Shown: one piece after another, positions 1-64,000 of the stretch
Layout: each line of letters opens with the position of its first letter
How positions within the stretch are numbered: the first letter of the stretch is position 1
NCBI RefSeq assembly: GCF_036971445.1
Contig: NC_091470.1
Span: 187,736,001 to 187,800,000, forward strand
Length of the DNA stretch: 64,000 bases
Direction of reading: 5' to 3'
Source of the DNA: Narcine bancroftii
Lineage: Eukaryota
The notes under the pieces: generated by a model
The model's database searches: none
Seen by the model: the letters and a program-made list of their open reading frames with translations, nothing else
What the model was told of the DNA's origin: nothing
Made by a program: the position numbers and the translations under genes

Positions 1-290
1 GAGTTTTGCCGCCAGCCTTCCAGACTTCTGGGGGGATTCCATCCATACCTGCTGCTTTGCCACTTTTCAGTTGTTCGATTGCCTTATATGTCTCATCCAG
101 GGTGGGAACCTCATCCAGCTCTAGCCTTAGGGGCTGTTGAGGGAGCTGGAGCAGGGCGGAATCTTGGACTGAGCGGTTGGTACTGAAAAGAGATTGGAAG
201 TGTTCTGACCATCGGTTGAGGATGGAGATCTTGTCGCTGAGGAGGACTTTGCCGTCTGAGCTGCGCAGCGGGCTTTGGACTTGGGGTCCA
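1..290 (-). mobile_element. RTE-clade LINE ORF2 fragment, truncated by the window edge
   Basis: Minus strand reads VPTLDETYKAIEQLKSGKAAGMDGIPPEVWKAGG, the KAxGxDGIPxE region at the start of the RT domain of RTE/BovB-type LINEs. Confidence 0.75.
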
Positions 291-740
291 AATAGTGTTG
301 CGCTAACCATACTACCCCATGCAGGTAATGTGGGAAATGCAGCAGTTAAATTTGAAAAGAGGAAGGTTTAATAAATAGTGACATGATAATGGGCACATAC
401 TCTGGTGATGTTAATTGAGGGATAAATGTTAGCCAAGCCAAGGTCCTTGACATTCCTCCTTTTAAGATTGGACTTTTACATTCACCTGAAATGGCAGGCA
501 ACCCCACAGTTTAACATCTCATCTGAAAGACTTTGTCTCCAATTACCCGACACATGATCTACTCCACTGAACTGCTGGCCATGATTTTCGTGCTTGTTTC
601 CCCAGGGAGGCATTTGAACCAATAACTTAATCTCACTTAAAAGTGCTGCTATCTGAACCACAGCTGACCATTAATATAAAGGGGACTCTGTGGAAATGCA
701 GTTTCAAAATAGTAATATCTGAATTACTGTATATTTTAGC

Positions 741-2928
741 CATATCACCATATACAGCACAGAACAGGCCAGTTCGGCCCTACTAGTCCATGCCGGAACA
801 AATTCCCACCCTCCTAGTCCCACTGACCAGCACCTCGTCCATACCCCTCCAATCCTCCCCCCTCCATGTAATTATCCAGTCTTTCCTTAAACGTAAATAA
901 TGTCCTTGCTTCAACCACCCCTGCCGGAAGCTTATTCCACATCCTAACCATCCTTTGCGTGAAGAAATTGCCCCTCATGTTCCCCTTATAATTTTCCCCC
1001 TGCAATCTCAAACCATGGCCTCTGGTTTGAATATCTTCCACTCTTAATTGAAAAAGCCTATCCACGTTGGCTCTCTCTGTCCCTTTTAAAATCTTGAACA
1101 CCTCCATCAAATCCCCCCTCAATCTTCTATGCTCCAGAGAAAAAAGCCCCAGGCTGCTTAACCTTTCTCTGTAACTCAAACCCTAACATCCTGTCCACAT
1201 TCTCGTGAACCTTCTCTGCACTCTCTCTATTTTGTTTATATCCTTCCTATAATTCGATGACCAAAACTGCACACAGTATTCCAAACTTGGGCTCACCAAT
1301 GCTTTGTACAATTTCATCATAACATCCCAACTCTTGAATTCAATACTCCGATTGATGAAGGCCAACATTCCAAATGCCTTCTCACCACTCTATCTACCTG
1401 AGTATCAACTTTGAGGGTACTATTTACCATAACTCCTAAATCTGCACTCCTCAATTGTCTACCATTCAATGTATAGGACCTATTTAGATTTGCTTTTCCA
1501 AAATGCAACACTTCACACTTATCCGTATTAAATTCCATCAGCCATTTCTCAGCCCACTCCTCTAGCTTTCCTATATCTCTTTTTAAGCCAAGGTAATCTT
1601 CCTGACTGTCCACAATACCACCAATCTTTGTATCATCTGCAAACTTACTTATCCAATTTACCACCCCTTCTTCCAGATCGTTAATATATATAACAAACAA
1701 TAGTGGACCCAGGACCGATTCCTGAGGAACTCCACTAGTCACCAGTCTCCAATTGGACAAACAATTATCTACCACTACTCTCTGACACCTCCCATCCAAC
1801 CAGTGCTGAATCCATTTCACTACATCCTTACTTATACCTAATGCCTCCACCTTTTTTCCTAACCTCCTGTGGGGAACTTTGTCAAAAGCCTTACTAAAGT
1901 CTAAATAGACAAAATCCACAGCCTACCCTTCATCAATCTTTTTTGTAACCCCCTCGAAAAACTCTATAAGGGTTGTTAAGCATGATCTACCCGACAAAAC
2001 CATGCTGACTACTACCTATCAATCTTTGTTCTTCCAAATATTTGTAAATGTCATCCCTCAGAACACTTTCCATCAACTTACCCACCACAGACGTCAGACT
2101 CACAGGTCTATAATTTCCAGGTTGGACCCTTTCTTAAACAGCGGAACAACATGAGCCATCCTCCAATCCTCTGGCACTACCCCCATAACCAGTGACATCC
2201 TAAATATCTCTGTTAATGGCCCCACTATCCGTACACTGAGTGTGCAGAGTCTCCCTGAGTGTCTTTGGGAATACTTTGGCTGGACCCAGAGATTTATCCA
2301 CCTTTACCTTTTTTAACACTGCCATCACTACCTCCTCAGTTATCCTTATATGATTCATGACCTCCCCACTATTTTTCTTTACTTCAACTGGTACAATTTT
2401 TTTTCCCCTAGTGAATACCAAGAAATAATTTAAAATTTCCCCCATCTCCTCTGACTTTTCACATAGCCTACCCTCCCTATCTACAAGGGGTCCAATTTTT
2501 AATCCCTCACTAATCTTTTACTTTTAATGTACCTATAGAAACCCTTTGGATTTATTCTTACTCTGCCTGCCAAAGCCTCTTCGTGCTTCTTTTTGGCCTT
2601 TCTAATTTCTTTCTTAAGATTTTTACTACACTCCTTGTAGTCCTCTTTCAATTTCTCATCACCCTGCTGTTTATACCTCTTGTACACCTCCCTCTTTCTC
2701 CTAATCAAATTTCTAATATTTCTCGAAAACCAAGGCTCCCTATGACTTCCAGCCTTTCCTTTGATCCTCACTGGGACATATCTACTCTGTACTCTCAAAA
2801 TTTCTTCTTTGAATATTCTCCATTTTTCATTTACATCCTTTCCTGAAAAAAATCATGTCCCACTCAAAACTCACCAAAGCCATTCTCATTCCTTCGAAAT
2901 TTGCTTTTCTCCAATACAGAACCTCAAC
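741..2928 (-). mobile_element. CR1 LINE, 3' half (RT and C-terminal part of ORF2), degenerate
   Basis: ORF pieces YLDFSKAFDKVPH, SGVPQESVLGPLLFVIYINDL, KFADDTK, LGLFSLEHRRLRGDL and RGNFFTQR; several frameshifts. Confidence 0.92.
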
Positions 2929-5900
2929 ATTTTTTTTTCACACTATAAACCACATTGATCAAGATACATACATTTTTCTTTTCAAATATATAGTGTCATT
3001 TTCTCCTCCCCCCTTCCTCTTCCCATCCCACCCTCCCTACCTCACCTCCCATTCATTTAAAGTACAGAATCTAAGATACATTAAACCCGTCAAACAATGT
3101 TGTCACTCAATAAAAATAAACAAGAAATTCCACTGAGTCAATTCTTTTCATTTCCTTCTCTTTCTGTCATTTTAGGTGGTAGATGTCCCTGGTAGGTTTT
3201 CTCTATAGTGTTTCATGTATGGCTCCCATATTTGTTCAAATATTGTAATATTATTTCTTAAATTATATGTTATTTTTTCTAATGGAATACATTTATTCAT
3301 TTCTATATACCATTGTTGTATTCTCAAGTTATCTTCTAATTTCCAGGCTGACATAATACATTTTTTTGCTACGGCTAGAGCTATCCTAACAAATCTTTTT
3401 TGTGCACCATCCAAATCAAGTCCAAATTCTTTGTTTTTTATGTTACTTAGGAGGAAGATCTCTGGGTTTTTTTGGTATATTGCTTTCTGTGATTTTATTT
3501 AATATCTGGTTTAGATCTTCCCAAAATTTTTTCACTTTCTCACACGTCCAGATTGCATGAATTGTTGTTCCCATTTCTTTTTTACAACGAAAACATCTGT
3601 CAGATACTGTTGGGTCCCATTTATTTAACTTTTGAGGTGTAATGTATAGCCTGTGTATCCAGTTATATTGTATCATAATGTAACCTCGTGTTTATTGTAT
3701 TTCTCATAGTTCCAGAGCATAATTTCTCCCATGTTTCCTTCTTTATGTTTAAATCTTGTTCCCATTTTTGTTTAGCTTTACCATTTGTTTCCTCATTCTC
3801 CTTTTCTTGCAGTTTAATATACATATTTGTTATAAATTTTTTGATTATCATTGTATCTGTAATCACATATTCAAAGTTACTTCCCTCTGGTAACCTCAGA
3901 CTGCTTCCCAATTTGTCCTTCAAGTAGGATTTCAGTTGGGTGTATGCCAACACTGTATCTTGAGTTATATTATATTTATCCTTCATTTGTTCAAAGGATA
4001 GGGATTTATTTACTGAAAAGCAATTTTCTATTCTTTTGATCCCTTTTTTCTCCCATTCTCTAAAGGAAAGGTTATCTATTGTAAAAGGGATTAGCTGATT
4101 TTGTGTCAGTATTAGTTTTGGTAATTGATAATTTGTTTTATTCCTTTCCACATGAATCTTCTTCCAAATATTGAGCAGATGATGTAATACTGGAGAATTC
4201 CTACGTTGTACCAATTTTTCATCCCATTTATATATGTTCAGGTATCTTCTCCCCTATTTTATCTAGTTCTAATCTAGTCCAATCTGGCTTTTCCCTTGTT
4301 TGATAAAAATCTGATAGGTATCTTAATTGTGCAGCTCTATAATAATTTTTAACATTTGGCAGTTGTAAGCCTCCTTGTTTATACCATTCTGTTAATTTAT
4401 CTAGTGCTATCCTCGGTTTCCCCCCTTTCCATAAAAATTTCCTTCTTATTTTCCTTAACTCCTTGAAGAATTTCTCTGTCAAGTGTATTGGCAATGCCTG
4501 AAATAGATATTGTATCCTTGGGAAAATGTTCATTTTAATACAGTTTATCCTTCCTATTAGTGTTAGTGGTAAGTCTTTCCAATGCTCTAAATCGTCCTGT
4601 AATTTTTTTCATTAGTGGATAATAATTGAGTTTATATAGATGGCCGAGATTTTTATTTATTTCTAGGTATCGTATTGCTTGCATTTGCCATCTGAATGGT
4701 GATTCTTTCTTAAATTTTGAGAAATCCGCATTATTCATTGGCATTGCTTCACTTTTATTTGCGTTAATCTTGTAACCCGACACTTCTCCATATTCCTTCA
4801 ATTTCTTATGTAATTCTTTTATTGATATTTCTGGTTCTGTTAAGTATACTATAACGTCATCTGCAAATAAACTGATTTTATATTCCTTGTCTTTTATTTT
4901 TATCCCTTTTATTTTATTTTCTGTTCTTATCAATTCTGCTAGTGGTTCTATAGCTAACGCGAACAATAAGGGCGATAGTGGGCATCCCTGCTTAAGTTAA
5001 ATTGCTTTGATATATATCCATTTTACTGTCACTTTCGCCAATGGCCCCATATATAATGCTTTAATCCAATTAATATATTTCTCTGGTAAACTGAATTTTT
5101 GTAGTACTTTGAATAAATAATTCCATTCTACTCTGTCAAAGGCCTTCTCTGTGTCTAAAGCAACTGCTACTGTTGGAGCTTTATTCCCTTCTACTGCATG
5201 AATTAAGTTGATAAATTTACAAATATTGTCTGTTGTTCGTCTTTTTTTTAATAAATCCAGTTTGGTCTAGATTTACTATTTTAGGTACATAGTCGGCTAA
5301 TCTGTTTGCTAATAGTTTAGCTATTATCTTAAGTAAAGATATTGGTCTATATGACGCTGGTGCGAGTCGATCTTTCCCTGTCTTTGGTATTACTGTAATT
5401 ATTGCTGTTTTGCATGAATCTGGAAGGTTTGTGTTTTATCAATCTGGTTGATTACTTCCAGGAGGGGAGGAATTAATAAATCTTTAAATGTTTTATAGAA
5501 TTCTATTGGGAATCCATCCTCTCCTGGTGTTTTATTATTCGGTAGTTTTTTATTATTTCTTGTATTTCTACTATTTCAAATGGTTATGTTAATTTATTTT
5601 GTTCCTCTATTTGTAATTTTGGTAGTTCAATTTTAGTTAGAAATTCATCTATTTTCCCTTCTTTCCCTTCGTTTTCAGTTTGGTATAATTGTTCGTAGAA
5701 TTCTTTGAAGTTTTCATTAATCTCCGTTGGATTATATGTGATTTGTTTGTCTTTTTTCCTTGATGCCAATACCATTCTCTTAGTTTGTTCTGTCTTAAGC
5801 TGCCATGCTAGAATTTTGTGCGTTTTTTTCTCCTAGTTCATAATATTTCTGTTTTGTCTTCATTATGTTCTTCTCCACCTTATATATTTTATTTTTTTTA

Positions 5901-8745
5901 TCTGCCAATTCTCTTCTTTTAGTTGTATCTTCCTTCATTACTAATTCTTTTTCTATATTTACTATTTCCCTTTCCAACTGCTCTGTTTCCTGATTGTAGT
6001 CCTTCTTCGTCTTGGTTACATAACTTATTATTTGCCCTCTGATGAACGCTTTCATTGCGTCCCATAGTATAAACTTATTTTTCACTGATTCCGTATTTAT
6101 TTCAAAATACATTTTAATTTGTCTTTCAATGAATTCTCTAAAATCCTGCCTTTTAAGTAGCATGGAATTTAATCTCCATCTATACATTCTTGGAGGGATG
6201 TCCTCTAACTTTATTATCAATATTAAGGGTGAATGGTCCGATAATATTCTAGCTTTATATTCTGTTTCCCTAACTCTGTCTTGCATACGAGCTGATAACA
6301 AAAATAGGTCTATTCTTGAGTATGTTTTATGTCTAGCCGAGTAATATGAATATTCCTTTTCCTTTGGGTGTTGTTTCCTCCATATATCCAAAAGTTGCAT
6401 TTCTTGCATCGATTTAATTATAAATTTGGTTACTTTGTTCTTTCTGTTAATTTTTTTCCCAGTTTTATCCATGTTTGAATCCAAATTAAGGTTGAAATCC
6501 CCTCCTATTAGTATGTTCCCTTGCGTGTCTGCTATCTTCAAAAATACATCTTGCATAAATTTTTGATCTTCTTCGTTAGGTGAATATACATTGAGTAAAT
6601 TCAAAAACTCCGAATACATCTGACATTTTATCATTACATATCTCCCTGCTGGATCTATTATTTCCTTTTCTATTTTAATTGGTACATTTTTACTGATTAA
6701 TATAGCTACTCCTCTAGCTTTTGAATTATATGACGCTGCTGTTACATGTCCTACCTAATCTCTCTTTAACTTCTTGTGCTCCATTTCAGTTAAGTGTGTT
6801 TCTTGCACGAATGCTATATCAATTTTTTCTTTTTTCAGTAAATTTAGCAGCTTCTTCCTTTTGATTTGGTTATGTATTCCGTTAATATTTAAAGTCATAT
6901 AGTTCAACATAGCCATTTCATACTTTGTTTATCTTTCCTTTCCGTTTCCTCATCATCACCTTTCCTTCTTATCCATTTCTGCTTTCTTGTTTTGAACACT
7001 TTATAAGACAACATTTCTAAAACATCAAACATTTCCCTTATTCTCCTATCTAAAATTTCTTTAACCCCACTAACCCCTCCCCTTCCTGAGTTGCCCTTTA
7101 TCGCTTGTCAGGCAACCACATCTCCCCTCTCCATTTGGATTTGCGAATTCACTTGCAAGCGTCAACTGATTTAGCAGTGACCGTAACTCCTCCCCACCCA
7201 GCCCCCCCCAGAAAAGATTTCAATTTTCATATATAACAAAGGTCACTCTCTTAATTCCCTCCTTACTTCCTCTCTTCCCTTTCATTCCCTTATTAATTCT
7301 TATCTATACTCTATATATTTTCCTTTAAATATGGATACACTCATGTACACACATATATACATACACACATACATATAGTTCATGGTCATTTTTAGTCTCG
7401 TTACATGTTTTAATCTCTCTGCCTGTTTTGTAGTTGTTCTGCAAATTTTCGTGCTTCCTCCGGATCCGAGAATAGTCTGTTTTGCTGCCCTGGAATAACT
7501 ATTTTAAGTACCACTGGGTACTTTAGCATAAATTTATATCCTTTTTTCCATAGGATCGATTTTGCTGTATTAAACGCCTTTCTCTTCTTCAGGAGTTCAA
7601 AACTTATGTCTGGATAGAAAAAATTTTTTTGACCTTTGTATTCCAGTGGCTTTTTGTCTTCTCTTATTTTCTTCATTGCTTTCTCCAATATATTTTCTCT
7701 TGTTGAATTTCTTAAGAATTTTACTAAAATGGATCTTGGTTTTTGGGCTATTGTTCTATGTGCCCTTTCTATTTCCATTTCTTCCTGTAATTCTGGTCTT
7801 CCTAGGACCCTGGGGATCCAATCTTTTATAAATTCTCTCATATTCTTGCCTTCTTCATCTTCCTTAAGGCCCACTATCTTTATATTATTTCTTCTATTAT
7901 AATTTTCCATTATATCTATCTTCTGAGCTAACAGCTCTTGTGTCTCTAACTTTTTTATTAGATTCTTCTAATTTCTTTTTTAAGTCCTCTACTTCCATTT
8001 CTATGGCTGTTTCTCATTCTTCCACCTTGTCCACTCTTTTTCCTATATCTGACATGACCATCTCTATTCTATTCATTTTTTCTTCTGCACTTTTAATTCT
8101 TCTTTTTATTTCACTAAATTCTTGTAATTGCCATTCTTTTACTGATTCCATATATTCTTTAAAAAAAATATCCATTGTCTTCCCTTTCTCTTCTTCTTCC
8201 ATTTCTCTATGTTCTTCTTCTTTTTCTTCCTCTGGATTGGTCATCTGTTGTTTCCTTGTTTTCTTTTTACTCTCTTTCTTGTTCTCGTTGTTTTCTATGT
8301 TCTCTTCCTGTTGTGGTGTTGCAGCTGTCATTCTCAGTTGTGGAGATCAACTCCTCAGCTGGTCCCCCCTCCCGTCAGTGTTTTTTTTTCATGCGCATCG
8401 CACATGCGCTACTCCTCATGCATGCACGGTTGCGCACTTTTACTTGGCTCCGCGAGCCATTTTTGTAGTCCTGAGCTCGGGACTTCCACTGACCTTAGGG
8501 AGCGGGCTTCTCTCTCCGCAGTGGGCCTCCTCAAACAGGTAAGGCCTTCACCTTCTTCTTCCGACGTTCTTTCTTCTTCCCGTTGCTTTCGACTTTTCTT
8601 TCTTCGCTGCCATTTTCTTCCCACCTTTACTTTCACTTTGTTTTAATTTTTATTCTTGCGCCTTTGTGTTTTGTGTATTTTTTTAAAACTTTTCCGGAGA
8701 GGGCTGGAGTTCCCTGACCGGCCACTACTCCATCACGTGACTCCT
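2929..8745 (-). mobile_element. Full-length L1/Tx1-clade LINE, copy 1 (ORF1, spacer, EN-RT-CCHC ORF2), disabled by frameshifts
   Basis: ORF1 NRRNNIKIVGLKE and FYPDIS; endonuclease GGDFN and SDHSP; RT SLFADDV; knuckle CFRCKKEMGTTIHAIWTC; poly(T) 2930-2938; 12-bp TSD CAGAACCTCAAC at 2917-2928 and 8746-8757. Confidence 0.95.
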
Positions 8746-10830
8746 CAGAACCTCAACTTTAGGCCCTTCTTTGCTCTTCCCTAAAACTACACTAAAACTA
8801 ATAGAGTTGTGATCACTAGACCCAATTTGTTCTCCAACATTAACCTCAGACACCTGACCTATCTCATTCCCTAACGGGAGATCCAGTATTACACCGTCCC
8901 GAGTTGGTTCCTCGACGTATTGATTAAGAAAACTATCTTGCACACATTTGACAAACTCTAGCCCATCCAGCCCTATTTCTGTATGGGTATCCCAATCAAT
9001 GTGAGGGAAGTTAAAATCTCCCATGATCACTACCTTATGTTTATTACACATATATGCTATCTCCTTGCAAATTTGTTCTTCCAATTTTCTTGGCCCATTT
9101 GGTGGTCTATAATGCATTCTTATTAGTACCCTCATGCCTCCTCCACCCCTCAATTCCACCCAAACAGCCTCACTGGACGATCCCTCCAAACCATCCTGCC
9201 ACCTCATGGCAGTTATGTCCTCCTTAACAAGCAGAGCAACTCCTCCCCCTTTTTTACCCCCTATTCTATCACATCTAAAACATTTGTATTCTGGAATATT
9301 TAGTTCCCAGTCCTGACCCTCCTGTAACCAGGTCTCACTAATTGCCACAACAAGTGCTAATCCATGCTCTAAGCTCATCTACCTTTTTCACTATGCTTCT
9401 TGCATTAAAGTACACGCATTTCAGAGAATGACCCTCACATATATTCCCTATTCTACCTTTTACCTTAACCTCCATCCTTCCTTTGTTATCTTTATCATTC
9501 TTAACTAGGTGGCCATGCACCCTAGACACTGCTTGCAAACTCTGCTCCCCACCCCCCTGCCAAACTAGTTTAAACCCTCCCCCACAGCTCTAGCAAATCT
9601 GCTTGCCAGGATATTGGTCCCCCTCCAGTTCAAGTGGAGTCCATACCTTTTGTACAAGTTCGACTTTCCCTAGAAGGGATCCCAATGATCCAAAAATCTT
9701 ATCCCCTGCCCCCTGCACCAGCTCTTTAGCCACGCATTCATCCTCCTATTTCTACCCTCTCAAACGCGTGGCACCAGCAGCAGTCCAGAGATTACTACCT
9801 TAGAGGTCCTGTTTTTTAACTTCCTGCCTAATTTTATGTATTCCTGTTTCAGGACCTCATCCCCACTTCTAACTAAGTCATTGGTCCCCACATAGAACAT
9901 TAAAGCACAGAACAGGTCCTTCAGCCCTCGATGTTGTGCCAACCCATATACAAAAAGTACTAAAGCCTTCCAGCCTTGTAACGCTCTTTTTTTCTTGTGC
10001 CCAAGAGACTCTTGTGACAGAGTATTTTGAAGTGGTTTAGATGGACCACGACTTCTGGCTGCTCACCTTCCCCTTGCAGAATTCTGTGAACTCAATCAGA
10101 GAAATCCCTGACCCTAGCACCAGGGAGACAACAGACCAACCTGGATCCCCAATCTCATCCAACAAACCTCCTATCTGTCCCTCTGACAAGTGAGTCCCCA
10201 ACCACAATTATCCTGTTCTTGTCCCTCCTTCCCTTCTGAGCCTCAGGGGCAGCCCCTGTGCCAGAGACCTGACCCCCACAACTCATCCCTGGTAGGCTGC
10301 TTCCCCCAGCAGTATCCAATGCCAAATACATGTTGCTGAGGGGCACTTCCACAGGGGTACTCTGCACTGGCACTCTCCCTCCTTTCCTTATGGTCACCCA
10401 ATTCCCTGACTCCTGACTGTCTCCCTGTAACTCCTCTCTATCACTACCTCTGCTTCCCTTATGATCCTCAGTTCATCCAATTGTAACTCAAGCTCCCTAA
10501 CACGGTCACTCATTATATGCAATTGGATGCACCTTTTGCAGGTGTAATCATCAGGTACAGCTGTGCAGTCTCTGATTTCCACACATCCCACAATTGGAGC
10601 ACTTAACTACCCCAACTGACTCCATTACCTCCCTTCTCAATGTATATAGGTTATTTAAAAAGAAAAACTAAACAAATAATACTAAAAGACTAACCAAAAA
10701 GGACACCTTACCACACAGGGAGCTCCTTCTTACCGAAGTCCCTCAAGCCCAAGTCTCCACTCCTTCACTGCCCCACTCCTCACTGGCCGCTCCCTCCCCT
10801 TTTTACTCCTTTTTATCGACCCTTTGACCA
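8746..10830 (-). mobile_element. CR1 LINE, 5' half (ORF1 with Zn finger and SGNH esterase motif; ORF2 endonuclease)
   Basis: YTCKRCIQL, IVVGDSLVRGTDRRF, YFNARSI, ISETWL, MGDFNFP and GSSDHN. The frame KVEVL continues as YWRKANF on the far side of the L1 insertion. Confidence 0.9.
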
Positions 10831-11960
10831 ATTAACCCCGTCACTTTCACCAAGCTCCTCCGACTGGATAAATTTTACTGGATACATTATACAAGATTGC
10901 AGGATACATTTAAAGATTGGTCAATCCAAGAAACAGATTGTGCCAAAGACTCTAAGTAAATGTCAGTCATAGAGAATGCATTGTTTTATCACTTTGTTCC
11001 TGCCTGTGGCAGATTCATTGCTCTTCAGTTTGGGACATTTTCTAATATCAAATTCTCTGTCACTGGCCTTGTGCACTGCCAAGTAAGGCCAGCTGCAAAT
11101 TGGAGGAACAACACCTTGTATTCCACCTTGGCAGTCTCCAATCAAATGGCATCAGTATTAACAGTTCTGTTAACCCCTTCCCCCAGCTCTCTTGTTACCT
11201 CATCTCCCTGTCTTCCTCCCTCCAGCTCCTCACCTCCTTTCTTTTTTTTAAATTTTTTTATTTTTTTATTCGATGAACCATACTGACCAAAATACACACA
11301 AACATTTCCCTCTTGAATATAATTTTAAAACATTTTTTGGGGGATACAGCGCGGTTACAGGCCATTTTACATCCCATTAGCCTACAACTCCCGGGGGGGG
11401 GGGGGGAACTGATGCGGGGAGACACGTGCAAACTCCTTACAGGCAGCGCGGGATTCGAATCCTGATACCAATCGCTGGCACGCCAAACTGTGCCGCCCCG
11501 ATGAGCCGATACTCGGTCTTCCCAGGGTTGTTTGGCAGGACAACTTTGTTGAGGGTGATGGAAGCCTCCAGAGGGCCCCCTTCGGCCTCAATGAACCCGA
11601 TTGCTGGGATCCTCAAAATGCATCCCCGAAACCTCTGCACTAAAATGCAAAATACTGGACTAAATCTTTAAAATATATATATTAATTACATCTGCAGTCT
11701 GCCAGCATCCTATGCACAATTTGTTTTTCCTGTCAAACGTGCATATAGGGCCACCCACTGGGGATGGATGTGGGAGAAGAACTTGCAAACTCCACACCGA
11801 CAGCACAGAAGGTCGGGATCGAACCCAGAGCTGCGACGGGGGGTGGGGGGATGGTGCACCGAACGAGCCTGCAGCGCTGCGAGCAAAGGCCTGTGCATGG
11901 CTAGCAGTACAAGATGGGTTGAACCGCCGGGGGGGGCGCGGTGGCGGGAGGTGGTCTCAC

Positions 11961-12027
11961 CTGCTGCGAAGGACAGGCCGGTCAGCAGCAGCAGCGACAG
12001 AGCGAGCGGATAAGCGGCAGCGGCCAT
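11961..12027 (-). CDS. First coding exon (signal peptide) of an unidentified gene; B2M or MHC class I candidate; downstream exons not found in the window
   Basis: Kozak-like GGC-ATG-G; 22 codons MAAAAYPLALSLLLLTGLSFAA plus 1 nt; consensus donor CAG|GTGAGA; CpG-rich context; immune-type promoter just upstream. Confidence 0.75.
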
Positions 12028-12069
12028 GCCCGAGTCCGGGTCCGGATGCGCCGACTCCGGAGCGGCTGC

Positions 12070-12235
12070 TTTTGCTTTCACTTTCCCCTTCGCGCACCCT
12101 GTGATTTCTCGGAACTGTGGCAGGGCGGGAGGCAGACGAGGCCGTGACCGAGACGGGGAATTCGGACTCTCGGCTGGAAATCCCCCGCAGAGACAAAGCG
12201 GATTAAACACGGTTGCAGGTGCAAGACTTTCCCCT
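12070..12235 (-). promoter_or_regulatory. Interferon/NF-kB-type promoter: ISRE, GAS, GC box and kB sites
   Basis: GAAAGTGAAAGC (minus strand, 12074-12085), TTCTCGGAA (12106-12114), GGGCGG (12123), GGAAATCCCC (12176-12185), kB-like AGACTTTCCC (12224-12233). Confidence 0.7.
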
Positions 12236-12289
12236 CGGATCTAACTCATTGTCAAGATCACACGCTCCACCCCCCAACCCCGGACTCTC

Positions 12290-13440
12290 CACCTCACCTC
12301 AGTCCCCTGCATCCCTCTCCATCCCCGTACATATCCTCCACTCCAGTCCCCTGACCCCTCTCTATCCCTATACACATCCACTTCTCCTGTCCCCTGCACC
12401 CCTCCCTCGCCCTGTTCACCACCTCCAGTCCCCTGCACCCCTCCCTATCCCAATACACATCCACCCCTCCTGTCCCCTGAACCCCTACCTAGCCCTATAT
12501 CCACCCCTCCTGTCCCCTGCACCCCTACCTAGCCCTACATGCACCCCTACCTAGCCCTACATCCACCCCTCCTGTCCCCTGCACCCCTACCTAGCCCTAC
12601 ATCCACCCCTCCTGTCCCCTGCACCCCTACCTAGCCCTACATCCACCCCTCCAGTCCCCTGCACCCTACCTAGCCTTGTACACCCCCTCCTGTCCCCTGC
12701 ACTTCTCTCTATCCCTGCACCCCTCCGTTGCCCTGTGCACCCTCTCCTGTCCTCTGCACCCCTGCCTAGCACTGAAGACCCCCTCCCTATCCCTGTACAC
12801 ACCCCCTCTCTATCCCTGTACACACCCCTTCCTGTCCCTACACCCCACCCCATACACCTCCAACTCTCCACCTATCTCTAACACACCTCCCTATACCTGT
12901 ACCCATACCCCTAAACTCTCCACCCTTCCCCAGCATTCCTCCCGATCCCTGTACACTCCCTACCCAACTTTCCACCTCTATCTCTGAAGCCCCCTCCAGT
13001 CCCTACATCCCTTCTTGACCCTGTATCACTCCTGACACTCCACCACTCCCAATCTCTGTAACCCCTCCTGTCCCTACATCCCTCCCTATCTCTGTAACCC
13101 CCTCCTGTCCCAACACCACTTCCCAGCTCTGTAACCCTTTCCTGTCCCTACACCCCTCCCTATCTCTGTCACCCCCTCTTGTCCCAACACCACTCCCCAG
13201 CTCTGTAACCCTTTCCTGCCCCTACACCCCTCCCTATCTCTGTTACGCCCTCCTGTCCCTATACCCCTCCCTATCTCTGTAACCCCCTCCTGTCCCTACA
13301 CCCCTCCCTGTCTCTGTAACCCTCTCCTGTCCCTAAACCCCTATCTCTGTAACCCCCCTCCTGCCCCTATACTCCTCCCTGTCTCTGTAGCCCACTTTTG
13401 TCCCTACACCCCTCCCAATCTCTGTTTCCTCCCTGACTCT
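12290..13440. repeat. C-rich compound minisatellite (about 38-bp and about 40-bp units)
   Basis: Repeated CCTGTCCCCTGCACCCCTACCTAGCCCTACATCCACCC, then CTATCTCTGTAACCCCTCCTGTCCCTACACCCCTCC variants. Confidence 0.9.
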
Positions 13441-15062
13441 CTACCCATCCCCAGCTCTATAAACCTTCCATTCCAACAAGGGAGGCAGGTGGGTGTAGCA
13501 GTGCCTTTTCAGCACCAGTGATTGGCACTGGAGTTCAAATCCCACGCTGTCTGCAAGGCGTTTGTATGTTCTCCCTGTATCTACGTAGATTTTCTCCAGG
13601 GGTTCTGGTTTCCTCCTACCCTCCAAAAGATACGGGGGGGAAGTTGTAGGCCAATTGGTGTAATTGGGCAACATGGGCTTGTGGGTTGAAAGGGCCTATT
13701 ACTGTGCCATTGTAGAACCCTAAAATAGTCATGTCCAACATTTTGTTGGATATATTCAGATAATTTTAAAAAAAACTTTCGGCCGGTGTTCGCTGAGTGA
13801 AAGCAGAGATTGGCGTTCCCCGGGGCCAGAGCGGAGCAACCAAAGTTAAAACGTGCCACAGTACCCCGCGGGTGCCCTTTGGTGGCCAGATGACCCAGTA
13901 CTGAGGCAGGCCACAGCGGCCGGCTCAACGCAGGATCAAGTGGCTGTCTCGGTTACCCGTGGATCCCCCGCCCACACTCTGTGTTTCTTTGGTGCTGGCA
14001 GAGCGGTGGGAGAATTGTGGGTGACAAAGGCGGCCATTCCTCCCGCATTGAGCTGCGAAATTCCAGAGTGGCCCCGTTGTTGAGAAAAATGGAGCCACCG
14101 AGTTTAACCCCACCGCTAACAAAAACTCTACATTTCCAGGTGGTTTTCATTGTGCCCTGAACTGTCTGTCACCTATCGGGAGTCCGGGACGAGTCTTCAC
14201 TGACAATGCGAACAGCTGGTGTTTCTGGTCTGTGCATCCATTGCTGCCTCGTCTAGTGTTGGAAGGGGGGGAGGGGTGACAGGTGGCCAGGGCTAGGAGT
14301 GAGATGGTCGGGCGAGCCGAGGAGAGCGGCGCCCAGGGCACGGTGCCTATGTGAGAGGTGATGAAAGATGTAGAAAGGTTGTTTTCCCACAGGACAGGAG
14401 GGCACAACTTCAGGATGGCCGGGCGTCCGCTTAGAATCGAGATGCGGAGGAATTTGTTGCCACGGGCGGTTGTGGAGGCCAGGTCATTAAGACGGAGGTC
14501 TGCCTGGGGGATCAAAGGTTACGGGGAGAGGGGCTGAGTGGGAAAATGCTCATGATTAAATGGCAGAAGCAGACTCAATGGGCTGAATAGCCTATTTCTG
14601 CTCTTGTGGTCTTGCCTTCTACTGCCTGGATGCCAATCTCTGGGTTTCTTCCCTGCCTCTCTCACCTCTATTCAATATCAACCTTGGAGGTGAAGAGCAG
14701 AGAGATTGTGTTATCATTAAAGTTATCATTGAGATGGGAAAAGGCTCACAATACAGCTGGGATGAATGAATCTGCTGAATTAGCCCCTCTGTGTTCACAC
14801 GCCAATTTTTAAAAAATTAAATTACATAAAACTTTTGCGGAGGTTGGATATCAAGAAAGCAAAAAATGATTCAATTCTGACTTATCCAATCCAATCTTTA
14901 ATGTAGACGTACAATGTGGTAACAGGCATTTCGACCCATGAGTCCGTGCCACCCAATTTACACCCCATTAACCTGCACCCCCAGTACGTTTCGAACGGTG
15001 GGAGGAAACTGGAGCCCCACCCCCACCCCAGGAAAATCCATTCAGACACGGGAAGAATGTAC

Positions 15063-15381
15063 TGTGAAAAATAATATAGAAATGTTTTTGGGAGATAAAT
15101 TGGGAAAGGTTTGTAGGGATAGGTTACATACAAACACTTTAAAACAGATCTTATTTGAAATACTGGAGACATAGTGGCTTCTAACACCTTTTTGCAAGAA
15201 CATTTGAAGAGTGCTCTAGAGATGTCACGAATGGGTTCTTGTTTACCCAAAAACAACAGATGAAAGAGAATGCTGGCTCCTATGGTCTGCAGGAGACTTG
15301 CTGTTGTAAGAGGGTTGTGTGGTTTTCCAAGCAGAGAGAGCTTTCTTTCAGATTCGGGGGGGGGGGGGGGGTGGGGGGGGG

Positions 15382-15413
<32 letters not shown>

Positions 15414-16017
15414 GCAGAGATCACTTGACTGTTGCTGGGACTGGTACAGGACAAGACAGTCTGGTCGAAGCCCTTATGGTTCATGCAAGAAGAGAGGACT
15501 GGCTGCCTGTATTGGAATAAGTGAAACAGAAAGGAACTCTGTGGTGACCTGAAAGAAAGAGGTTATCATCTGGAGAACCCTGAAGGGGCAAGTTTCATCA
15601 GCAAGAGACTGAGTGGCTATGGAAGTTCCTCAGTGTGGGTGTTTGGAACAATAAATCTCTCTCTGAAAACTGACGAGAACCTTCCTGAGCAGTAACCATT
15701 TACCTTTCGAGCACCAAAGCCTGGTGAACTTTATCAATGTTAAATTGTGTGCACAGTGTAAGAACTGCCTGCAACCAGTGAATTTGGAGGAATGAGAAGT
15801 GAGATTGGACTGTGAACCAAAGAACTTTTCTGAACTTACACATACATTACACGCACGTGCGCATAGAATTAGAAGGGGGTTAAGTAAGTCAATAGAGATA
15901 AGTTAAAGTTTGATCCTGTTTCATGTTCAAAGATAATTAAACACAACTTTTGTTTAAGTAACCATTTGTCTTGGTGAGTATCGCTGCTGGGTTTCAGGGT
16001 CCTCTGGGCTCATAACA
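15063..16017 (-). mobile_element. Solo LTR of the TGTTACGAGCCC family, inserted in a SINE
   Basis: TG...CA ends; homologous along its length to 27320-28367 and 49833-50569; no clean TSD. Confidence 0.8.
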
Positions 16018-17488
16018 ATATATTGGCTCCTTACAGATTTGAACCCCAGTCCCAGATTGCTGACTGCCACGCCCGCCGTCCCATTCTTTCTTTGGCAGAA
16101 GCTGTCGAGAGGAAAAGTGGGCTTCACAGGATGAGCCAGAATTTAGGTGCCCGTCCCTAACTGCCTTCTGAACCTGAGGAGTGGGTCGACCCACAATGGA
16201 GTCAGGGAGAGAGGTCTGGTATTTGGACCCTGCAAGAGAGATGTTTCCATGTCGGGACAGCAGGTGGATTGGAGGACCGATTCTGGGCAGTGGCGTACCC
16301 CATGGTTTTGATGTCCTTGTCCTTCTAGCTGGTAGAGGGGGTGGGTTTGAAAGGTGTTGTCCAAGGAGTCTCGGTGAGTTAGTGCTGTGCATCCTGTAGG
16401 AGATGGTACAGACAGCATCTACTGGGGTCGGAGTGTGCCATTATCATCTTGTAGAGTCTTCCAATGCTGGGTCATAGGCATTACTCATCTGGGCTTCGTC
16501 AGAACCAGCCAGACGAATATAAAGTCCTCAGTGAGTAATGTATGTAATAGTCGATACCGTTTACAAATCGACCCCTCCCCCCACTTTTGGCCCCAGCCTA
16601 GGCCCCAACAGCCCGCCTATCCGAGCTCTTGATGCCCCAAATGATGAAGGTGCTTGACACAGTCAAAAGTAGGATGTGTGTAATATTCAACCCCCCCTTA
16701 AATTTTACACTAAACATTTGGTCCACAAAATGTGACTATTACACGGGTCAATTACACTTGTTTGAAGATGCTGATATGCCAGCATTTAATGCCTATCCTT
16801 TTCTGCTCTCTTTCACGTACAGTTAAAAGTCAACCGAATTGGATTAATGGAGATCAATGTTATTGTACAGATCGTTCGGCCCACAAAGTCTGTGCTGACT
16901 CATTTCCATCAATTCTATTTTATTGTCCCCTGGTCTCCCAGATTCTATCCCTCACCTTCACCCCAAGGGCAACTAACGGTGGCCAATTAACCCACCCACC
17001 TGAACATCTTCGGGACGTGGGAGGATCTGGGGGGGGGGTTGGAACCCCTCATGGTCACCAGGTTAGGGGTGGTGGACAGAGAAGAAAATGGCAGCATTGC
17101 CTCTGGTGCAAGGCTGTGAAGAGAAGGGAGGGGAGAACCAGCACTCCTGTGGGGTCCAACCGTCCATTCCGACTGCCGTCAGCTCCGCACGGCCTGGAAA
17201 TAGAGTCGATGTAGAGGAGACCACAGCAGGGGATCTCTGGCCCAGGATCAATCGGGAAGTTGGGGGGGGAGGGTAGTAGTAATCAGATTGCACAGTCTCC
17301 TCCAGCTCTGGATACTCAGAGGATGGGGGCGACCACTCCCTGGTGCCACTCAAAGGTTGGGTTTGAGGAGTCCTGTCACCAGCAGGTCGATGGTAGGCCG
17401 TTGGAGCAGGATGGCAGGTGCAGTGGAGGCAAGGAGGCGGGTGTTGAATGCCGCAACGGATTGGCTTGCTCTGGTAATGTCACAGCCC

Positions 17489-17579
17489 TTACAGGGTCCT
17501 CCCGTACCTGGCTGCACACAGGGGCGCCCCCAGAGCCTGGTACCAGATCTCATTCCGCCTTCCAAACAGTCTCAGAGGG
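17489..17579 (-). CDS. SOUL/HEBP2-like gene, coding exon 6 (last)
   Basis: Acceptor ttcccatcctgcag; reads (S)PLRLFGRRNEIWYQALGAPLCAARYGRTL*, matching the SOUL C-terminal SP...RxNEVW motif; phase 2 fits the preceding exon. Confidence 0.9.
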
Positions 17580-17699
17580 CTGCAGGATGGGAAAGACAGG
17601 GCACTCAGTGAACAGCAGAAGTTCCATCCCCTCCTGGTATAGAGGGCAGCACCGGCCACCTGGTGAAGGGGTGGGTGGACTGTCCTCGTTCTTTGTCTG

Positions 17700-18625
17700 T
17701 ACTCGCACCCAAACACTTTCCAGCATACCCATCTCCTCTCCACCTCCAGCATCATGCCTCTGCATCCTTCATCCCCCTCCTGCACCCCACTTGGACCCTC
17801 CTGTACCTCCTCAAATGCTCCCATACCCCCTTGGACACTACTATTCCCCCTGACCTTCCTGCACCTTCTCGAACCCTCCTGTCCCCCCTCAGACCCTCCC
17901 ATACCCCCTTGGACCCTACCATTCCCCCCCCACTGACTCTCCTTGAACCCTCCTGTCCCCCCCTCTGAACCTCCCTCACCACCCATGAAACTCCTGCACC
18001 CTCGGACCCTCCCTCACTCTCATTGTACCCTCCTTCCCCTTATAGCCACCCACATGCCCTCGGACTCTCCTACCCACATCTTCTATACCCTCCCAGCACC
18101 CCAGACCCTCCCACCCTTCTTGGGCCCTCCCGCACCCCCATGGACACTCCCACCCTACACCATTCCGTTCCCAGAGGACCCTCCACCATCCTGCACCCAC
18201 AGACCCTCCAACACCCACTTGGACCCTCCTGTCCCCTTGCTCTCTGCCCCTCCCCCAGCTCTCACCCCCCCCCCACTCTCCTGCCCAACCCCCCTGGAAC
18301 CTCCTGTATATACCCCTCTACCCTCCTGCACCCCCACAGAACCTCCCTCGAACCCTTGGACCCTCCTCCAAACCCTCCATCCCCCCCCCAACAGGACCCT
18401 CCCGCCACCTCTCGTAGCCTCACGCCACCTCTCGTAGCCTCACGCCACCCCCTCAGATGTTCCTGGACCCCAGCGTACCTTCCTGCACCACCGGAAACTC
18501 CCGCAATCTCCGTGAATCCTCCCGAAACACCCTCGGCCCCTCCCCAGCCCCCTCTTGTAATGTCGTTTCAACACCACCAGCGCCAATCCTCCCCCCCACC
18601 CCCCGCCCGCCCTATACCCCTCCTC
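17700..18625. repeat. C-rich (G-rich on the sense strand) low-complexity intronic tract
   Basis: Degenerate CCCTCCTGCACCCC and GGACCCTCC units filling most of the last SOUL intron. Confidence 0.8.
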
Positions 18626-18628
18626 CAC

Positions 18629-18786
18629 CTGCTGTACTCAGCGACGTAGAAACGATCTCGCAGGAAGCTCTCTCTCTGCCGGAGCAGGTCCTCGAACAAC
18701 TCCTGCGCCTTGCGCTCAAGGCGGAAGAGCAAAGCGCCCGCTGGCCGAACGAACAGGACCTGTCCGGGAGCATGGCTCAGGTACAC
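18629..18786 (-). CDS. SOUL/HEBP2-like gene, coding exon 5
   Basis: Acceptor ccttctgcag; VYLSHAPGQVLFVRPAGALLFRLERKAQELFEDLLRQRESFLRDRFYVAEYS aligns with the HEBP2 segment VFIEDR..TVFVRSF...VYYTAGYN; 158 nt; weak donor AG|GTGGAG. Confidence 0.88.
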
Positions 18787-19264
18787 CTGCAGAAGGATAG
18801 CAGCTAGTGTAAGTGTGTGAGGGTCTCTGTTCAGAGGGGCGGGCTTTCTCAGGGTGGGTTGGGAGCTGTAGTTTGACATACCAGTGGAGCGGTCGGTGGG
18901 CGAAATGATGGGGGTACCCCGGCCTGGGAATATCGCAGATCCCGACTCCAGGGGAAATGGGGACGAGCAAAGTGGGGTGCCAGGGGTGAAGACTCCCGGC
19001 ATGGGGGGGGGGGGGGAAAGGAAGGTCTGCGTGGATCTGGGTCGAACCGGGTGTGCAGGGTGAGTGTGCGGTGGGCTCCAGATGTGCAGGGAGGCTCTGG
19101 GGTAAGCTCCAGTTGTGGAAGGAGGGGCTGGGTGGATTTCAGCTGAGGAAGGAGGGGCTGAGATGATCAGGAGTGGAGAGAGGTAGGGTCTGGGGGTAGG
19201 GGTCTAAACATGAAGGGAGAAGCGGTGAACTGTGGATTTTGGAGGGTCATGTGGGGTCTTCATC

Positions 19265-19700
19265 TGGAACCTGGTGGAGTGTGGGTCGTGGAGGGCGATG
19301 TGACCTCTCCGCCTGGTAACTGGTGGGAGTGTGGGTCATGGAGGGTCACGTGACCTCTCCGCCTGGAACCTGGTGCGAGTGTAGGTCGTGGAGGGCACGT
19401 GACCTCTCCGCCTGGTAACTGGTGGGAGTGTGGGTCATGGAGGGCGATGTGACCTCTCCGCCTGGTAACTGGTGGGAGTGTGGGTCATGGAGGGTCACGT
19501 GACCTCTCCGCCTGGAACCTGGTGCGAGTGTAGGTCGTGGAGGGCACGTGACCTCTCCGCCTGGTAACTGGTGGGAGTGTGGGTCATGGAGGACCACGTG
19601 AGCTCTCCGACTAGAACCTGGTACGAGTGTGGGTCGAGGAGGGTCACGTCACCTCTCCGTCTGGAACGTGGTGGGAGTGAGGATCGTGGAGGCTCATGTA
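19265..19700. repeat. 49-50-bp minisatellite, about 8-9 units, with higher-order structure
   Basis: TGACCTCTCCGCCTGG recurs at 19301, 19351, 19400, 19450, 19500 and 19549. Confidence 0.93.
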
Positions 19701-21029
19701 ACCTCTCTGCCAGGGACCTCCTGGGAAGTCGAATCACCCTCCGATCAGGGGCACAGTGCTAATATTTTAGGTGCTGGAGCTCACCAGAAATGATCAAATA
19801 TCCTCATGTTATTAGGGGCATTCTCCCCTCTCACCACAGCCAGAACCCCCTCTACAACTCCCACCCAAACACCCGCTTCTGTAAAATCCCCAGTCCTCAG
19901 AGTCGGCGTCAGAATAAATCTAATAGAGGGGCATTAGGGTAACTGTGGGGCGGTGGGGGGGGGGGGCGTGGGCACAGGTGTATCTACTCAAAATAACGGT
20001 GACAAGGCGGTACCTTGGTGGCCATCAATTTGAATTTAGCGTTGTATAATTGAAAGCGAACGGTATGATGAGTGTGGAAGAAGCAGGTTCCTTGTATGTC
20101 CAGAATAGTGTTCAGCGAGCGTGGATGGGGGGGGAGAAAGACCCTGACCCTGCCTGTATTTAATATGTGGCCACTGTTAAATTCCCCACTTATTTATTTT
20201 GCCTTTTTCTTTAATAAATGGAGGCGCCAGCGCTCCGCACCCTCCTGCGCCAATCAAGATTGGACTCTAGCCACTTGACCACTGGCCCCTTTAATCACTC
20301 ACTGATTATCTCGTCCCCATCTTACTGCAGTTTAAAAGACCACCACATGCCGCCAATCTGATCACGTCTAATGAGGGCTGTTCCATGCCAGGCCGTGGAA
20401 AGGTAAGGTGGTAAGGTGTGCACTACACTGAGAGTGGAACCGTAGTATTGTATGGGAATACTTGGCGTTGAACTGTACTCCAGAGGTACAGGGAAATCGG
20501 GAGTGTATGTTAAAGTCCCTGTCTTGTAAGAGTGTGTTAGTTACCAGATATTTCTGCACAAGTGAGGGAGGACTGTGTCCGATGTGAATGCCTATCACAG
20601 TTTTAGTTGCTCTGTTTCTTCCCTGTGATCATCCCTTGTTTGTTAGCTGGACTCACTTATCTGTGAACCCAATTTAAATCTCACGGAACAGGTTGGGACA
20701 CACTGGAAGCGGAAAGAGGTCATCTCCAGCTCGAGAGAGTGTCTGAATTGGGCTCCAGATGTGGAGGGAGGAGTCGTCCTGATCTCCAGCTGCAGAGGCC
20801 AGAGAGGGCGCGCTCCAGATGTGTGGAGAGGGAAATGTGCCAGGACCCCCCCCCCTCCCCAAAACGGCCAGCATCAAGGTCAGGATCGAACCCAGGTCCT
20901 TGGTGTTGTGAGGCGGTGTTTGGCGTGGGGAGGGAGTGGTGGGGGGGGGGGGAGAGAGAGAGGAATCTGGGGATGGTAGGGAGGAAGGCAACCCTAGGTC
21001 CCGGGCATCCACTGGAAGAATATACTCAC

Positions 21030-21163
21030 GAGCTCGTCCCGGGGAAGCGGAGGGTTTAAAAGAAACCGTCTGGGCAGCAAGAAGAAAACAGCCATCGGCC
21101 TGGGGTCACCATTGAGGCTCGTGTAGAGGGTCAGGATGGGTGCCGTCCGCTCAATCTGTATTC
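21030..21163 (-). CDS. SOUL/HEBP2-like gene, coding exon 4
   Basis: Acceptor ctgattcctcag, donor GTGAGT; (G)IQIERTAPILTLYTSLNGDPRPMAVFFLLPRRFLLNPPLPRDEL matches the SOUL MTAPV...FxLP...PPxPxD motif; 134 nt. Confidence 0.9.
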
Positions 21164-22412
21164 CTGAGGAATCAGGAGTGAATTCTTAGGAATAAGTATC
21201 TCCAGTGACCTGATCTGCACCAAGGACGTTTCCTTGGTTAAGAAAGCTTCAAAGTCTCCGCTTTCTCAGAAGACAAGGGAGATTCGGCATGTCTCGCCAC
21301 TCTGTCCAAATGCCAGAGGCTTGAAACGGCCTGTTAAAGGATCTGACAGCACTGGCATCACTCTGGGGCGGGGGGGGGGGGTGGAGGGTGCGGACCGCAC
21401 CGGGTGACTCCATCAGTCAGGGTGACACCACAATGACTGTAAAATTTCTGTTCAGTGTTTTGGCAGAAATGTATTATTTTTTATAAAAATATCCCTGTTG
21501 TTCGTTATAACAACAAAAACATTTTTCGTCAGCCCAGTTCCATGCATCAAGACTAAAACTCAAGGCTCATTTATGTTTTGAACCTCCGGTCAGAGCGGTC
21601 ATCACAAGCCAATGACGATGACGTTTTGAATCATGGGGGTTTCCGTCTGCGCACAAAAATCAGCAAACGCTGTGTTTTTGTTGCTGCTGGGATTTTTACA
21701 GTCGCTGCTTTTGACACATTTTCTAGTGTTTTAGCGACATTAGTATTTGGGAACCGAGATCACTAACTTTTTTGAGTTCTGAGTGGGACCTAGCCCACTT
21801 CAGGGCACAGGCTCTGATTTTATTTCTTGTGATCACGCAGCAGCCTTGCCTCTGCTCGAGCACCCCTCCTGCGACGTCATGCTCCCACTCTGGCCAATGA
21901 GTGATCCCTCTTCTCGCTAATCATTGTTTCTTTGTCATCTTTCTTTGGGCACCCTCATTCTTTCTCCCTCTCTTTCCAACTTCTTAATTGTTCCCGCTGC
22001 TGCACGGTTGGTCAAATCCCTTGGCCGCTTTGATGACTTTTCACTTAAAGCTGTCTTCATTTCGCTGGAGGCTCCATGATGACACCCACCTGCCGGTCAC
22101 ACCAGCTCAGTTCACACGCGTGTTTTTTTCTTGTGGGGGGGGGGGAATCATCTTCTGCACCCGATATAAGATGAAACCGTGAAATTCAGGCTGAGAGTGG
22201 GGACCTGTTTTATCTGAAGGTCAACTTATACTCCAAAATATATACCATCACCTCGTCTCTTTGTTCTACAACACTCCCAGGGTCCTACCAGTCACTGTGT
22301 ACATGCCCGGGTTAACCTACCAAGGTGCAGCATTACTCTTGTTCAAGTTCAATTCCATCCGCCATTGCAGAGCCCACTTTCTCAGTGCATCTCAATCCTG
22401 TTGTAATCGCAG

Positions 22413-23270
22413 TGTTACGAGCCCAGAGGACCCCAAACCCCAGCAGCAATAGACAAATGGTAACTTAAACAAAAGTTGTTTTCAATTATCTTTAAACATG
22501 AAAATAGAATCACACTTCAACTTAACTCTATTAACTTAACTAACCTAACTTAATCCCCTTCTAATTCTAAGCGCGTGTATGTAATGTGTGTGTGTAAGTT
22601 CAGAAAAGTTCTTTGGTTCACAGTCCAATCTCACTTCTCATTCCTCCAAGTCACTGGTTGCAGGCAATTCTTATACTATGCACACAATTTAACCTTTAGA
22701 AAGTTCACCAGACTTTGGTGCTTGAAAGGTAAATGGTTACCGCTCAGGAAGGTTCTTGTCAGTTTTCAGAGAGAGATTTGTTGTTCCAGGACATCCACAG
22801 TAGATTCCTTTTTAATCAGTCACTCCAGTGTCTTGCTGAAGAAACTTGCCCCCTCAGGGTTCTCCAGATGATTACCTCTTTCTTTCAGGTCACCACAGAG
22901 TGCTTTTTTTGTTTCTCTTATTCCATGTGAAACGTTAGGTAGCCAGTCCTCTCCTCTTGAATGAACCACAAGGGCATTGACCAGGCTGAACAAAGCACTT
23001 ACAAACCCATCTTCCAAATGGGGCTTTCCCCAAGCTTGCCAGCTTGTCCTGTTCCAGTCCCAGTTGCTGTTGCTGGCTGTAACACTGTAAAAGTGATCTC
23101 CGTCTGTCTCTCAGAAAAAGCCTGTTTGACTCTCTCTGCTTACAAAATCACATGACCCTCTTCAAACAACTCCAGACAATCTGCAGCTCCAATGAGATAT
23201 TTCATCTGTTGCCTTTTGTAAACAACAATCCTCTAGTGAAGTCTCTTGGGCACTCTCCAAAGCTCTGCCT
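22413..23270 (+). mobile_element. Solo LTR of the TGTTACGAGCCC family; 3' end not resolved
   Basis: Starts TGTTACGAGCCCAGAGGACCCC and is collinear with the 27320 copy. Confidence 0.78.
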
Positions 23271-25629
23271 TGGCCGTGGCTGGAAAACGTCTGGCATTAT
23301 CTTGGACAGTGGAAATGAGATCTTGTATTCCACTGGAAAAGATAACATATAATTTCCCTAATAATTATCCCTTTTTTGTTAAAACCTGGAGCCCGTATGT
23401 GGAATATGTGCAATTAAATTATTAATTCTTTTTCACCATGCATTGGTGGTGGTGCCCCAAACCATGCAAATTATGAAAGGGTGTTATGTTACTTCATCTC
23501 TTAATTTTCTTTCTTTTTTGAGGTGGTTTAGAGGGGTGTTGGGGTTTGTAAAGGGTTAAAATCCTATGTCTGTATTTTATTATTAAATAAATTTTTCAAA
23601 AGGACTCTGACTTTGTACATTGATTTTTTTTTTCTTTTCTCTGTAATGCACAGATGATTTTCACATTTATTAGTTTACACAGGGTACAGTTTTATTTGCA
23701 CTACTAAGAAGTGGTTATTCTACCTCGCCCTGCAGGAAAAAGGAACGCGACGTCACGTATGTAATTCTTCCAAGAAATCTGAATCCTGGCTGTATGACAG
23801 ATTCCTGGCTGGATCTATAAATACGGTGAAGGCTAATCGAGTCAACGCTTGCCTGTCAGCATTGGGCTCAACGTGGGAGCTGCCGTTTGCCTTGCCGCCC
23901 CACGGAATAAGTGCCTGGCCAGTCTCCCTCTGCACACCCTGAGCTTGGAGGGTGTCCAGGGGCCGAATGACTAAGCACCGGATGGAAACAGAGAATAAAG
24001 GTTAAGGAGCTAAAATAGAACTTCTGAGGGAATCGGAGAAACATGGAGACAGGGGTTGACTTATTGGTTGAAGGGTAATAGTAAGCTGCCGTCTGGTACT
24101 GTATTGAGAGGGGTTTATATACAGGTGTCCTGGAGTGATTTTTTATATTTAGACATACTGCACGGTGACAAGCCTCTTTGGACCACGGGTCCGTGCCGCC
24201 CAATTCACACCCCATTAACCAACACCCCCAGTACGTTTTGGAGGGTGGGATGACTCCGGAGGTTCCCCCCCTCCGGGGAAAACCGGCGGAGACACGAGAA
24301 GAACGTACAAACACCTCGCAGACAAGTCAGGAGTTTGTAAACTCCTTACACCGCGGGATCCCGATCGCTGGCGCTGTCGGGGGGCGGGGGCGCCAGAATG
24401 AATGTCAGGTGGGGCATTAGCGTGCTGGGTGGGATGCTGTTAACTTAGGTGACGAGAGCACTGCTCTTACGGCGTCAAGCATTAACAGACGCCGGGGTGC
24501 GGGTGGCATGCTATTGAAGGTGGGGGGGGGGGGGGGGGGGGGGGGGGGGGGCGGGGGGGGAGGATCTGACGGCGAGCGATGGCACCTGTTCCCTGACAGG
24601 TATTTGGGGTCACGTAGAGAGAATTTGGTGTGGTCAAATTTGCAGTACTCTGGGCAGTTTTGGTCACCTAACTCCAGGAAGGAAATGAATAAGATTGAAC
24701 GAGTGCAGAGATTATAGAATGTAATAGAACAGAACGTGTAATATTACACGAAATTGCCCCCTGTCTCCCATAAGTCAAAGAGACTTATGTTGCCCGGTGC
24801 CCCTTACAGTAAGAGAGAAGCAAAAGAGAGTCCCTTCAGAGGGACTGAGCGTGCATGGATTCGTCTCCAGCGTCCCCGCGGCTTCTGTAGACCCCCCTGT
24901 TCGATCCATCGATGACCCAAGCTTCAGATCCGAACGGGAGGTCTTCAGCCGCCCGATGCCCTTCTTGCCATCCTCTGGAATCCCGTTACCCCGGGTCACG
25001 CAAAGTCAAGTCGGCCTCCACCTGCGGGGGTCCCTCAGCTGCTGAGCCCCCGCCTCACCTTCCCCGTTGGGTCGCACCCCCCCCCCCCCCCGCTTCTCCG
25101 TGGTGGTGGGAGGGGGGATTCTCCCCGTTTATGGTGCCCCCCCCCCCCGGAGCTTACGACGACCCCCACCCTCGTGGCCTCTGTCGAGCACAGGCGCCGC
25201 CACCTTGGGAGCGGACCCCGCGGTGGTAGGGTTTTACTGACAAGCACCGTCGGCCCCTCCAACGGTAAAACCCGTGCAGAGCTTTTTTGGGGAAACCTTT
25301 GGAGCAGCGCCGCGTCTCCGTTCTCCCGGGGCCACAACAGCGTTGCCATTTTGTGTAAGTTGTGCGAATGCAATAGATTGTTCGCAAAAGAACCCTTCTC
25401 ACGGCACAAGGTGAAATAGGAGCTGGAGTCAGCCATCCTGCTCCGCTGCTCGGAGATCACAGGTCGTGGTCCACCTCCCTGTCTCCCCCCGCCACCCAAC
25501 TCTCTGTCATGAGGCAGTCTCCACGGCTTCCCTGTGCAGAGAATTCCACCTCTTTCCAGGGAAAAGCACTTTCTCCTCATCTCAGTCCTGAATCTACTCC
25601 CTGGAATTTTGACCTGAGGTCCCCAAGAT

Positions 25630-26000
25630 CAGAGGTTCTTAACCCTTCTCTTTCCACTTACGTCCCACTTTAAATCATCCCTCTGCCATTGGGTGCGGTG
25701 TGATTAGTAAGGGATTGCTTAAGGAGGGATGTAGGTGGGAAGGGAAGGTTGAGAACCACGACTCAATCCAATTGTTACTGAAATATTTTGCTGGAGAAAA
25801 ATGGTCATTGGCCTATTTCCTCTGGAGCGATGAAACCGTGCACATAGCGAGTCAATGAGGGACGATTAAAGCAGTAGCCTCCAAACTTTTTCTTTCCACC
25901 CACTTAAGTAAACAATCCCTTACTGATCACAGAGCATCGATGGCAGAGGGAAAACTTAAAGTGGGATGTGAGTGGAAAGTTAAAGGTTGAGAACCACTGG
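25630..26000. mobile_element. Non-autonomous hAT-like MITE (CAGTGGTTCTCAACC family)
   Basis: Inverted ends resembling CAGTGGTTCTCAACC; related pieces at 40580-40878, 47081-47135 and 49430-49520. Confidence 0.6.
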
Positions 26001-26634
26001 ACTAGATCTTGTCTCACCTGCCAGTGCAAAAAAAATCTTTCTTTCTTTGGCTTGGCTTCGCGGACGAAGATTTATGGAGGGGGTAAAAAGTCCACGTCAG
26101 CTGCAGGCTCGTTTGTGGCTGACAAGTCCGATGCGGGACAGGCAGACACGATTGCAGCGGTTGCAGGGGAAAATTGGTTGGTTGGGGTTGGGTTTTTCCT
26201 CCTTTGCCTTTTGTCAGTGAGGTGGGCTCTGCGGTCTTCTTCAAAGGAGGTTGCTGCCCGCCAAACTGTGAGGCGCCAAGATGCACGGTTTGAGGCGTTA
26301 TCAGCCCACTGGCGGTGGTCAATGTGGCAGGCACCAAGAAAAATAGACTGTACTCAACGTGCGCACGTAAACAAACAAAGAACTGGAAACAGGTAATGAA
26401 TGCAAACCCTTCCCCACCCCCGCCACCGTCCAGAACATCTACGGGGAACACTGCCTGTCGGAGGGCAGCAGCGAACACCAAGGACCCTCGCCACCCAGCG
26501 GACGCTCTGTTCTCGCTGTTGCCCTCGGGAAAGGGGTGTAGGTGCCTCCACCAGGTTCAGGAGCAAGCAGCACCCCCTCCACCTCATCGACAAACTCAAT
26601 CAGGGACTCCTTTAAGGGACTCTTACTTTTAAAA

Positions 26635-28840
26635 AAAACTTTATTTATTAAACAGCAGTTAAAATACAAATATAGAACAAAGTATAACGATAACACAAAA
26701 TCTTCTCCCTCTCCCCCCTCCTATTCCCTCTCTCCCAACCTCTACCCCACCCCCCCAAAAATATAATAATAAGTGGAGTTAAAATACATATTTATCGGTA
26801 TTTTAATGCCAAGGATGTCGCAAATCCCATCTAACAAAAGCCGTCATATTTCCAAACCTGCACATTTCAAATACGGATTCCACATTGTAATAAAGAAAGA
26901 ATAATTATTATACACATTATAAGTGATCTTTTTCAGACGATTACAAATTCTCAATTCAATATGCCATTTTTGCATATTTAATTCAATATCATTCTTCCAT
27001 GTAATTGCTATACATTTCCTAGCAACTGCTAAAGCCAAACGAATAAATGCCATTTCAAATTTGTTTAATTTTAAACCCAAAGTCAACGTTGTGGTACATC
27101 CCAATAAAAATAAAAACAGATAAGGGTTAGTTTAAATTTGAATAAACCTTCCAAAAGCTCCATAATTCTATACCAAAAAGTCTTTACCTTTTCGCAAAGC
27201 CAAACTGAGTGCAAAAAAGTACCTAGTTCTCTTCCACATCTGAAACATACATCTGAAGAACTAAAACTTTTAACTTCTCGGGAGTTAAATACAATTGGTG
27301 TAAAAAGTTATAATGAACCTGTTACGAGCCCAAAGGACCCCAAAACCCAGCAGCAATAGATATTCACCATGACGAGTAATTACTTAAACAAAAGTTTTTA
27401 ATGATCTTTAAACATGACAACAGAATCAAAATTTAACTTATCCCTATTAACTTAACTAACCCAACTTAACCCCCTTCTAATTCTAAGCGCACGTGTGTGT
27501 AAATGTAAGAAAAGTTCTTTGGTTCACAGTTCAATCTCACTTCTCATTCTTCCAAGTTCACTGGTTGCAGGCAATTCTTATACTGTGCACAGAATTTAAC
27601 ATTTATAAAGTTCACCAGGCTTTGGTGCTCGAAAGGTAAATGGTTACCGCTCATGAAGGTTCTTGTGGGTTTGCAGAGAGGGATGTGTGGTTCCAGGATT
27701 TCCACTGAGGTACCACCATTAGTCACCTCAATGTCTTGCTGATGAAACTTGCCCCATCAGGGTTCTCCAGATGATAACCTCTGTTTCTGTTCGACTTATT
27801 CCAAGAGAAACGTCAGGCAGATAGCACTTCCAGCCATCCGCCACTCTGGAGCTTCTGTTTCCATTCCAACAAGCTTCTCCTGGCTTGTTACAGCTTTGTG
27901 TGTCATACACAGTCAAAGACTTCCATCTGTCTCTCACTCTTTGTCTGAGATTCAAACTCCCAGCAGCATGTCCTTCTCTCTCTCACTTACAAAACCCCTG
28001 ACCTTCTCCAGCAAAAAATAGGAGTTAGTCTCCTGCTCCCATCTGTTGTTTTAGGTAAACAAGAACCTCTCAATGACCTCTGACTGAGCACTTTGCAGAG
28101 AGGTCAAAAGCCTTGCAAAATGGTCCAAAACAGACAACCTGACACTGGTTGTTCTTCCAAGTCAATGATCTATTCATTTCATGACATCATTTCAATTAGC
28201 ACCTACTTGTGAAATGTCCATAGCATTCTCCATAGTTTCTGTAAAGTCACTGAATATGAATACTTCAGTATTTCAAATAAGATCTGTTTTAAAGTGTGTG
28301 TATGTATGTAATTTACTCTAATTCTACCAATTTATATCCCAAAAGGATTCCCAAATATTCCATCACAAACCAAACTGTATCTCACATTAATTAATCTAGA
28401 CATACTGTCCTCACACATAGTCCTCCACTCCTCCTGAGATATTGGAATAGATAAATCATTCTCCTGTTTAATTTTCATTTTATACAAATCATCTTCTTTT
28501 GCAATAGACCATACATTTCTGAAATAAAACCTTTTTTAAAACTCCATCAGTTAATAAGCATTAACACTTAGATCTTTTAGGTAATTTTAATTCATGCCCT
28601 AAATTATCTAATAACCAAGTACGTATTTGATAACATGCAAACAATGTATTTGACATAATCCCAAACTTTTCCTTTAATCTATTAAATGATAGAAACAATC
28701 CTTTTTCATAACAATCTCCTACTAATCTAATACCCTTCTATTCCCACAATATCAAATGATAATTATTCACTGAGAAAGAAAATAATTTATTCTGACATAT
28801 TGGGATATTAACCAAAATTGTAACTTTAATTCCCATAATT
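26635..28840 (-). mobile_element. Older L1-like 3' fragment, interrupted by a solo LTR
   Basis: RLALAVARKCIAITWK...KKITY is homologous to the ORF2 C-terminus of the full-length copies. Confidence 0.75.
27320..28367 (+). mobile_element. Solo LTR (1048 bp) with 4-bp TSD
   Basis: TGTTAC...TCACA ends; AACC at 27316-27319 and 28368-28371. Confidence 0.88.
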
Positions 28841-29086
28841 TGATCCCTGGTATGCCATATTTAAGGCCTCTTACTTGTGCACTTTCTTTGCTCTCCCTGT
28901 ATCGCTTAGTCAGTTTTTATACATTTGTTATCTGTTTACAGTTCTTTGTTTATATGTTCACGCTGTGTACAATTTATTTTTTGCGCTACCAATTAGTAGT
29001 CATTGTGCCGGGTCCGCTGGAGAAAAGTATCTCAGGGTTGTGTATGGACTCTGACGATATCTAAGTTGCACTCCATTCTGGCTTAC

Positions 29087-29198
29087 CTGGTCTATTCTTC
29101 TTGTTAAAGTATTCCGTCAGACGAGCCTTGGCACGGTATCTCCCTTCCGTGTGCAGAACGTGTGTGCCCACCCAAAGGCTGGGTTCAGAATCCCGAGT
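29087..29198 (-). CDS. SOUL/HEBP2-like gene, coding exon 3
   Basis: Acceptor cctccctcacag, donor CAG|GTAAGC; TRDSEPSLWVGTHVLHTEGRYRAKARLTEYFNKKNRP corresponds to SOUL xRxY..xWVST...LxxYIxGxN; 112 nt. Confidence 0.88.
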
Positions 29199-29759
29199 CT
29201 GTGAGGGAGGCAAGGGGAGATTTTCAAATGGTCGACTTGGAGTCAGCGCTGCTCCCCGCCCACCAGCGGGGAGGCTCTCGATTGGCACTTCTCCCAAACC
29301 CGAGGGATTTGGATCTCACCCCCTCCTCCCCACCATGGGCCTGGCCAAGGGGAAGGCTGGGAGACGAAGCTTCAATTTCCAGAGGGCTGGAGGACCCAGC
29401 TCAAAGACTGCAGATGTTGGAATCTGAAGGAAAGGGGTGGCCCAGTTAGTGCAGCACCAGTGATCGGAACGGGGGTTCGAATCCCGTGCCGTGCCGTCTC
29501 AAAGGAGTGCGTGTATTCTTCCCGTGTCTGCATGGGTTTCCGCCAGGTGCTCCGGTTTCCTCTCACTATTCAAACAAAATACAGGGATTGAAGGTCATTT
29601 GGGTGAAAATTGGACGGCATGGGCACAAGGGCCAAAAAGGCTGTTATCTAAATTTAAATAAGTGCTGGAAGAACTCAACAAGTTGACCAGCATCTGTGGA
29701 GAAAAAGGGATGGGTGACATTTGGCATTAAAACCCCGCATCAGGGCTGAGGGTCTAGAG

Positions 29760-30540
29760 CAGGGGTGTCAAACTCAAATTCACAGAGGGCCAAAATTAAA
29801 AACTTGGACTAAGTTGTGGGCCAAACTAAATATTTATTGAAAATTTTCAACAACATCTGCATGTTTTCTCTTCTTTCAACATATGTAATGTTAAACTTTT
29901 TGTTATTAAAATAAATGTTTAATAATAGTTTTGGTTAAACTCTTTCCAGAAGAAGCATTAACAAATGAGAAATAAAATATTCAATAAATAATATTTCTCT
30001 ATACCTTTAAGCTCCTTTTAAATGTATTTTTTTTCACAAGCCAACAAGTCAAAAAAATAACAACTTGCTTCAATGAAAATCCAATCTTTCAACTATGAAC
30101 AGTCCAAAGTTAACCAAAGAAAATATTAATCCAAGCTTAGCTTGCTACACTGTAATTTACTCTGATGCACCTGGGTCTAAACCAGATACTTGGCATCTCT
30201 TAGATGCAAGTTCATCAAACTCTGGGGTCAGAGTTTGCCTCCCACCTGTCTTGAAAATTCCTGTTTTCTGTCTTTCGTTTGGCCATTTTTCGTAAGGGGT
30301 TTATTACATGTGAGTTGGGCGACAGGTCGCAGATACTAATGAAAGTAAAGAGAGGAGGTGGGGGCGATTAGCGGGCTGACGGGCCGGTGCCAATGCATTT
30401 GCAAAGCATTCTGGGATTTGTAGTATTAGCTGTACTGGCGCAGCGGGCCAGCTCTAATACATATTTGATATGATCTTGCGGGCCAAACATAATTATATCA
30501 CGGGCCAAATTTGGCCGCGGGCCTGAGTTTGACATGTGTG
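29760..30540. mobile_element. hAT-Charlie-type non-autonomous DNA transposon
   Basis: TIRs CAGGGGTGTCAAACTCA and TGAGTTTGACATGTGTG; perfect 8-bp TSD GTCTAGAG at 29752-29759 and 30541-30548. Confidence 0.88.
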
Positions 30541-30939
30541 GTCTAGAGGGTCAACATATAGTAACGAGGAGGTGGTGTGAGGCAGGGGTTGGGAGGTGGG
30601 ATCAGGTGAGGAGATGAAGCTAGGTGGAGAGGCTGGAGACGGGGGCTGGCAGGCGATAGGGAGAATTATCGAAGGGAGGGACAGGTGGAACCAAGCCGGG
30701 CACAGTTGGGAAGGAATGGGAAGGAATGGGAAGAGGGTCATATCTGGGAAAAGAAGTTACAGGGGGCCACAGCTGCGAAGTAGAATACATCTGGTAGGGG
30801 GGAGCAGCTCGAAAGGGAGGGAAGGGGAGGGTGCCACAGCCCGAGAGGGAAGGGAGGGGGGAACAGCCCGAGAGGGAGGGGAGCTGGGCCTCAGCTTGAG
30901 AAGGGGGGGGCTGCAACCTGAGTAGAGGGGGTGCAGCCG

Positions 30940-31450
30940 GGCAGCTCATGAAATGATGTGAGAATAACAACCTGAGTCTCAATGTGGACAAGATGAAGGA
31001 GATGATCGTGGACTTCAGGAGGACCAGGAACTATGACCCATCACAAACACACAACTCTGCAGCAGAGAGAGTGGAGAGCGCCAATTTCCTTGGAGTTCAC
31101 TTCATTAGTGACCTATCGTTGACATTAAATATCCCTTCACTTGCTGAGAAGACTGATGGCGGGCAAGGCTACCAGCCACCATCATCTCAACCTTCTACAG
31201 GGGCTCTATCAAGTGTGTCCTTCCCGGCTGCATCACAGTATGGTGCAGAGAAATGGATCGGAGGTCAATCCACAGGACCAGAAGAGCGGCAGAGAGGATC
31301 GCTGGGGTCTGACTCCCCCTCATCGACGTGATCATTGTCCAAAGATAACTCAAAAAGACCCCTTCCATGCCAGGAAAGAGATACAGGACCAGCACCACCA
31401 GGCTGAGGAACAGCTTCTTCCCACGGGCAGTGAGAATGCTGAACGGATGA
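30940..31450 (+). mobile_element. Rex1/Babar-like LINE 3' fragment
   Basis: NNLSLNVDKMKEMIVDFRR and SFFPRAVRMLN motifs. Confidence 0.7.
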
Positions 31451-31627
31451 TCCTCCGAGACAACTATTTCTTTAACCATAATATTTTAATATTTGTATGT
31501 ACATACTGAGCAAGCGCGTCGCTTGTCCGTGTGCATGTTAGCAGTGTGTTGCACCGAGGACCGGAGAACACTGTTTCATCGGTTTGCACGGTCAATGAAC
31601 TTGAAGTTGGTCCTGGAGCCCACTTAC

Positions 31628-31706
31628 CTCGTACTCCGAGTCCCGGCAGACGGTGATGTAGGACAAACACTCAGAAGCATCAGTGCAGGTGGACGGTGTC
31701 CGACTC
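31628..31706 (-). CDS. SOUL/HEBP2-like gene, coding exon 2
   Basis: Acceptor tctcccacag, donor GAG|GTAAGT; (W)SRTPSTCTDASECLSYITVCRDSEYE; 79 nt; phases fit both neighbouring exons. Confidence 0.88.
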
Positions 31707-33894
31707 CTGTGGGAGATAACGGATCTGTTGGCGTGAGAGCTGGGGAGGCTCTCCGAGTCGTGCAGTTGGGGTCAGCCGAGGGAAGGTTGGACCAGAGAGG
31801 ATTTGGGCTGGGGCAAGGTTTAACGTTGAGGGGGTGAAGGGAACGGGGGATGTGAGGAGTGACAGATCTCCCCAGGGGGAAAGGGATGGTCCGTGGGGGG
31901 AGGGGGGGGGAGTGGGGTTGGAGATAGGGTCGGCATCTGCGCGCGGGAATTCCCAGCAATCAGAACGGTTAGGGCACTGTGCCAGAGCAATCGATCCGGG
32001 TTTGAATTCCAGCGCTGTCCGTATGGAGTTTGTACGTTCTCCCTGCATCTGCGTGGGTTTCCTCCCACCCTTCAAAACATACGGGGTTGTAGGTTGGCAG
32101 GGGTATTGGATGGCAGGAGTAGTGGTTGGCAGGGGTAGTGGGTGGCAGGGGCTCGTTTGTCTAATTTATATTTATAATTAATTATAACTGGAGAAGGGGC
32201 TTTCAAGCAAGTGCCTGGCTGTTCCTTCTCTGTGAAGTGAAACACGAAACGCCTTCTTCAAGCGAAGAACAGAAAGGCGTCAGAGACTGGCCAGGGGGAG
32301 GAGTCCAGACCAACAAAAGGTGTTAATTGGATCAGGTAAGAGGAGCGGTGAGAATTGATTTTGGCTCTGGGAGACAGCGGGAAAGGGGAAGAAAGAGAAA
32401 GAGGGCTGGCGAAAAGGCGATGGGGGAAGAAGGGGAGAGGGGTCGGTGATAATGCCGTCCGGTTGGAGGGTGTCCAGACGGAAGACGAGGGGTTGTTCTT
32501 TCAATCGGGGGTGGCTGGCAGTGCGTGAGACTACGGACAGAAACGCAGCGAAGGGAATGGGACGGGGAATTGAAACGGATGGCCCATTTTGGACGCAGCC
32601 GAGGAGCTCAGCGAAGCCTGTCCCCAGCCACTCTGACTTAGAGGGTCAACATATAGTTGCGGGAGCAGCGAGCGACCCCCCCCCCCCCCACCCCCACCAG
32701 ATTCGTGTGAAGAACTGGTTTGGGAGCCCCAGACTCGAGTGAGGAAGGAGGTGGTGGGCGCAAATGGAGCATCTCCTGCAATTGACGGAGAGAGGCGTCA
32801 AGGAACTGATTGGTGGGGAGGGAGGAGTGAACAAGGGAGTCACGGAGGGAGTGGTCCATGCGGAAAGTGGAGCAGGGATACGAGCGGAAGATACATCTAA
32901 TTATGGGACCACATAGTTCTCTACAGACGATGCCTGACATGCTGAGTATTTCCTGTTCCTGCAGCCACTTAGATCTTCAAACAGGACAGGGGGGGGGGGG
33001 GGGTGGGGGCATGGGGGATGGGCGGAGAATAACCGGCGGGACTTGGGGGGAGTGGGATGGAACTGAGATTTATCAGGAGCTAGTATGGAGAGGAGAGGCG
33101 AATGGCTTCCTCTTGCATGGTGTAATTTTTATTTGATAATTCCATCTCCCGACTTTGCACTTCTGCCTGAAGAGGAAAGGATGGGGGTGGAGGCAGGTCT
33201 GCCTGGAGAGGGAAGGGTGGGAACAGCTATGTCTGGAGAGAGAAGGTTGTGGGGGGCAGCTCTGTATGAAGGGGGTGGGGAGCTGAAGAAAAGGAAGGTT
33301 AGGGAAGGAGAGCGTCTCGGGCGGGGGAGTGAGGGGAGGGTTCACGGCAGCTGGCGAAGCCGTGCTGTTGGTGACTCGTTGGTGGGGGCCCAGATGGGCG
33401 AGGTTGTGCAGCCGGGGTGATGTGAACCCTTGCTTCTCCAGTCACTGGGAACAGGCAGGGAGTCAGCCCCTCACCTCACTGCCTTAAACAAGGCAGTAAA
33501 TAATTATACAGATCGAAAATAGTCTCTTAGCTGTTTCTGTTAACGGATTATACAAGGAGTTAATCGTACGTGCATTATATTAAAACATGCCAATACACTT
33601 TTATTAGCCATGCGAGGGTGGCTGCGCTGAAGTCAATGAGGTTTAACTGGCTATACCGACCCGCGATTCCGCGCCGCCCAATTTACACCCCACTAACCTA
33701 CACCCCACCAGTACGTTTCGAGCCGTGGGAAGAAACCGGACCCCCCCCCCGGGAAAACCCACACAGGCACGGGGAGAACGAACCAACTCCTGACAAATAG
33801 CGCGGGATTCGAACCCCAGGACCCGGTCGCTGGCGTTTTAAGGGTGCAAACATCGCCCCCCCCCCACCGTGAGGGGATGGCGTCAGTCACCTAC

Positions 33895-33953
33895 CATTGA
33901 GCCGAGACCCCCTGACACAAGAGGTGAAGGGCCAGCGGCAGCAGTGGGAGCAT
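33895..33953 (-). CDS. SOUL/HEBP2-like gene, coding exon 1 (signal peptide)
   Basis: ACG-ATG start; MLPLLPLALHLLCQGVSAQ(W); donor TG|GTAGGT; upstream pyrimidine tract/acceptor; the six exons sum to 633 nt, i.e. 210 aa plus stop. Confidence 0.85.
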
Positions 33954-34192
33954 CGTGCCAACCGTTATGCGTCGCTGAGCACTGGTGGGGGGCTTGGAGA
34001 GAGAGAGCGAGAGAGAGGTGATGGACTAGTCCCCAGTCCGCAGCGGCCGTTCCCCGCCCCCACCTCACCCAGCCCCTGGGGAAACGGTTGGGGCATGAGC
34101 GCGGTCCCCCGCCCAGGAACCTGCCCTTTCCCTCCCCCACCCCCAGCCCAGCCCAGACCGGCCTCGCCCCCACCCCCTCGGCGCAGACTTAC

Positions 34193-34245
34193 TGCGGTGC
34201 GCTGCACTCCGCAGCCGGTCTCCGGGGTGCTCCACTTATACCGGC
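34193..34245 (-). promoter_or_regulatory. Putative TATA promoter and short non-coding first exon of the SOUL-like gene
   Basis: TATAAG at 34240-34235, followed about 45 nt downstream by the donor GCA|GTAAGT (34192). Confidence 0.6.
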
Positions 34246-36959
34246 TGCCACCTCCGCTCCCCTCCTCCCTTCCCCTGTTCTGCCTCCTCCCCCTCCCCCT
34301 TTTCCCTCTTCTCCCTCCCTCTCCTATCCACTCCCTTCCCCTCTTCCCCGTCTCTCCTTTCCCTTCATCCCCTCCCTCTCCTCCTCTCCCTCCCTTCGCA
34401 TCCCCTCCCACCCATCGCCACCAAAGTAGGGCGTGGAGCAGACTTCTTACCACCTTTAATCACCCTGGTTTTAATCCGTCAGCATAAAACTATCACCGCC
34501 CAACTCAGTCATCCTGCCCGCCGCTCCCTGTCTGGCAGAAGGAATAGAAGGAGCTGGAGAGAGGAGGCTGGCTGGGTGGGGGCATCAGAATCAGAATTTA
34601 TTGTTATGAACGTTTCACAGAATTCTTGTTTGTGGCAGCGTCACGGAGCAAACATTTCTAATTAAACTACCTCACAAAAATAATTAAAAATATCAGTCAG
34701 GCAGCGTCTTTGGTTCACCGATCATTCAGGAGGGGAAGAAGCCGTCCTCGTGCCGCTGAGGGCCCGTCTTTAGGCTCCTGGATGGTAGCAGAGTGGTGAG
34801 GGCCTGGTATGGTGATGGGAGGGGCCCTTTGAGGATGGAGGCCGCTTTTTTTTAAGACACCGTAGATGTCCTCATTGGGGTGAAGTCTGGTGCCTGTGAT
34901 GTCGCAGGTGGAGTTAACAACCCTCTGGAGTTTATTGTGTCCTGAGAGTTAGCGCCTCCATACCAGGCAGTGATGCAACCGGTCCACCTGTAGAGTCATA
35001 CCGAATCTCAGATTTCAGATTTATTGTCCGACTACATACCTGACATCACACACCACCCTAAGATTCCTTTTCCTTGCGGGCGCGGCAGAATTACCTCTAA
35101 TTGGTAGAGTACACAGGGTTAACAAGTAAAACAACAGATAACGAATGTAAACAAACTGACTGTGCAATACAGTGGGAAGGGTCGGAACAACTATGTCTGG
35201 AGAGAGAAGGTTGGGGTGGGGGCAGGTCTGTCTGGAGAGGGAAGGGTGGCGGTGGGTGGGAGGGGAGGGGATGCGAAGGGAACGGAGAGACAGGGAAGGG
35301 GAGGAGGGGAGGGAATGGGAAAGGAGGGGAGTGGATAGGAGAGGGAGGGATGGAAAGGAGGGGAGGAAGAGGAGGAGGAGAGAGATGGAAGGGAGGGGAG
35401 AGGGAAAAGGGGGAGGGGAGGAGGCAGAAGAGAGGGAGGGAGGGGAGCAGAGGTGGCAGCCGGTATAAGTGGAGCTCCCCGGGAACAAAGGAAAATCAAT
35501 AATGTGCACCAAGGAAGAGTCTTGCTCTTCCCTGATCGAGTTTATCATTGAGGAGTCTGATGGTGGAGGGGGAGCAGCTGCCTGAACCTCAGTCCAACCT
35601 GCCCATGCCGGCCGAAATGCCCCTCCCACACTCGTCCCACCTGCCTGCGTTGGCCCCTATCACCAAACCCAATCTATCTCAGTCCAATTTTCTTCTTCAG
35701 TGTTGCAATAGTATTTGCCTCGACCACCTCCTCTGGCAGCCCCTTCCACCTTCCGTATAAAAGGGTTACCCTTCAGGTTCCCGTTAACCCTCTCCCCCCT
35801 CACCTCGATTTCGGTCAACCTTCTGCGCTCTGCGAATAAAGTCCGAAACTGCTTAGTGTCTCTGGATCGCCCGGAATCTGATAGGAACAAGAAGGTTGTT
35901 TCCATTGGCAGGTGAGACAGGGAACACAGCCTCGTAGAGATGAGGAACAGCTTTACCCTGAGAATGGGGAATCTGTGGAATTACCTGCCCAGGGAAGCAG
36001 TGGAGACGCCCTCACGAAATGTATTTTAAACGCAGGGGGAAAAGGCGGGCAGATGAAGTTGGGTCCACTCCCAATCAGATGATATCTTCCGAAATAACAA
36101 GAGTGATTCCGGCAAACTGACTGCTCGTGTCAATTCGGGGCGCCAGGGGTCAGCGATCGCGACCGCGGTTCGAATCCCGCGCTGGCTGTAAGGAATTTGG
36201 TTAACGGGGTGGAAATTGTGAGGCGCAGACCCCTGGGCTGATAGACATGTATGGCTGCACTGAAATAAATAAATAACCCCCGCTCTTGCAATCCTGATTC
36301 AAGGTTCAGTCTCTTTCCGCGTTGTTATCATTCTGCACCTCTGGATCTCTCTCTGTAACCCCGCGTTCTGTACGGCTGTTTTTTTTAATCCTGTTGAACT
36401 TGGATGTTTTCAATAGAGAGGACAAATTTGCCGGGCAATCTCTTCCCTGTACCTCAGCAGACATGACTATAGCTGTAAACGTGAAATGAATGAACAAGCG
36501 AATGGTGTACTTTCGCCTGAGAACTGCGAAAAGCTGCCCTCCGCAGCATGGAACAGGGTCTTTGGCCCAAATTCTGCACGCCGACCAAATTGGTGTTCAG
36601 GGCTAGTCTGCATTTAGCCCAGACCCTTCTTAGCTCTTCCGATCCACAGGTCCGCACAGTCTCCTCTGCTAGTTCTCGGGTGGTTGTGCGTGGGACTGGT
36701 GCGCATGGACATCCATTCCACAGAAGCCGACGGCTGTCTTTCAGATGGTCCTAAGGTCCCACGTCTCCTGCCTCCTCGCTGCCCCGTCCCAACCTGTTCC
36801 GAGCAGGGATGGTCCGAACGTTTCTGAATATTCATCCATAAATGTCCCCGATATATCACCGCAGAGGTTCGTAGATTCGGACAGTGCAGGCACAGCCCCT
36901 CAGGCTGAACTGTCCACACTATACAATCTATCAGACACTATCAAATGGTCAGGCTCTGA

Positions 36960-37940
36960 GAAGTGCGGTAGAACAGATGGACCCCAGGTACATAATTCCC
37001 TGAAAGTGGCGTCACCGTTGTGAAGAGACCTATTTGCCCTTCATGAATTAAATTATTGAGTGTAGGTGTTGGGATGTTATGATAAAGTTGTATATGACAT
37101 TGGTGAGGCCAAATTGTGTGCAGTTTTGGTCACCCAACTACGGGAATAAGATTGAAAGAGTGCAGAGATTTATTACAATGTTGCCCGGGCTTCAGGGAAA
37201 GGATTTTACTCCCTTGAGCGTCGAAGAATGAGGGGAGATTTGATCAAAGTATTTAAAATGAGTACAGAGATCCTGCTATAGCTGTACAGGGTCTTGGTGA
37301 GACCACACCTGAAGTACTGCGTGCAGTTTTGGTCGCCTTATCTGAGGAAGGCCATCCTCGCCATGAAGGGGGTGCAGAGAAGGTTCACTAGACTGATACC
37401 AGACATGGAAGGACTTATAGATGAAGAAAGGTTAGAGAGACTAGGCTGGAATTTAGAAGATTGAGGTGGGGGAATCTTATATAAAATTCTTAAGGGATTG
37501 GACAGACTAGACGCAGGAAGGTTGTTTTCAATGCTGGGAAAAACCAGAACCGGTGGGTGGTGGGGGGGGGGGGGGGGGTCACAGTTTAAGGATAAGAGAG
37601 GTTTTTTTCTGACTGAGATGAGGAAACTTCTCTCAGAGGGTGGTGGATCTGTGGAATTTTTTTGCCGCATGAAGTAGTTGAGGCGGTCCCTTGTCAATAG
37701 ATTTGGCCCTTGTGGGATCAGGGGGTCTGGGGAGAAGGCAGGAACCAGGGACTGATCAGCCATGATCATATTGAATGGCGGGGTTGGCTTGAAGGGCCAA
37801 ATGGCCTACTCCCGCACCTATTTTTCTATGTATCTATGAAGGGGGCGGGGGGGGGGGGAATAGACAGAGTAAATGTAGATGGGCCTTTTCCCACTGAGGG
37901 TCGGTGAGATACAAACCAGAGAACACGGGTTAAGGGTGAG
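36960..37940 (+). mobile_element. Degenerate CR1 3' fragments (at least two)
   Basis: LVRPHLKYCVQFWSP and GVQRRFTRLIP motifs, plus CR1-type 3' UTR pieces. Confidence 0.7.
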
Positions 37941-40878
37941 AGGGGAAACTCTCTCTTGACGGTGCTGGAGAAACTCAGCGTGTCGGAGTTTTCCCAGCCC
38001 TTTTGGACATTGAACTGCAATCGCAGACTTTTCTGCTTTGTTTCACGCTATTGAACCTTCCACCTGGTGGGAGGAGGGAACAGAAAGTGTGTCTGGGCTG
38101 CGAAGGGTCTTTCAGCATGCAGGCGGTGGGAAGGGAGGGATGTTTGTGGGACGAGAGAGAGAAAAGGCACTTTCAGGTGGCCAATTGCCCCGCTTGTAAA
38201 TCCACATATTTTGGCAATATGAGGCTGTCGGGAGGCACCTGCTAGGCGAACTTTGTAACCCTCCTCCAAGAGGGATAATGGCGCAGCACAGTGGCCTCCC
38301 CAGCCATCTGAATGCAGCCGCCTGAAAGTGGTTGCATTCGGGATGAGTCGGCTGGCGAGCGGCTGACAGCTCCTCTCCCAGCTGTCCCTTCCCCCCGGCG
38401 CGGGACGTCAGGGCAGGGGCAGCCGGAACAGGCTGTCAGCGCGTTCCCACTACCCCACTCTCGAAATCAGTCCCCGCATGGATGGAGTCAGGGAGAGGTC
38501 GTAGTTTGTATTATATTGGTCTGCTTTAACAATGCATTTAAAAAAAAATCACCAACATGTCAAATGGCATCAACATGACATCAAAACCACCACTTGAGGG
38601 ACATCCCCACCTGTTCTTGGGACGTGGGGTGGGGAAAATGGAAGCACCCAAGAGTAAGCCCGCGTGGTCACAGGTAGAACGTGCAAACAGCACTGAACGT
38701 CAGGTCATTTGGGTGGAGACAGTAGCCAGAGCCCTGAGGATGGAACCCTTCCCCTCCCCCCTCCCAACTCCACAGTGTCCATTCACTAATGCTGTGACGC
38801 TCACTCATCACAGGTCGAGCTGAGCAAGAGTCAGCGGGAGGGCGGTTCGACGCGGGACCTCCAGCGACTTCAGTCACCGCGTGAACTGCAGCGTCAAACG
38901 TTTGCTGCAAGCTCCATCTCCCAGCCACGATCCCAGAAGCTCTCCAGCCTTGCCCACTGCACGAAAGCGGCTGCGGCGACAGAGAGTGAGTGTTTGTCTG
39001 TGTGAACCACTGGGGAATGGTGGCAACGTGGAGGTGGGTGCTCAGTTAAATTCCAACTCATCCGGACATCTAATCGATGTTTCAGTGGGGCTGCATTTTC
39101 TCGGAATGAGAAACCATTGATGGAACGTGCATTTTGTACAAATGTTCAAATTTTATAGCCCTTCCGGCCCACGAGCATGTGTCGCCTAATTACACCCAAA
39201 CGTCCTACAACCCTGGTGGGAAGAAACCCACATGGACACAGGGAGATTGTACAGACTCCTTGCAGACAGCGGGGCGATTCAAACCGCTTGCATGGTAACA
39301 GCGGCGCGCTAACCTCTAGGCAAATCGTCTCCTAACTACAGGAAATGTATCAATAGGATTGAAAGCGTGCAGAAATTTACAAGGATCCTGAAGAACTTGA
39401 GCACAGGAAAAGGTTAACGAGTTTACACTTTATTCCCTGGAGTGTAGAAGAATGAGGGGAGCTTTGACAGGGGTATACAAAGAAAAGCTGACTGAGGTTA
39501 GGTGAGACTAGAACTAGAGGTGAAACCTGTCAAGGGACCTCCTTCAGGCAGAGTGGTGGGAGTGTGGAACGAGCTGCCAGCTCTACGCTGGCTCAATTTT
39601 GACGTTTCAGAAAAATTTCGGAGAGGTTCCTGGATGGGAGGGCTATGGGCCAGTGCAGGCCTAGGCAAAATAATCAGAACAGACTAGACGGGCTTTTTTT
39701 CTATGCTGTAGTGTTTGATGGTGGGAGCTGCACTTCCAGTGCTCCCACAGCCCGGGGGGGGGGGGGGGGGGGGCTGTTCCTGAAGGCTGCTCTCACTGTA
39801 TCCCCGGAGGAAACACAAGTGCTTGCTCCAGGAATATGGCCTCGCACGGGGAATGTGTGGGCAGGGGTGTCGGTAAAGCTGGTCGGACAACATCTGAGTG
39901 GGTCATCATCATCTCAGCAGTTAGATCCTGGGCAGGCTCAGAGATTGGGCAATGACCCTTTGGTCTACTGTCCATGTTAATGCTATTATATATTCTGCCC
40001 ACATCCCCATGCTGCAGACTCAAACGCACTAGAGAAGGGGGGGGGGAGTTGGCAATTTACAGTAACCACTTAACCCACCAGCCTGGGGTCAAAGGGTCCT
40101 GAAACAATTATCCTTTACTCCTTGCAGATTCACCAGCCTGTATTACCCCTCTCCTCTTTATGCCAGCCATCTCCTGAGGCAGTGTCTCCACCTTAAATGA
40201 CAGCAAGTCCTTGCTACCCCCACAGATGCTGCTGGGCCCACTCAATTCCTTCAGCAGTACTTGTAGTCTCTTCCTCCGGGCTCCTGGCCAGGGGTGAGGA
40301 AGGGTAGGGAGTGGTGAAAGAGGGTAAGATAGTTCCCTCAGCTCCTGGCAGTCTGAGAGAGTAAGAGCAGCAGGCTGAGATCTATTTCTATCTGCTCCCA
40401 CTTCTGGAAAATCACACTTCCTAAACGTTACCCTGCTCGGAGATCAGAAGACTGTTGGCACTGAAATATTTTAAATTTAGACTGGTGGAGGACTGGTGCC
40501 AATCTTCGATCCAGATACTTGGGGTGAGATCCAAATCAGCAGCTTACTCTCCTGAGGAATAAAAGAATTTAGCCTTTTTCTTTCCACCCACTGAAGCAAT
40601 CCCTTACAGAGCACCTATGGCACAGGGATTCCTTCAGGTGGTATGTGGGTGGGAACAAACAGTTTGAAAACCACTGTTTTAATCATCCCTCATTGACTCG
40701 TTATGTGCATGGTTTCATCGCTCCAAAGGAAATGGGCCAATGACAATTTTTCCTCAAGCAAAATATTTCAGTCACAATTGGGTCTAGAGCAGTGGTTCTC
40801 AACCTTCCCTTCTCACCCACATCCCACCTTAAGCAATCCCTTACTAATCACAGAGCACCGATGGCGTAGGAATTACTT

Positions 40879-43800
40879 TTTTTAAATTTTTTTTATTTTT
40901 CACACCATAAACCACATTAACCATGATACATACTTTTTCCTTTTCAAATATATACAGTGCCATTTTCTCCCCCAACCTCCCATCCCACTCTCCCAACCTC
41001 CCCCCACCCGTCCATTTAAAGTACAAAATCTAGGATACATTAAACCAGTCAAACAATGTTGTCATTCAATAAAAATAAACAAGAAATTCCACTGAGTCAA
41101 TTCTTTTCATTTCCTTCTCCTTTCGTAAATTTAGGTAGTGAATGTCCCCGGTAGGTTTTCTCTATTGTGTTTCATGTAAGGCTCCCATATTTGTTCAAAT
41201 ATTTCAATATTATTTCTTAAACTATATGTTTTTTTTTCTAATGGAATACATTTATTCATTTCTATATACCATTGTTGTATTTTCAAATTATCTTCCAATT
41301 TCCAGGTTGACATAATACATTTTTTTGCTACGGCTAGAGCTATCTTAACAAATCTTTTTTGTGCACCATCCAAATCAATTCCAAATTCTTTGTTTTTTAT
41401 GTTGCTTAGGAGGAAGATCTCTGGATTCTTTGGTATATTGTTTTCTGTAATTTTATTTAATATTTGGTTTAGATCTTCCCAAAATTTTTCTATTTTCTCA
41501 CATGTCCAGATTGCATGAATTGTTGTTCTCATTTCTTTTTTACATCGAAAACATCTATCAGATACTGTTGGGTCCCATTTATTTAACTTTTGAGGTGTAA
41601 TGTATAGCCTGTGTATCCAGTTATATTGTATCATACGTAACCTCGTATTTATTGTATTTCTCATCGTTCCAGAACATAACTTCTCCCATGTTTCCTTTTT
41701 TATCTTTATATTTAAATCTTGTTCCCATTTTTGTTTAGATTTACCATTTGTTTCCTCATTCTCCTTTTCTTGCAGTTTAATATACATATTTGTTATAAAT
41801 CTTTTGATTATCATTGTATCTGTAATCACATATTCAAAGTTACTTCCCTCTGGTAAACTCAAACTGCTTCCTAATTTGTCCTTCAAGTAGGATCTCAATT
41901 GGTAATATGCCAGCACTGTATCTTGAGTTATATTGTATTTATCTTTCATTTGTTCAAAGGATAATAATCTATTTCCTGAAAAACAATTTTCTATTCTTTT
42001 GATCCCTTTTTTCTCCCATTCTCTAAAGGAAAGGTTATCTATTGTAAAAGGGAGTAACTTATTTTGCATCAATATTAGTTTTGGTAATTGATAATTTGTT
42101 TTATTCCTTTCTACATGAATCTTATTCCAAATATTGAGGAGATGATGTAATACTGGAGAAGTTCTATGTTGTACCAATTTTTCATCCCATTTATATAATA
42201 TGTGTTCAGGTATCTTTTCCCCTATTTTATCTAATTCTAATCTAGTCCAATCTGGCTTTTCCCTTGTTTGATAAAAATCTGATAGGTATCTTAATTGTGC
42301 GGCTCTATAATAATTTTTAAAGTTTGGCAGTTGTAAGCCTCCTTGTTTATATCATTCTGTTAATTTATCTAGTGCTATCCTCGGTTTCCCCCCTTTCCAT
42401 AAAAATTTCCTTATTATTTTCTTTAACTCCTTGAAGAATTTCTCGGGCAAGTGTATTGGCAATGCCTGAAATAGGTATAATAGCCTAGGGAAAATGTTCA
42501 TTTTAATACAGTTTATCCTTCCTATTAGTGTTAATGGTAAATCTTTCCAATGCTCTAAATCGTCCTGTAATTTTTTCATTAGTGGATAATAATTGAGTTT
42601 ATATAGATGGCCGAGATTTTTATTTATTTGTATACCTAGGTATCTTATTGCTTGCATTTGCCATCTGAATGGTGATTCCTTCTTAAATTTTGAGAAATCC
42701 GCATTATTCATTGGCATTGCTTCATTTTTATTTACGTTAATCTTGTAACCCGACACTTCTCCATATTCCTTCAATTTCTTATATAATTATTTTATTGATA
42801 GTTCTGGTTCTGTTAAGTATACTATAACATCATCCGCAAATAAACTGATTTTATATTCCTTGTCTTTTATTTTTATCCCTTTTATATTATTTTCTGTTCT
42901 TATCAATTCTGCTAGTGGTTCTATAGCTAACGCGAACAATAAAGGTGATAGTGGGCATCCCTGCCGTGTTGACCTGCTTAAGTTAAATTGCTTTGATATA
43001 TATCCATTTACTGTCACTTTCGCCAATGGCCCCTTATATAATGCTTTAATCCAATTAATATACTTCTCTGGTAAACTGAATTTTTGCAATACTTTGAATA
43101 AATAATTCCATTCTACTCTGCCAAAGGCCTTCTCTGTGTCTAAAGCAACTGCTACTGTTGGAGCTTTACTCCCTTCTACTGCATGAATTAAGTTAATAAA
43201 TTTACAAATATTGTCTGTTGTGCGTCTTTTTTTAATAAATCCAGTTTGGTCTAGATTTACCATTTTAGGTACATACTCTGCTAATCTGTTTGCTAATAGT
43301 TTAGCTATTATCTTATAATCTGTGTTAAGTAATGATATTGGTCTATATGACGCTGGTGCGAGTGGATCTTTCCCTTGCTTTAGTATTACTGTAATTATTG
43401 CTGTTTTACATGAATCTGGTAAGCTTTGTGTTTTATATCAATCTGGTTGATTACTTCCAGGAGGAGAGGAATTAATAAATCTTTAAATGTTTTATAGAAT
43501 TCTATTGGGAATCCATCTGTCACATTTGTGGCCCGAAATGTGAAGTTAATAAAACATTAAACACAAGTTTTATCAGGTAAACTTCTGAGTGTCTTTATTC
43601 TCCCGTTTCCTTTGTTCTCCTGCTTGTGTTCTTATCTCTCCCTCATACCACGTGACTTCCGGTACATCTCATACATATTCATTATCATGACACCATCCTC
43701 TCCTGGTGTTTTATTATTTGGTAATTTTTTAATTATCTCTTGTATTTCTACTATTTCAAATGGTTCTGTTAATTTATTTTGTTCCACTATTTGTAATTTT

Positions 43801-46800
43801 GGTAGTTCAATTTTAGTTAGAAATTCATCTATTTTCCCTTCTTTCCCTTCGTTTTCAGTTTGGTATAATTGTTCATAGAATTCTCTCAAGTTTTCCTTGA
43901 TCTCCTTTGGATTATATGTGATTTGTATGTCTTTTTTCCTTGATGCCAATACCATTTTCTTAGCTTGTCCTGTCTTAAGCTGCCATGCTAGAATTTTGTG
44001 CGTTTTTTCCCCTAGTTCATAATATTTCTGTTTTGTCTTCATTATATTCTTCTCCACCTTATATGTTTGTAGTGTTTCATATTTTATTTTTTTTATCTGC
44101 CAATTCTCTTCTTTTAGTTGTATCTTCCTTCATTGCTAATTCTTTTTCTATATTTACTATTTCCCTTTCCAACTGCTCTGTTTCATGATTATAGTCCTTC
44201 TTCATCTTGGTTACATAACTTATTATTTGCCTTCTAATGAACGCTTTCATTGCATCCCATAGTATAAACTTATCTTTCACTGATTCCGTATTTATTACAA
44301 AATACATTTTAATTTGTCTTTCAATGAATTCTCTAAAATCCTGCCTTTTGAGTAGCATGGAGTTTAATCTCCATCTTTACATTCTTGGAGGGATGTCCTC
44401 TAACTTTATTGTCAATATTAAGGGTGAATGGTCTGATAATATTCTAGCTTTATATTCTGTTTTTCTTACTCTATCTTGCATACGAGCTGATAACAAAAAT
44501 AGGTCTATTCTTGAGTTTGTTTTATGTCTAGCCGAGTAATATGAATATTCCTTTTCCTTTGGGTGTTGTTTCCTCCATATATCCAAAAGTTGCATTTCTT
44601 CCATCGATTTAATTATAAATTTGGTTACTTTGTTCTTTCTGTTAATTTTTTTCCCAGTTTTGTCCATATTTGAATCCAAATTCAGGTTGAAATCCCCTCC
44701 TATTAATATGTTCCCTTGCATATCTGCTATCTTCAAAAAAATATCTTGCATAAACTTTTGATCTTCTTCGTTAGGTGAATATACATTGAGTAAATTCCAA
44801 AACTCCGAATATATCTGACATTTTATCATTACATATCTCCCTGCTGGATCTATTATTTCCTCTTCTATTTTAATTGGCACATTTTTACTAATTAATATAG
44901 CTACTCCTCTTGCTTTTGAATTATACGACGCTGCTGTTACGTGTCCTACCCAATCTCTCTTTAATTTCTTGTGCTCCAATTCAGTTAAATGTGTTTCTTG
45001 CACAAATGCTATATCAATTTTTTCTTTTTTCAGTAAATTTAGCAGTTTCTTCCTTTTAATTTGGTTATGTATTCCGTTAATATTTAAAATCATATAGTTC
45101 AGCGTAGCCATTTTATACTTTGTTTATCTTCCCTTTCCGTTTCTCCATCATCACCTTTCCTTCTTATCCATTTCTGCTTTCTTGTTTTGAACACTTTATA
45201 AGACAACATTTCTAAAACATCAAACATTTTCCTTATTCTCCTATTTAAAACTTCTTTTATCCCATTCTCCCCTCCCCCTCCTGAGTTGCCCTTTATCCCT
45301 TGTCGGACAACCACATCTCCCCTCTCCATTTGGATTTGCGAATTCACTCGCAAACGTCAGCTGATTTTGCAGTGACCGTAACTCCTCCCCACCCAGCCCC
45401 CCCCAGAAAAGATTTCAATTTTCATATGTAACAAAGGTCACTTTTTTAATTCCCTCCTTATTCCCTCTATTCCATTTCCCTCCCTTATTAATTCTTGTCT
45501 ATACTCTATATATTTTCCTCTAAATACAGATACATTCATGTTTGCACACTATATATATATATATATCTTCATTTACCCCTTTACACACATACATATAGAT
45601 CGTGGTCATTTTTACTCTTATTACATGTCTTCATCTCTCTGCTTGTTTTGTAGTTGTTCTGCAAATTTCCTTGCTTCCTCTGGATCCGAGAATAGTCTGC
45701 TTTGTTGCCCTGGAATAACTATTTTAAGTACCGCTGGGTACCTTAACATAAACTTATATCCTTTTTTCCATAAGATCGTTTTCGCTGTATTGAACTCCTT
45801 CCTCTTCTTCAGGAGTTCAAAACTTATGTCTGGATAGAAAAAAATTTTTTGACCTTTATATTCCAGTGGCTTTTTGTCCTCTCTTACTTTCTTCATTGCT
45901 TTCTCCAATATATTTTCTCTTGTTGTATATCTTAAGAATTTTACTAAAATGGATCTTGGTTTTTGCTGCGGTTGTGGTTTCGGGGCTAAAGTTCTATGTA
46001 CCCTCTCTATTTCCATTTCTTCCTGTAATTCTGGTCTTCCCAGGACCCTGGGGATCTAAACTTTTATAAATTCTCTCATATTCTTGCCTTCTTCATCTTC
46101 CTTAAGGCCCACTATCTTTATATTATTTCTTCTATTATAGTTTTCTATTATATCTATCTTCTGAGCTAACAGCTCCTGTGTCTCTTTAACTTTTTTATTA
46201 GATTCTTCTAATTTCTCTTTTAAGTCTTCTACTTCCATTTCTACAATTGTTTCTCATTTTTCCATATTTTCCACTCTTTTTCCTAACTCTGATATGGCCA
46301 TTTCCATTTTATTCATTTTTTCTTCTGCATTCTTAATTCTTCTTTTTATCTCATTAAATTCTTGTAATTGCCATTCTTTCACTGATTCCATATATTCTTT
46401 AAAAAAAGATACATCCATTTTCTTGCCTTTCTCTTCTTCTTCCATTTCTTTCTGTTCTTCTTCTTCTTCCTCTGGATTGACCATCTATTGTTTTCTTGTT
46501 TTCTTTTTACCCTCTTCTTTCTTGTTGTCGTTATTGTCTGTGTTCTGCACCTGCTGCTGTGCTGCAGGTGTCTCTCTCAGCTGTGGAGATCGACTCCGCA
46601 GCTGTTCCCCCTTCCCGTCAGTGTGTTTTTTTTTCATGCGCGGTTGCGCACTTTTACTCGGCTCTGCGAGCCATTTTTGTAGTCCCGAGCCCGGGACCTC
46701 CACTGACCTGTGGGAGCGGGCTTCTCTCTCCGCGGCGGGCCTCTTTGGACAGGTAAGGCCTTCACCTTCTTCTTCCGACGTCTTTCCTTCTTCTTTTCTT

Positions 46801-47080
46801 CCCGTTGTTTTTGGTTTTTCTTTCTTCGCTGCCATTTTCTCCACACTTTTACTTTCACTTTGTTTTGGTTTTTAAGTTTGTGCCTTTGCTTTTTCTGTAT
46901 CTTTTAGCAGTTTCTTCCTTTTAATTTGGTTATGTATTCCGTTAATATTTAAAGTCATATAGTTCAGCGTAGCCATTTTATACTTTGTTTATCTTCCCTT
47001 TCCGTTTCTCCATCATCACCTTTCCTTCTTATCCATTTCTGCTTTCTACCGGCCACTACTCCATCACGTGACTCCCTCTT
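40879..47080 (-). mobile_element. Full-length L1/Tx1-clade LINE, copy 2, inserted in a MITE
   Basis: ORF1 (MAAKKEKP..., with premature stops), ORF2 MATLNY...QETH...GGDFN...SDH, RQGCPLSP, FADD and CCHC; 13-bp TSD GTAGGAAWTACTT at 40866-40878 and 47081-47093 (one mismatch). Confidence 0.95.
43518..43692. mobile_element. 175-bp solo LTR with 5-bp TSD, inside L1 ORF2
   Basis: TGTCA...TGACA ends; CCATC at 43513-43517 and 43693-43697; the empty site GGGAATCCATCCTCTCC is visible in L1 copy 1 near 5510. Confidence 0.88.
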
Positions 47081-47775
47081 GTAGGAAATACTTAAAGTGG
47101 GACGTGAGTGGAAAGAAAAAGGTTGAGAACTATTGCTTTAGCCAATTCCACTTATTCGTTACACAGGTCTGTCACTTCCACAGAGGAGCCCTCAGAACAC
47201 TAAACTCATGGGTTTAAATTCTCTGATGCAGTGGTTTTCAACCTTTTTTTTCCCCCTCCTCCCACTATCCACCTATTGCTTCCTGCCTGTTGGATCAGTG
47301 CTCCTGCCCCTCCCACCAATTTATTCAGGTGCCTGCCTACATGTTGCTCACTCTCCAACCAAGGGCTCAAGCCCGAAACGATGGTTATGGTGCTTTGTCT
47401 TTGTGATATAAAGGGACCTGCTGGTTTTCTCCAGCGTTGTGCTTTTATATTAAAGATATACGACTGATGTTTCAGATTCAAAACTTTGGTTATGTATCTT
47501 TACCCCCTGAAGACGCTGCAAGACCTGCTGAGCTCCTCCAGCAGTTTTGTGCTTTTACAATGATCACAGTGTCTGCAGACTAGTTTTTTTTTTGCAACCT
47601 CTGGAAGGGAGGATGCTTTTAATGCACCAAGACAGATCAGGTGAGTACTGCACTCTGGAGATGGCAGGGGTGCGATGGTGGGAACCATCTGCAGGTCATG
47701 CTGGTGTATTGCTCCAAGCTGACACAAACTTGTTGAGTAGCTTCCAACAAAGCAGCTCAGACTGATGGGGACTTG

Positions 47776-48238
47776 CTAAAGATTCATGTAGATCCTCAGA
47801 TCCTTCTCCCATGCTCTCGCCCTCGCGTCCCTCCTGAGCTCCTCCCGCCTGCTGACCGTAGCCGCCTTCTCCGTGCGACGGGCAGCAGTCCTCGGCTGCC
47901 GCACTGCTTCAGAGTCATTGGCCTGGAAGTGAGTGACCTTTGGCTTCGGGTTCCTCTGGAAGCCCAAGCCCTTCTGGTCTCTCTTCAGCACCGTCCCAAC
48001 AGGGAACTTTCTCCCCTTCCCATCTGGGCCGAGGCCTGCCCCCCTGTCCCAACCATCTTTCAGCATGATCTGGAACCCGACGTTGCTTTCGGGAATGAAG
48101 TAATGCGTCGGTGGCGGCAGCTCATCGTTCTTGCTGAGTAAGTGCAGCATTGACCTCTCATGCTGTTCAATGGTATCCTCCAGGTATTCCAGTCTGCACA
48201 GCTGGCAGAACTTCTTGTGTGGAGGCCTCTCTTTGCAG
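47776..48238 (-). CDS. GPANK1: G patch domain and ankyrin repeats 1, last coding exon (CxxC...HxxxxxH finger and G-patch)
   Basis: Acceptor ttctgtgatag; FCQLCRLEYLEDTIEQHERSMLHLLS; G-patch NVGFQIMLKDGWDRGAGLGPDGKGRKFPV...GLGF; ends WEKDLRIYMNL*. Confidence 0.95.
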
Positions 48239-48394
48239 CTATCACAGAATCAGAAGTATTACAAATTAATGTCATGAAATTCATTCTTTTGTGGCAGCAT
48301 CACAGCGCAAACATTTCTATGAACCGCATTACAAATAAGTAAAAAATAGTGCAAGGTAAAAGATAGTGTCTAAGGGTCATTCAGCGGGGAAGAA

Positions 48395-48845
48395 GCTGTC
48401 CTTGTGTCGCTGAGTGCTCAACTTCAGGCTCCTGTACCTTTTCCCTGATGGTAGCAGAGTGAAGAGGGGGTGGGGATCCTTTAAGGATAGAGGCTGCTTT
48501 TTTAAGACACCGCCTCTCGGAGATGTCCTTGATGGAGTGAAGTCTGGTGCCTGTGATGTTGCAGGCCGAGTTAACATCCCTCTGGAGATTTTTCCTGGCC
48601 TGAGCATTGGCACCTCCACACCACAGTGATGTAACCAGCTAGAATGCTCTCCACAGTCCACCTGTAGAAGCCTTCGAGAGTCTTCGGTGGTGTACCGAAT
48701 CTCCTCAGAACTCTTCACAAAGTACAGCTGCTGGCGAGCCTTCTTCACGATTGCATCGGCTTGGAGGCTCCAGGACAGGCCCTTGGAGACGTGGACACCC
48801 AGGAATTTGAAGTTCTTGACTCTCTCCGCTGCTGAGCCCTCAATG
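48395..48845 (-). mobile_element. Rex1/Babar-like LINE 3' fragment in the GPANK1 intron
   Basis: VKNFKFLGVH, KKARQQLYF and HPLFTLLPSGKRYRSL...SFFP motifs. Confidence 0.75.
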
Positions 48846-49832
48846 AGAGAGAGAGAGTAGTTACAGCAGCATCTGTTACAGGAGTCACTGGAGAATACCA
48901 GAGAGCTGTGAACTCGACCAGCGACATCACAGTCACCAGTCTTCACTTCATCGAGGTCATCTACAAGAGGCATAGACCATTGCAATTGCTCTGCGAGGTA
49001 CTGAGGCTGAGCCATCAAGAAGAAAAACATCTGTAACTGCTTTTTGCCAGGAAGAGAAATATCTGATTAATTGCCTGGAAAGGACGTGGTTCCAACGGCT
49101 AGAGACAACGACTTGATGTTCGGCTAACTGCTAAGAATAATGTGCAAGACCAACTACACACTTGTTTGTTATGGTGTACAAATATTTGCCTTGTTACCCT
49201 GGATGCGCACTTGGGTCTGGAATCCTGAACCATTGTTCGGTCTCCTGTGCCCAAATACGACAGCTGTTGCAGAAAATCTGGACTTGGGTGAGCGTGACAG
49301 GTATTGCGGCAGTATAAAAAGGGAACAAAGTTCCTGCTTAACAATGGCTGACCTAATTCAATTCTCCCTATCCCAGGTATCACCCCCCCGCCTGAAAAAA
49401 ATTAAAAGACCCTGCCTCCACCCTCTTCCCTCAGCAATCCCTTACTAATCACAGAGCACCGATGGCAGAGGAAATACTTAAAGTGGGATGTGAGTGGGAA
49501 GAAAAGTTTGAAAACCTCTCTCCTAGAATCTTCCACAAGAGATAACACACCCTCCACATCAAGAGAGGGGTATGCAAGGTTATGGGGTGGGTGTGGGTCA
49601 TTGGGACTAGGTGGTGTTCAGCATGGACTTGGAAAGGCCAAACTGGCTGTAAATGTTATATGGTTACATCTCTCAGGACATTATCAATTTTAATCATTCC
49701 TCAATTAGAACATAAAACATTAAAGCACAGAACAGGCCCTTCGGCCCTCGATGTTGTGCTGACCTATATACAAAAAGTACTAAAGCCTTCCAGCCTTGTA
49801 ACGCTCTATTTTTTCTATGCCCAAGAGACTCT

Positions 49833-50569
49833 TGTGACAGAGTATTTTGAAGTGTTTTGGGAGGAAATGTTAGAGCATACAAACATTTTAAAAACACAGA
49901 ATTTTTGGAGGACTTTTGCAGAGTGCTTTTTGCAAGAGGCAACAAAGTATGGACAGCAGCTTGCCTGGGAGAGCATGTGACCTTTGCAGGCAGAGGAAGA
50001 ACAGTTTTGCTCTCAGAGAGGGAGGGAGTGAAACAGAGAGGAGAGACAGAAATCAGTTCCAGAAACTTTGGAAGGCTGCCTGGCCAAAGGAGGAGATTGG
50101 CAGTGTGAAGGGTGACCTGAAAGAAAGAAGATCATCTGGAGAATCCTGAAGGGGGCAAGTTTCGTCAGTAAGCCTGATTGGAAAGGAATCAGTTGCGGAT
50201 GTCCTGGAAAAGGAATCTCTCTCTCTGAAAACCAGCAAGAACCTTCCTGAGTGGTAACTATATGCCTGTTAAACACCAAAGCCTGGTGAACTTCGTTAAT
50301 GCTAACTTCTGTGCACAGAACAAGAATTGCCTGCAACCAGTGAGATTGGACAGTGATCCAAAGAACTTTTCTCATCTTAAATATACATTACATACACCCG
50401 TGCTTAGTATTAGAGTGGGGGGGGGGGGCGGGGGGATTAAGTAGGTTGGGTAGGTTAAGTAAGTTGATAGTAATAACTTTAATTCTGTTTTCTTGTTCAA
50501 ATATATACCCCTGGGTTGTGGTGCATCTCTATTGCTGCTGGTTTTTGGGGTCCTCTGGTCTCCGTAACA
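49833..50569 (-). mobile_element. Solo LTR (737 bp) with 4-bp TSD, inserted in a CR1 3' end
   Basis: TGTGAC...GTAACA ends; CTCT at 49829-49832 and 50570-50573; CR1 sequence resumes on both sides (49705-49832 and 50570-51110). Confidence 0.88.
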
Positions 50570-51125
50570 CTCTTAAAATCCCCTAATGTTTCAGCCTCCA
50601 CCACCACCACCCCTGGCAAGGCATTCCTGGCACCCACAATCCTCTCCGTTAAAAAAAAAACTTACTCCTGACGTCTCACCTAAATTTTTCTCCACTTTGC
50701 AGAGATGTCCCCTGGTGTTTGCTACTCCTGCCCAGGGGAAAAAAAAAGTGCTGGCTGTCCACCTTATCGATGACTCTCGTAATCTTGTAGACCTCAATTA
50801 AGTCTCCTCTCATCCTTCTTTGCTCCAGAGAGAAAAGTCCTAGCTTTCCTCACCTTGCCTCATAAGACTTATTTTCCAATCCATGCAACATCCTGGTGAA
50901 TCGCCTCTGCCCCCTCTCCACAGCTTCCACATCCTTCCTATAATGAAGTGACCAGAACTGAACACAATACTCTAAAAGTGTGGTCTTACCAGAGATTTCT
51001 AGTTGCAACATGACCTCTCAACTCTTGAACTGTATTCCCCTATTAATGAAGCCTAATATCCCATAGACTTTCTTAACTCTCCTGTCAATTTGCACGGCCA
51101 CCTTGAAGGAAGCAATGATTCATAC

Positions 51126-51685
51126 CTCTGTTCTTCCTCTGGGCAAGTGTGATATTCCTCCAGGACAGCGACAATTTCCCCATGGCCAGCCTGTCGGGCC
51201 AAATCCAGGGCATCCCGACCAGAGGAATCACACACTCCAATCCACGCAGCCCCGAGGCTCAGCAAGTACCTCACCACCTCCAGTTGGCCGCTGCATGCTG
51301 CGCACATGGTAGCAGTCCAGTAGTAACTGTCCCGGAAATTTATGTCGCACACTCCCGTCTCCAGTAACCTCTGGACCATCTTCAGGTCCCCATTCTGAGC
51401 AGATCTCAGCAACACGTGTCCATTTCTCTCCCCTCCTTCTGGGACTTGACGCCTGCTGGGACCCTTCCTCCTTGCCCTCCCGCTCGCAGCCTTGGGTTTA
51501 CAGACTGAACTGGTGCTGGCCTCGCTGCTCGAACCAAGGAGGCTCTCGTAGAAATTCTTTGCCTGCTCGCCATCTAAGCCTCCCTCTCTGGGGCAGGGAA
51601 TGGGGGCTTTCCGCCATTCACCATTTTTCCAGGGGTCAGCGTCCTCGACTGCACGAGTAAAACTGATTAGATGCCCGTAGCTCAT
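51126..51685 (-). CDS. GPANK1: G patch domain and ankyrin repeats 1, first coding exon (ankyrin repeats)
   Basis: MSYGHLISFTRA..DPWKNG resembles the mammalian N-terminus; LLRSAQNGDL and INFRDSYYWTATMCAACSGQLEVVRYLL; donor AG|GTATGA, phase 2; spliced product 340 aa. Confidence 0.95.
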
Positions 51686-52029
51686 TGCAAACAATGCTCA
51701 GGCACCAACACAATACGAATTCATGGGTTCCTTGCAGCCGTTCCCACACGCCACTCCAGAGATGCCCGTCACAGAATTAAAAGGATCACTAACATCGTTG
51801 GAGTTCAGGTCCCATGGCAGCCAGTCCTACTGCTCTCCAAAGGAACGTTGCCAAACACCTGGGCTTCACTCCCATGGAATATTACCCGCTGCCAGTAGTC
51901 CTGACGCTCTCTGAAGTCTCTGGATGGTAAAACAAGGCCAATTACAAGTCTGATGTGAGAACACCACACATCTGCCCTGGTCCCCTCTGCCCCCTCATGG
52001 AACAAGGACAGGATTTTCCTTGTCCTCAC

Positions 52030-52545
52030 CCACCACCACACCAGCCTCCGCATCCAACATATCCTCTTCTGCCACCTACTATGTTATACACCTCTAGACA
52101 GGTCTTCCCCTCTCTGCATTCTGCAGGGAGTGCTCCCTTTGTGACTCTCTTGTCCACTCCTCCCTCCCCTTGGCACCTACTCCTGTGACCACAGATGCTC
52201 CACCTGTGCCCACACCACCATTCAGAGCTCCCAAACAGTCCTTCCAAATGAAGCAATATTTCACTTGTGAATCTGCAGGGGTTGTCTACTGCTTCTGGTG
52301 GCCCCACTGTGGTCTCCTCTATGTCGGAGAGACTTTTCGCAGACTGGGAGATGGCTTCGTTGGGCACCTCGGCTCCATCCGATGCAATAGCATGGATCTC
52401 CCAGTGGCCACTCATTTCAATTCCCCATCCCATTCCCTTGGTGACATGGTCTCATGCACTGCCAGATTAAGGCCACCAGCAAATTGGAGGAACAACACCT
52501 CACCTTCCTCCTGGGCACCCTCCAACCAGATAGCATTAATAAATG
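52030..52545 (+). mobile_element. Penelope-like element fragment (GIY-YIG endonuclease region)
   Basis: FTCESAGVVYC...CGLLYVGETFRRLG...HL..IR...PVATHFN. Confidence 0.8.
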
Positions 52546-53399
52546 TTTTAAATTTATACATCTAGATATAGAGCACAGTACCGAAAACCCACGCTGACGC
52601 AGAATGTACAAACTCCTTAAAGACAGCGCAGGGTTCGAACCCCAGTTCCGACCACAGGCGCTGTATCAGCGTTGCCTCCTCCGGTTTCCATTAAACCCCC
52701 ACCTCTTCTTCTCCATCCCCTTCCCCCACCTCTTCTTCCCCGTCCGCTTGTTCCCATCACTTTTCACCCCCCTCTTCTTCCCCGTCACCTTTTCCCCCTC
52801 TCCTTCCCCGTCATCTTCCCCCTCTTCTTCCCTGTCACCTTCCCCCCCTCTTCTTCCCCGTCACCCCCATTCCCCTTTCCCCTCTGTCTCTTTTCATAGA
52901 GCCAAAATCAATTCTCACCTCTCCGCTCATCCTATCCAATGAACCCGCACGGATTCCAGCTCCAGTTCCAGGGCGCCCACCAGGATCTCAGGAACTTGTG
53001 CTGCATTGAATAACACCATCTAGGCACCCTCCTCCCCTTCTTCCCCCAGCTCCCTCTCTCTCCTTTCAAAGAGCCAAAATCAATTCTCTTCTATCCAATG
53101 AACGCATTTAGTTGGTCTGGCCTCTTCCTCGGCCAGACTGAGCTTTGTTATGCCGCTTATTCCTCGAGGAAGGGCTCAGGCTACATCCTTAAGTCCTATG
53201 GACCCTGCGAGATACCTGCTGAGTTCTTGCAGGACCCCAACACCTTGCAGTCTTTCGTGCTTCTCCAGAGTGGCCAGTCACAGGATTAAAAGGAGGCTCA
53301 GAGACTCTGGGTCTCGGGTCCCTCAGGTCTCCATAGGGTCGTGGCCAGAGGCCTGGGGCCCCACGCCCATTACACGCAGCTCCTGCCGCTCTCAGCCTC

Positions 53400-53693
53400 G
53401 CTGGTACAACAGGCGCCAATAACGTGGTCAGAGGAGCTGGGGGAGCTTCGCTCGGACTGGGGAGGATCGACACGATGAGGGTCGTCCGGTTAAACCCAAC
53501 AACTGACAGCGAGAGGCACAGCCCAGCCTGGCGTTGGAAGCGAGAGAGGGGGCGCAGGGATGCTGGGAGTTGTAGTTTCGCCGGCGGAGCGGCCGACGTC
53601 ATTGGACGAGAGGCGGCCCCGACCGCTCAGCATTGGTTGACTTTCGAGGTGAAAGGTCGCTCGCCGGGCTTCTCCCCTCCCCCGGATGTGGCT
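53400..53693. promoter_or_regulatory. CpG-rich bidirectional promoter shared by GPANK1 and VPS52
   Basis: ZNF143 SBS motif CTGGGAGTTGTAGTT (53563-53577), CRE-like GACGTCA, ATTGG boxes at 53601 and 53632; divergent genes on either side. Confidence 0.72.
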
Positions 53694-53708
53694 ATGATGG
53701 CGGCGGAG
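53694..53708 (+). CDS. VPS52: VPS52 (GARP/EARP subunit), exon 1
   Basis: ATG ATG GCG GCG GAG|GTAAGA; phase 0 fits exon 2; lies in the CpG-rich promoter region. Confidence 0.72.
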
Positions 53709-53749
53709 GTAAGAGGGGCTGGAGTAGGGAAGGGTCGTGGGAGGGGGAT

Positions 53750-54051
53750 NNNNNNNNNNNNNNNNNNNNNNNNNNNNNNNNNNNNNNNNNNNNNNNNNNN
53801 NNNNNNNNNNNNNNNNNNNNNNNNNNNNNNNNNNNNNNNNNNNNNNNNNNNNNNNNNNNNNNNNNNNNNNNNNNNNNNNNNNNNNNNNNNNNNNNNNNNN
53901 NNNNNNNNNNNNNNNNNNNNNNNNNNNNNNNNNNNNNNNNNNNNNNNNNNNNNNNNNNNNNNNNNNNNNNNNNNNNNNNNNNNNNNNNNNNNNNNNNNNN
54001 NNNNNNNNNNNNNNNNNNNNNNNNNNNNNNNNNNNNNNNNNNNNNNNNNNN
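53750..54051. other. Assembly gap (N run)
   Basis: Run of n characters. Confidence 1.
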
Positions 54052-54600
54052 AAAGGGGGATGAGGTAGGGAGAGGAATGGTCGTGGGAGGGGGATGAGGC
54101 AGAGGAGGAAGGAGGGTCGGGGAGGGTGCGGGATGAAGGAGAGGCGGGATAGGGAGAGGGCTATGGGAGGGGGATGAGGTAGGGAGGAGGAGGAGGAATG
54201 GTCATGGGAGGGGATGAGGGAGAGGAGGAGGGAGGGTCGGGGAGGGGGCGGGATGAGGGAGAGGAGGAGGGAGGGTCGGGGAGGGGGCGGGATGAGGGAG
54301 AGAAGGAGGGAGGGTCGTGGGAGGGGGCGGGATAGGGAGTGGAGGGAGGGCTCTGGGAGGGGGATGAGGTAGGGAGAGGAGGAGGAAGAGGTATGGTCGT
54401 GGGAGGGGATGAAGGAGAGGAGGATGGAGGGGAGGGGGCGGGATGAGGGATGAGGGAGGGTCGTGGGAGGGGGCGGGATAGGGAGAGGAGGGAGAGTGGG
54501 CCTTGGGAGGGGGGATGAGGGAAGATGAGGAGGAGGGAGGGCTATGGGAAAGATGACGAGGAAGGGCCCCTGGGAGGGAGGATAAGGAGAATGAGGAGGG
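54052..54600. repeat. GA-rich minisatellite flanking the gap, in VPS52 intron 1
   Basis: Repeated GGGATGAGGGAGAGGAGGAGGGAGGGTCGGGGAGGGGGC variants. Confidence 0.85.
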
Positions 54601-55564
54601 AGCACCTCCCCGCGGGAAGGGCAATAGGGAGGGGCGATGGGGAGGGAGCGTCAGTACCAATGCAAATTGGGCCACATAGTATAGAGGAAATTAAATCTTT
54701 GGGGATGGATAAACCTTGTGGGTCTGGGTTTGACCTCGCACTAAAGGGGGCAGTCGATGGCGGGCTTACCACTATCTCGAGAGAAATCTTTAAGAAAAAA
54801 CATGCATAGAACTTGAAAATCTACAGCACAGTACAGGCCCTTTGTCCCACTGTGTTGTGCTGACTTAATAACCTACTCTAACAACTGCCTGACTTTTCTC
54901 AGTTCCAATGTACTTATTTAATACTCTCTTAAAACATACCTGCCTCCACCATCTTTACCGGTAGTACATTTCGTGCACCCACCCCTCTGTGTGAAGAAGG
55001 TGCCTTTTGCATCCCTCCTCTGTACTTGCTTCCAAGCACGTTAAAATTATGTCCCCTCATGTTAGCCATTTCAGCATTGGGAAGTAAAGCCACTGGCCGT
55101 ACACATGATCAATGTCTCTCATCATCTTATACAGCTCTATCAGGTCACCCCTCATCCTCCATCACTCAACCGATCCTTATAAGGCATGCTTGTGAATCTC
55201 TAATCTGCAATGAGATGACTACAACTATACAATATTCGAAGTGGGGTCCAACCAAGCTCTTGTATTATCTCACTACTCCTGAACTTGATCCCACGGTTAA
55301 TCAGAGGGATTGTAATAATACAAAAAATGTAACATTACATGGTATACTTCAACTTTTGTCTGCTGTAGGGCAAACAAAAGAATCTTCAGGGGCATTGCCA
55401 GGTGCCCCCAATAAAAGAACGAGAAGCAAAAGAGAGTTGCATCAGAGACTCAGAGTGCATCGAGTCCTGTCCAATCCATCGGCAACCCGAGCCTCAGATC
55501 CAAAACCTCTGATACCATCAGGAGTCCTTGAGCACCTGAGGCCCCCACTTGATCCCCAGTTCTT

Positions 55565-56345
55565 TTTTTAAGAAACTTTATATAACAAAATACAAATATA
55601 TAAAAAAACCAACATCCTTACAGTGGACCATTATTAAAATACACAATAGTCCCCTATTACCCTTCCCCCTCCCCCCTAACTAAAATCCCCCCCATACCTC
55701 CTAAATATGGAGCCTGATACATAAATCAATTATTTACATGCAGTGGAGTGTGCCATATCCATAAACTACTTAAAGTATATACAAATCTACACATTTTAAA
55801 TATGGAGTCCACATTTTAGTTAAAAAAATTATGTAAATTACATGTGATCTTTTCTAAATAAATGCAAGATTTCCACTCATTATGGCATCGTTGAATATTC
55901 AACTCTATATCATTTCTCCATGTAACGGCAATGCACTTACTAGTAGCTGCCAGAACCAGACGAATCAATGCTATTTGAAAATTATCCAATTTTAGACCCA
56001 CCGTTCAATTTGTCATATATCCCAATAAAAAAAAGTAATGGGCCAAGTGTTAATTCAATTTTAAATAAATGCTCCAAAAACTCCATAATTTTCTTTCAAA
56101 GAAGTTTCACTTTATCACAAGTCCAAATTGAATGTAAAAATGTACCCGTCTTCTCTCCATAATGAAAACAAATCTGATGAGCTTAAACCATATCTTTTCA
56201 ATTTCTCTGGACTTAAATACATCTGGTGTAGAAAATTATAAAACCTCACATTAATTTACTTAGTTACACTGTTTTCACACAACTTCATCCATTCCTCCTG
56301 AGATATAGGATAATCTAAATCCTTCTCCGGTTTACTCTGTTTTAA
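55565..56345 (-). mobile_element. Old L1-like 3' fragment
   Basis: RLVLAATSKCIAVTWR...LEKIT, homologous to 26844-27104. Confidence 0.7.
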
Positions 56346-56778
56346 GTATGCCAGGTTTACTCATCTTCCTGATCTCCAGTTCTGATACTTGGTTCCCATG
56401 AGCCAGACTCCAGCATCCCGCAGCCCGTGTGAGTGCTCCACCTACTAAGCAACCCCCCTCCCCCCCGCTGGCCCGCTGCTGCTCTCACCTTCCTGCAGGG
56501 CAATCTCCCAGTTCTCGACGAAGGTCGGCACACCTCACGCCTTCTTAACAAACGCTATCAACCAGCTTTGAGTGTCGGGTGGACACGGGCCCCAAGATCT
56601 CTCAGTTTGTCCACGCTGCTCAAGGCCCTCCCCTTAACACTGGGTTTTGCTTACACATTTGACCTATGGAAATGAGCCACTTCACATTTTTCTGAATTTC
56701 TGCGGGAGGTTGCGATTTGTGAGCCAATGAGTTGTTGCTGGAGTATGTACAATGACCCTGGTGTTTTCTCTTGTGTAG

Positions 56779-56866
56779 GGGGAGAGGAATGAAGCAGGAG
56801 GTAGCGAGCTGGTCCTGGGTGAACTGGACATAACCTCAGATGAGTTTATCCTCGATGAAGTAGACA
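56779..56866 (+). CDS. VPS52: VPS52, exon 2
   Basis: Acceptor ttttctcttgtgtag, donor GTAAGT; GERNEAGGSELVLGELDITSDEFILDEVD matches vertebrate VPS52 LGELDITSDEFILDEVD. Confidence 0.96.
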
Positions 56867-58127
56867 GTAAGTACCATTTCTCAAGCCTAACACATTGAGT
56901 CGGTGGTGAAGAAGGCAGATGCAGTGCTGACATTCATTTCAAGAGGAATAGACTATAAGAGCAGGGATGTGATCTTGAGGCTTTGATAAGGCACTGGTGA
57001 GCTCTCACGTGGAGTACTGTGAGCAGTTTTGACCTGCTCTTTTATGAAAGGATGTTGGAGAGGTTTCAGATAATGTTCACACAGATGGTTCTGGGAATGA
57101 AAGGGTTATCATGAGAGGAGCGTTTGACAGTTCTTGTTGGAATTTTGGAGATTGGGGGTGGGCAGAGTAGATACAAAAAGGTTGTTTCCCACGCAATCTA
57201 AGACGATGGCACAACTTCAGGATTCAACTTCAGTGCTTAAAACAGAGGAATTTCTTAAGCCAGAGGGTGGTGAATGTGTGGAATTTGTTGCCATGGGCGG
57301 TTGTGGAGGCCGGGTCGTCGGGTGTATTTAATGCAGAGATTGATAGGTTTTTAATTAGCCAGGGCATCAAAGGTTATGGGGAGAAGGCTGGGCAGTGGGT
57401 GGTTAAATGGCGGGGCTGAATAGTCTATTTCTGCTCCTTTGTCTTGCTGGCTAACTGGTTCTCTATTGATAAGGTAACTTTTTTTTTAAAAAGTAAAGGT
57501 GTTTGTAGAATCTGGTGGTCATTAGTTGTGACATTGAATTATTAGCCCCTTTCAACCTGGGCAGCCCTCCTGGGACCCAGGTGCGTTTACTGGGGCAGCA
57601 CCTTTCCAATCTCAGGGGGATTGACCCGTTAAATCGCCAACCTGGCGATTTAAGGAGGATCCCGCCCCCGCGACGATGCGCTACGCACTCACCGGAAGTA
57701 CTGTCGGATGCTAGCCGCCTGATGACGCACGCACGCAAGCGCTGGCGTTACCGGAATAAGCAGGTCAGCCATTTTCCTGTTCAAATTGCCCGTGGACGAG
57801 ACCTAGTTAAGTTTAACTGAGTTCCCTGACGACCTCTGAGGTAGGTCAGGGACCCGGTTGGATTTTGATGGGATTGACCGGATCAGACTCTTTGTAACTG
57901 CAGCGTAACGGGGGCGCTAACTGGGCAACTTGCCCAGTTAACCCCATTTTACACGGCAATTTGAAATAGCCTATTGACTTTCTACTTCCAATGTGCAGGT
58001 GTATCCATGTCTTCGTATGTTTTTATTTAAGCACGTTGGTTGATGCTGTCAGTAAGTCCAGAAATAATAATGATTTCTTTTCAATTTGTTTTTGTACTGC
58101 TGCTGCCATCTAAACCATAGTGCAACC

Positions 58128-58403
58128 ACCGTAAATATGCGTGTATAATGTAACCCGCCCTATTTTTGAGGGGAAAAAAGAGAGAAAAATTTTATCTGTA
58201 TATAATACAACCCCCTCCCCTCGACCCCCCGATTCATGCTGCCGCCTTCTTCCCCTTCGCCCACCCGATTTGCACTGCCGTCTCTCTCCCCACCTCGCCC
58301 GTCCAATTTGTACTGCTGTAAATATGTGTGTATAATGCGACCCCCTACTTTGATCTTGAATTTTGGTACAATATTTTTCGCATTATACATGCACATTTAC
58401 GGT
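58128..58403. mobile_element. Tc1/mariner-pogo-type MITE
   Basis: TIRs ACCGTAAATATGCGTGTATAATG and CATTATACATGCACATTTACGGT. Confidence 0.7.
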
Positions 58404-59787
58404 AATCTCTGTTGTATTTTAGCTTGGAACTCTCCACTGGAGGAACTCAGTGAGTTGATGTATTGAGAAAGGCATCAGATTTGGTGGGTTTACAGAGAGA
58501 TGAGTCTGGACGCAAGGGTTTGCAATCACAAGTTGTTTTTTATTATCACACAACAATTTATAGGAGGGTGATTGGAAATGTTATGGGCATAAAACGCCTG
58601 CACAATTTATAAAGGAGCATGGGAAAATGCTACACAGTACACAATTTATAATACCGAGATGAAGAAAAACTGTTTTTCCTGGAGAGTAGTGAATCGGTGG
58701 AATTCTCTGCCCGGGGATGCAGCTGTGGTTGCTTCATTAAACATACTTAAGGTTCAGTTAGATAGATTTTTACATAAAAAAAGGAATTGAAGGATATGGG
58801 GAAAAGGCAGGTAGGTGGAGTTGAGTCAATGATCAAATCAGCCACGATCTTACTGAATGGCAGAGCAAGCTTGACAGGCCGGATGGCTGACTTCTGCTCC
58901 TGTTTGTTATGTTCTTACGTACACACAGGCAGTGGACATTCACAAAATCCCTACACTGTAGTAGGGGGGTAACATACATCCTTCCCAGACCCCTGATCGT
59001 CAGGAGGCAGCCTTGGTACAAACGGTGCTCCCAGGGGTAACACACACCCTTCTTGGACCCCCAGTCATTGGGAGGCAGCCCTGATACAAATGGTACCCAC
59101 AGGGGTATACCCACACTCTCGGACCCCTGATTGTCGGGAGGTGTGGCTCTGCTGCGAGTATCGACCTATAGCAACTTAAACTATAGCGATACTACGGCTC
59201 AGCTTCAGTGCCATGCACACCTTACCCGCAACTCTGCCAAGCGACATCCACAGTCGCAACCATGGCATGGAGTGGTGTCTGGGGCTATCACCACAAGCAG
59301 AGAGGGAGAGCAAAGTGTTCTATCCTGGTGCTAAATACAGGGCTCTAGCCAATAGTGACGCTGGCTGATTTGAATTAGCCAATGGCAAGGCGTGCACAAA
59401 TTAGTGGCCGGAGCCCAACCTTGATTGACAGGTGATGCGACTTCTGAATATATTCCAGACAGGGAGGGGACATGTGACCACCCGCAATACACACATTCCA
59501 GACAGGCAGTGGGGGGGAGCCACCTTTCCTCCACACACAACAGTTGAGCAACATAAAGTGGGAAGAAAAAGAAGTGTCTATGTTGTGGGTTGTAACCATT
59601 CATCAAGCAGTTCCCCCAGCAGATTGCGTTTTTTACTCCAGATTCCAAAATCTCTTGAGCATCTGGAATTTGTTGCCTCAGACAGCTGTAGTATCCAACT
59701 CATTGGGTATACGTAAAGCAGAGGTTGATATGCTCTTGATCAGTAAGGGCGTCAAAAGTTGTAGGAGAAAAGGGTTGAAAGGAAAAA

Positions 59788-60261
59788 TACCGTATATATG
59801 CGTCTAATAGTTGAGACCATATAAAAGTCAAACCCCTATTTTTTGCCCAAATGTATGATAGTTTCCATAAATTGCGTGTAAAAGTTGACTTCACCCAAAT
59901 TTTGGCCCTGGCCACCCTCCCACCTAAGCTCCTGATGCCCTGAATGCGGACACTCGCTAAGACCCCAGCCGCCTGAGCTCCCAATGCCCCGACTGCTGTC
60001 TCTTGTCCTGGCCCTGGCCACCCGTCCATCTGAGCTCCCAACACCCCGACCGGGAATCCTCGCCTTGGTTGTCCGCCCACTGGAACTCCCAATGCCACGA
60101 TCATGGACTTGCCACCCAGTCCTGGCCACCTGCCTATCTAAGCTCCCGACCGCAGGTACTTAACCACGGTCAAAAGTTGTATGTGTGTAATAGTCGACCC
60201 CATAAATGTTACCCTAAAAAGTAGTCCCCAAAACTAGACTATTACATGAGTATTTACAGTA
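59788..60261. mobile_element. Related TACCGTA-ended MITE with internal short tandem units
   Basis: Imperfect TIRs TACCGTATATATGCGTCTAATAGT and ACTATTACATGAGTATTTACAGTA. Confidence 0.6.
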
Positions 60262-60388
60262 CGTTAGCCATTTGAATGGCAGAGTAGACTGGATGGGCTG
60301 AAATTCTGCTCCAAAATATTCTGGATATCTCCAGTATTTTTAGCTTTTCTGAATGCATCTCCTAAGGTTCTTTCTTTTTTTTTGGCAG

Positions 60389-60441
60389 CACACATACAAG
60401 CCAACCTGGAGGATGAACTTGTAAAGGAAGCATTAAAGACA
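60389..60441 (+). CDS. VPS52: VPS52, exon 3 (the gene continues beyond the window)
   Basis: Acceptor ttttttggcag, donor GTAAGT; (T)HIQANLEDELVKEALKT matches vertebrate VPS52. Confidence 0.96.
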
Positions 60442-61349
60442 GTAAGTTTCCATCATTTGGAGATAGCTGGTGAAGTTTGCCAGTGAGGAACTCTCCAAAG
60501 TGTTCATAGAAGTTGTCCAAACGACACAGGAGGTGAAGGATTGGATTCGTGCTTAAGATGAGGTGAATTTGGCCCCAGACGTGACTAAATGATATCTGTC
60601 AGCAGACTGTGCATGAAAAAATAGGCGCTGAGGGCTGGCTGTTACCAAAGGTACTAACTATGAAGGTGTGTCTCCGTCTGACGCCAACATTGTTATGAGA
60701 GTATGTAATTGACAATATGTACTGCACTAAGTATGTCTGCTCCAATCCTGCACCCACTGTCATTAGTATTTCACGAGGAAAATAAACTGTGTTTTGCTTG
60801 TGGTTCACACCCCTCTGCTCTCGTCACAGCCCGCTGTTTGAAGGCTGAGCTCCCATTTTGTTGTTTCAGGCTTCAATGTCTATCATCCCTGTGGAGACCT
60901 TTGGCCTCACCATTATTTGGCACTGCCTCAAGACATGACCATCTGGAAGTTATGCTGATCTGTTGGTTATTATCACTGTGAGTTAGTAACTTGGAATGGT
61001 GACTCTAGTGGTTTGGTTACCTGAAGGTAGCCGACAAAGGAGGCAAAACTGCGCGCAGTCGCAAGCTCAGCAAGGTTAGCACAGCAGTGGCAGGAACCTG
61101 GTTCGAATCCAGCGCTGTCTTTAAGGAGTTTGTATGTTCTGCCCTTATCTGCTTGGATTTCCTCTGGTTTCCTCTCACACGGGTTGTAGGTTCATTGGGG
61201 TATTTGGACGGCACGGGCCGGAAGAGCCTGTTTCCGTGCGGTATGTCTAAATTAAATTAAAAAATAAAGTTTGCTGGCTGGTACATTAATTGGCTGTTTT
61301 ATGGGTTAATTGGGTGGCAACCAAGTTAGGACTGAGCGAATGTGTGAAA

Positions 61350-62665
61350 AGAAAGAAGTGGCCCATGAGAGCCTGACAATATATTCTCTCAGATGTTGAA
61401 GGAGGCGAATGTGAAAATTGCAGGGGCTCTTTTAAAAATATTTTAAATAGCCATTGATGAGATGCTGGAGGATCAGAGGGTAGCTATTGTTTAAAAAAGG
61501 CTCCAAAAGTAACCCTAGAAATTATACATGGTGAGCCTGACGTCAAATTATTGGAAGGTGTTCTAAGAGATGGGATATACAATTATTTGGATCGCCAGGG
61601 ACTGACTAGGATAGTCAGTGTAACTTTGTGCTTGGTAGGTCATGTTTAACCAACCCTTTAAAGTTTTATGAGGAGTTTACCAGCAAAATTGATGAAGGAA
61701 AGGCTATGGATGTTGTCTACGTGGACTTTAGTAAGCCGTTTGACAAGGTCAAGCGTCAGGAAGGTTCAGATGCCCGGTATTCATGGTGAGGTAGTAAAGT
61801 GGATTTGACATTGGTTATAGGGGAAAAGCCAGAGAGTGGTAGTGGATGATGCTTCTCTAACTGGAGGTCTGTGGCTAGGGATCGGTGTTGGGACCATTGT
61901 TGTTTGTCATTTATATCAGTGATCTGGGTGATGATGTGGTAAATTGGATCAGCAAGTTTGCAGATGACACAAAGATTGGAGACATTATGGACAGTAAAGA
62001 AGGTTTCAAAGCTTGCAGAGGGATCTGGACCAGCTGGAAAAATGGGCTGCAAAATGGCAGATGGAATTTAATGCAGATAAGTGTGAGGTGTTGCATTTTG
62101 GAAGGACAAACCAAAAAAGAACAGAGGGATCTGGAAATATAGATATGTAAATCCCTGAAAGTGGTGTCATAGGTAAATAGGGTTGTAAAGAGAGCTTTTG
62201 GCATATTGGCCTTCAAAATCAAAGTATCGAGTGTTGGATGTTCTGGTAAAATTATACAAGATGTTCGTGAAGCCAAATTTAAAGTATTGTGTGCAGTTTT
62301 GGTCACGTAACTACAGGAAAGATATCACTAAGATTGAAAGAGTGCAGAAAAGATTTACTGGGATGTTGGCCAGACTTCAGGAACTGAGTTACAGGGAAAG
62401 GCTAGTACTTTATTCCCTTGGGCTTAGAAGAATGAGGGGAGATTTGATTGAGGTATTTAAAACTGAGGGGTATAGACAGAGTAAATGTAGAGAGGCTTTT
62501 TCCACTGAGGGTAGGTGTGATATGGGTTAAGGGCGAAAGGGGAAAGGAAAGCTTTAGAGTGAACATTAGGGGGAACTTCTTCACACAGAGAGAGGAGAGA
62601 ACATGGAACGAGCTGCCAGCTGAAGTGGTGAACGCGGGCTCAGTTTTCACTTTTAAGAAAAATTG
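61350..62665 (+). mobile_element. Degenerate CR1 ORF2 fragment
   Basis: VDFSKPFDKV, LGPLLFVIYISDL, KFADDTK, YCVQFWS and RGNFFTQR. Confidence 0.88.
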
Positions 62666-62674
62666 GGGTGGGGG

Positions 62675-64000
62675 GGCTGTCGCATGATGGTGGATCATCA
62701 GGTTGGAGAAACTAGCTCTCCAAAAAAAAATTAAAAAAAAGGAAAAGAAGAAATAATATTTAAAGTAATGGAGAAACACCCTCGATTTGACTCCAAAGAA
62801 AGAAAAAGCTGCTCAAAAGGAAAAACAACAGAGAAACGACCACCACATAAAGGAAGGGAGGGAGGCCTACCTCGAGGATGGATCCGGGACACTAGAAGAA
62901 GGAAGCTGATATAGACTGCTTCGACAAAAAGAGGGAACAGAAGAATCAAACCTCGTCAGAAGAAATGGAACAAGAAGAGGGATTAGAAAGAGCCAGCAGA
63001 TGGAGGAAAGTTAGGAAAGTGTACAGAATTTATATAAGCAAATGATGGGAATGGTAAAGGAAATAAAGCACTTTAGAGCTTTAATGGTAAAATCAGACGT
63101 TGGAACCAAACGTAGAATAAGTAGTGGTGAATATGCAAAAAAAGATTTGAAGAGATGGAAGAGTAAAAGGAACAGAAATTGAAATTAATTCACTGACTGA
63201 ATGTTGTCACTCAGAAGAATCTTGTCAGTCCCAAAAAGAACCATAGAACCTTCTCCTTTCCACAATTTTAGCAGAAGAAATAATATAAAGACTCAAAGAA
63301 GGAGATAGTAATCAGACAATTTCTGCCACGGTGGATCCCAAAGAGTCGTGGAGTTCAAAGAATTTCAGGGTGATATTGAGATAGTACGAGCACATCAAGC
63401 TTTAAGAGCTCGACCAAAACCAGATCAAATGCCGCATCCAGTACTGGTTAAATTCCTTCATTATCAAGTAAGAGAGAAGATTTTGGAACTTGCAGCCAAA
63501 CAAGCAAAGACGAGGACCTTTAGAATATAATGAAAATAAGATCTGTTTCTATCCAGATATGTTTTGAATTGTTGAAGAAAAGAAAGGAATTTAAATCCAA
63601 TTAAAAATGAACTGTAGGAAAAAGGTTACGCTTTTGTTTTAAGATATCCTGCCACACTGAAGATTTTTGTTCCAGGAAGTCAAAACACGTATTTTTGTTG
63701 AACCAAAGAAGGCTAAACAGTATATTGACTCTTAGAAGAGAAGATGAGGGCTGAGCAGCAGGGTGCAATTTGAAGGACATTTTCAACAGTGATATTTCTA
63801 ACTGATAAAGGATGATCTGTTTATGTTTAAGGAAATGTAACAACATCTTCGGGAGAGCTGGGAGGGAGGGGCTGACGGCTGCCAATTCATGTGGGCATTT
63901 GTGGCATGTAACATGGAGGGGAATAATGTTGTTAACAACATTAGTAGGGTTTTTTTTAAATCTTTACAGGGTTTCCTTTCTTTTTCTTATGTTCTTTACA
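62675..64000 (+). mobile_element. Degenerate L1-like 5' region/ORF1
   Basis: IEIVRAHQAL..PKP...VLVKFLHYQVREKILE and FYPD, homologous to ORF1 of the full-length copies. Confidence 0.7.

Follow-up and report, generated by a model that had tools for sequence, protein, structure and literature searches.

The leader exon at 12027-11961 on the minus strand is almost certainly the first coding exon of the tapasin gene, TAPBP, in Narcine bancroftii. It lies in a 64-kb window, by which we mean the whole 64,000-nucleotide stretch of DNA analyzed here, and a cluster of candidate regulatory motifs lies upstream of its ATG. Very probably both parts of our reading hold together, namely, that the exon is spliced TAPBP exon 1 and that the upstream cluster is likely an interferon/NF-kB-responsive control region. 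The exon and the parts of the gene that flank it are as follows:

11961..12027, minus strand: coding part of TAPBP exon 1, 67 nt, phase 1, encoding a 22-residue signal peptide (all 22 residues agree with the N terminus of XP_069775710.1; contig ends)
11955..11960, minus strand: splice donor of intron 1, GTGAGA (from the sequence; contigs stop matching at 11961)
1..11960, minus strand: part of tapasin intron 1, which runs past the window edge, mostly LINE in gene-sense orientation (no exon 2 in the window)
12028..12261, minus strand: CpG-rich, TATA-less 5' region under RNA-type contigs, comprising 5' UTR, dispersed starts, or both (X1 and X2 contigs)

From the ATG at 12027, the exon reads through 22 codons and one further base to 11961, where it meets the donor CAG/GTGAGA, and the leader peptide that it encodes is hydrophobic and signal-like. 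The sequence-only reading of this DNA had described a 67-nt, phase-1 signal-peptide exon close to promoter motifs, and that description held, with the motifs lying 58 to 207 bp upstream of the exon. Each of three runs contained one contig that matched the exon without mismatches, ended its match exactly at 11961, and continued into sequence that was identical among the runs. The runs come from a single study and their RNA nature is our guess; a contig that skips an intron, however, cannot be genomic. Thirty letters were visible beyond the donor, the same in all three runs, and when translated by hand in the phase of the exon they read D-F-R-Q-G-W-V-P-E-V. A pattern search for these 30 letters gave no match within the 64-kb window. 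We conclude that the exon at 12027-11961 is genuine and spliced, a point that the contigs confirm.

When longer proteins were searched with the leader peptide, one of 247 candidates matched, XP_069775710.1; its E value (0.18) is weak on its own, given so short a query. This protein is the 452-residue RefSeq "tapasin-like" protein of N. bancroftii. Its residues 1 to 22 are the exon peptide (22/22), and its residues 23 to 32 are the peptide that we translated from beyond the donor. When the whole protein was searched against the PDB, tapasin matched across residues 10 to 436 with an E value of 5e-50, compared with 3e-34 at best for TAPBPR, and Pfam identified V-set and C1-set domains. The layout, which beyond residue 32 is that of the RefSeq model, comprises a leader, a tapasin N-terminal domain, an IgV domain, an IgC1 domain, and one membrane segment. 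Other genes suggested by the class III setting (complement factor B, LY6, and CSNK2B) were dropped after the splicing, the protein match, and the sawfish gene table had been considered.

The ray protein is 60 to 62% identical to the tapasins of three other batoids and 49 to 53% identical to those of sharks and a chimaera, whereas identity to bat tapasin is 33%. It shares with mammalian tapasin the domain order, the N-terminal cysteine pair, the IgC1 domain, the N233 sequon, and the acidic residue and lysine of the membrane segment. The IgV disulfide pair (C209/C281) is also present, but the ray protein lacks the Cys95 that forms the ERp57 bond in mammals. The first coding exon of human tapasin is shorter than that of the ray. 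Neither the pattern search nor tblastn with four tapasins, in which only exon 1 was significant, found tapasin exon 2 in the 64-kb window, and the earlier remark that the window holds no mature-domain exon was accurate. Since intron 1 is longer than 11.9 kb, we place exon 2 beyond the window edge.

We then considered the motifs upstream of the ATG. We matched consensus patterns for the IRF element (IRF-E), GAS, and kB sites, and the sites are listed here in order of distance from the ATG:

12085-12074, minus strand: candidate IRF element (ISRE-type site) GAAAGTGAAAGC, at -58 (pattern match)
12114-12106, no strand assigned: candidate GAS (STAT) site TTCCGAGAA, at -87 (pattern match)
12123..12128, plus strand: candidate GC box (Sp1-type), near -101 (pattern match)
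12155..12164, plus strand: kB-like site with one mismatch to consensus, at about -130 (read from the sequence)
12185-12176, minus strand: candidate consensus NF-kB site GGGGATTTCC, at -158 (pattern match)
12224..12234, minus strand: kB-like site with one mismatch, at about -207 (read from the sequence; unmatched by the consensus pattern)

The "perfect" IRF element and the GAS site of the sequence-only reading were both recovered; the strict IRF-E pattern matches nowhere else in the 64-kb window than at 12085-12074, where a third A-rich half-site follows. Its plural "kB sites" fared less well, with one full consensus site at -158 and the other two each one base off. The 234 bp preceding the ATG were dinucleotide-shuffled 20,000 times, and an IRF-E occurred in 343 of the shuffles, a GAS in 2,489, and a kB site in 2,943. 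All three occurred together in 5 of the 20,000, a figure that somewhat overstates significance because the region and the motifs were picked after the fact. No second IRF-E/GAS/kB triple within 234 bp was found elsewhere in the 64-kb window. The observed/expected CpG ratio was 0.81 to 1.09 across 11901-12300, compared with 0.45 for the window, and a TATA pattern had no match in 11900-12400.

The contigs bear on where this cluster acts. The X1 contig reaches 12261 and the X2 contig 12256, both beyond every motif upstream of the exon, and thus the motifs may fall partly in the 5' UTR or among dispersed starts. The end of the X3 contig at 12033, 6 bases upstream of the ATG, we take to be library adapter and not a start site. 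An upstream open reading frame of two codons (ATG at 12249; 12247-12249, minus strand) lies within the part under the longest RNA-type contigs. That these contigs extend past the most distal motif, and that a GAS or kB site alone appears in 12 to 15% of shuffles, gives some weight to a different arrangement, in which the exon is still the first of tapasin but the real promoter is situated farther upstream than 12261, and either the motifs work from within the 5' UTR or not all of them have a function. We consider this arrangement unlikely, though a serious competitor: contigs can show neither transcription starts nor expression levels, the DNA upstream of 12300 is a 1.1-kb tandem repeat, and the CpG peak is centered on the motifs, whose triple occurrence was seen so seldom in the shuffles.

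By analogy with tapasin and related genes in other vertebrates, we favor the reading in which the motif cluster is a functional interferon/NF-kB module, and this is probably the case. The cluster would likely make tapasin inducible by infection, as in bony fish and mammals. Salmon TAPBPa is reported to rise about 16-fold (log2 3.95) with IFN-gamma, and trout PSMB9a and TAP2 to depend on ISRE/GAS sites (PMC7573153). For the mouse tapasin promoter, a requirement for NF-kB and a co-occurrence of IRF2/E2F have been reported (cited secondarily in PMC6161448 and PMC1929144), and the ray cluster would have this NF-kB and IRF input in common with it. IRF1 and NF-kB are described as synergizing on tapasin (PMC3465322), and tapasin is listed among IFN-gamma-activated genes (PMC10095295).

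Our proposed mechanism is as follows. Exon 1 supplies the 22-residue leader and is spliced, over an intron longer than 11.9 kb, to the exon with which the mature protein begins. Going by what is known of the family, tapasin would enter the ER, bind TAP through its membrane lysine, and edit peptides on MHC class I/B2M, and the ray protein would not be bonded covalently to ERp57 at the position used in mammals. The promoter is predicted to be TATA-less and CpG-rich, with scattered starts and no local S-X-Y module. STAT1 at the GAS site could drive an early response to IFN-gamma, this could be sustained by IRF1 (or ISGF3) bound to the IRF element, and the NF-kB and Sp1 sites might provide basal and inflammatory input.

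Three tapasin paralogues are reported outside placental mammals (PMC5824609 and PMC9586880). To place the ray protein among them, we built a 56-row tree from 22 of the 25 rows of a first set and 34 further rows of 150, using a quick IQ-TREE search with SH-aLRT support and no bootstrap. Three fragments (P0017-P0019) and rows that were multi-Ig or short were excluded. It resolved into three clades, with a single long row left unplaced. XP_069775710.1 grouped with the three other batoids (SH-aLRT, 100) within a ten-row chondrichthyan group (99), which in turn nests in a clade of 31 rows (98), the tapasins of bat, stork, lungfish, and amphibians among them. The 12-row TAPBPR clade (97) includes tapasin-related proteins of dolphin, coelacanth, and shark. 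Most members of the third clade, also of 12 rows (100), carry KPY-type tails; TAPBPL proteins terminate in KPY according to the supplement of PMC5824609, and because the tails agree we take this clade to be TAPBPL.

It is nevertheless conceivable, at a very low probability, that the gene is one of the paralogues TAPBPR or TAPBPL. The RefSeq name "tapasin-like" leaves the paralogue open, XP_069775710.1 lacks both Cys95 and a dilysine tail, and no chondrichthyan TAPBPL is found among the named tree rows. TAPBPR and TAPBPL share the overall architecture of the ray protein (27 to 31% identity), but the clades stand apart. The ray protein sits in the TAPBP clade, and the shark TAPBPR (P0043) sits elsewhere. 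The membrane lysine is present in XP_069775710.1 and seven other chondrichthyan rows, replaced by arginine in two, and missing from the five TAPBPR/TAPBPL rows; both paralogues lack it, and TAPBPL has its KPY tail. The acidic membrane residue and the N233 sequon are also retained in the ray. As for Cys95, the position is threonine in 10/10 chondrichthyan rows, and the residue is reported to be absent from all non-human sequences studied in PMC5824609, so it does not define the tapasin family. The sawfish gene at the equivalent place is, moreover, labeled TAPBP in PMC10751288. The sequence comparison groups XP_069775710.1 with TAPBP and not with TAPBPR or TAPBPL.

The dilysine tail calls for separate comment. 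A K-x-K-x-x tail is present in nine of the ten chondrichthyan rows, XP_069775710.1 alone being without it in a RefSeq model whose last exons are outside the window. Its C terminus (the last 14 residues) departs from the other chondrichthyan rows at Gly-Lys-Cys, codons that can encode a consensus donor, which suggests intron read-through in the model. A gene-model error through donor read-through is the likely cause, and we think it improbable that ray tapasin truly has no ER-retrieval tail. The C terminus of the model is probably faulty and worth correction.

The sequence-only reading had named the gene as B2M or MHC class I. Human B2M exon 1 has, according to that reading, 67 coding nucleotides, and we regard the size match as coincidental. 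Despite the exon size, the phase-1 leader, the IRF-E and kB motifs, and the MHC neighborhood, all of which speak for that identity, there is next to no chance that the exon is the leader of B2M or an MHC class I heavy chain, since in 3/3 runs RNA-type contigs join it to tapasin sequence, giving residues 23 to 32 of XP_069775710.1, since no Y box, CRE, or X2 element matched simple patterns in 12028-12300, and since the PMC10751288 data place B2M and class I pathway genes about 12 Mb or more from the TAPBP block in sawfish and white shark. What survives of the immune-gene proposal is that this is the spliced leader exon of an MHC-linked gene of the class I pathway, although it is neither B2M nor class I. 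The mature protein differs as well as the place in the elasmobranch MHC: the leader joins a 452-residue membrane protein and not a single soluble IgC1 domain, which sets B2M aside, and a class I heavy chain was rejected when XP_069775710.1 gave no MHC_I Pfam match at E values up to 1. No class I chain was among its best 60 PDB matches. An S-X-Y enhanceosome like that of B2M and class I promoters was likewise rejected on the missing elements. Leader size and ISRE/kB motifs, in short, do not separate B2M and class I leaders from those of other genes in the class I pathway.

Three Y-box pentamers do occur farther upstream, inside or at the edge of a tandem repeat. These C-rich repeats (periods of about 37 to 43) occupy roughly 1.1 kb at 12300-13425, starting 40 bp past the upstream limit of the longest contig, and similar arrays are present at 17870-18450, 19264-19726, and 54091-54580. 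On the other side of the exon, Pfam matched an endonuclease (8728-9378) and RVT_1 (1320-1922) in intron 1, and the LINE at 2930-8683 has a copy at 40892-46905 (90 to 92% identity). One LINE is thereby represented by two nearly complete copies, at 2930-8740 and 40892-47050 (minus strand), the first nested in an older element in the tapasin intron; we assume that the copies are L1-type and the older host CR1-type.

Two further minus-strand genes lie upstream of tapasin in the window:

17489..33953, minus strand: SOUL/heme-binding-protein-like gene with six exons and its own signal peptide (P0196, N. bancroftii "heme-binding protein 1-like," six mapped pieces)
47776..51697, minus strand: GPANK1 coding exons, ankyrin plus G-patch (Pfam Ank_2, E value of 2e-13; G-patch, 1.7e-12)

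The SOUL gene has its signal-peptide exon at 33953-33895 and one AATAAA at 16924, and Atlas and PDB searches with its exons gave no useful match. It sits next to tapasin on the upstream side, as its sawfish counterpart does, a case of a secreted SOUL protein encoded in the MHC of elasmobranchs. The name GPANK1 we infer from the ankyrin/G-patch domain pair and the sawfish synteny table. A CpG-rich region at 53400-53710 forms a head-to-head promoter region between GPANK1 (minus strand) and a plus-strand gene that begins near 53695. The latter has three short exons, the later ones at 56779-56866 and 60389-60441, for which Pfam and PDB searches gave no match; in agreement with the synteny table, it is likely VPS52. 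A gap of 302 N bases (53750-54051) directly follows its first exon. An open exon candidate of 315 nt at 36673-36987 (plus strand), for which no Pfam match was obtained, lies where sawfish has an uncharacterized gene on the opposite strand.

The sawfish order in the supplement of PMC10751288 is vps52, gpank1, an uncharacterized gene, a SLAM-like gene, heme-binding protein 2-like, and TAPBP. The relative orientation of the genes in the ray window agrees with the sawfish chr34 listing, and gpank1, the heme-binding protein gene, and TAPBP (LOC127585928) share order and orientation in the two species. The SLAM-family gene between gpank1 and the heme-binding gene was not identified in the ray in a search that was not thorough. 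The whole sawfish TAPBP gene spans 12.9 kb, and ray intron 1 alone (>11.9 kb) is almost as long. The neighbors of ray tapasin agree with the sawfish MHC table, and the window itself contains no class I or class II genes. In sawfish, B2M is given as ~12 Mb and TAP1/PSMB8 as ~16 Mb from the TAPBP block; in white shark, TAPBP is 0.74 Mb from gpank1, with B2M ~34 Mb and a class Ia gene ~47 Mb from TAPBP (PMC10751288). Within the portion of the main text of that paper available to us, tapbpl is mentioned and the gpank1-TAPBP block is not.

The tapasin gene of N. bancroftii is already annotated and its MHC position is published for a related ray, and because both are on record the identification adds little. 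In our literature search, in which subscription journals were mostly not covered, no account of a tapasin promoter from an elasmobranch turned up. On balance we lean slightly toward the view that the compact IRF-E, GAS, and kB module is a functional ancestral control region of tapasin, lying partly in the 5' UTR and without S-X-Y. If this is true, the class I peptide editor would have come under direct control by STAT1, IRF1, and NF-kB before cartilaginous and bony fish split, despite the megabases that separate elasmobranch tapasin from TAP, PSMB8, and class I. The main, modest value of the finding is therefore the promoter itself, a 230-bp testable unit for asking when interferon control of peptide loading arose.

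Follow-up and report, generated by a model that had tools for sequence, protein, structure and literature searches.

Eight antiparallel strands and two helices make up the SOUL fold (PMC3174058). The mammalian members are HEBP1 (p22HBP) and HEBP2 (SOUL). Binding by p22HBP relies on hydrophobic contacts, and the role of His42 in mouse SOUL is disputed (PMC3174058). The heme cleft is hydrophobic, with a helix and the beta8-beta9 loop on its flanks (PMC7006542). SOULs from Physalia venom are secreted, bind heparin, and occur in 39 copies (bioRxiv 10.64898/2026.08.01.742136). Tomato SlHBP2 is an apoplastic, antimicrobial SOUL (PMC10663603). The MHC chromosome of the sawfish carries the gene order vps52, gpank1, unknown, SLAMF9-like, heme-binding protein 2-like (LOC127585936), tapasin-like (PMC10751288).

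The gene described here lies in a 64-kb window, the whole stretch of Narcine bancroftii DNA that was analyzed. It is an annotated variant of the known SOUL family. Its product shares the fold and the RNE.W motif with mammalian HEBP1 and HEBP2 (sequence E 3e-11 to 1e-9). It is 20-24% identical to them, lacks the His42 equivalent, and is predicted to be secreted, whereas p22HBP is described as cytosolic. The vertebrate four-cysteine SOULs include lamprey XP_032815012.1, chimaera XP_007909114.2, teleost "heme-binding protein 2," Pogona XP_072844073.2, and a turtle protein. They resemble the ray protein in a signal-peptide-like N terminus, C27/C33/C40/C202, and about 28-34% identity. Unlike it, they mostly keep F70 (18/23 rows), F/Y74 (17/23), G79 (20/23), and M89 (18/23). 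This type occurs from lamprey to lizards; no mammalian example was found among the named matches of our non-exhaustive searches.

The Physalia and tomato SOULs act extracellularly, and their heparin binding and antimicrobial activity may model an anionic ligand for the ray protein. They belong to lineages independent of the ray gene. The 39 Physalia copies also contrast with the one copy in the ray window, whose conserved orthologs set it apart from an expanding toxin family. GyrI-like domains (SbmC, BmrR, EcmrR, CtaZ) share the fold, with Z 9.6-13.4. They are bacterial and 8-15% identical to the ray protein, and a common fold shows no function.

Gene structure, fold, and transcripts

The gene is on the minus strand and has six coding exons (Table 1) with 633 nt, encoding 210 amino acids and a stop. 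The exon end phases are 2,0,1,0,2, with AG acceptors and GT donors throughout. A second AG 8 nt downstream of the exon 4 acceptor (21155) breaks the frame; only 21163 works. The preliminary description had proposed these six exons, with GT-AG boundaries, matching phases, and a 210-aa product, and we reproduced them. The translation is identical to RefSeq XP_069771445.1 (row P0001), the N. bancroftii "heme-binding protein 1-like" protein. The gene had been called hidden, which it is not, because its translation is already in RefSeq. The elasmobranch RefSeq "heme-binding protein 1/2-like" entries, among them the orthologs from sawfish (XP_051899650.1) and white shark (XP_041069181.1), carry automatic names, and "heme-binding protein 1-like" is probably misleading.

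Table 1. Positions of features in the window
Feature	Position	Strand	Details
GPANK1	47776..51697	-	Ankyrin exon 51053-51697, Pfam Ank_2 E 1.9e-13; G-patch exon 47776-48249, E 1.7e-12
TATA-like motif and possible short non-coding first exon	34193..34245	-	GTAAGT donor; candidate only
Coding exon 1	33895..33953	-	59 nt; start codon; signal peptide predicted at residues 1-19
Coding exon 2	31628..31706	-	79 nt; C27, C33, C40; ortholog tblastn
Coding exon 3	29087..29198	-	112 nt; strands and helix 1 (65-77); altered positions 70, 74, 77, 79
Coding exon 4	21030..21163	-	134 nt; R89 replacing family Met; proline-rich loop; Pfam SOUL E 0.041 alone
Intron-4 segment	18882..19345	-	Joined to exon 5 by removal of a 95-nt GT-AG intron; one contig
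Coding exon 5	18629..18786	-	158 nt; helix 2
Coding exon 6	17489..17579	-	91 nt; conserved RNE.W motif, C202, stop
3' UTR	16638..17488	-	Reaches at least 16638; AATAAA at 16924, ATTAAA at 16790
Signal-peptide-like first exon of next gene downstream	11961..12027	-	Sits where sawfish has tapasin-like; candidate

The whole protein matches Pfam SOUL (PF04832) with E 3.2e-26 and 92.8 bits against a cutoff of 27. The match spans residues 32-194 and profile positions 2-172 of 173. Taken one at a time, the exons lacked the length needed for Pfam and PDB searches, and a weak SOUL match came from exon 4 only. The AlphaFold2 model built with 121 sequences had a pLDDT of 89.6 and a pTM of 0.83; with 10 sequences, the pLDDT was 38.5. 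Foldseek ranks 1-10 for the model were all SOUL or HEBP1 (TM by target, 0.71-0.83). VIA-align placed the model on human SOUL 3r8j with Z 20.2 and an rmsd of 2.6 over 166 residues; GyrI-like small-molecule binders came next, with Z of 13 or less. The model has the eight antiparallel strands and two helices of the fold. The ray protein is firmly a SOUL family member, and the gene is intact, as had been proposed, with an open frame over all six exons. It was recovered at exons 2-6 by tblastn with five orthologs, which found no second SOUL copy in the 64-kb window. The RefSeq identity, Pfam match, and ortholog tblastn show that the six-exon gene is real and not due to chance.

Exon 5 is joined to exon 6 in one public contig (run X1, contig 1). 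The proposed splicing is thus seen directly at one of five coding junctions among the matches listed. No run is on record as RNA, and the RNA status of X1 is presumed. An X2 contig match begins at 21162, with 71 letters lying elsewhere, which hints at the exon 3-4 joint. In 4/4 runs, all from one study, depth was 0-0.55 in the intron-5 bin 17702-18302 and 9-29 across exon 6 and the 3' UTR. One contig extends beyond 16500, past the 3' UTR bound given in Table 1. The spliced intron-4 segment is likely non-coding because it has an in-frame stop and no Met after it. An element similar to the TATA-like segment recurs inverted at 35307-35482.

MHC neighborhood and orthologs

The gene had been placed in an MHC-like neighborhood, and the GPANK1 domains in the window agree with this. 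Sawfish gpank1 lies three genes from the heme-binding protein 2-like gene, and some 16 Mb separate the latter from the class I/II core (PMC10751288). Synteny outside the 64-kb window was taken from this published sawfish table. GPANK1 and the sawfish gene order together link the ray gene to MHC framework genes. Most simply, the ray SOUL gene holds its MHC position as a framework gene. A proto-MHC ohnolog origin was considered and rejected; HEBP1-like and tapasin-related genes are more than 20 Mb apart on reedfish chr12.

No Ig or SLAM domain, tapasin, or VPS52 was found with Pfam in 61 chosen ORFs (48 of the 86 listed at 34.4-41.1 kb and 13 others). Neighbor exons gave nothing usable in PDB and Atlas, nor did the candidate second exon of the gene at 11961..12027 in Pfam or Atlas. 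A motif scan found no CSNK2B, the human neighbor of GPANK1. The part of the main text of PMC10751288 covered contained 0 matches to heme or HEBP. The covered part of the amphibian MHC paper supplements (7,922 and 111,167 characters) also gave 0 matches, and GPANK was absent there too. A literature search, whose coverage did not extend to the family phylogeny of Fortunato et al. 2016, returned nothing on HEBP2 with MHC synteny or on a secreted shark heme-binding protein 2, and for heme-binding protein 2 with MHC and tapasin gave just one paper, unrelated by its title.

Orthologs of the ray gene were found in 12 other sharks and rays, making 13 elasmobranch species. Identity was 52-69% for the nine measured. 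The elasmobranch clade had support of 99/99 and 100/100 in two trees. Its stem had 0.96-1.38 changes per column, and inner branches were short. The substitutions of the 13 orthologs count as one evolutionary event. Support for the vertebrate four-cysteine grouping was 98/98 on all columns and fell to 71/66 on residues 43-195, without cysteine columns and ends. The ray protein groups apart from the frog and marsupial HEBP2 rows, which lie outside the four-cysteine group, in trees without an identified HEBP1 row. A 75-row quick tree agrees with the smaller trees. The window gene is a paralog, because sharks and rays carry a separate ordinary-type SOUL copy (Mobula P0017).

N terminus and cysteines

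The hydropathy peak of the ray protein is confined to residues 1-15. Small residues occupy -3 and -1 of the predicted cleavage site, and this N-terminal pattern is kept in 9/10 orthologs. A18 is present in 10/10 and Q19 in 9/10 aligned orthologs, and predicted cleavage after Ala18 leaves Gln19. No transmembrane stretch or ER-retention tail was seen. The signal peptide predicted in the preliminary description stands on hydropathy and conservation, and the protein is very probably cleaved after Ala18 and secreted.

The mature chain contains C27, C33, C40, and C202; C13 sits inside the signal peptide. This is the four-cysteine pattern that had been likened to fish paralogues. A secreted SOUL had also been presented as exceptional, and this did not hold up. 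Tomato and Physalia both have published secreted SOULs, and 79/106 SOUL homologs have a hydrophobic N terminus, a count biased because the homolog set was drawn with a signal-peptide-bearing query. The hydrophobic N terminus was present in 67/75 homologs with C27 and C33, versus 12/31 without the pair, counts for which the Fisher test ignores relatedness of the homologs. Of 110 homologs, 14 have both C40 and C202, 89 have neither, and 7 have one of the two. Co-occurrence makes disulfides C27-C33 and C40-C202 likely.

Putative ligand cleft and possible functions

The unexpected feature of the gene is that near-invariant residues on or beside helix 1 are replaced in all 13 elasmobranchs. We compared 111 family rows with 13 elasmobranch rows. 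Position 70 is F/Y in 99/111 versus 0/13, and position 74 is F/Y in 95/111 versus 0/13 (R8, K2, T, S, A). Position 79 is G in 102/111 versus 0/13 (K10, R2, Q). Position 89 is M in 98/111 and R in 13/13 elasmobranchs, and position 111 is F in 102/111 versus 2/13. Structural core residues are kept. In Narcine itself, position 74 is Thr and not basic. Narcine K70 and T74 align with helix-1 Met positions of HEBP1, and position 89 likewise aligns with a HEBP1 Met. Given their helix-1 location and studies of p22HBP, positions 70, 74, and 89 presumably line the ligand cleft. Mouse SOUL His42 aligns with D49 of the ray protein, and 10/10 orthologs have no His there. Net charge of the SOUL domain is positive in 9/10 orthologs (Stegostoma, -2). 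Basic SOUL domains also occur outside elasmobranchs (lamprey +3, chimaera +6, Pogona +4), and Arg richness of the elasmobranch orthologs may partly follow GC content (GC3 0.70).

An extracellular ligand role, as suggested earlier, is plausible. The suggested tetrapyrrole role is doubtful because the helix-1 hydrophobic positions are replaced in 13/13 and the His42 equivalent is Asp. From these alignments, loss of the usual hydrophobic porphyrin binding seems fairly likely. A polar or negatively charged partner is likely because elasmobranchs replaced conserved hydrophobic residues around the likely cleft. That it is specifically anionic, such as a glycosaminoglycan, acidic lipid, or microbial surface polymer, is a tentative suggestion. 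We therefore put forward, at about even chances, an intact secreted-type SOUL with two predicted disulfides and a cleft refitted to accept, instead of heme, an extracellular ligand of polar or anionic character. A duplication within the vertebrate four-cysteine SOULs would have given rise to the gene. It would have changed fast before the shark/ray split and been conserved afterwards. The product would be secreted after signal peptide removal and braced by two disulfides, and the refitted cleft would bind its ligand in place of heme.

The protein could instead be an extracellular heme or porphyrin scavenger, in which the propionates are held by basic residues and the ring stacks against V/I70, F77, and the beta8-beta9 loop. 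The model is closest to HEBP1 and SOUL by Foldseek, including heme-bound 7oon. The loop preceding the RNE.W motif still has hydrophobic residues, and Narcine R184 aligns with a HEBP1 Lys. Secreted tomato HBP2 bound hemin-agarose (PMC10663603), and zebrafish soul5 is induced along with genes of heme metabolism (PMC12561580). However, 13/13 orthologs have lost the aromatic residues at 70 and 74 as well as Met89, and the residue aligned with His42 is D, A, F, T, or S. Even for human SOUL, no binding of hemin was seen with UV, NMR, or crystallography (PMC3174058). We consider a scavenger rather unlikely.

Residues 159-164 are invariant in 10/10 orthologs and variable in other homologs. They and helix 1 could contact a receptor or partner in a secreted or luminal protein-binding module without a small ligand, perhaps in the secretory pathway beside tapasin. 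Mammalian SOUL binds ALG-2, and the sawfish gene is 1.9 kb from the tapasin-like gene on the same strand (PMC10751288). Adjacency to tapasin by itself shows no interaction, though, and there is no ER-retention tail. The sawfish distance from the class Ia/II core and the reedfish MHC chromosome table, which has no gene named heme-binding or soul, also count against such a module, and we judge it unlikely. The extra Narcine/batoid departures (K70, S50, A144, A146) and the likely non-coding splice form in one contig would fit a duplicate that is decaying and has no function, or an artefact of annotation. Such a reading is extremely improbable given the open frame across six exons, the kept core residues, the spliced contig, and the orthologs in 12 other species.

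The refitted-cleft reading has a bolder form. The MHC-linked, Arg-refitted SOUL may have exchanged porphyrin binding for anionic surfaces (heparan sulfate, LPS, acidic lipids) and serve innate defense in plasma or mucus. We regard this as quite unlikely. If true, extracellular defense would have recruited the SOUL fold independently for a third time, following Physalia and tomato, and for the first time in a vertebrate. A defensive role would also mean that the oldest MHC includes a further innate gene of non-immunoglobulin type. The studied vertebrate SOULs are a cytosolic mammalian pair and the family ligand is unsettled, yet most homologs here look secreted. A single conserved elasmobranch paralog with an altered patch is a natural experiment on the ligand of that patch, and the ordinary sister paralog within the same animals is a ready control.

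Gene model and transcripts

The SOUL gene of the window is genuine and was annotated beforehand. It contains six intact exons with AG/GT ends and agreeing phases, as in the preliminary description, whose exon sizes give 633 nt of coding sequence and 210 aa. A protein search with exon 5 retrieved a single match, P0001, identical to the six-exon translation. P0001 is RefSeq XP_069771445.1, the Narcine bancroftii 'heme-binding protein 1-like', so the earlier claim that the gene is hidden does not stand.

Transcripts came from four public runs of a single study covering the region, presumed to be RNA. The runs may underlie the RefSeq model and are thus not independent of it. One contig contains the exon 5-exon 6 junction, and three more end at the exon-6 acceptor. 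Intron 5 is nearly without coverage, and the 3' UTR is covered. The junction contig also splices an intron-4 segment onto exon 5. This form contains an in-frame stop with no Met after it, and it is likely noncoding or else uses an internal start.

Two copies of a purine-rich stretch ending in a TATA-like motif face apart, with 81% identity across ~190 nt. They may represent a small repeat, or else a promoter that was duplicated and serves a divergent pair of genes.

Features located in the window
Feature	Position	Strand	Remark
LINE-like element	800-10500	-	Long, frameshifted; endonuclease-/reverse-transcriptase-like ORFs, called by eye
First exon	11961-12027	-	Signal-peptide-like, phase-1 donor; at sawfish tapasin-like place
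SOUL gene	33953 to 17489	-	Six exons
Spliced intron-4 segment	18882 to at least 19345	-	
Tandem repeat	~19290-19720		Adjoins intron-4 segment
LINE-like fragment	near 26650-28800		Within SOUL intron 3; similar to the two long elements
Purine-rich/TATA-like copies	34079-34266; 35307-35482		Opposite orientation
ORF	35663-35980	-	Ends in YYC motif
Exon-like pieces	~36650-36760; ~38110-38245	+	
LINE-like element	41100-46900	-	As for 800-10500
N gap	53750-54051		302 nt
Candidate VPS52-like exons	near 56800 and 60390 (~56.8, 60.3 kb; region 53500-60500)	+	Presumed identity

MHC neighbourhood

GPANK1 is present 14 to 18 kb upstream of the SOUL gene on the same strand. The stretches that we take to be VPS52-like exons lie head to head with it, as in sawfish and white shark. 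A Pfam search of selected ORFs of the window gave no VPS52 match. The accessible part of the sawfish supplement (PMC10751288) orders the MHC chromosome as vps52, gpank1, an unknown gene, SLAMF9-like, heme-binding protein 2-like and tapasin-like, then NELFE, SKIV2L and C2/Bf. It places the heme-binding protein 2-like block at 0.9 Mb and class II and Ia at 16.7-17.8 Mb. The white shark record has gpank1, vps52 and TAPBP inside 0.9 Mb with unnamed loci between them. The window is consistent with the sawfish order apart from 34500-41100, the SLAMF9-like place, where the ORFs searched yielded neither a SLAM nor an Ig exon. The MHC-like surroundings proposed earlier are supported. The reedfish MHC table names no heme-binding or SOUL gene, so the linkage may be restricted to elasmobranchs. 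We found no functional tie of the protein to antigen presentation.

SOUL family and the elasmobranch clade

SOUL membership was confirmed. Pfam SOUL covers residues 32-194 (E 3.2e-26), and all nine solved-structure sequences at E <1e-9 are HEBP2 or HEBP1. The predicted structure (121 sequences) has a pLDDT of 89.6. It best matches SOUL and HEBP1, then bacterial GyrI-like binders.

Orthologs were retrieved from nine other elasmobranchs at 52-69% identity, and three further species came from sequence clusters. Together they make up a single clade whose stem is long and whose inner branches are short, supported at 99/99 or 100/100 in two trees that took in 6 of the 13 rows (a quick tree took in 10). 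Next in relatedness, at ~30% identity, come the four-cysteine SOULs found in lamprey, chimaera, manta, teleosts, lizards and turtles. Support for joining the clade with vertebrate four-cysteine SOULs is 98/98, or 71/66 without the cysteine columns and ends. An ordinary four-cysteine paralog, or more than one, also occurs in sharks and rays. A likely ortholog of the window's gene appears in the published sawfish table (PMC10751288). In a literature search that took in few subscription journals, no publication turned up on this clade or on the secretion and substitutions of its proteins.

Other family members were also seen. P0033 (Callorhinchus) and P0133 (Chiloscyllium) are a further chondrichthyan four-cysteine paralog with a long insertion in the domain's last loop, rich in Arg/Gly/Gln/Asn in the chimaera P0033. 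This paralog is sister to the clade (97/93), possibly through long-branch attraction. In P0011 (amphioxus) to P0014 and similar proteins, lengths run from 770 to 1650 aa, and a signal-peptide-like start precedes three to seven SOUL domains in tandem. The P0016 (Salmo) cluster is a salmonid four-cysteine SOUL with a mucin-like Pro/Thr/Ser-rich tail of ~110 residues.

Predicted export, cysteines and the proposed altered cleft

The sole long hydrophobic stretch is residues 1-15. Among aligned orthologs Ala18 is invariant and Gln19 almost invariant, and exon 1 encodes the signal-peptide-like segment alone. The predicted signal peptide fits the secreted type first proposed; the view of secretion as exceptional in this family is not supported. 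Homologs were compared in a set of 106 (170-340 aa, >80% cover, Met start; the query and a single member of each 50% cluster) that left out 8 close orthologs and cluster members. A hydrophobic N-terminus was present in 79. It occurs in 67 of the 75 that carry the C27/C33 pair and in 12 of the 31 that lack it, in counts biased by query choice and relatedness. C40 and C202 occur together in 14 of 110 homologs, singly in 7 and not at all in 89, under the same bias. These patterns make two disulfides likely: C27-C33, which would be widespread, and C40-C202, which would be a vertebrate feature. Biased as it is, the set shows that predicted secreted SOULs are common. The accessible parts of published accounts describe secreted SOULs in tomato (PMC10663603) and Physalia (bioRxiv 10.64898/2026.08.01.742136).

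Substitutions were identified by comparing the 13 elasmobranch proteins with 111 other homologs. Strongly conserved family residues are replaced in the 13 at F70 (V/I/K), F/Y74 (R/K/T/S/A), G79 (K/R/Q) and M89 (R, 13/13). I77 is F in elasmobranch proteins, and V93 and F111 are variable. The core is kept in the 13 (L73, Y76, N81, P92, P122, P124, Y179, R188, N190, E191 and W193). In the model, helix 1 contains positions 70-77, and positions 89-111 belong to the two strands that follow it.

A heme scavenger is one rival reading, and it seems unlikely. Positions 70, 74 and 89, which align with methionines of HEBP1, are presumably heme-contacting sites. The accessible text of one study places the heme site in a hydrophobic cleft between the flanking helix and the beta8-beta9 loop (PMC7006542). 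Another, likewise available in part, reports p22HBP binding without metal coordination and no hemin bound by human SOUL (PMC3174058). His42 of mouse SOUL, reported as a ligand in the accessible part of PMC6321638, aligns with D49 of the window protein.

A protein-binding module appears a little less probable again, and a dead duplicate is very improbable. The clade has 15-27 Arg per SOUL domain, compared with 5-9 among the teleost, lamprey and HEBP2 sequences. By itself the charge carries little weight, since lizard members are also Arg-rich, other members are basic and the GC3 of the gene is 0.70. The reading we prefer, at about an even chance, is an exported binder. The protein would lose its signal peptide on export and fold as a SOUL monomer braced by disulfides. 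Its cleft, now predicted to be lined by polar and basic residues, may take an anionic extracellular ligand.

Follow-up and report, generated by a model that had tools for sequence, protein, structure and literature searches.

Head-to-head gene pairs are often interpreted as being held together by shared function, and in the human class III region GPANK1 is head-to-head with CSNK2B. Surveys whose accessible portions cover human, mouse, rat, chicken, Fugu, and zebrafish, and name no cartilaginous fish, describe vertebrate head-to-head pairs as CpG-rich, TATA-less, and housekeeping, with 5′ ends 100–200 bp apart as the commonest spacing class, and pair loss as common, 83 of 348 human pairs being kept in Fugu (Li et al. 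2006, PMC1487180; Yang et al. 2008, PMC2423431). In the portion of a study on ZNF143/Staf bidirectional promoters drawn on here, the promoters carry RRACTACAN followed by CCCR at positions 3–6 and C at 12, human cases are backed by ChIP and reporters, and a ZNF143 site alone was enough for two-way activity in reporter assays (Anno et al., PMC3082894). Two further systems are the VPS52-RPS18 pair of bony vertebrates, in which VPS52 is head-to-head with a housekeeping gene at 110–535 bp among TAPBP, DAXX, KIFC1, and B3GALT4, and the GPANK1 (BAT4)-CSNK2B pair of mammals, in which, by the cat table, transcription of GPANK1 leads away from a nearby gene. The electric ray Narcine bancroftii resembles all of these, but its partner for VPS52 is GPANK1: in the 64,000-nt stretch of contig NC_091470.1 analysed here (the window), the two genes stand head-to-head, as they do in white shark and in sawfish, and probably use a single small two-way promoter.

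GPANK1 lies on the minus strand as an ankyrin exon and a G-patch exon. Exon 2 (51126–51919) comprises 234 nt of 5′ UTR, the ATG at 51685–51683, and ankyrin repeats (Pfam Ank), with both ends seen in RNA-type contigs of runs X5, X6, and X7; the final coding exon (47776–48238) holds the G-patch domain (Pfam, E 1.7e-12) and the stop codon, and with its acceptor at 48238 the coding parts 51685–51126 and 48238–47776 yield a protein identical to the N. bancroftii RefSeq protein XP_069775716.1. This protein, with its ankyrin repeats and C-terminal G-patch, groups with named GPANK1 inside a 99/99 ray clade (22-row tree) and is a GPANK1 orthologue. A non-coding first exon (52919–53537, minus strand, with a second donor at 53216 and contig ends at 53524–53537) is given by RNA-type joints, 51919–52919 in all three RNA-type runs and 51919–53216 in two of them, both absent from DNA run X1. 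Runs X5–X7 were taken as RNA by guess, none being recorded as such, and the guess is supported by GT-AG joints that X1 lacks; reads were mapped over 51000–53749 only. Of 30 frames from the left part of the window, none scored above the Pfam cut-off, and motif scans there gave nothing firm.

Three plus-strand exons in the window are, by their conserved N-terminal region and exon borders, those of VPS52. The coding part of exon 1 (53694–53708), five codons closed by a phase-0 GTAAGA donor, is the sole ATG..GT[AG]AG phase-0 candidate (150-nt reach) within 52901–56700, and skate VPS52 starts with a similar four-residue piece. Exon 2 (56779–56866) matches white shark and chimaera VPS52 at 90% by tblastn, exon 3 (60389–60441) is identical to named VPS52 proteins at 17 of 17 residues, and tblastn segments from the two together agree at 79–90% with proteins named VPS52 in sharks and chimaera; the rest of the gene extends past the end of the window. 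Exons 1 to 3 have AG/GT ends and compatible phases (0, 0, 1), and read in frame. Exon 2 alone, too short a query, had no match in PDB and, among cluster representatives, matched only two long repeat proteins, both unrelated; the 15 listed members of a 39-member cluster included no N. bancroftii VPS52 record. The splice from 53708 to 56779 is a predicted one, not seen in reads; cover of 53576–53749 was zero in all three RNA-type runs, an absence that carries no proof.

Intron 1 of VPS52 contains a G-rich tandem array (53715–54581) enclosing a 302-N gap (53750–54051), and since the mapped reads stop at 53749, with none across the gap, a wrong scaffold join might be suspected, in which case 53694–53708 would not be VPS52 exon 1. 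We regard such an artefact as very improbable. One repeat unit flanks the gap on both sides, the terminal 12–17 bases to its left recurring only to its right in a search of the window; the length and phase of exon 1 fit ray VPS52 N-termini; and the adjacency is no misjoin, because published tables give the same pair in the independent assemblies of white shark and sawfish. The join, an error in which would by the initial annotation's own account have refuted its reading, thus appears reliable.

That annotation had placed the two genes head-to-head around a single ZNF143/CCAAT island, with start codons 2 kb apart and VPS52 exon 1 on the same side of the gap as GPANK1. Pfam, protein identity, and tblastn bore out both identities and the arrangement, strand and exon mapping showing the 5′ ends back to back on opposite strands, and exon 1 does lie left of the gap. 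The distance was right for the start codons, 2009 bp from ATG to ATG, but the non-coding first exon of GPANK1, ending 157–170 bp from the VPS52 ATG, reduces the effective spacing to about 160 bp; contig ends cannot reveal transcription starts, and this figure bounds the spacing if VPS52 exon 1 is correct.

The island was also found, as a CpG-rich stretch holding both 5′ ends (53300–53749; GC 0.65, CpG o/e 0.79), whose right edge is cut by the gap. CpG o/e is 0.90 over 53400–53749 (GC 0.64) and 1.02 within 53537–53694, and TATA[AT]A, CCGGAA, GGGCGG, and the NRF1 word do not occur in 53300–53749. A full ZNF143/Staf site with its RRACTACAN companion motif lies at 53558–53578 on the minus strand; the published pattern, as given in the accessible part of PMC3082894, matches twice in 64 kb (the other match being at 18854) vs 0.00 expected from 100 shuffles. 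A motif search placed two CCAAT boxes, predicted NF-Y sites, at 53601–53605 and 53632–53636 (minus strand), and a YY1-like word overlies the VPS52 start. Opposite strands, GC and CpG richness, the lack of a TATA box, and these motifs are traits of bidirectional promoters, although the ray promoter, unlike the ChIP- and reporter-backed human ones, is known from sequence match alone. ZNF143 and NF-Y would fire polymerase in both directions from a core of about 160 bp, and a shared function of the GPANK1 and VPS52 proteins would be unnecessary. Two separate compact promoters set back to back, making the genes neighbours without shared control elements, would agree with the positions of the motifs, since about 20 bp separate the ZNF143 site from the end of the GPANK1 RNA and the two CCAAT boxes lie closer to VPS52; with 157–170 bp in total here, and gene models 81–200 bp apart in two further species, there is little room for two promoters, however, and the spacing is conserved across sharks and rays, which makes such separation unlikely.

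The published gene tables place gpank1 (minus, ending at 113,282,070) and vps52 (plus, starting at 113,282,270) 200 bp apart in white shark, and vps52 (minus, ending at 867,768) and gpank1 (plus, starting at 867,849) 81 bp apart in sawfish. Both proteins have NCBI records in 14 cartilaginous fishes. In 13 of these, the two lie on records of equal length, and in six (Mustelus, S. torazame, Mobula hypostoma, Heptranchias, Cetorhinus, and Leucoraja) the accession numbers are at most three apart, a nearness that gives no orientation and is absent in the other eight; in three of the six, both genes lie on contigs of 131–264 kb, and in S. torazame, where both lie on a 23,151-bp scaffold, their locus tags are consecutive. 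A large accession distance was not counted against adjacency, since white shark, in which the genes are adjacent, has accessions 1088 apart. The S. canicula table has no named vps52, the divergent gene upstream of gpank1 being an unnamed locus 39.5 kb off, and in Amblyraja the listed VPS52 and three GPANK1-like records lie on records of different length. The adjacency is present but unremarked in the published supplement: the main text of the elasmobranch MHC paper (Verissimo et al. 2023, PMC10751288) has no mention of GPANK1, VPS52, CSNK2B, RPS18, head-to-head, or bidirectional, and neither gpank1 nor vps52 is in its holocephalan sheet. No paper on the GPANK1-VPS52 pair, or on GPANK1 and VPS52 with the MHC, was found at the level of titles, with subscription journals thinly covered. 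The locus is an ordinary kind of system whose history is apparently unreported.

The reading of the pair as an ancestral arrangement held for sharks and rays (white shark, sawfish, and the accession proxies) and may or may not hold for jawed vertebrates as a whole, all bony vertebrates examined pairing VPS52 with RPS18. The two genes are divergent at 311 bp in reedfish, 143 bp in lungfish, 535 bp in zebrafish, and 110 bp in human, and also in cat, and the GPANK1-VPS52 pair is absent from all five of these species with coordinates; in bowfin, rps18 and vps52 are eight rows apart in the gene list. GPANK1 is missing from the MHC lists of reedfish, bowfin, and lungfish. Elasmobranch RPS18, by contrast, is 10.7–12.2 Mb away from VPS52 in the sawfish and white shark tables, and in both it has a same-strand upstream neighbour and no divergent partner.

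If partners had simply been swapped, a single exchange would have turned GPANK1-CSNK2B and VPS52-RPS18 into GPANK1-VPS52 and CSNK2B-RPS18, and the initial annotation had predicted the latter as a reciprocal pair. The prediction failed, and we give this exchange almost no credence: nothing was found in its favour, CSNK2B lies far from RPS18 in all three elasmobranch tables (white shark 10.4 Mb, sawfish 6.9 Mb, catshark 13.3 Mb), and CSNK2B faces NFKBIL1 at 5 bp in sawfish and with overlap in white shark. NFKBIL1 and CSNK2B are also consecutive divergent rows in lungfish, but the annotated distance of 73 kb is more than a shared promoter could span; nfkbil1 is not in the catshark table, and reedfish CSNK2B faces psmb10 at 18 kb. 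The cat table has GPANK1-CSNK2B and NFKBIL1-ATP6V1G2 pairs; five gene names looked for in an axolotl supplement had no match, and the main text of a newt paper gave no match either. With NFKBIL1 opposite CSNK2B in sawfish, white shark, and lungfish alike, the pairing of GPANK1 with CSNK2B in mammals is probably the younger one, and a chain of partner changes, not one simple swap, is the likely history of these gene pairs of the MHC region. NFKBIL1-CSNK2B would then be ancestral for jawed vertebrates, with GPANK1-CSNK2B arising later, on the line to mammals.

We consider it probable that the ZNF143/NF-Y two-way promoter is shared and that its outer partner changed near the split of cartilaginous and bony vertebrates, as one link in this chain; a break beside the VPS52 promoter would have put a new gene on the other side. 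We lean slightly toward GPANK1-VPS52 as the older state, in which case RPS18 would have displaced GPANK1 on the stem of the bony vertebrates, and the freed gene, absent from the reedfish, bowfin, and lungfish lists, would have docked on CSNK2B in mammals. Such moves would be cheap for GPANK1 because its first exon is non-coding, so that a new promoter alters no codon, and freed genes would here find new partners on the same MHC chromosome, unlike in the surveyed pair losses. The opposite history, with VPS52-RPS18 ancestral in jawed vertebrates and RPS18 replaced by GPANK1 in the cartilaginous-fish line, is a serious contender that we hold to be somewhat under an even chance. It accords with VPS52-RPS18 in every bony vertebrate with coordinates and with an elasmobranch RPS18 lacking a divergent partner, as expected of an orphan; VPS52 in sharks and rays sits among the extended class II genes TAPBP, DAXX, KIFC1, and B3GALT4, which makes GPANK1 look like the newcomer. 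It leaves GPANK1 without a known ancestral partner, however, CSNK2B being taken by NFKBIL1. Two sister lineages do not fix the direction of change, GPANK1 being marginally favoured over RPS18 as VPS52's first partner. In chimaera (Callorhinchus milii, proteins XP_042200798 and XP_007883202), GPANK1 and VPS52 share one 4,116,489-bp scaffold, a shared scaffold only, which fits either history. Lamprey GPANK1 was found, with no lamprey VPS52 among the records retrieved. A metagenome scan with a GPANK1 alignment kept 79 loci from 143 relatives; near the best 29 of these 79, most on short contigs, three VPS52 queries (E 0.1) found no VPS52, and upstream frames were listed for 18 of the 29. The scan does not polarise the direction of partner change.

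With GPANK1-VPS52 as the older state, a broader and decidedly speculative possibility is that MHC bidirectional promoters act as reusable sockets, ancestral GPANK1-VPS52 and NFKBIL1-CSNK2B having been followed by three exchanges among six genes. Toward mammals, RPS18 would take GPANK1's place at VPS52, GPANK1 that of NFKBIL1 at CSNK2B, and NFKBIL1 would dock on ATP6V1G2, each break lying no more than a few hundred bases from an active promoter and one gene retaining the ZNF143/NF-Y core. If this were true, ‘conserved’ human MHC pairs would be young, and the sockets would point to breakpoints by which the history of the MHC could be dated.

For immunology the consequences are small, the genes involved all being housekeeping or non-classical MHC residents. 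That VPS52 is head-to-head in both halves of the jawed vertebrates with differing partners suggests that what was kept is the two-way promoter and not the pairing, and the junctions, four or five adjacencies, are sharp, scoreable characters for ordering MHC rearrangements among sharks, bony fish, and tetrapods.

The head-to-head pairing of GPANK1 and VPS52 in the numbfish (electric ray) Narcine bancroftii, proposed in an initial annotation of this DNA, is real, as judged from the exons in the window together with the gene tables of white shark and sawfish. On the minus strand, the two coding parts of GPANK1 (51685-51126 and 48238-47776), one encoding ankyrin repeats and the other a G-patch according to Pfam, give a translation identical to the N. 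bancroftii protein XP_069775716.1, which falls within a 99/99 ray clade in a 22-row tree. On the plus strand, VPS52 exons 1, 2, and 3 (53694-53708, 56779-56866, and 60389-60441) have canonical splice ends and matching phases; exon 3 shares 17 of 17 residues with named VPS52 proteins, and exon 2 is ~90% identical to them across its conserved half. Exon 1, of five codons, is the sole phase-0 ATG-to-donor candidate of at most 150 nt within 52901-56700, and skate VPS52 has a similar four-residue start piece ahead of the exon-2 sequence. RNA cover at exon 1 was nil in three probable RNA runs (X5, X6, and X7, their RNA nature being the tool's guess), which speaks neither for nor against it. The scaffold join at a 302-N gap inside a G-rich array, on which the annotation depended, is supported, in that the 12-17 bases just before the gap are found again only within the part of the array that follows it.

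The start codons, described as 2 kb apart, are indeed separated by 2009 bp, but the 5' ends of the genes are probably only ~160 bp apart, because GPANK1 has a non-coding first exon (minus strand) whose 5' side ends at 53524-53537 in contigs of X5, X6, and X7. This exon is spliced from 52919 to 51919 in all three probable RNA runs and alternatively from 53216 to 51919 in two of the three, both joints being absent from the DNA run X1. Depending on the donor, the 5' UTR (52919-53537 plus 51686-51919, minus strand) is 853 or 556 nt long with 11 or 6 upstream ATGs, respectively, and the longer form of the first exon extends over bins that are high-copy repeat by X1 depth (52840-52931 and 53024-53115). 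The ~160-bp interval (GC 0.66, CpG o/e 1.02) lacks a TATA word and, in agreement with the single ZNF143/CCAAT island first described, contains two CCAAT boxes and a predicted ZNF143 site (53558-53578) that conforms to the definition in PMC3082894. The ZNF143 pattern has two matches in 64 kb against 0.00 expected, and in the reporters of PMC3082894 such a site by itself drove two-way transcription. Going by these motifs, one ZNF143/NF-Y core quite probably fires both ways, into GPANK1 and VPS52.

Elsewhere in the window, two more ZNF143-like sites on the minus strand (18854-18874 and 30411-30424, the second with a CCAAT nearby) are possible gene promoters. The strongest CpG island (11750-12300) holds a signal-peptide-like first exon at ~12030-11961 (minus strand) with a phase-1 donor, which by sawfish gene order could belong to a putative tapasin-like gene. 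A candidate terminal exon at 17579-17490 (minus strand), without a match in Pfam or PDB, has what we take to be a SOUL/heme-binding-like end, which fits the sawfish order. Large LINE-type remnants, recognized by eye from endonuclease, reverse transcriptase, and ORF1-like frames, occupy ~1000-9400, 41100-46900, and 61700-62700, two copies being near-full and on the minus strand.

In the RefSeq gene tables supplementing Verissimo et al. 2023 (PMC10751288), white shark gpank1 (minus) and vps52 (plus) have 200 bp between them and sawfish vps52 (minus) and gpank1 (plus) 81 bp, while the catshark table names no vps52 and has an unnamed divergent locus ending 39.5 kb upstream of gpank1. Protein records served as a proxy for 14 cartilaginous fish species with NCBI records for both proteins among the matches listed (15 of 39 VPS52-cluster members); among these matches, both proteins were on a record of equal length in 13 of the 14 species, Amblyraja being the exception, and accession numbers were at most three apart in six of the 14. 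The locus tags of S. torazame are consecutive on a 23-kb scaffold, and in chimaera both genes share one 4.1-Mb scaffold, a matter of co-location only. Given the white shark and sawfish tables, the proxy, and the S. torazame tags, the pair dates back at least to the divergence of sharks and rays. Skates (Rhinoraja, Amblyraja, and Leucoraja) have several GPANK1-like copies (GPANK1-like and VPS52 protein records P0003, P0004, P0007, P0018, P0020-P0022, P0047, P0050, P0053, P0061, and P0076-P0086), and Rhinoraja has several short VPS52 models on the same chromosome, which suggests block duplication of the pair in skates.

In the bony vertebrates covered, the gene opposite VPS52 is RPS18, at 311 bp in reedfish and 143 bp in lungfish (PMC10751288 supplement), at 535 bp in zebrafish (PMC8423624 supplement), and also in cat, under the old names RPS18/KE3 and VPS52/ARE1 (PMC2453318 table). 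Of the human layout cited in the annotation, supplement rows bear out VPS52 and RPS18 head-to-head at 110 bp (PMC8423624) and a distance of more than a megabase, VPS52 being 1.6 Mb from CSNK2B. GPANK1 is unnamed in a bowfin MHC table and in the reedfish chr1 and lungfish chr9 tables of the PMC10751288 supplement, a file whose three occurrences of the name are all elasmobranch; the gene nevertheless exists in bowfin and lungfish. One unverified sturgeon gene model (P0156) fuses GPANK1 to a Spb1/FTSJ3-type (Spb1 C-terminal) domain, a weak hint of another neighbourhood. Fused models can report neighbours, since a bichir model (P0060) joining VPS52 to an olfactomedin domain matches the reedfish neighbour of vps52.

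The annotation had read the pair as either an ancestral MHC arrangement or a swap predicting a reciprocal CSNK2B-RPS18 pair. The latter is refuted: the PMC10751288 supplement puts 10.4 Mb between these genes in white shark, 6.9 Mb in sawfish, and 13.3 Mb in catshark, and each has other neighbours. Upstream of RPS18 lies a gene on the same strand, which is pdxp at 3 kb in sawfish and a neighbour at 622 bp in white shark. In the same tables, CSNK2B faces NFKBIL1 at 5 bp in sawfish (NC_067438.1, 4,657,068/4,657,073) and with overlapping 5' ends in white shark (NC_054485.1, 111.49 Mb); the two are divergent consecutive rows 73 kb apart in lungfish (NC_056743.1, 656.6 Mb), reedfish CSNK2B faces psmb10 at 18 kb and not NFKBIL1, and nfkbil1 is unnamed in the catshark table. 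The cat arrangement has CSNK2B opposite BAT4 (GPANK1) and NFKBIL1 opposite ATP6V1G2 (PMC2453318 table). NFKBIL1-CSNK2B, common to elasmobranchs and lungfish, is most simply the ancestral state, which makes GPANK1-CSNK2B in mammals probably the derived one. We take the human layout to be that of cat (CSNK2B-GPANK1, NFKBIL1-ATP6V1G2). Both known partners of CSNK2B, GPANK1 and NFKBIL1, are ankyrin-repeat proteins. The partner changes form a chain, not a reciprocal exchange.

Through a rearrangement with a break next to it, the VPS52 promoter most likely changed its outer partner around the time when cartilaginous and bony vertebrates diverged. The direction of the change cannot be read from two sister lineages, and we lean slightly towards GPANK1-VPS52 as the older state because, with RPS18 in place beside VPS52, the bony-fish lists give GPANK1 no settled position. 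The opposite history, with VPS52-RPS18 older and GPANK1 the replacement, is a plausible one to which we give rather less than an even chance; in elasmobranchs RPS18 looks orphaned, and the neighbours of VPS52 are extended class II genes, among which GPANK1 seems the newcomer. The metagenome scan yielded no outgroup evidence on direction. The non-vertebrate GPANK1-like genes on metagenome contigs (loci L009, L016, and L020-L022) have same-strand upstream neighbours that, by eye, presumably resemble FRG1 or PSMD7.

That gene order in the elasmobranch MHC is mixed has already been published (Verissimo et al. 2023, PMC10751288), and the GPANK1-VPS52 adjacency sits in the supplement of that paper and is absent from its main text. 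Our literature search, which covered listings and passages of PMC1309616, PMC12619710, PMC12863176, and PMC10845735, turned up nothing about either the pair or the chain, and supplements or subscription papers may hold it. GPANK1-VPS52 is an ordinary kind of bidirectional pair; 83 of 348 human pairs are kept in Fugu, and loss over such an evolutionary distance is the rule (PMC1487180; PMC2423431). That the bidirectional promoters of the MHC may be reusable, their outer partners exchanged while one gene keeps the ZNF143/NF-Y core, is a broader and rather doubtful reading of this history.
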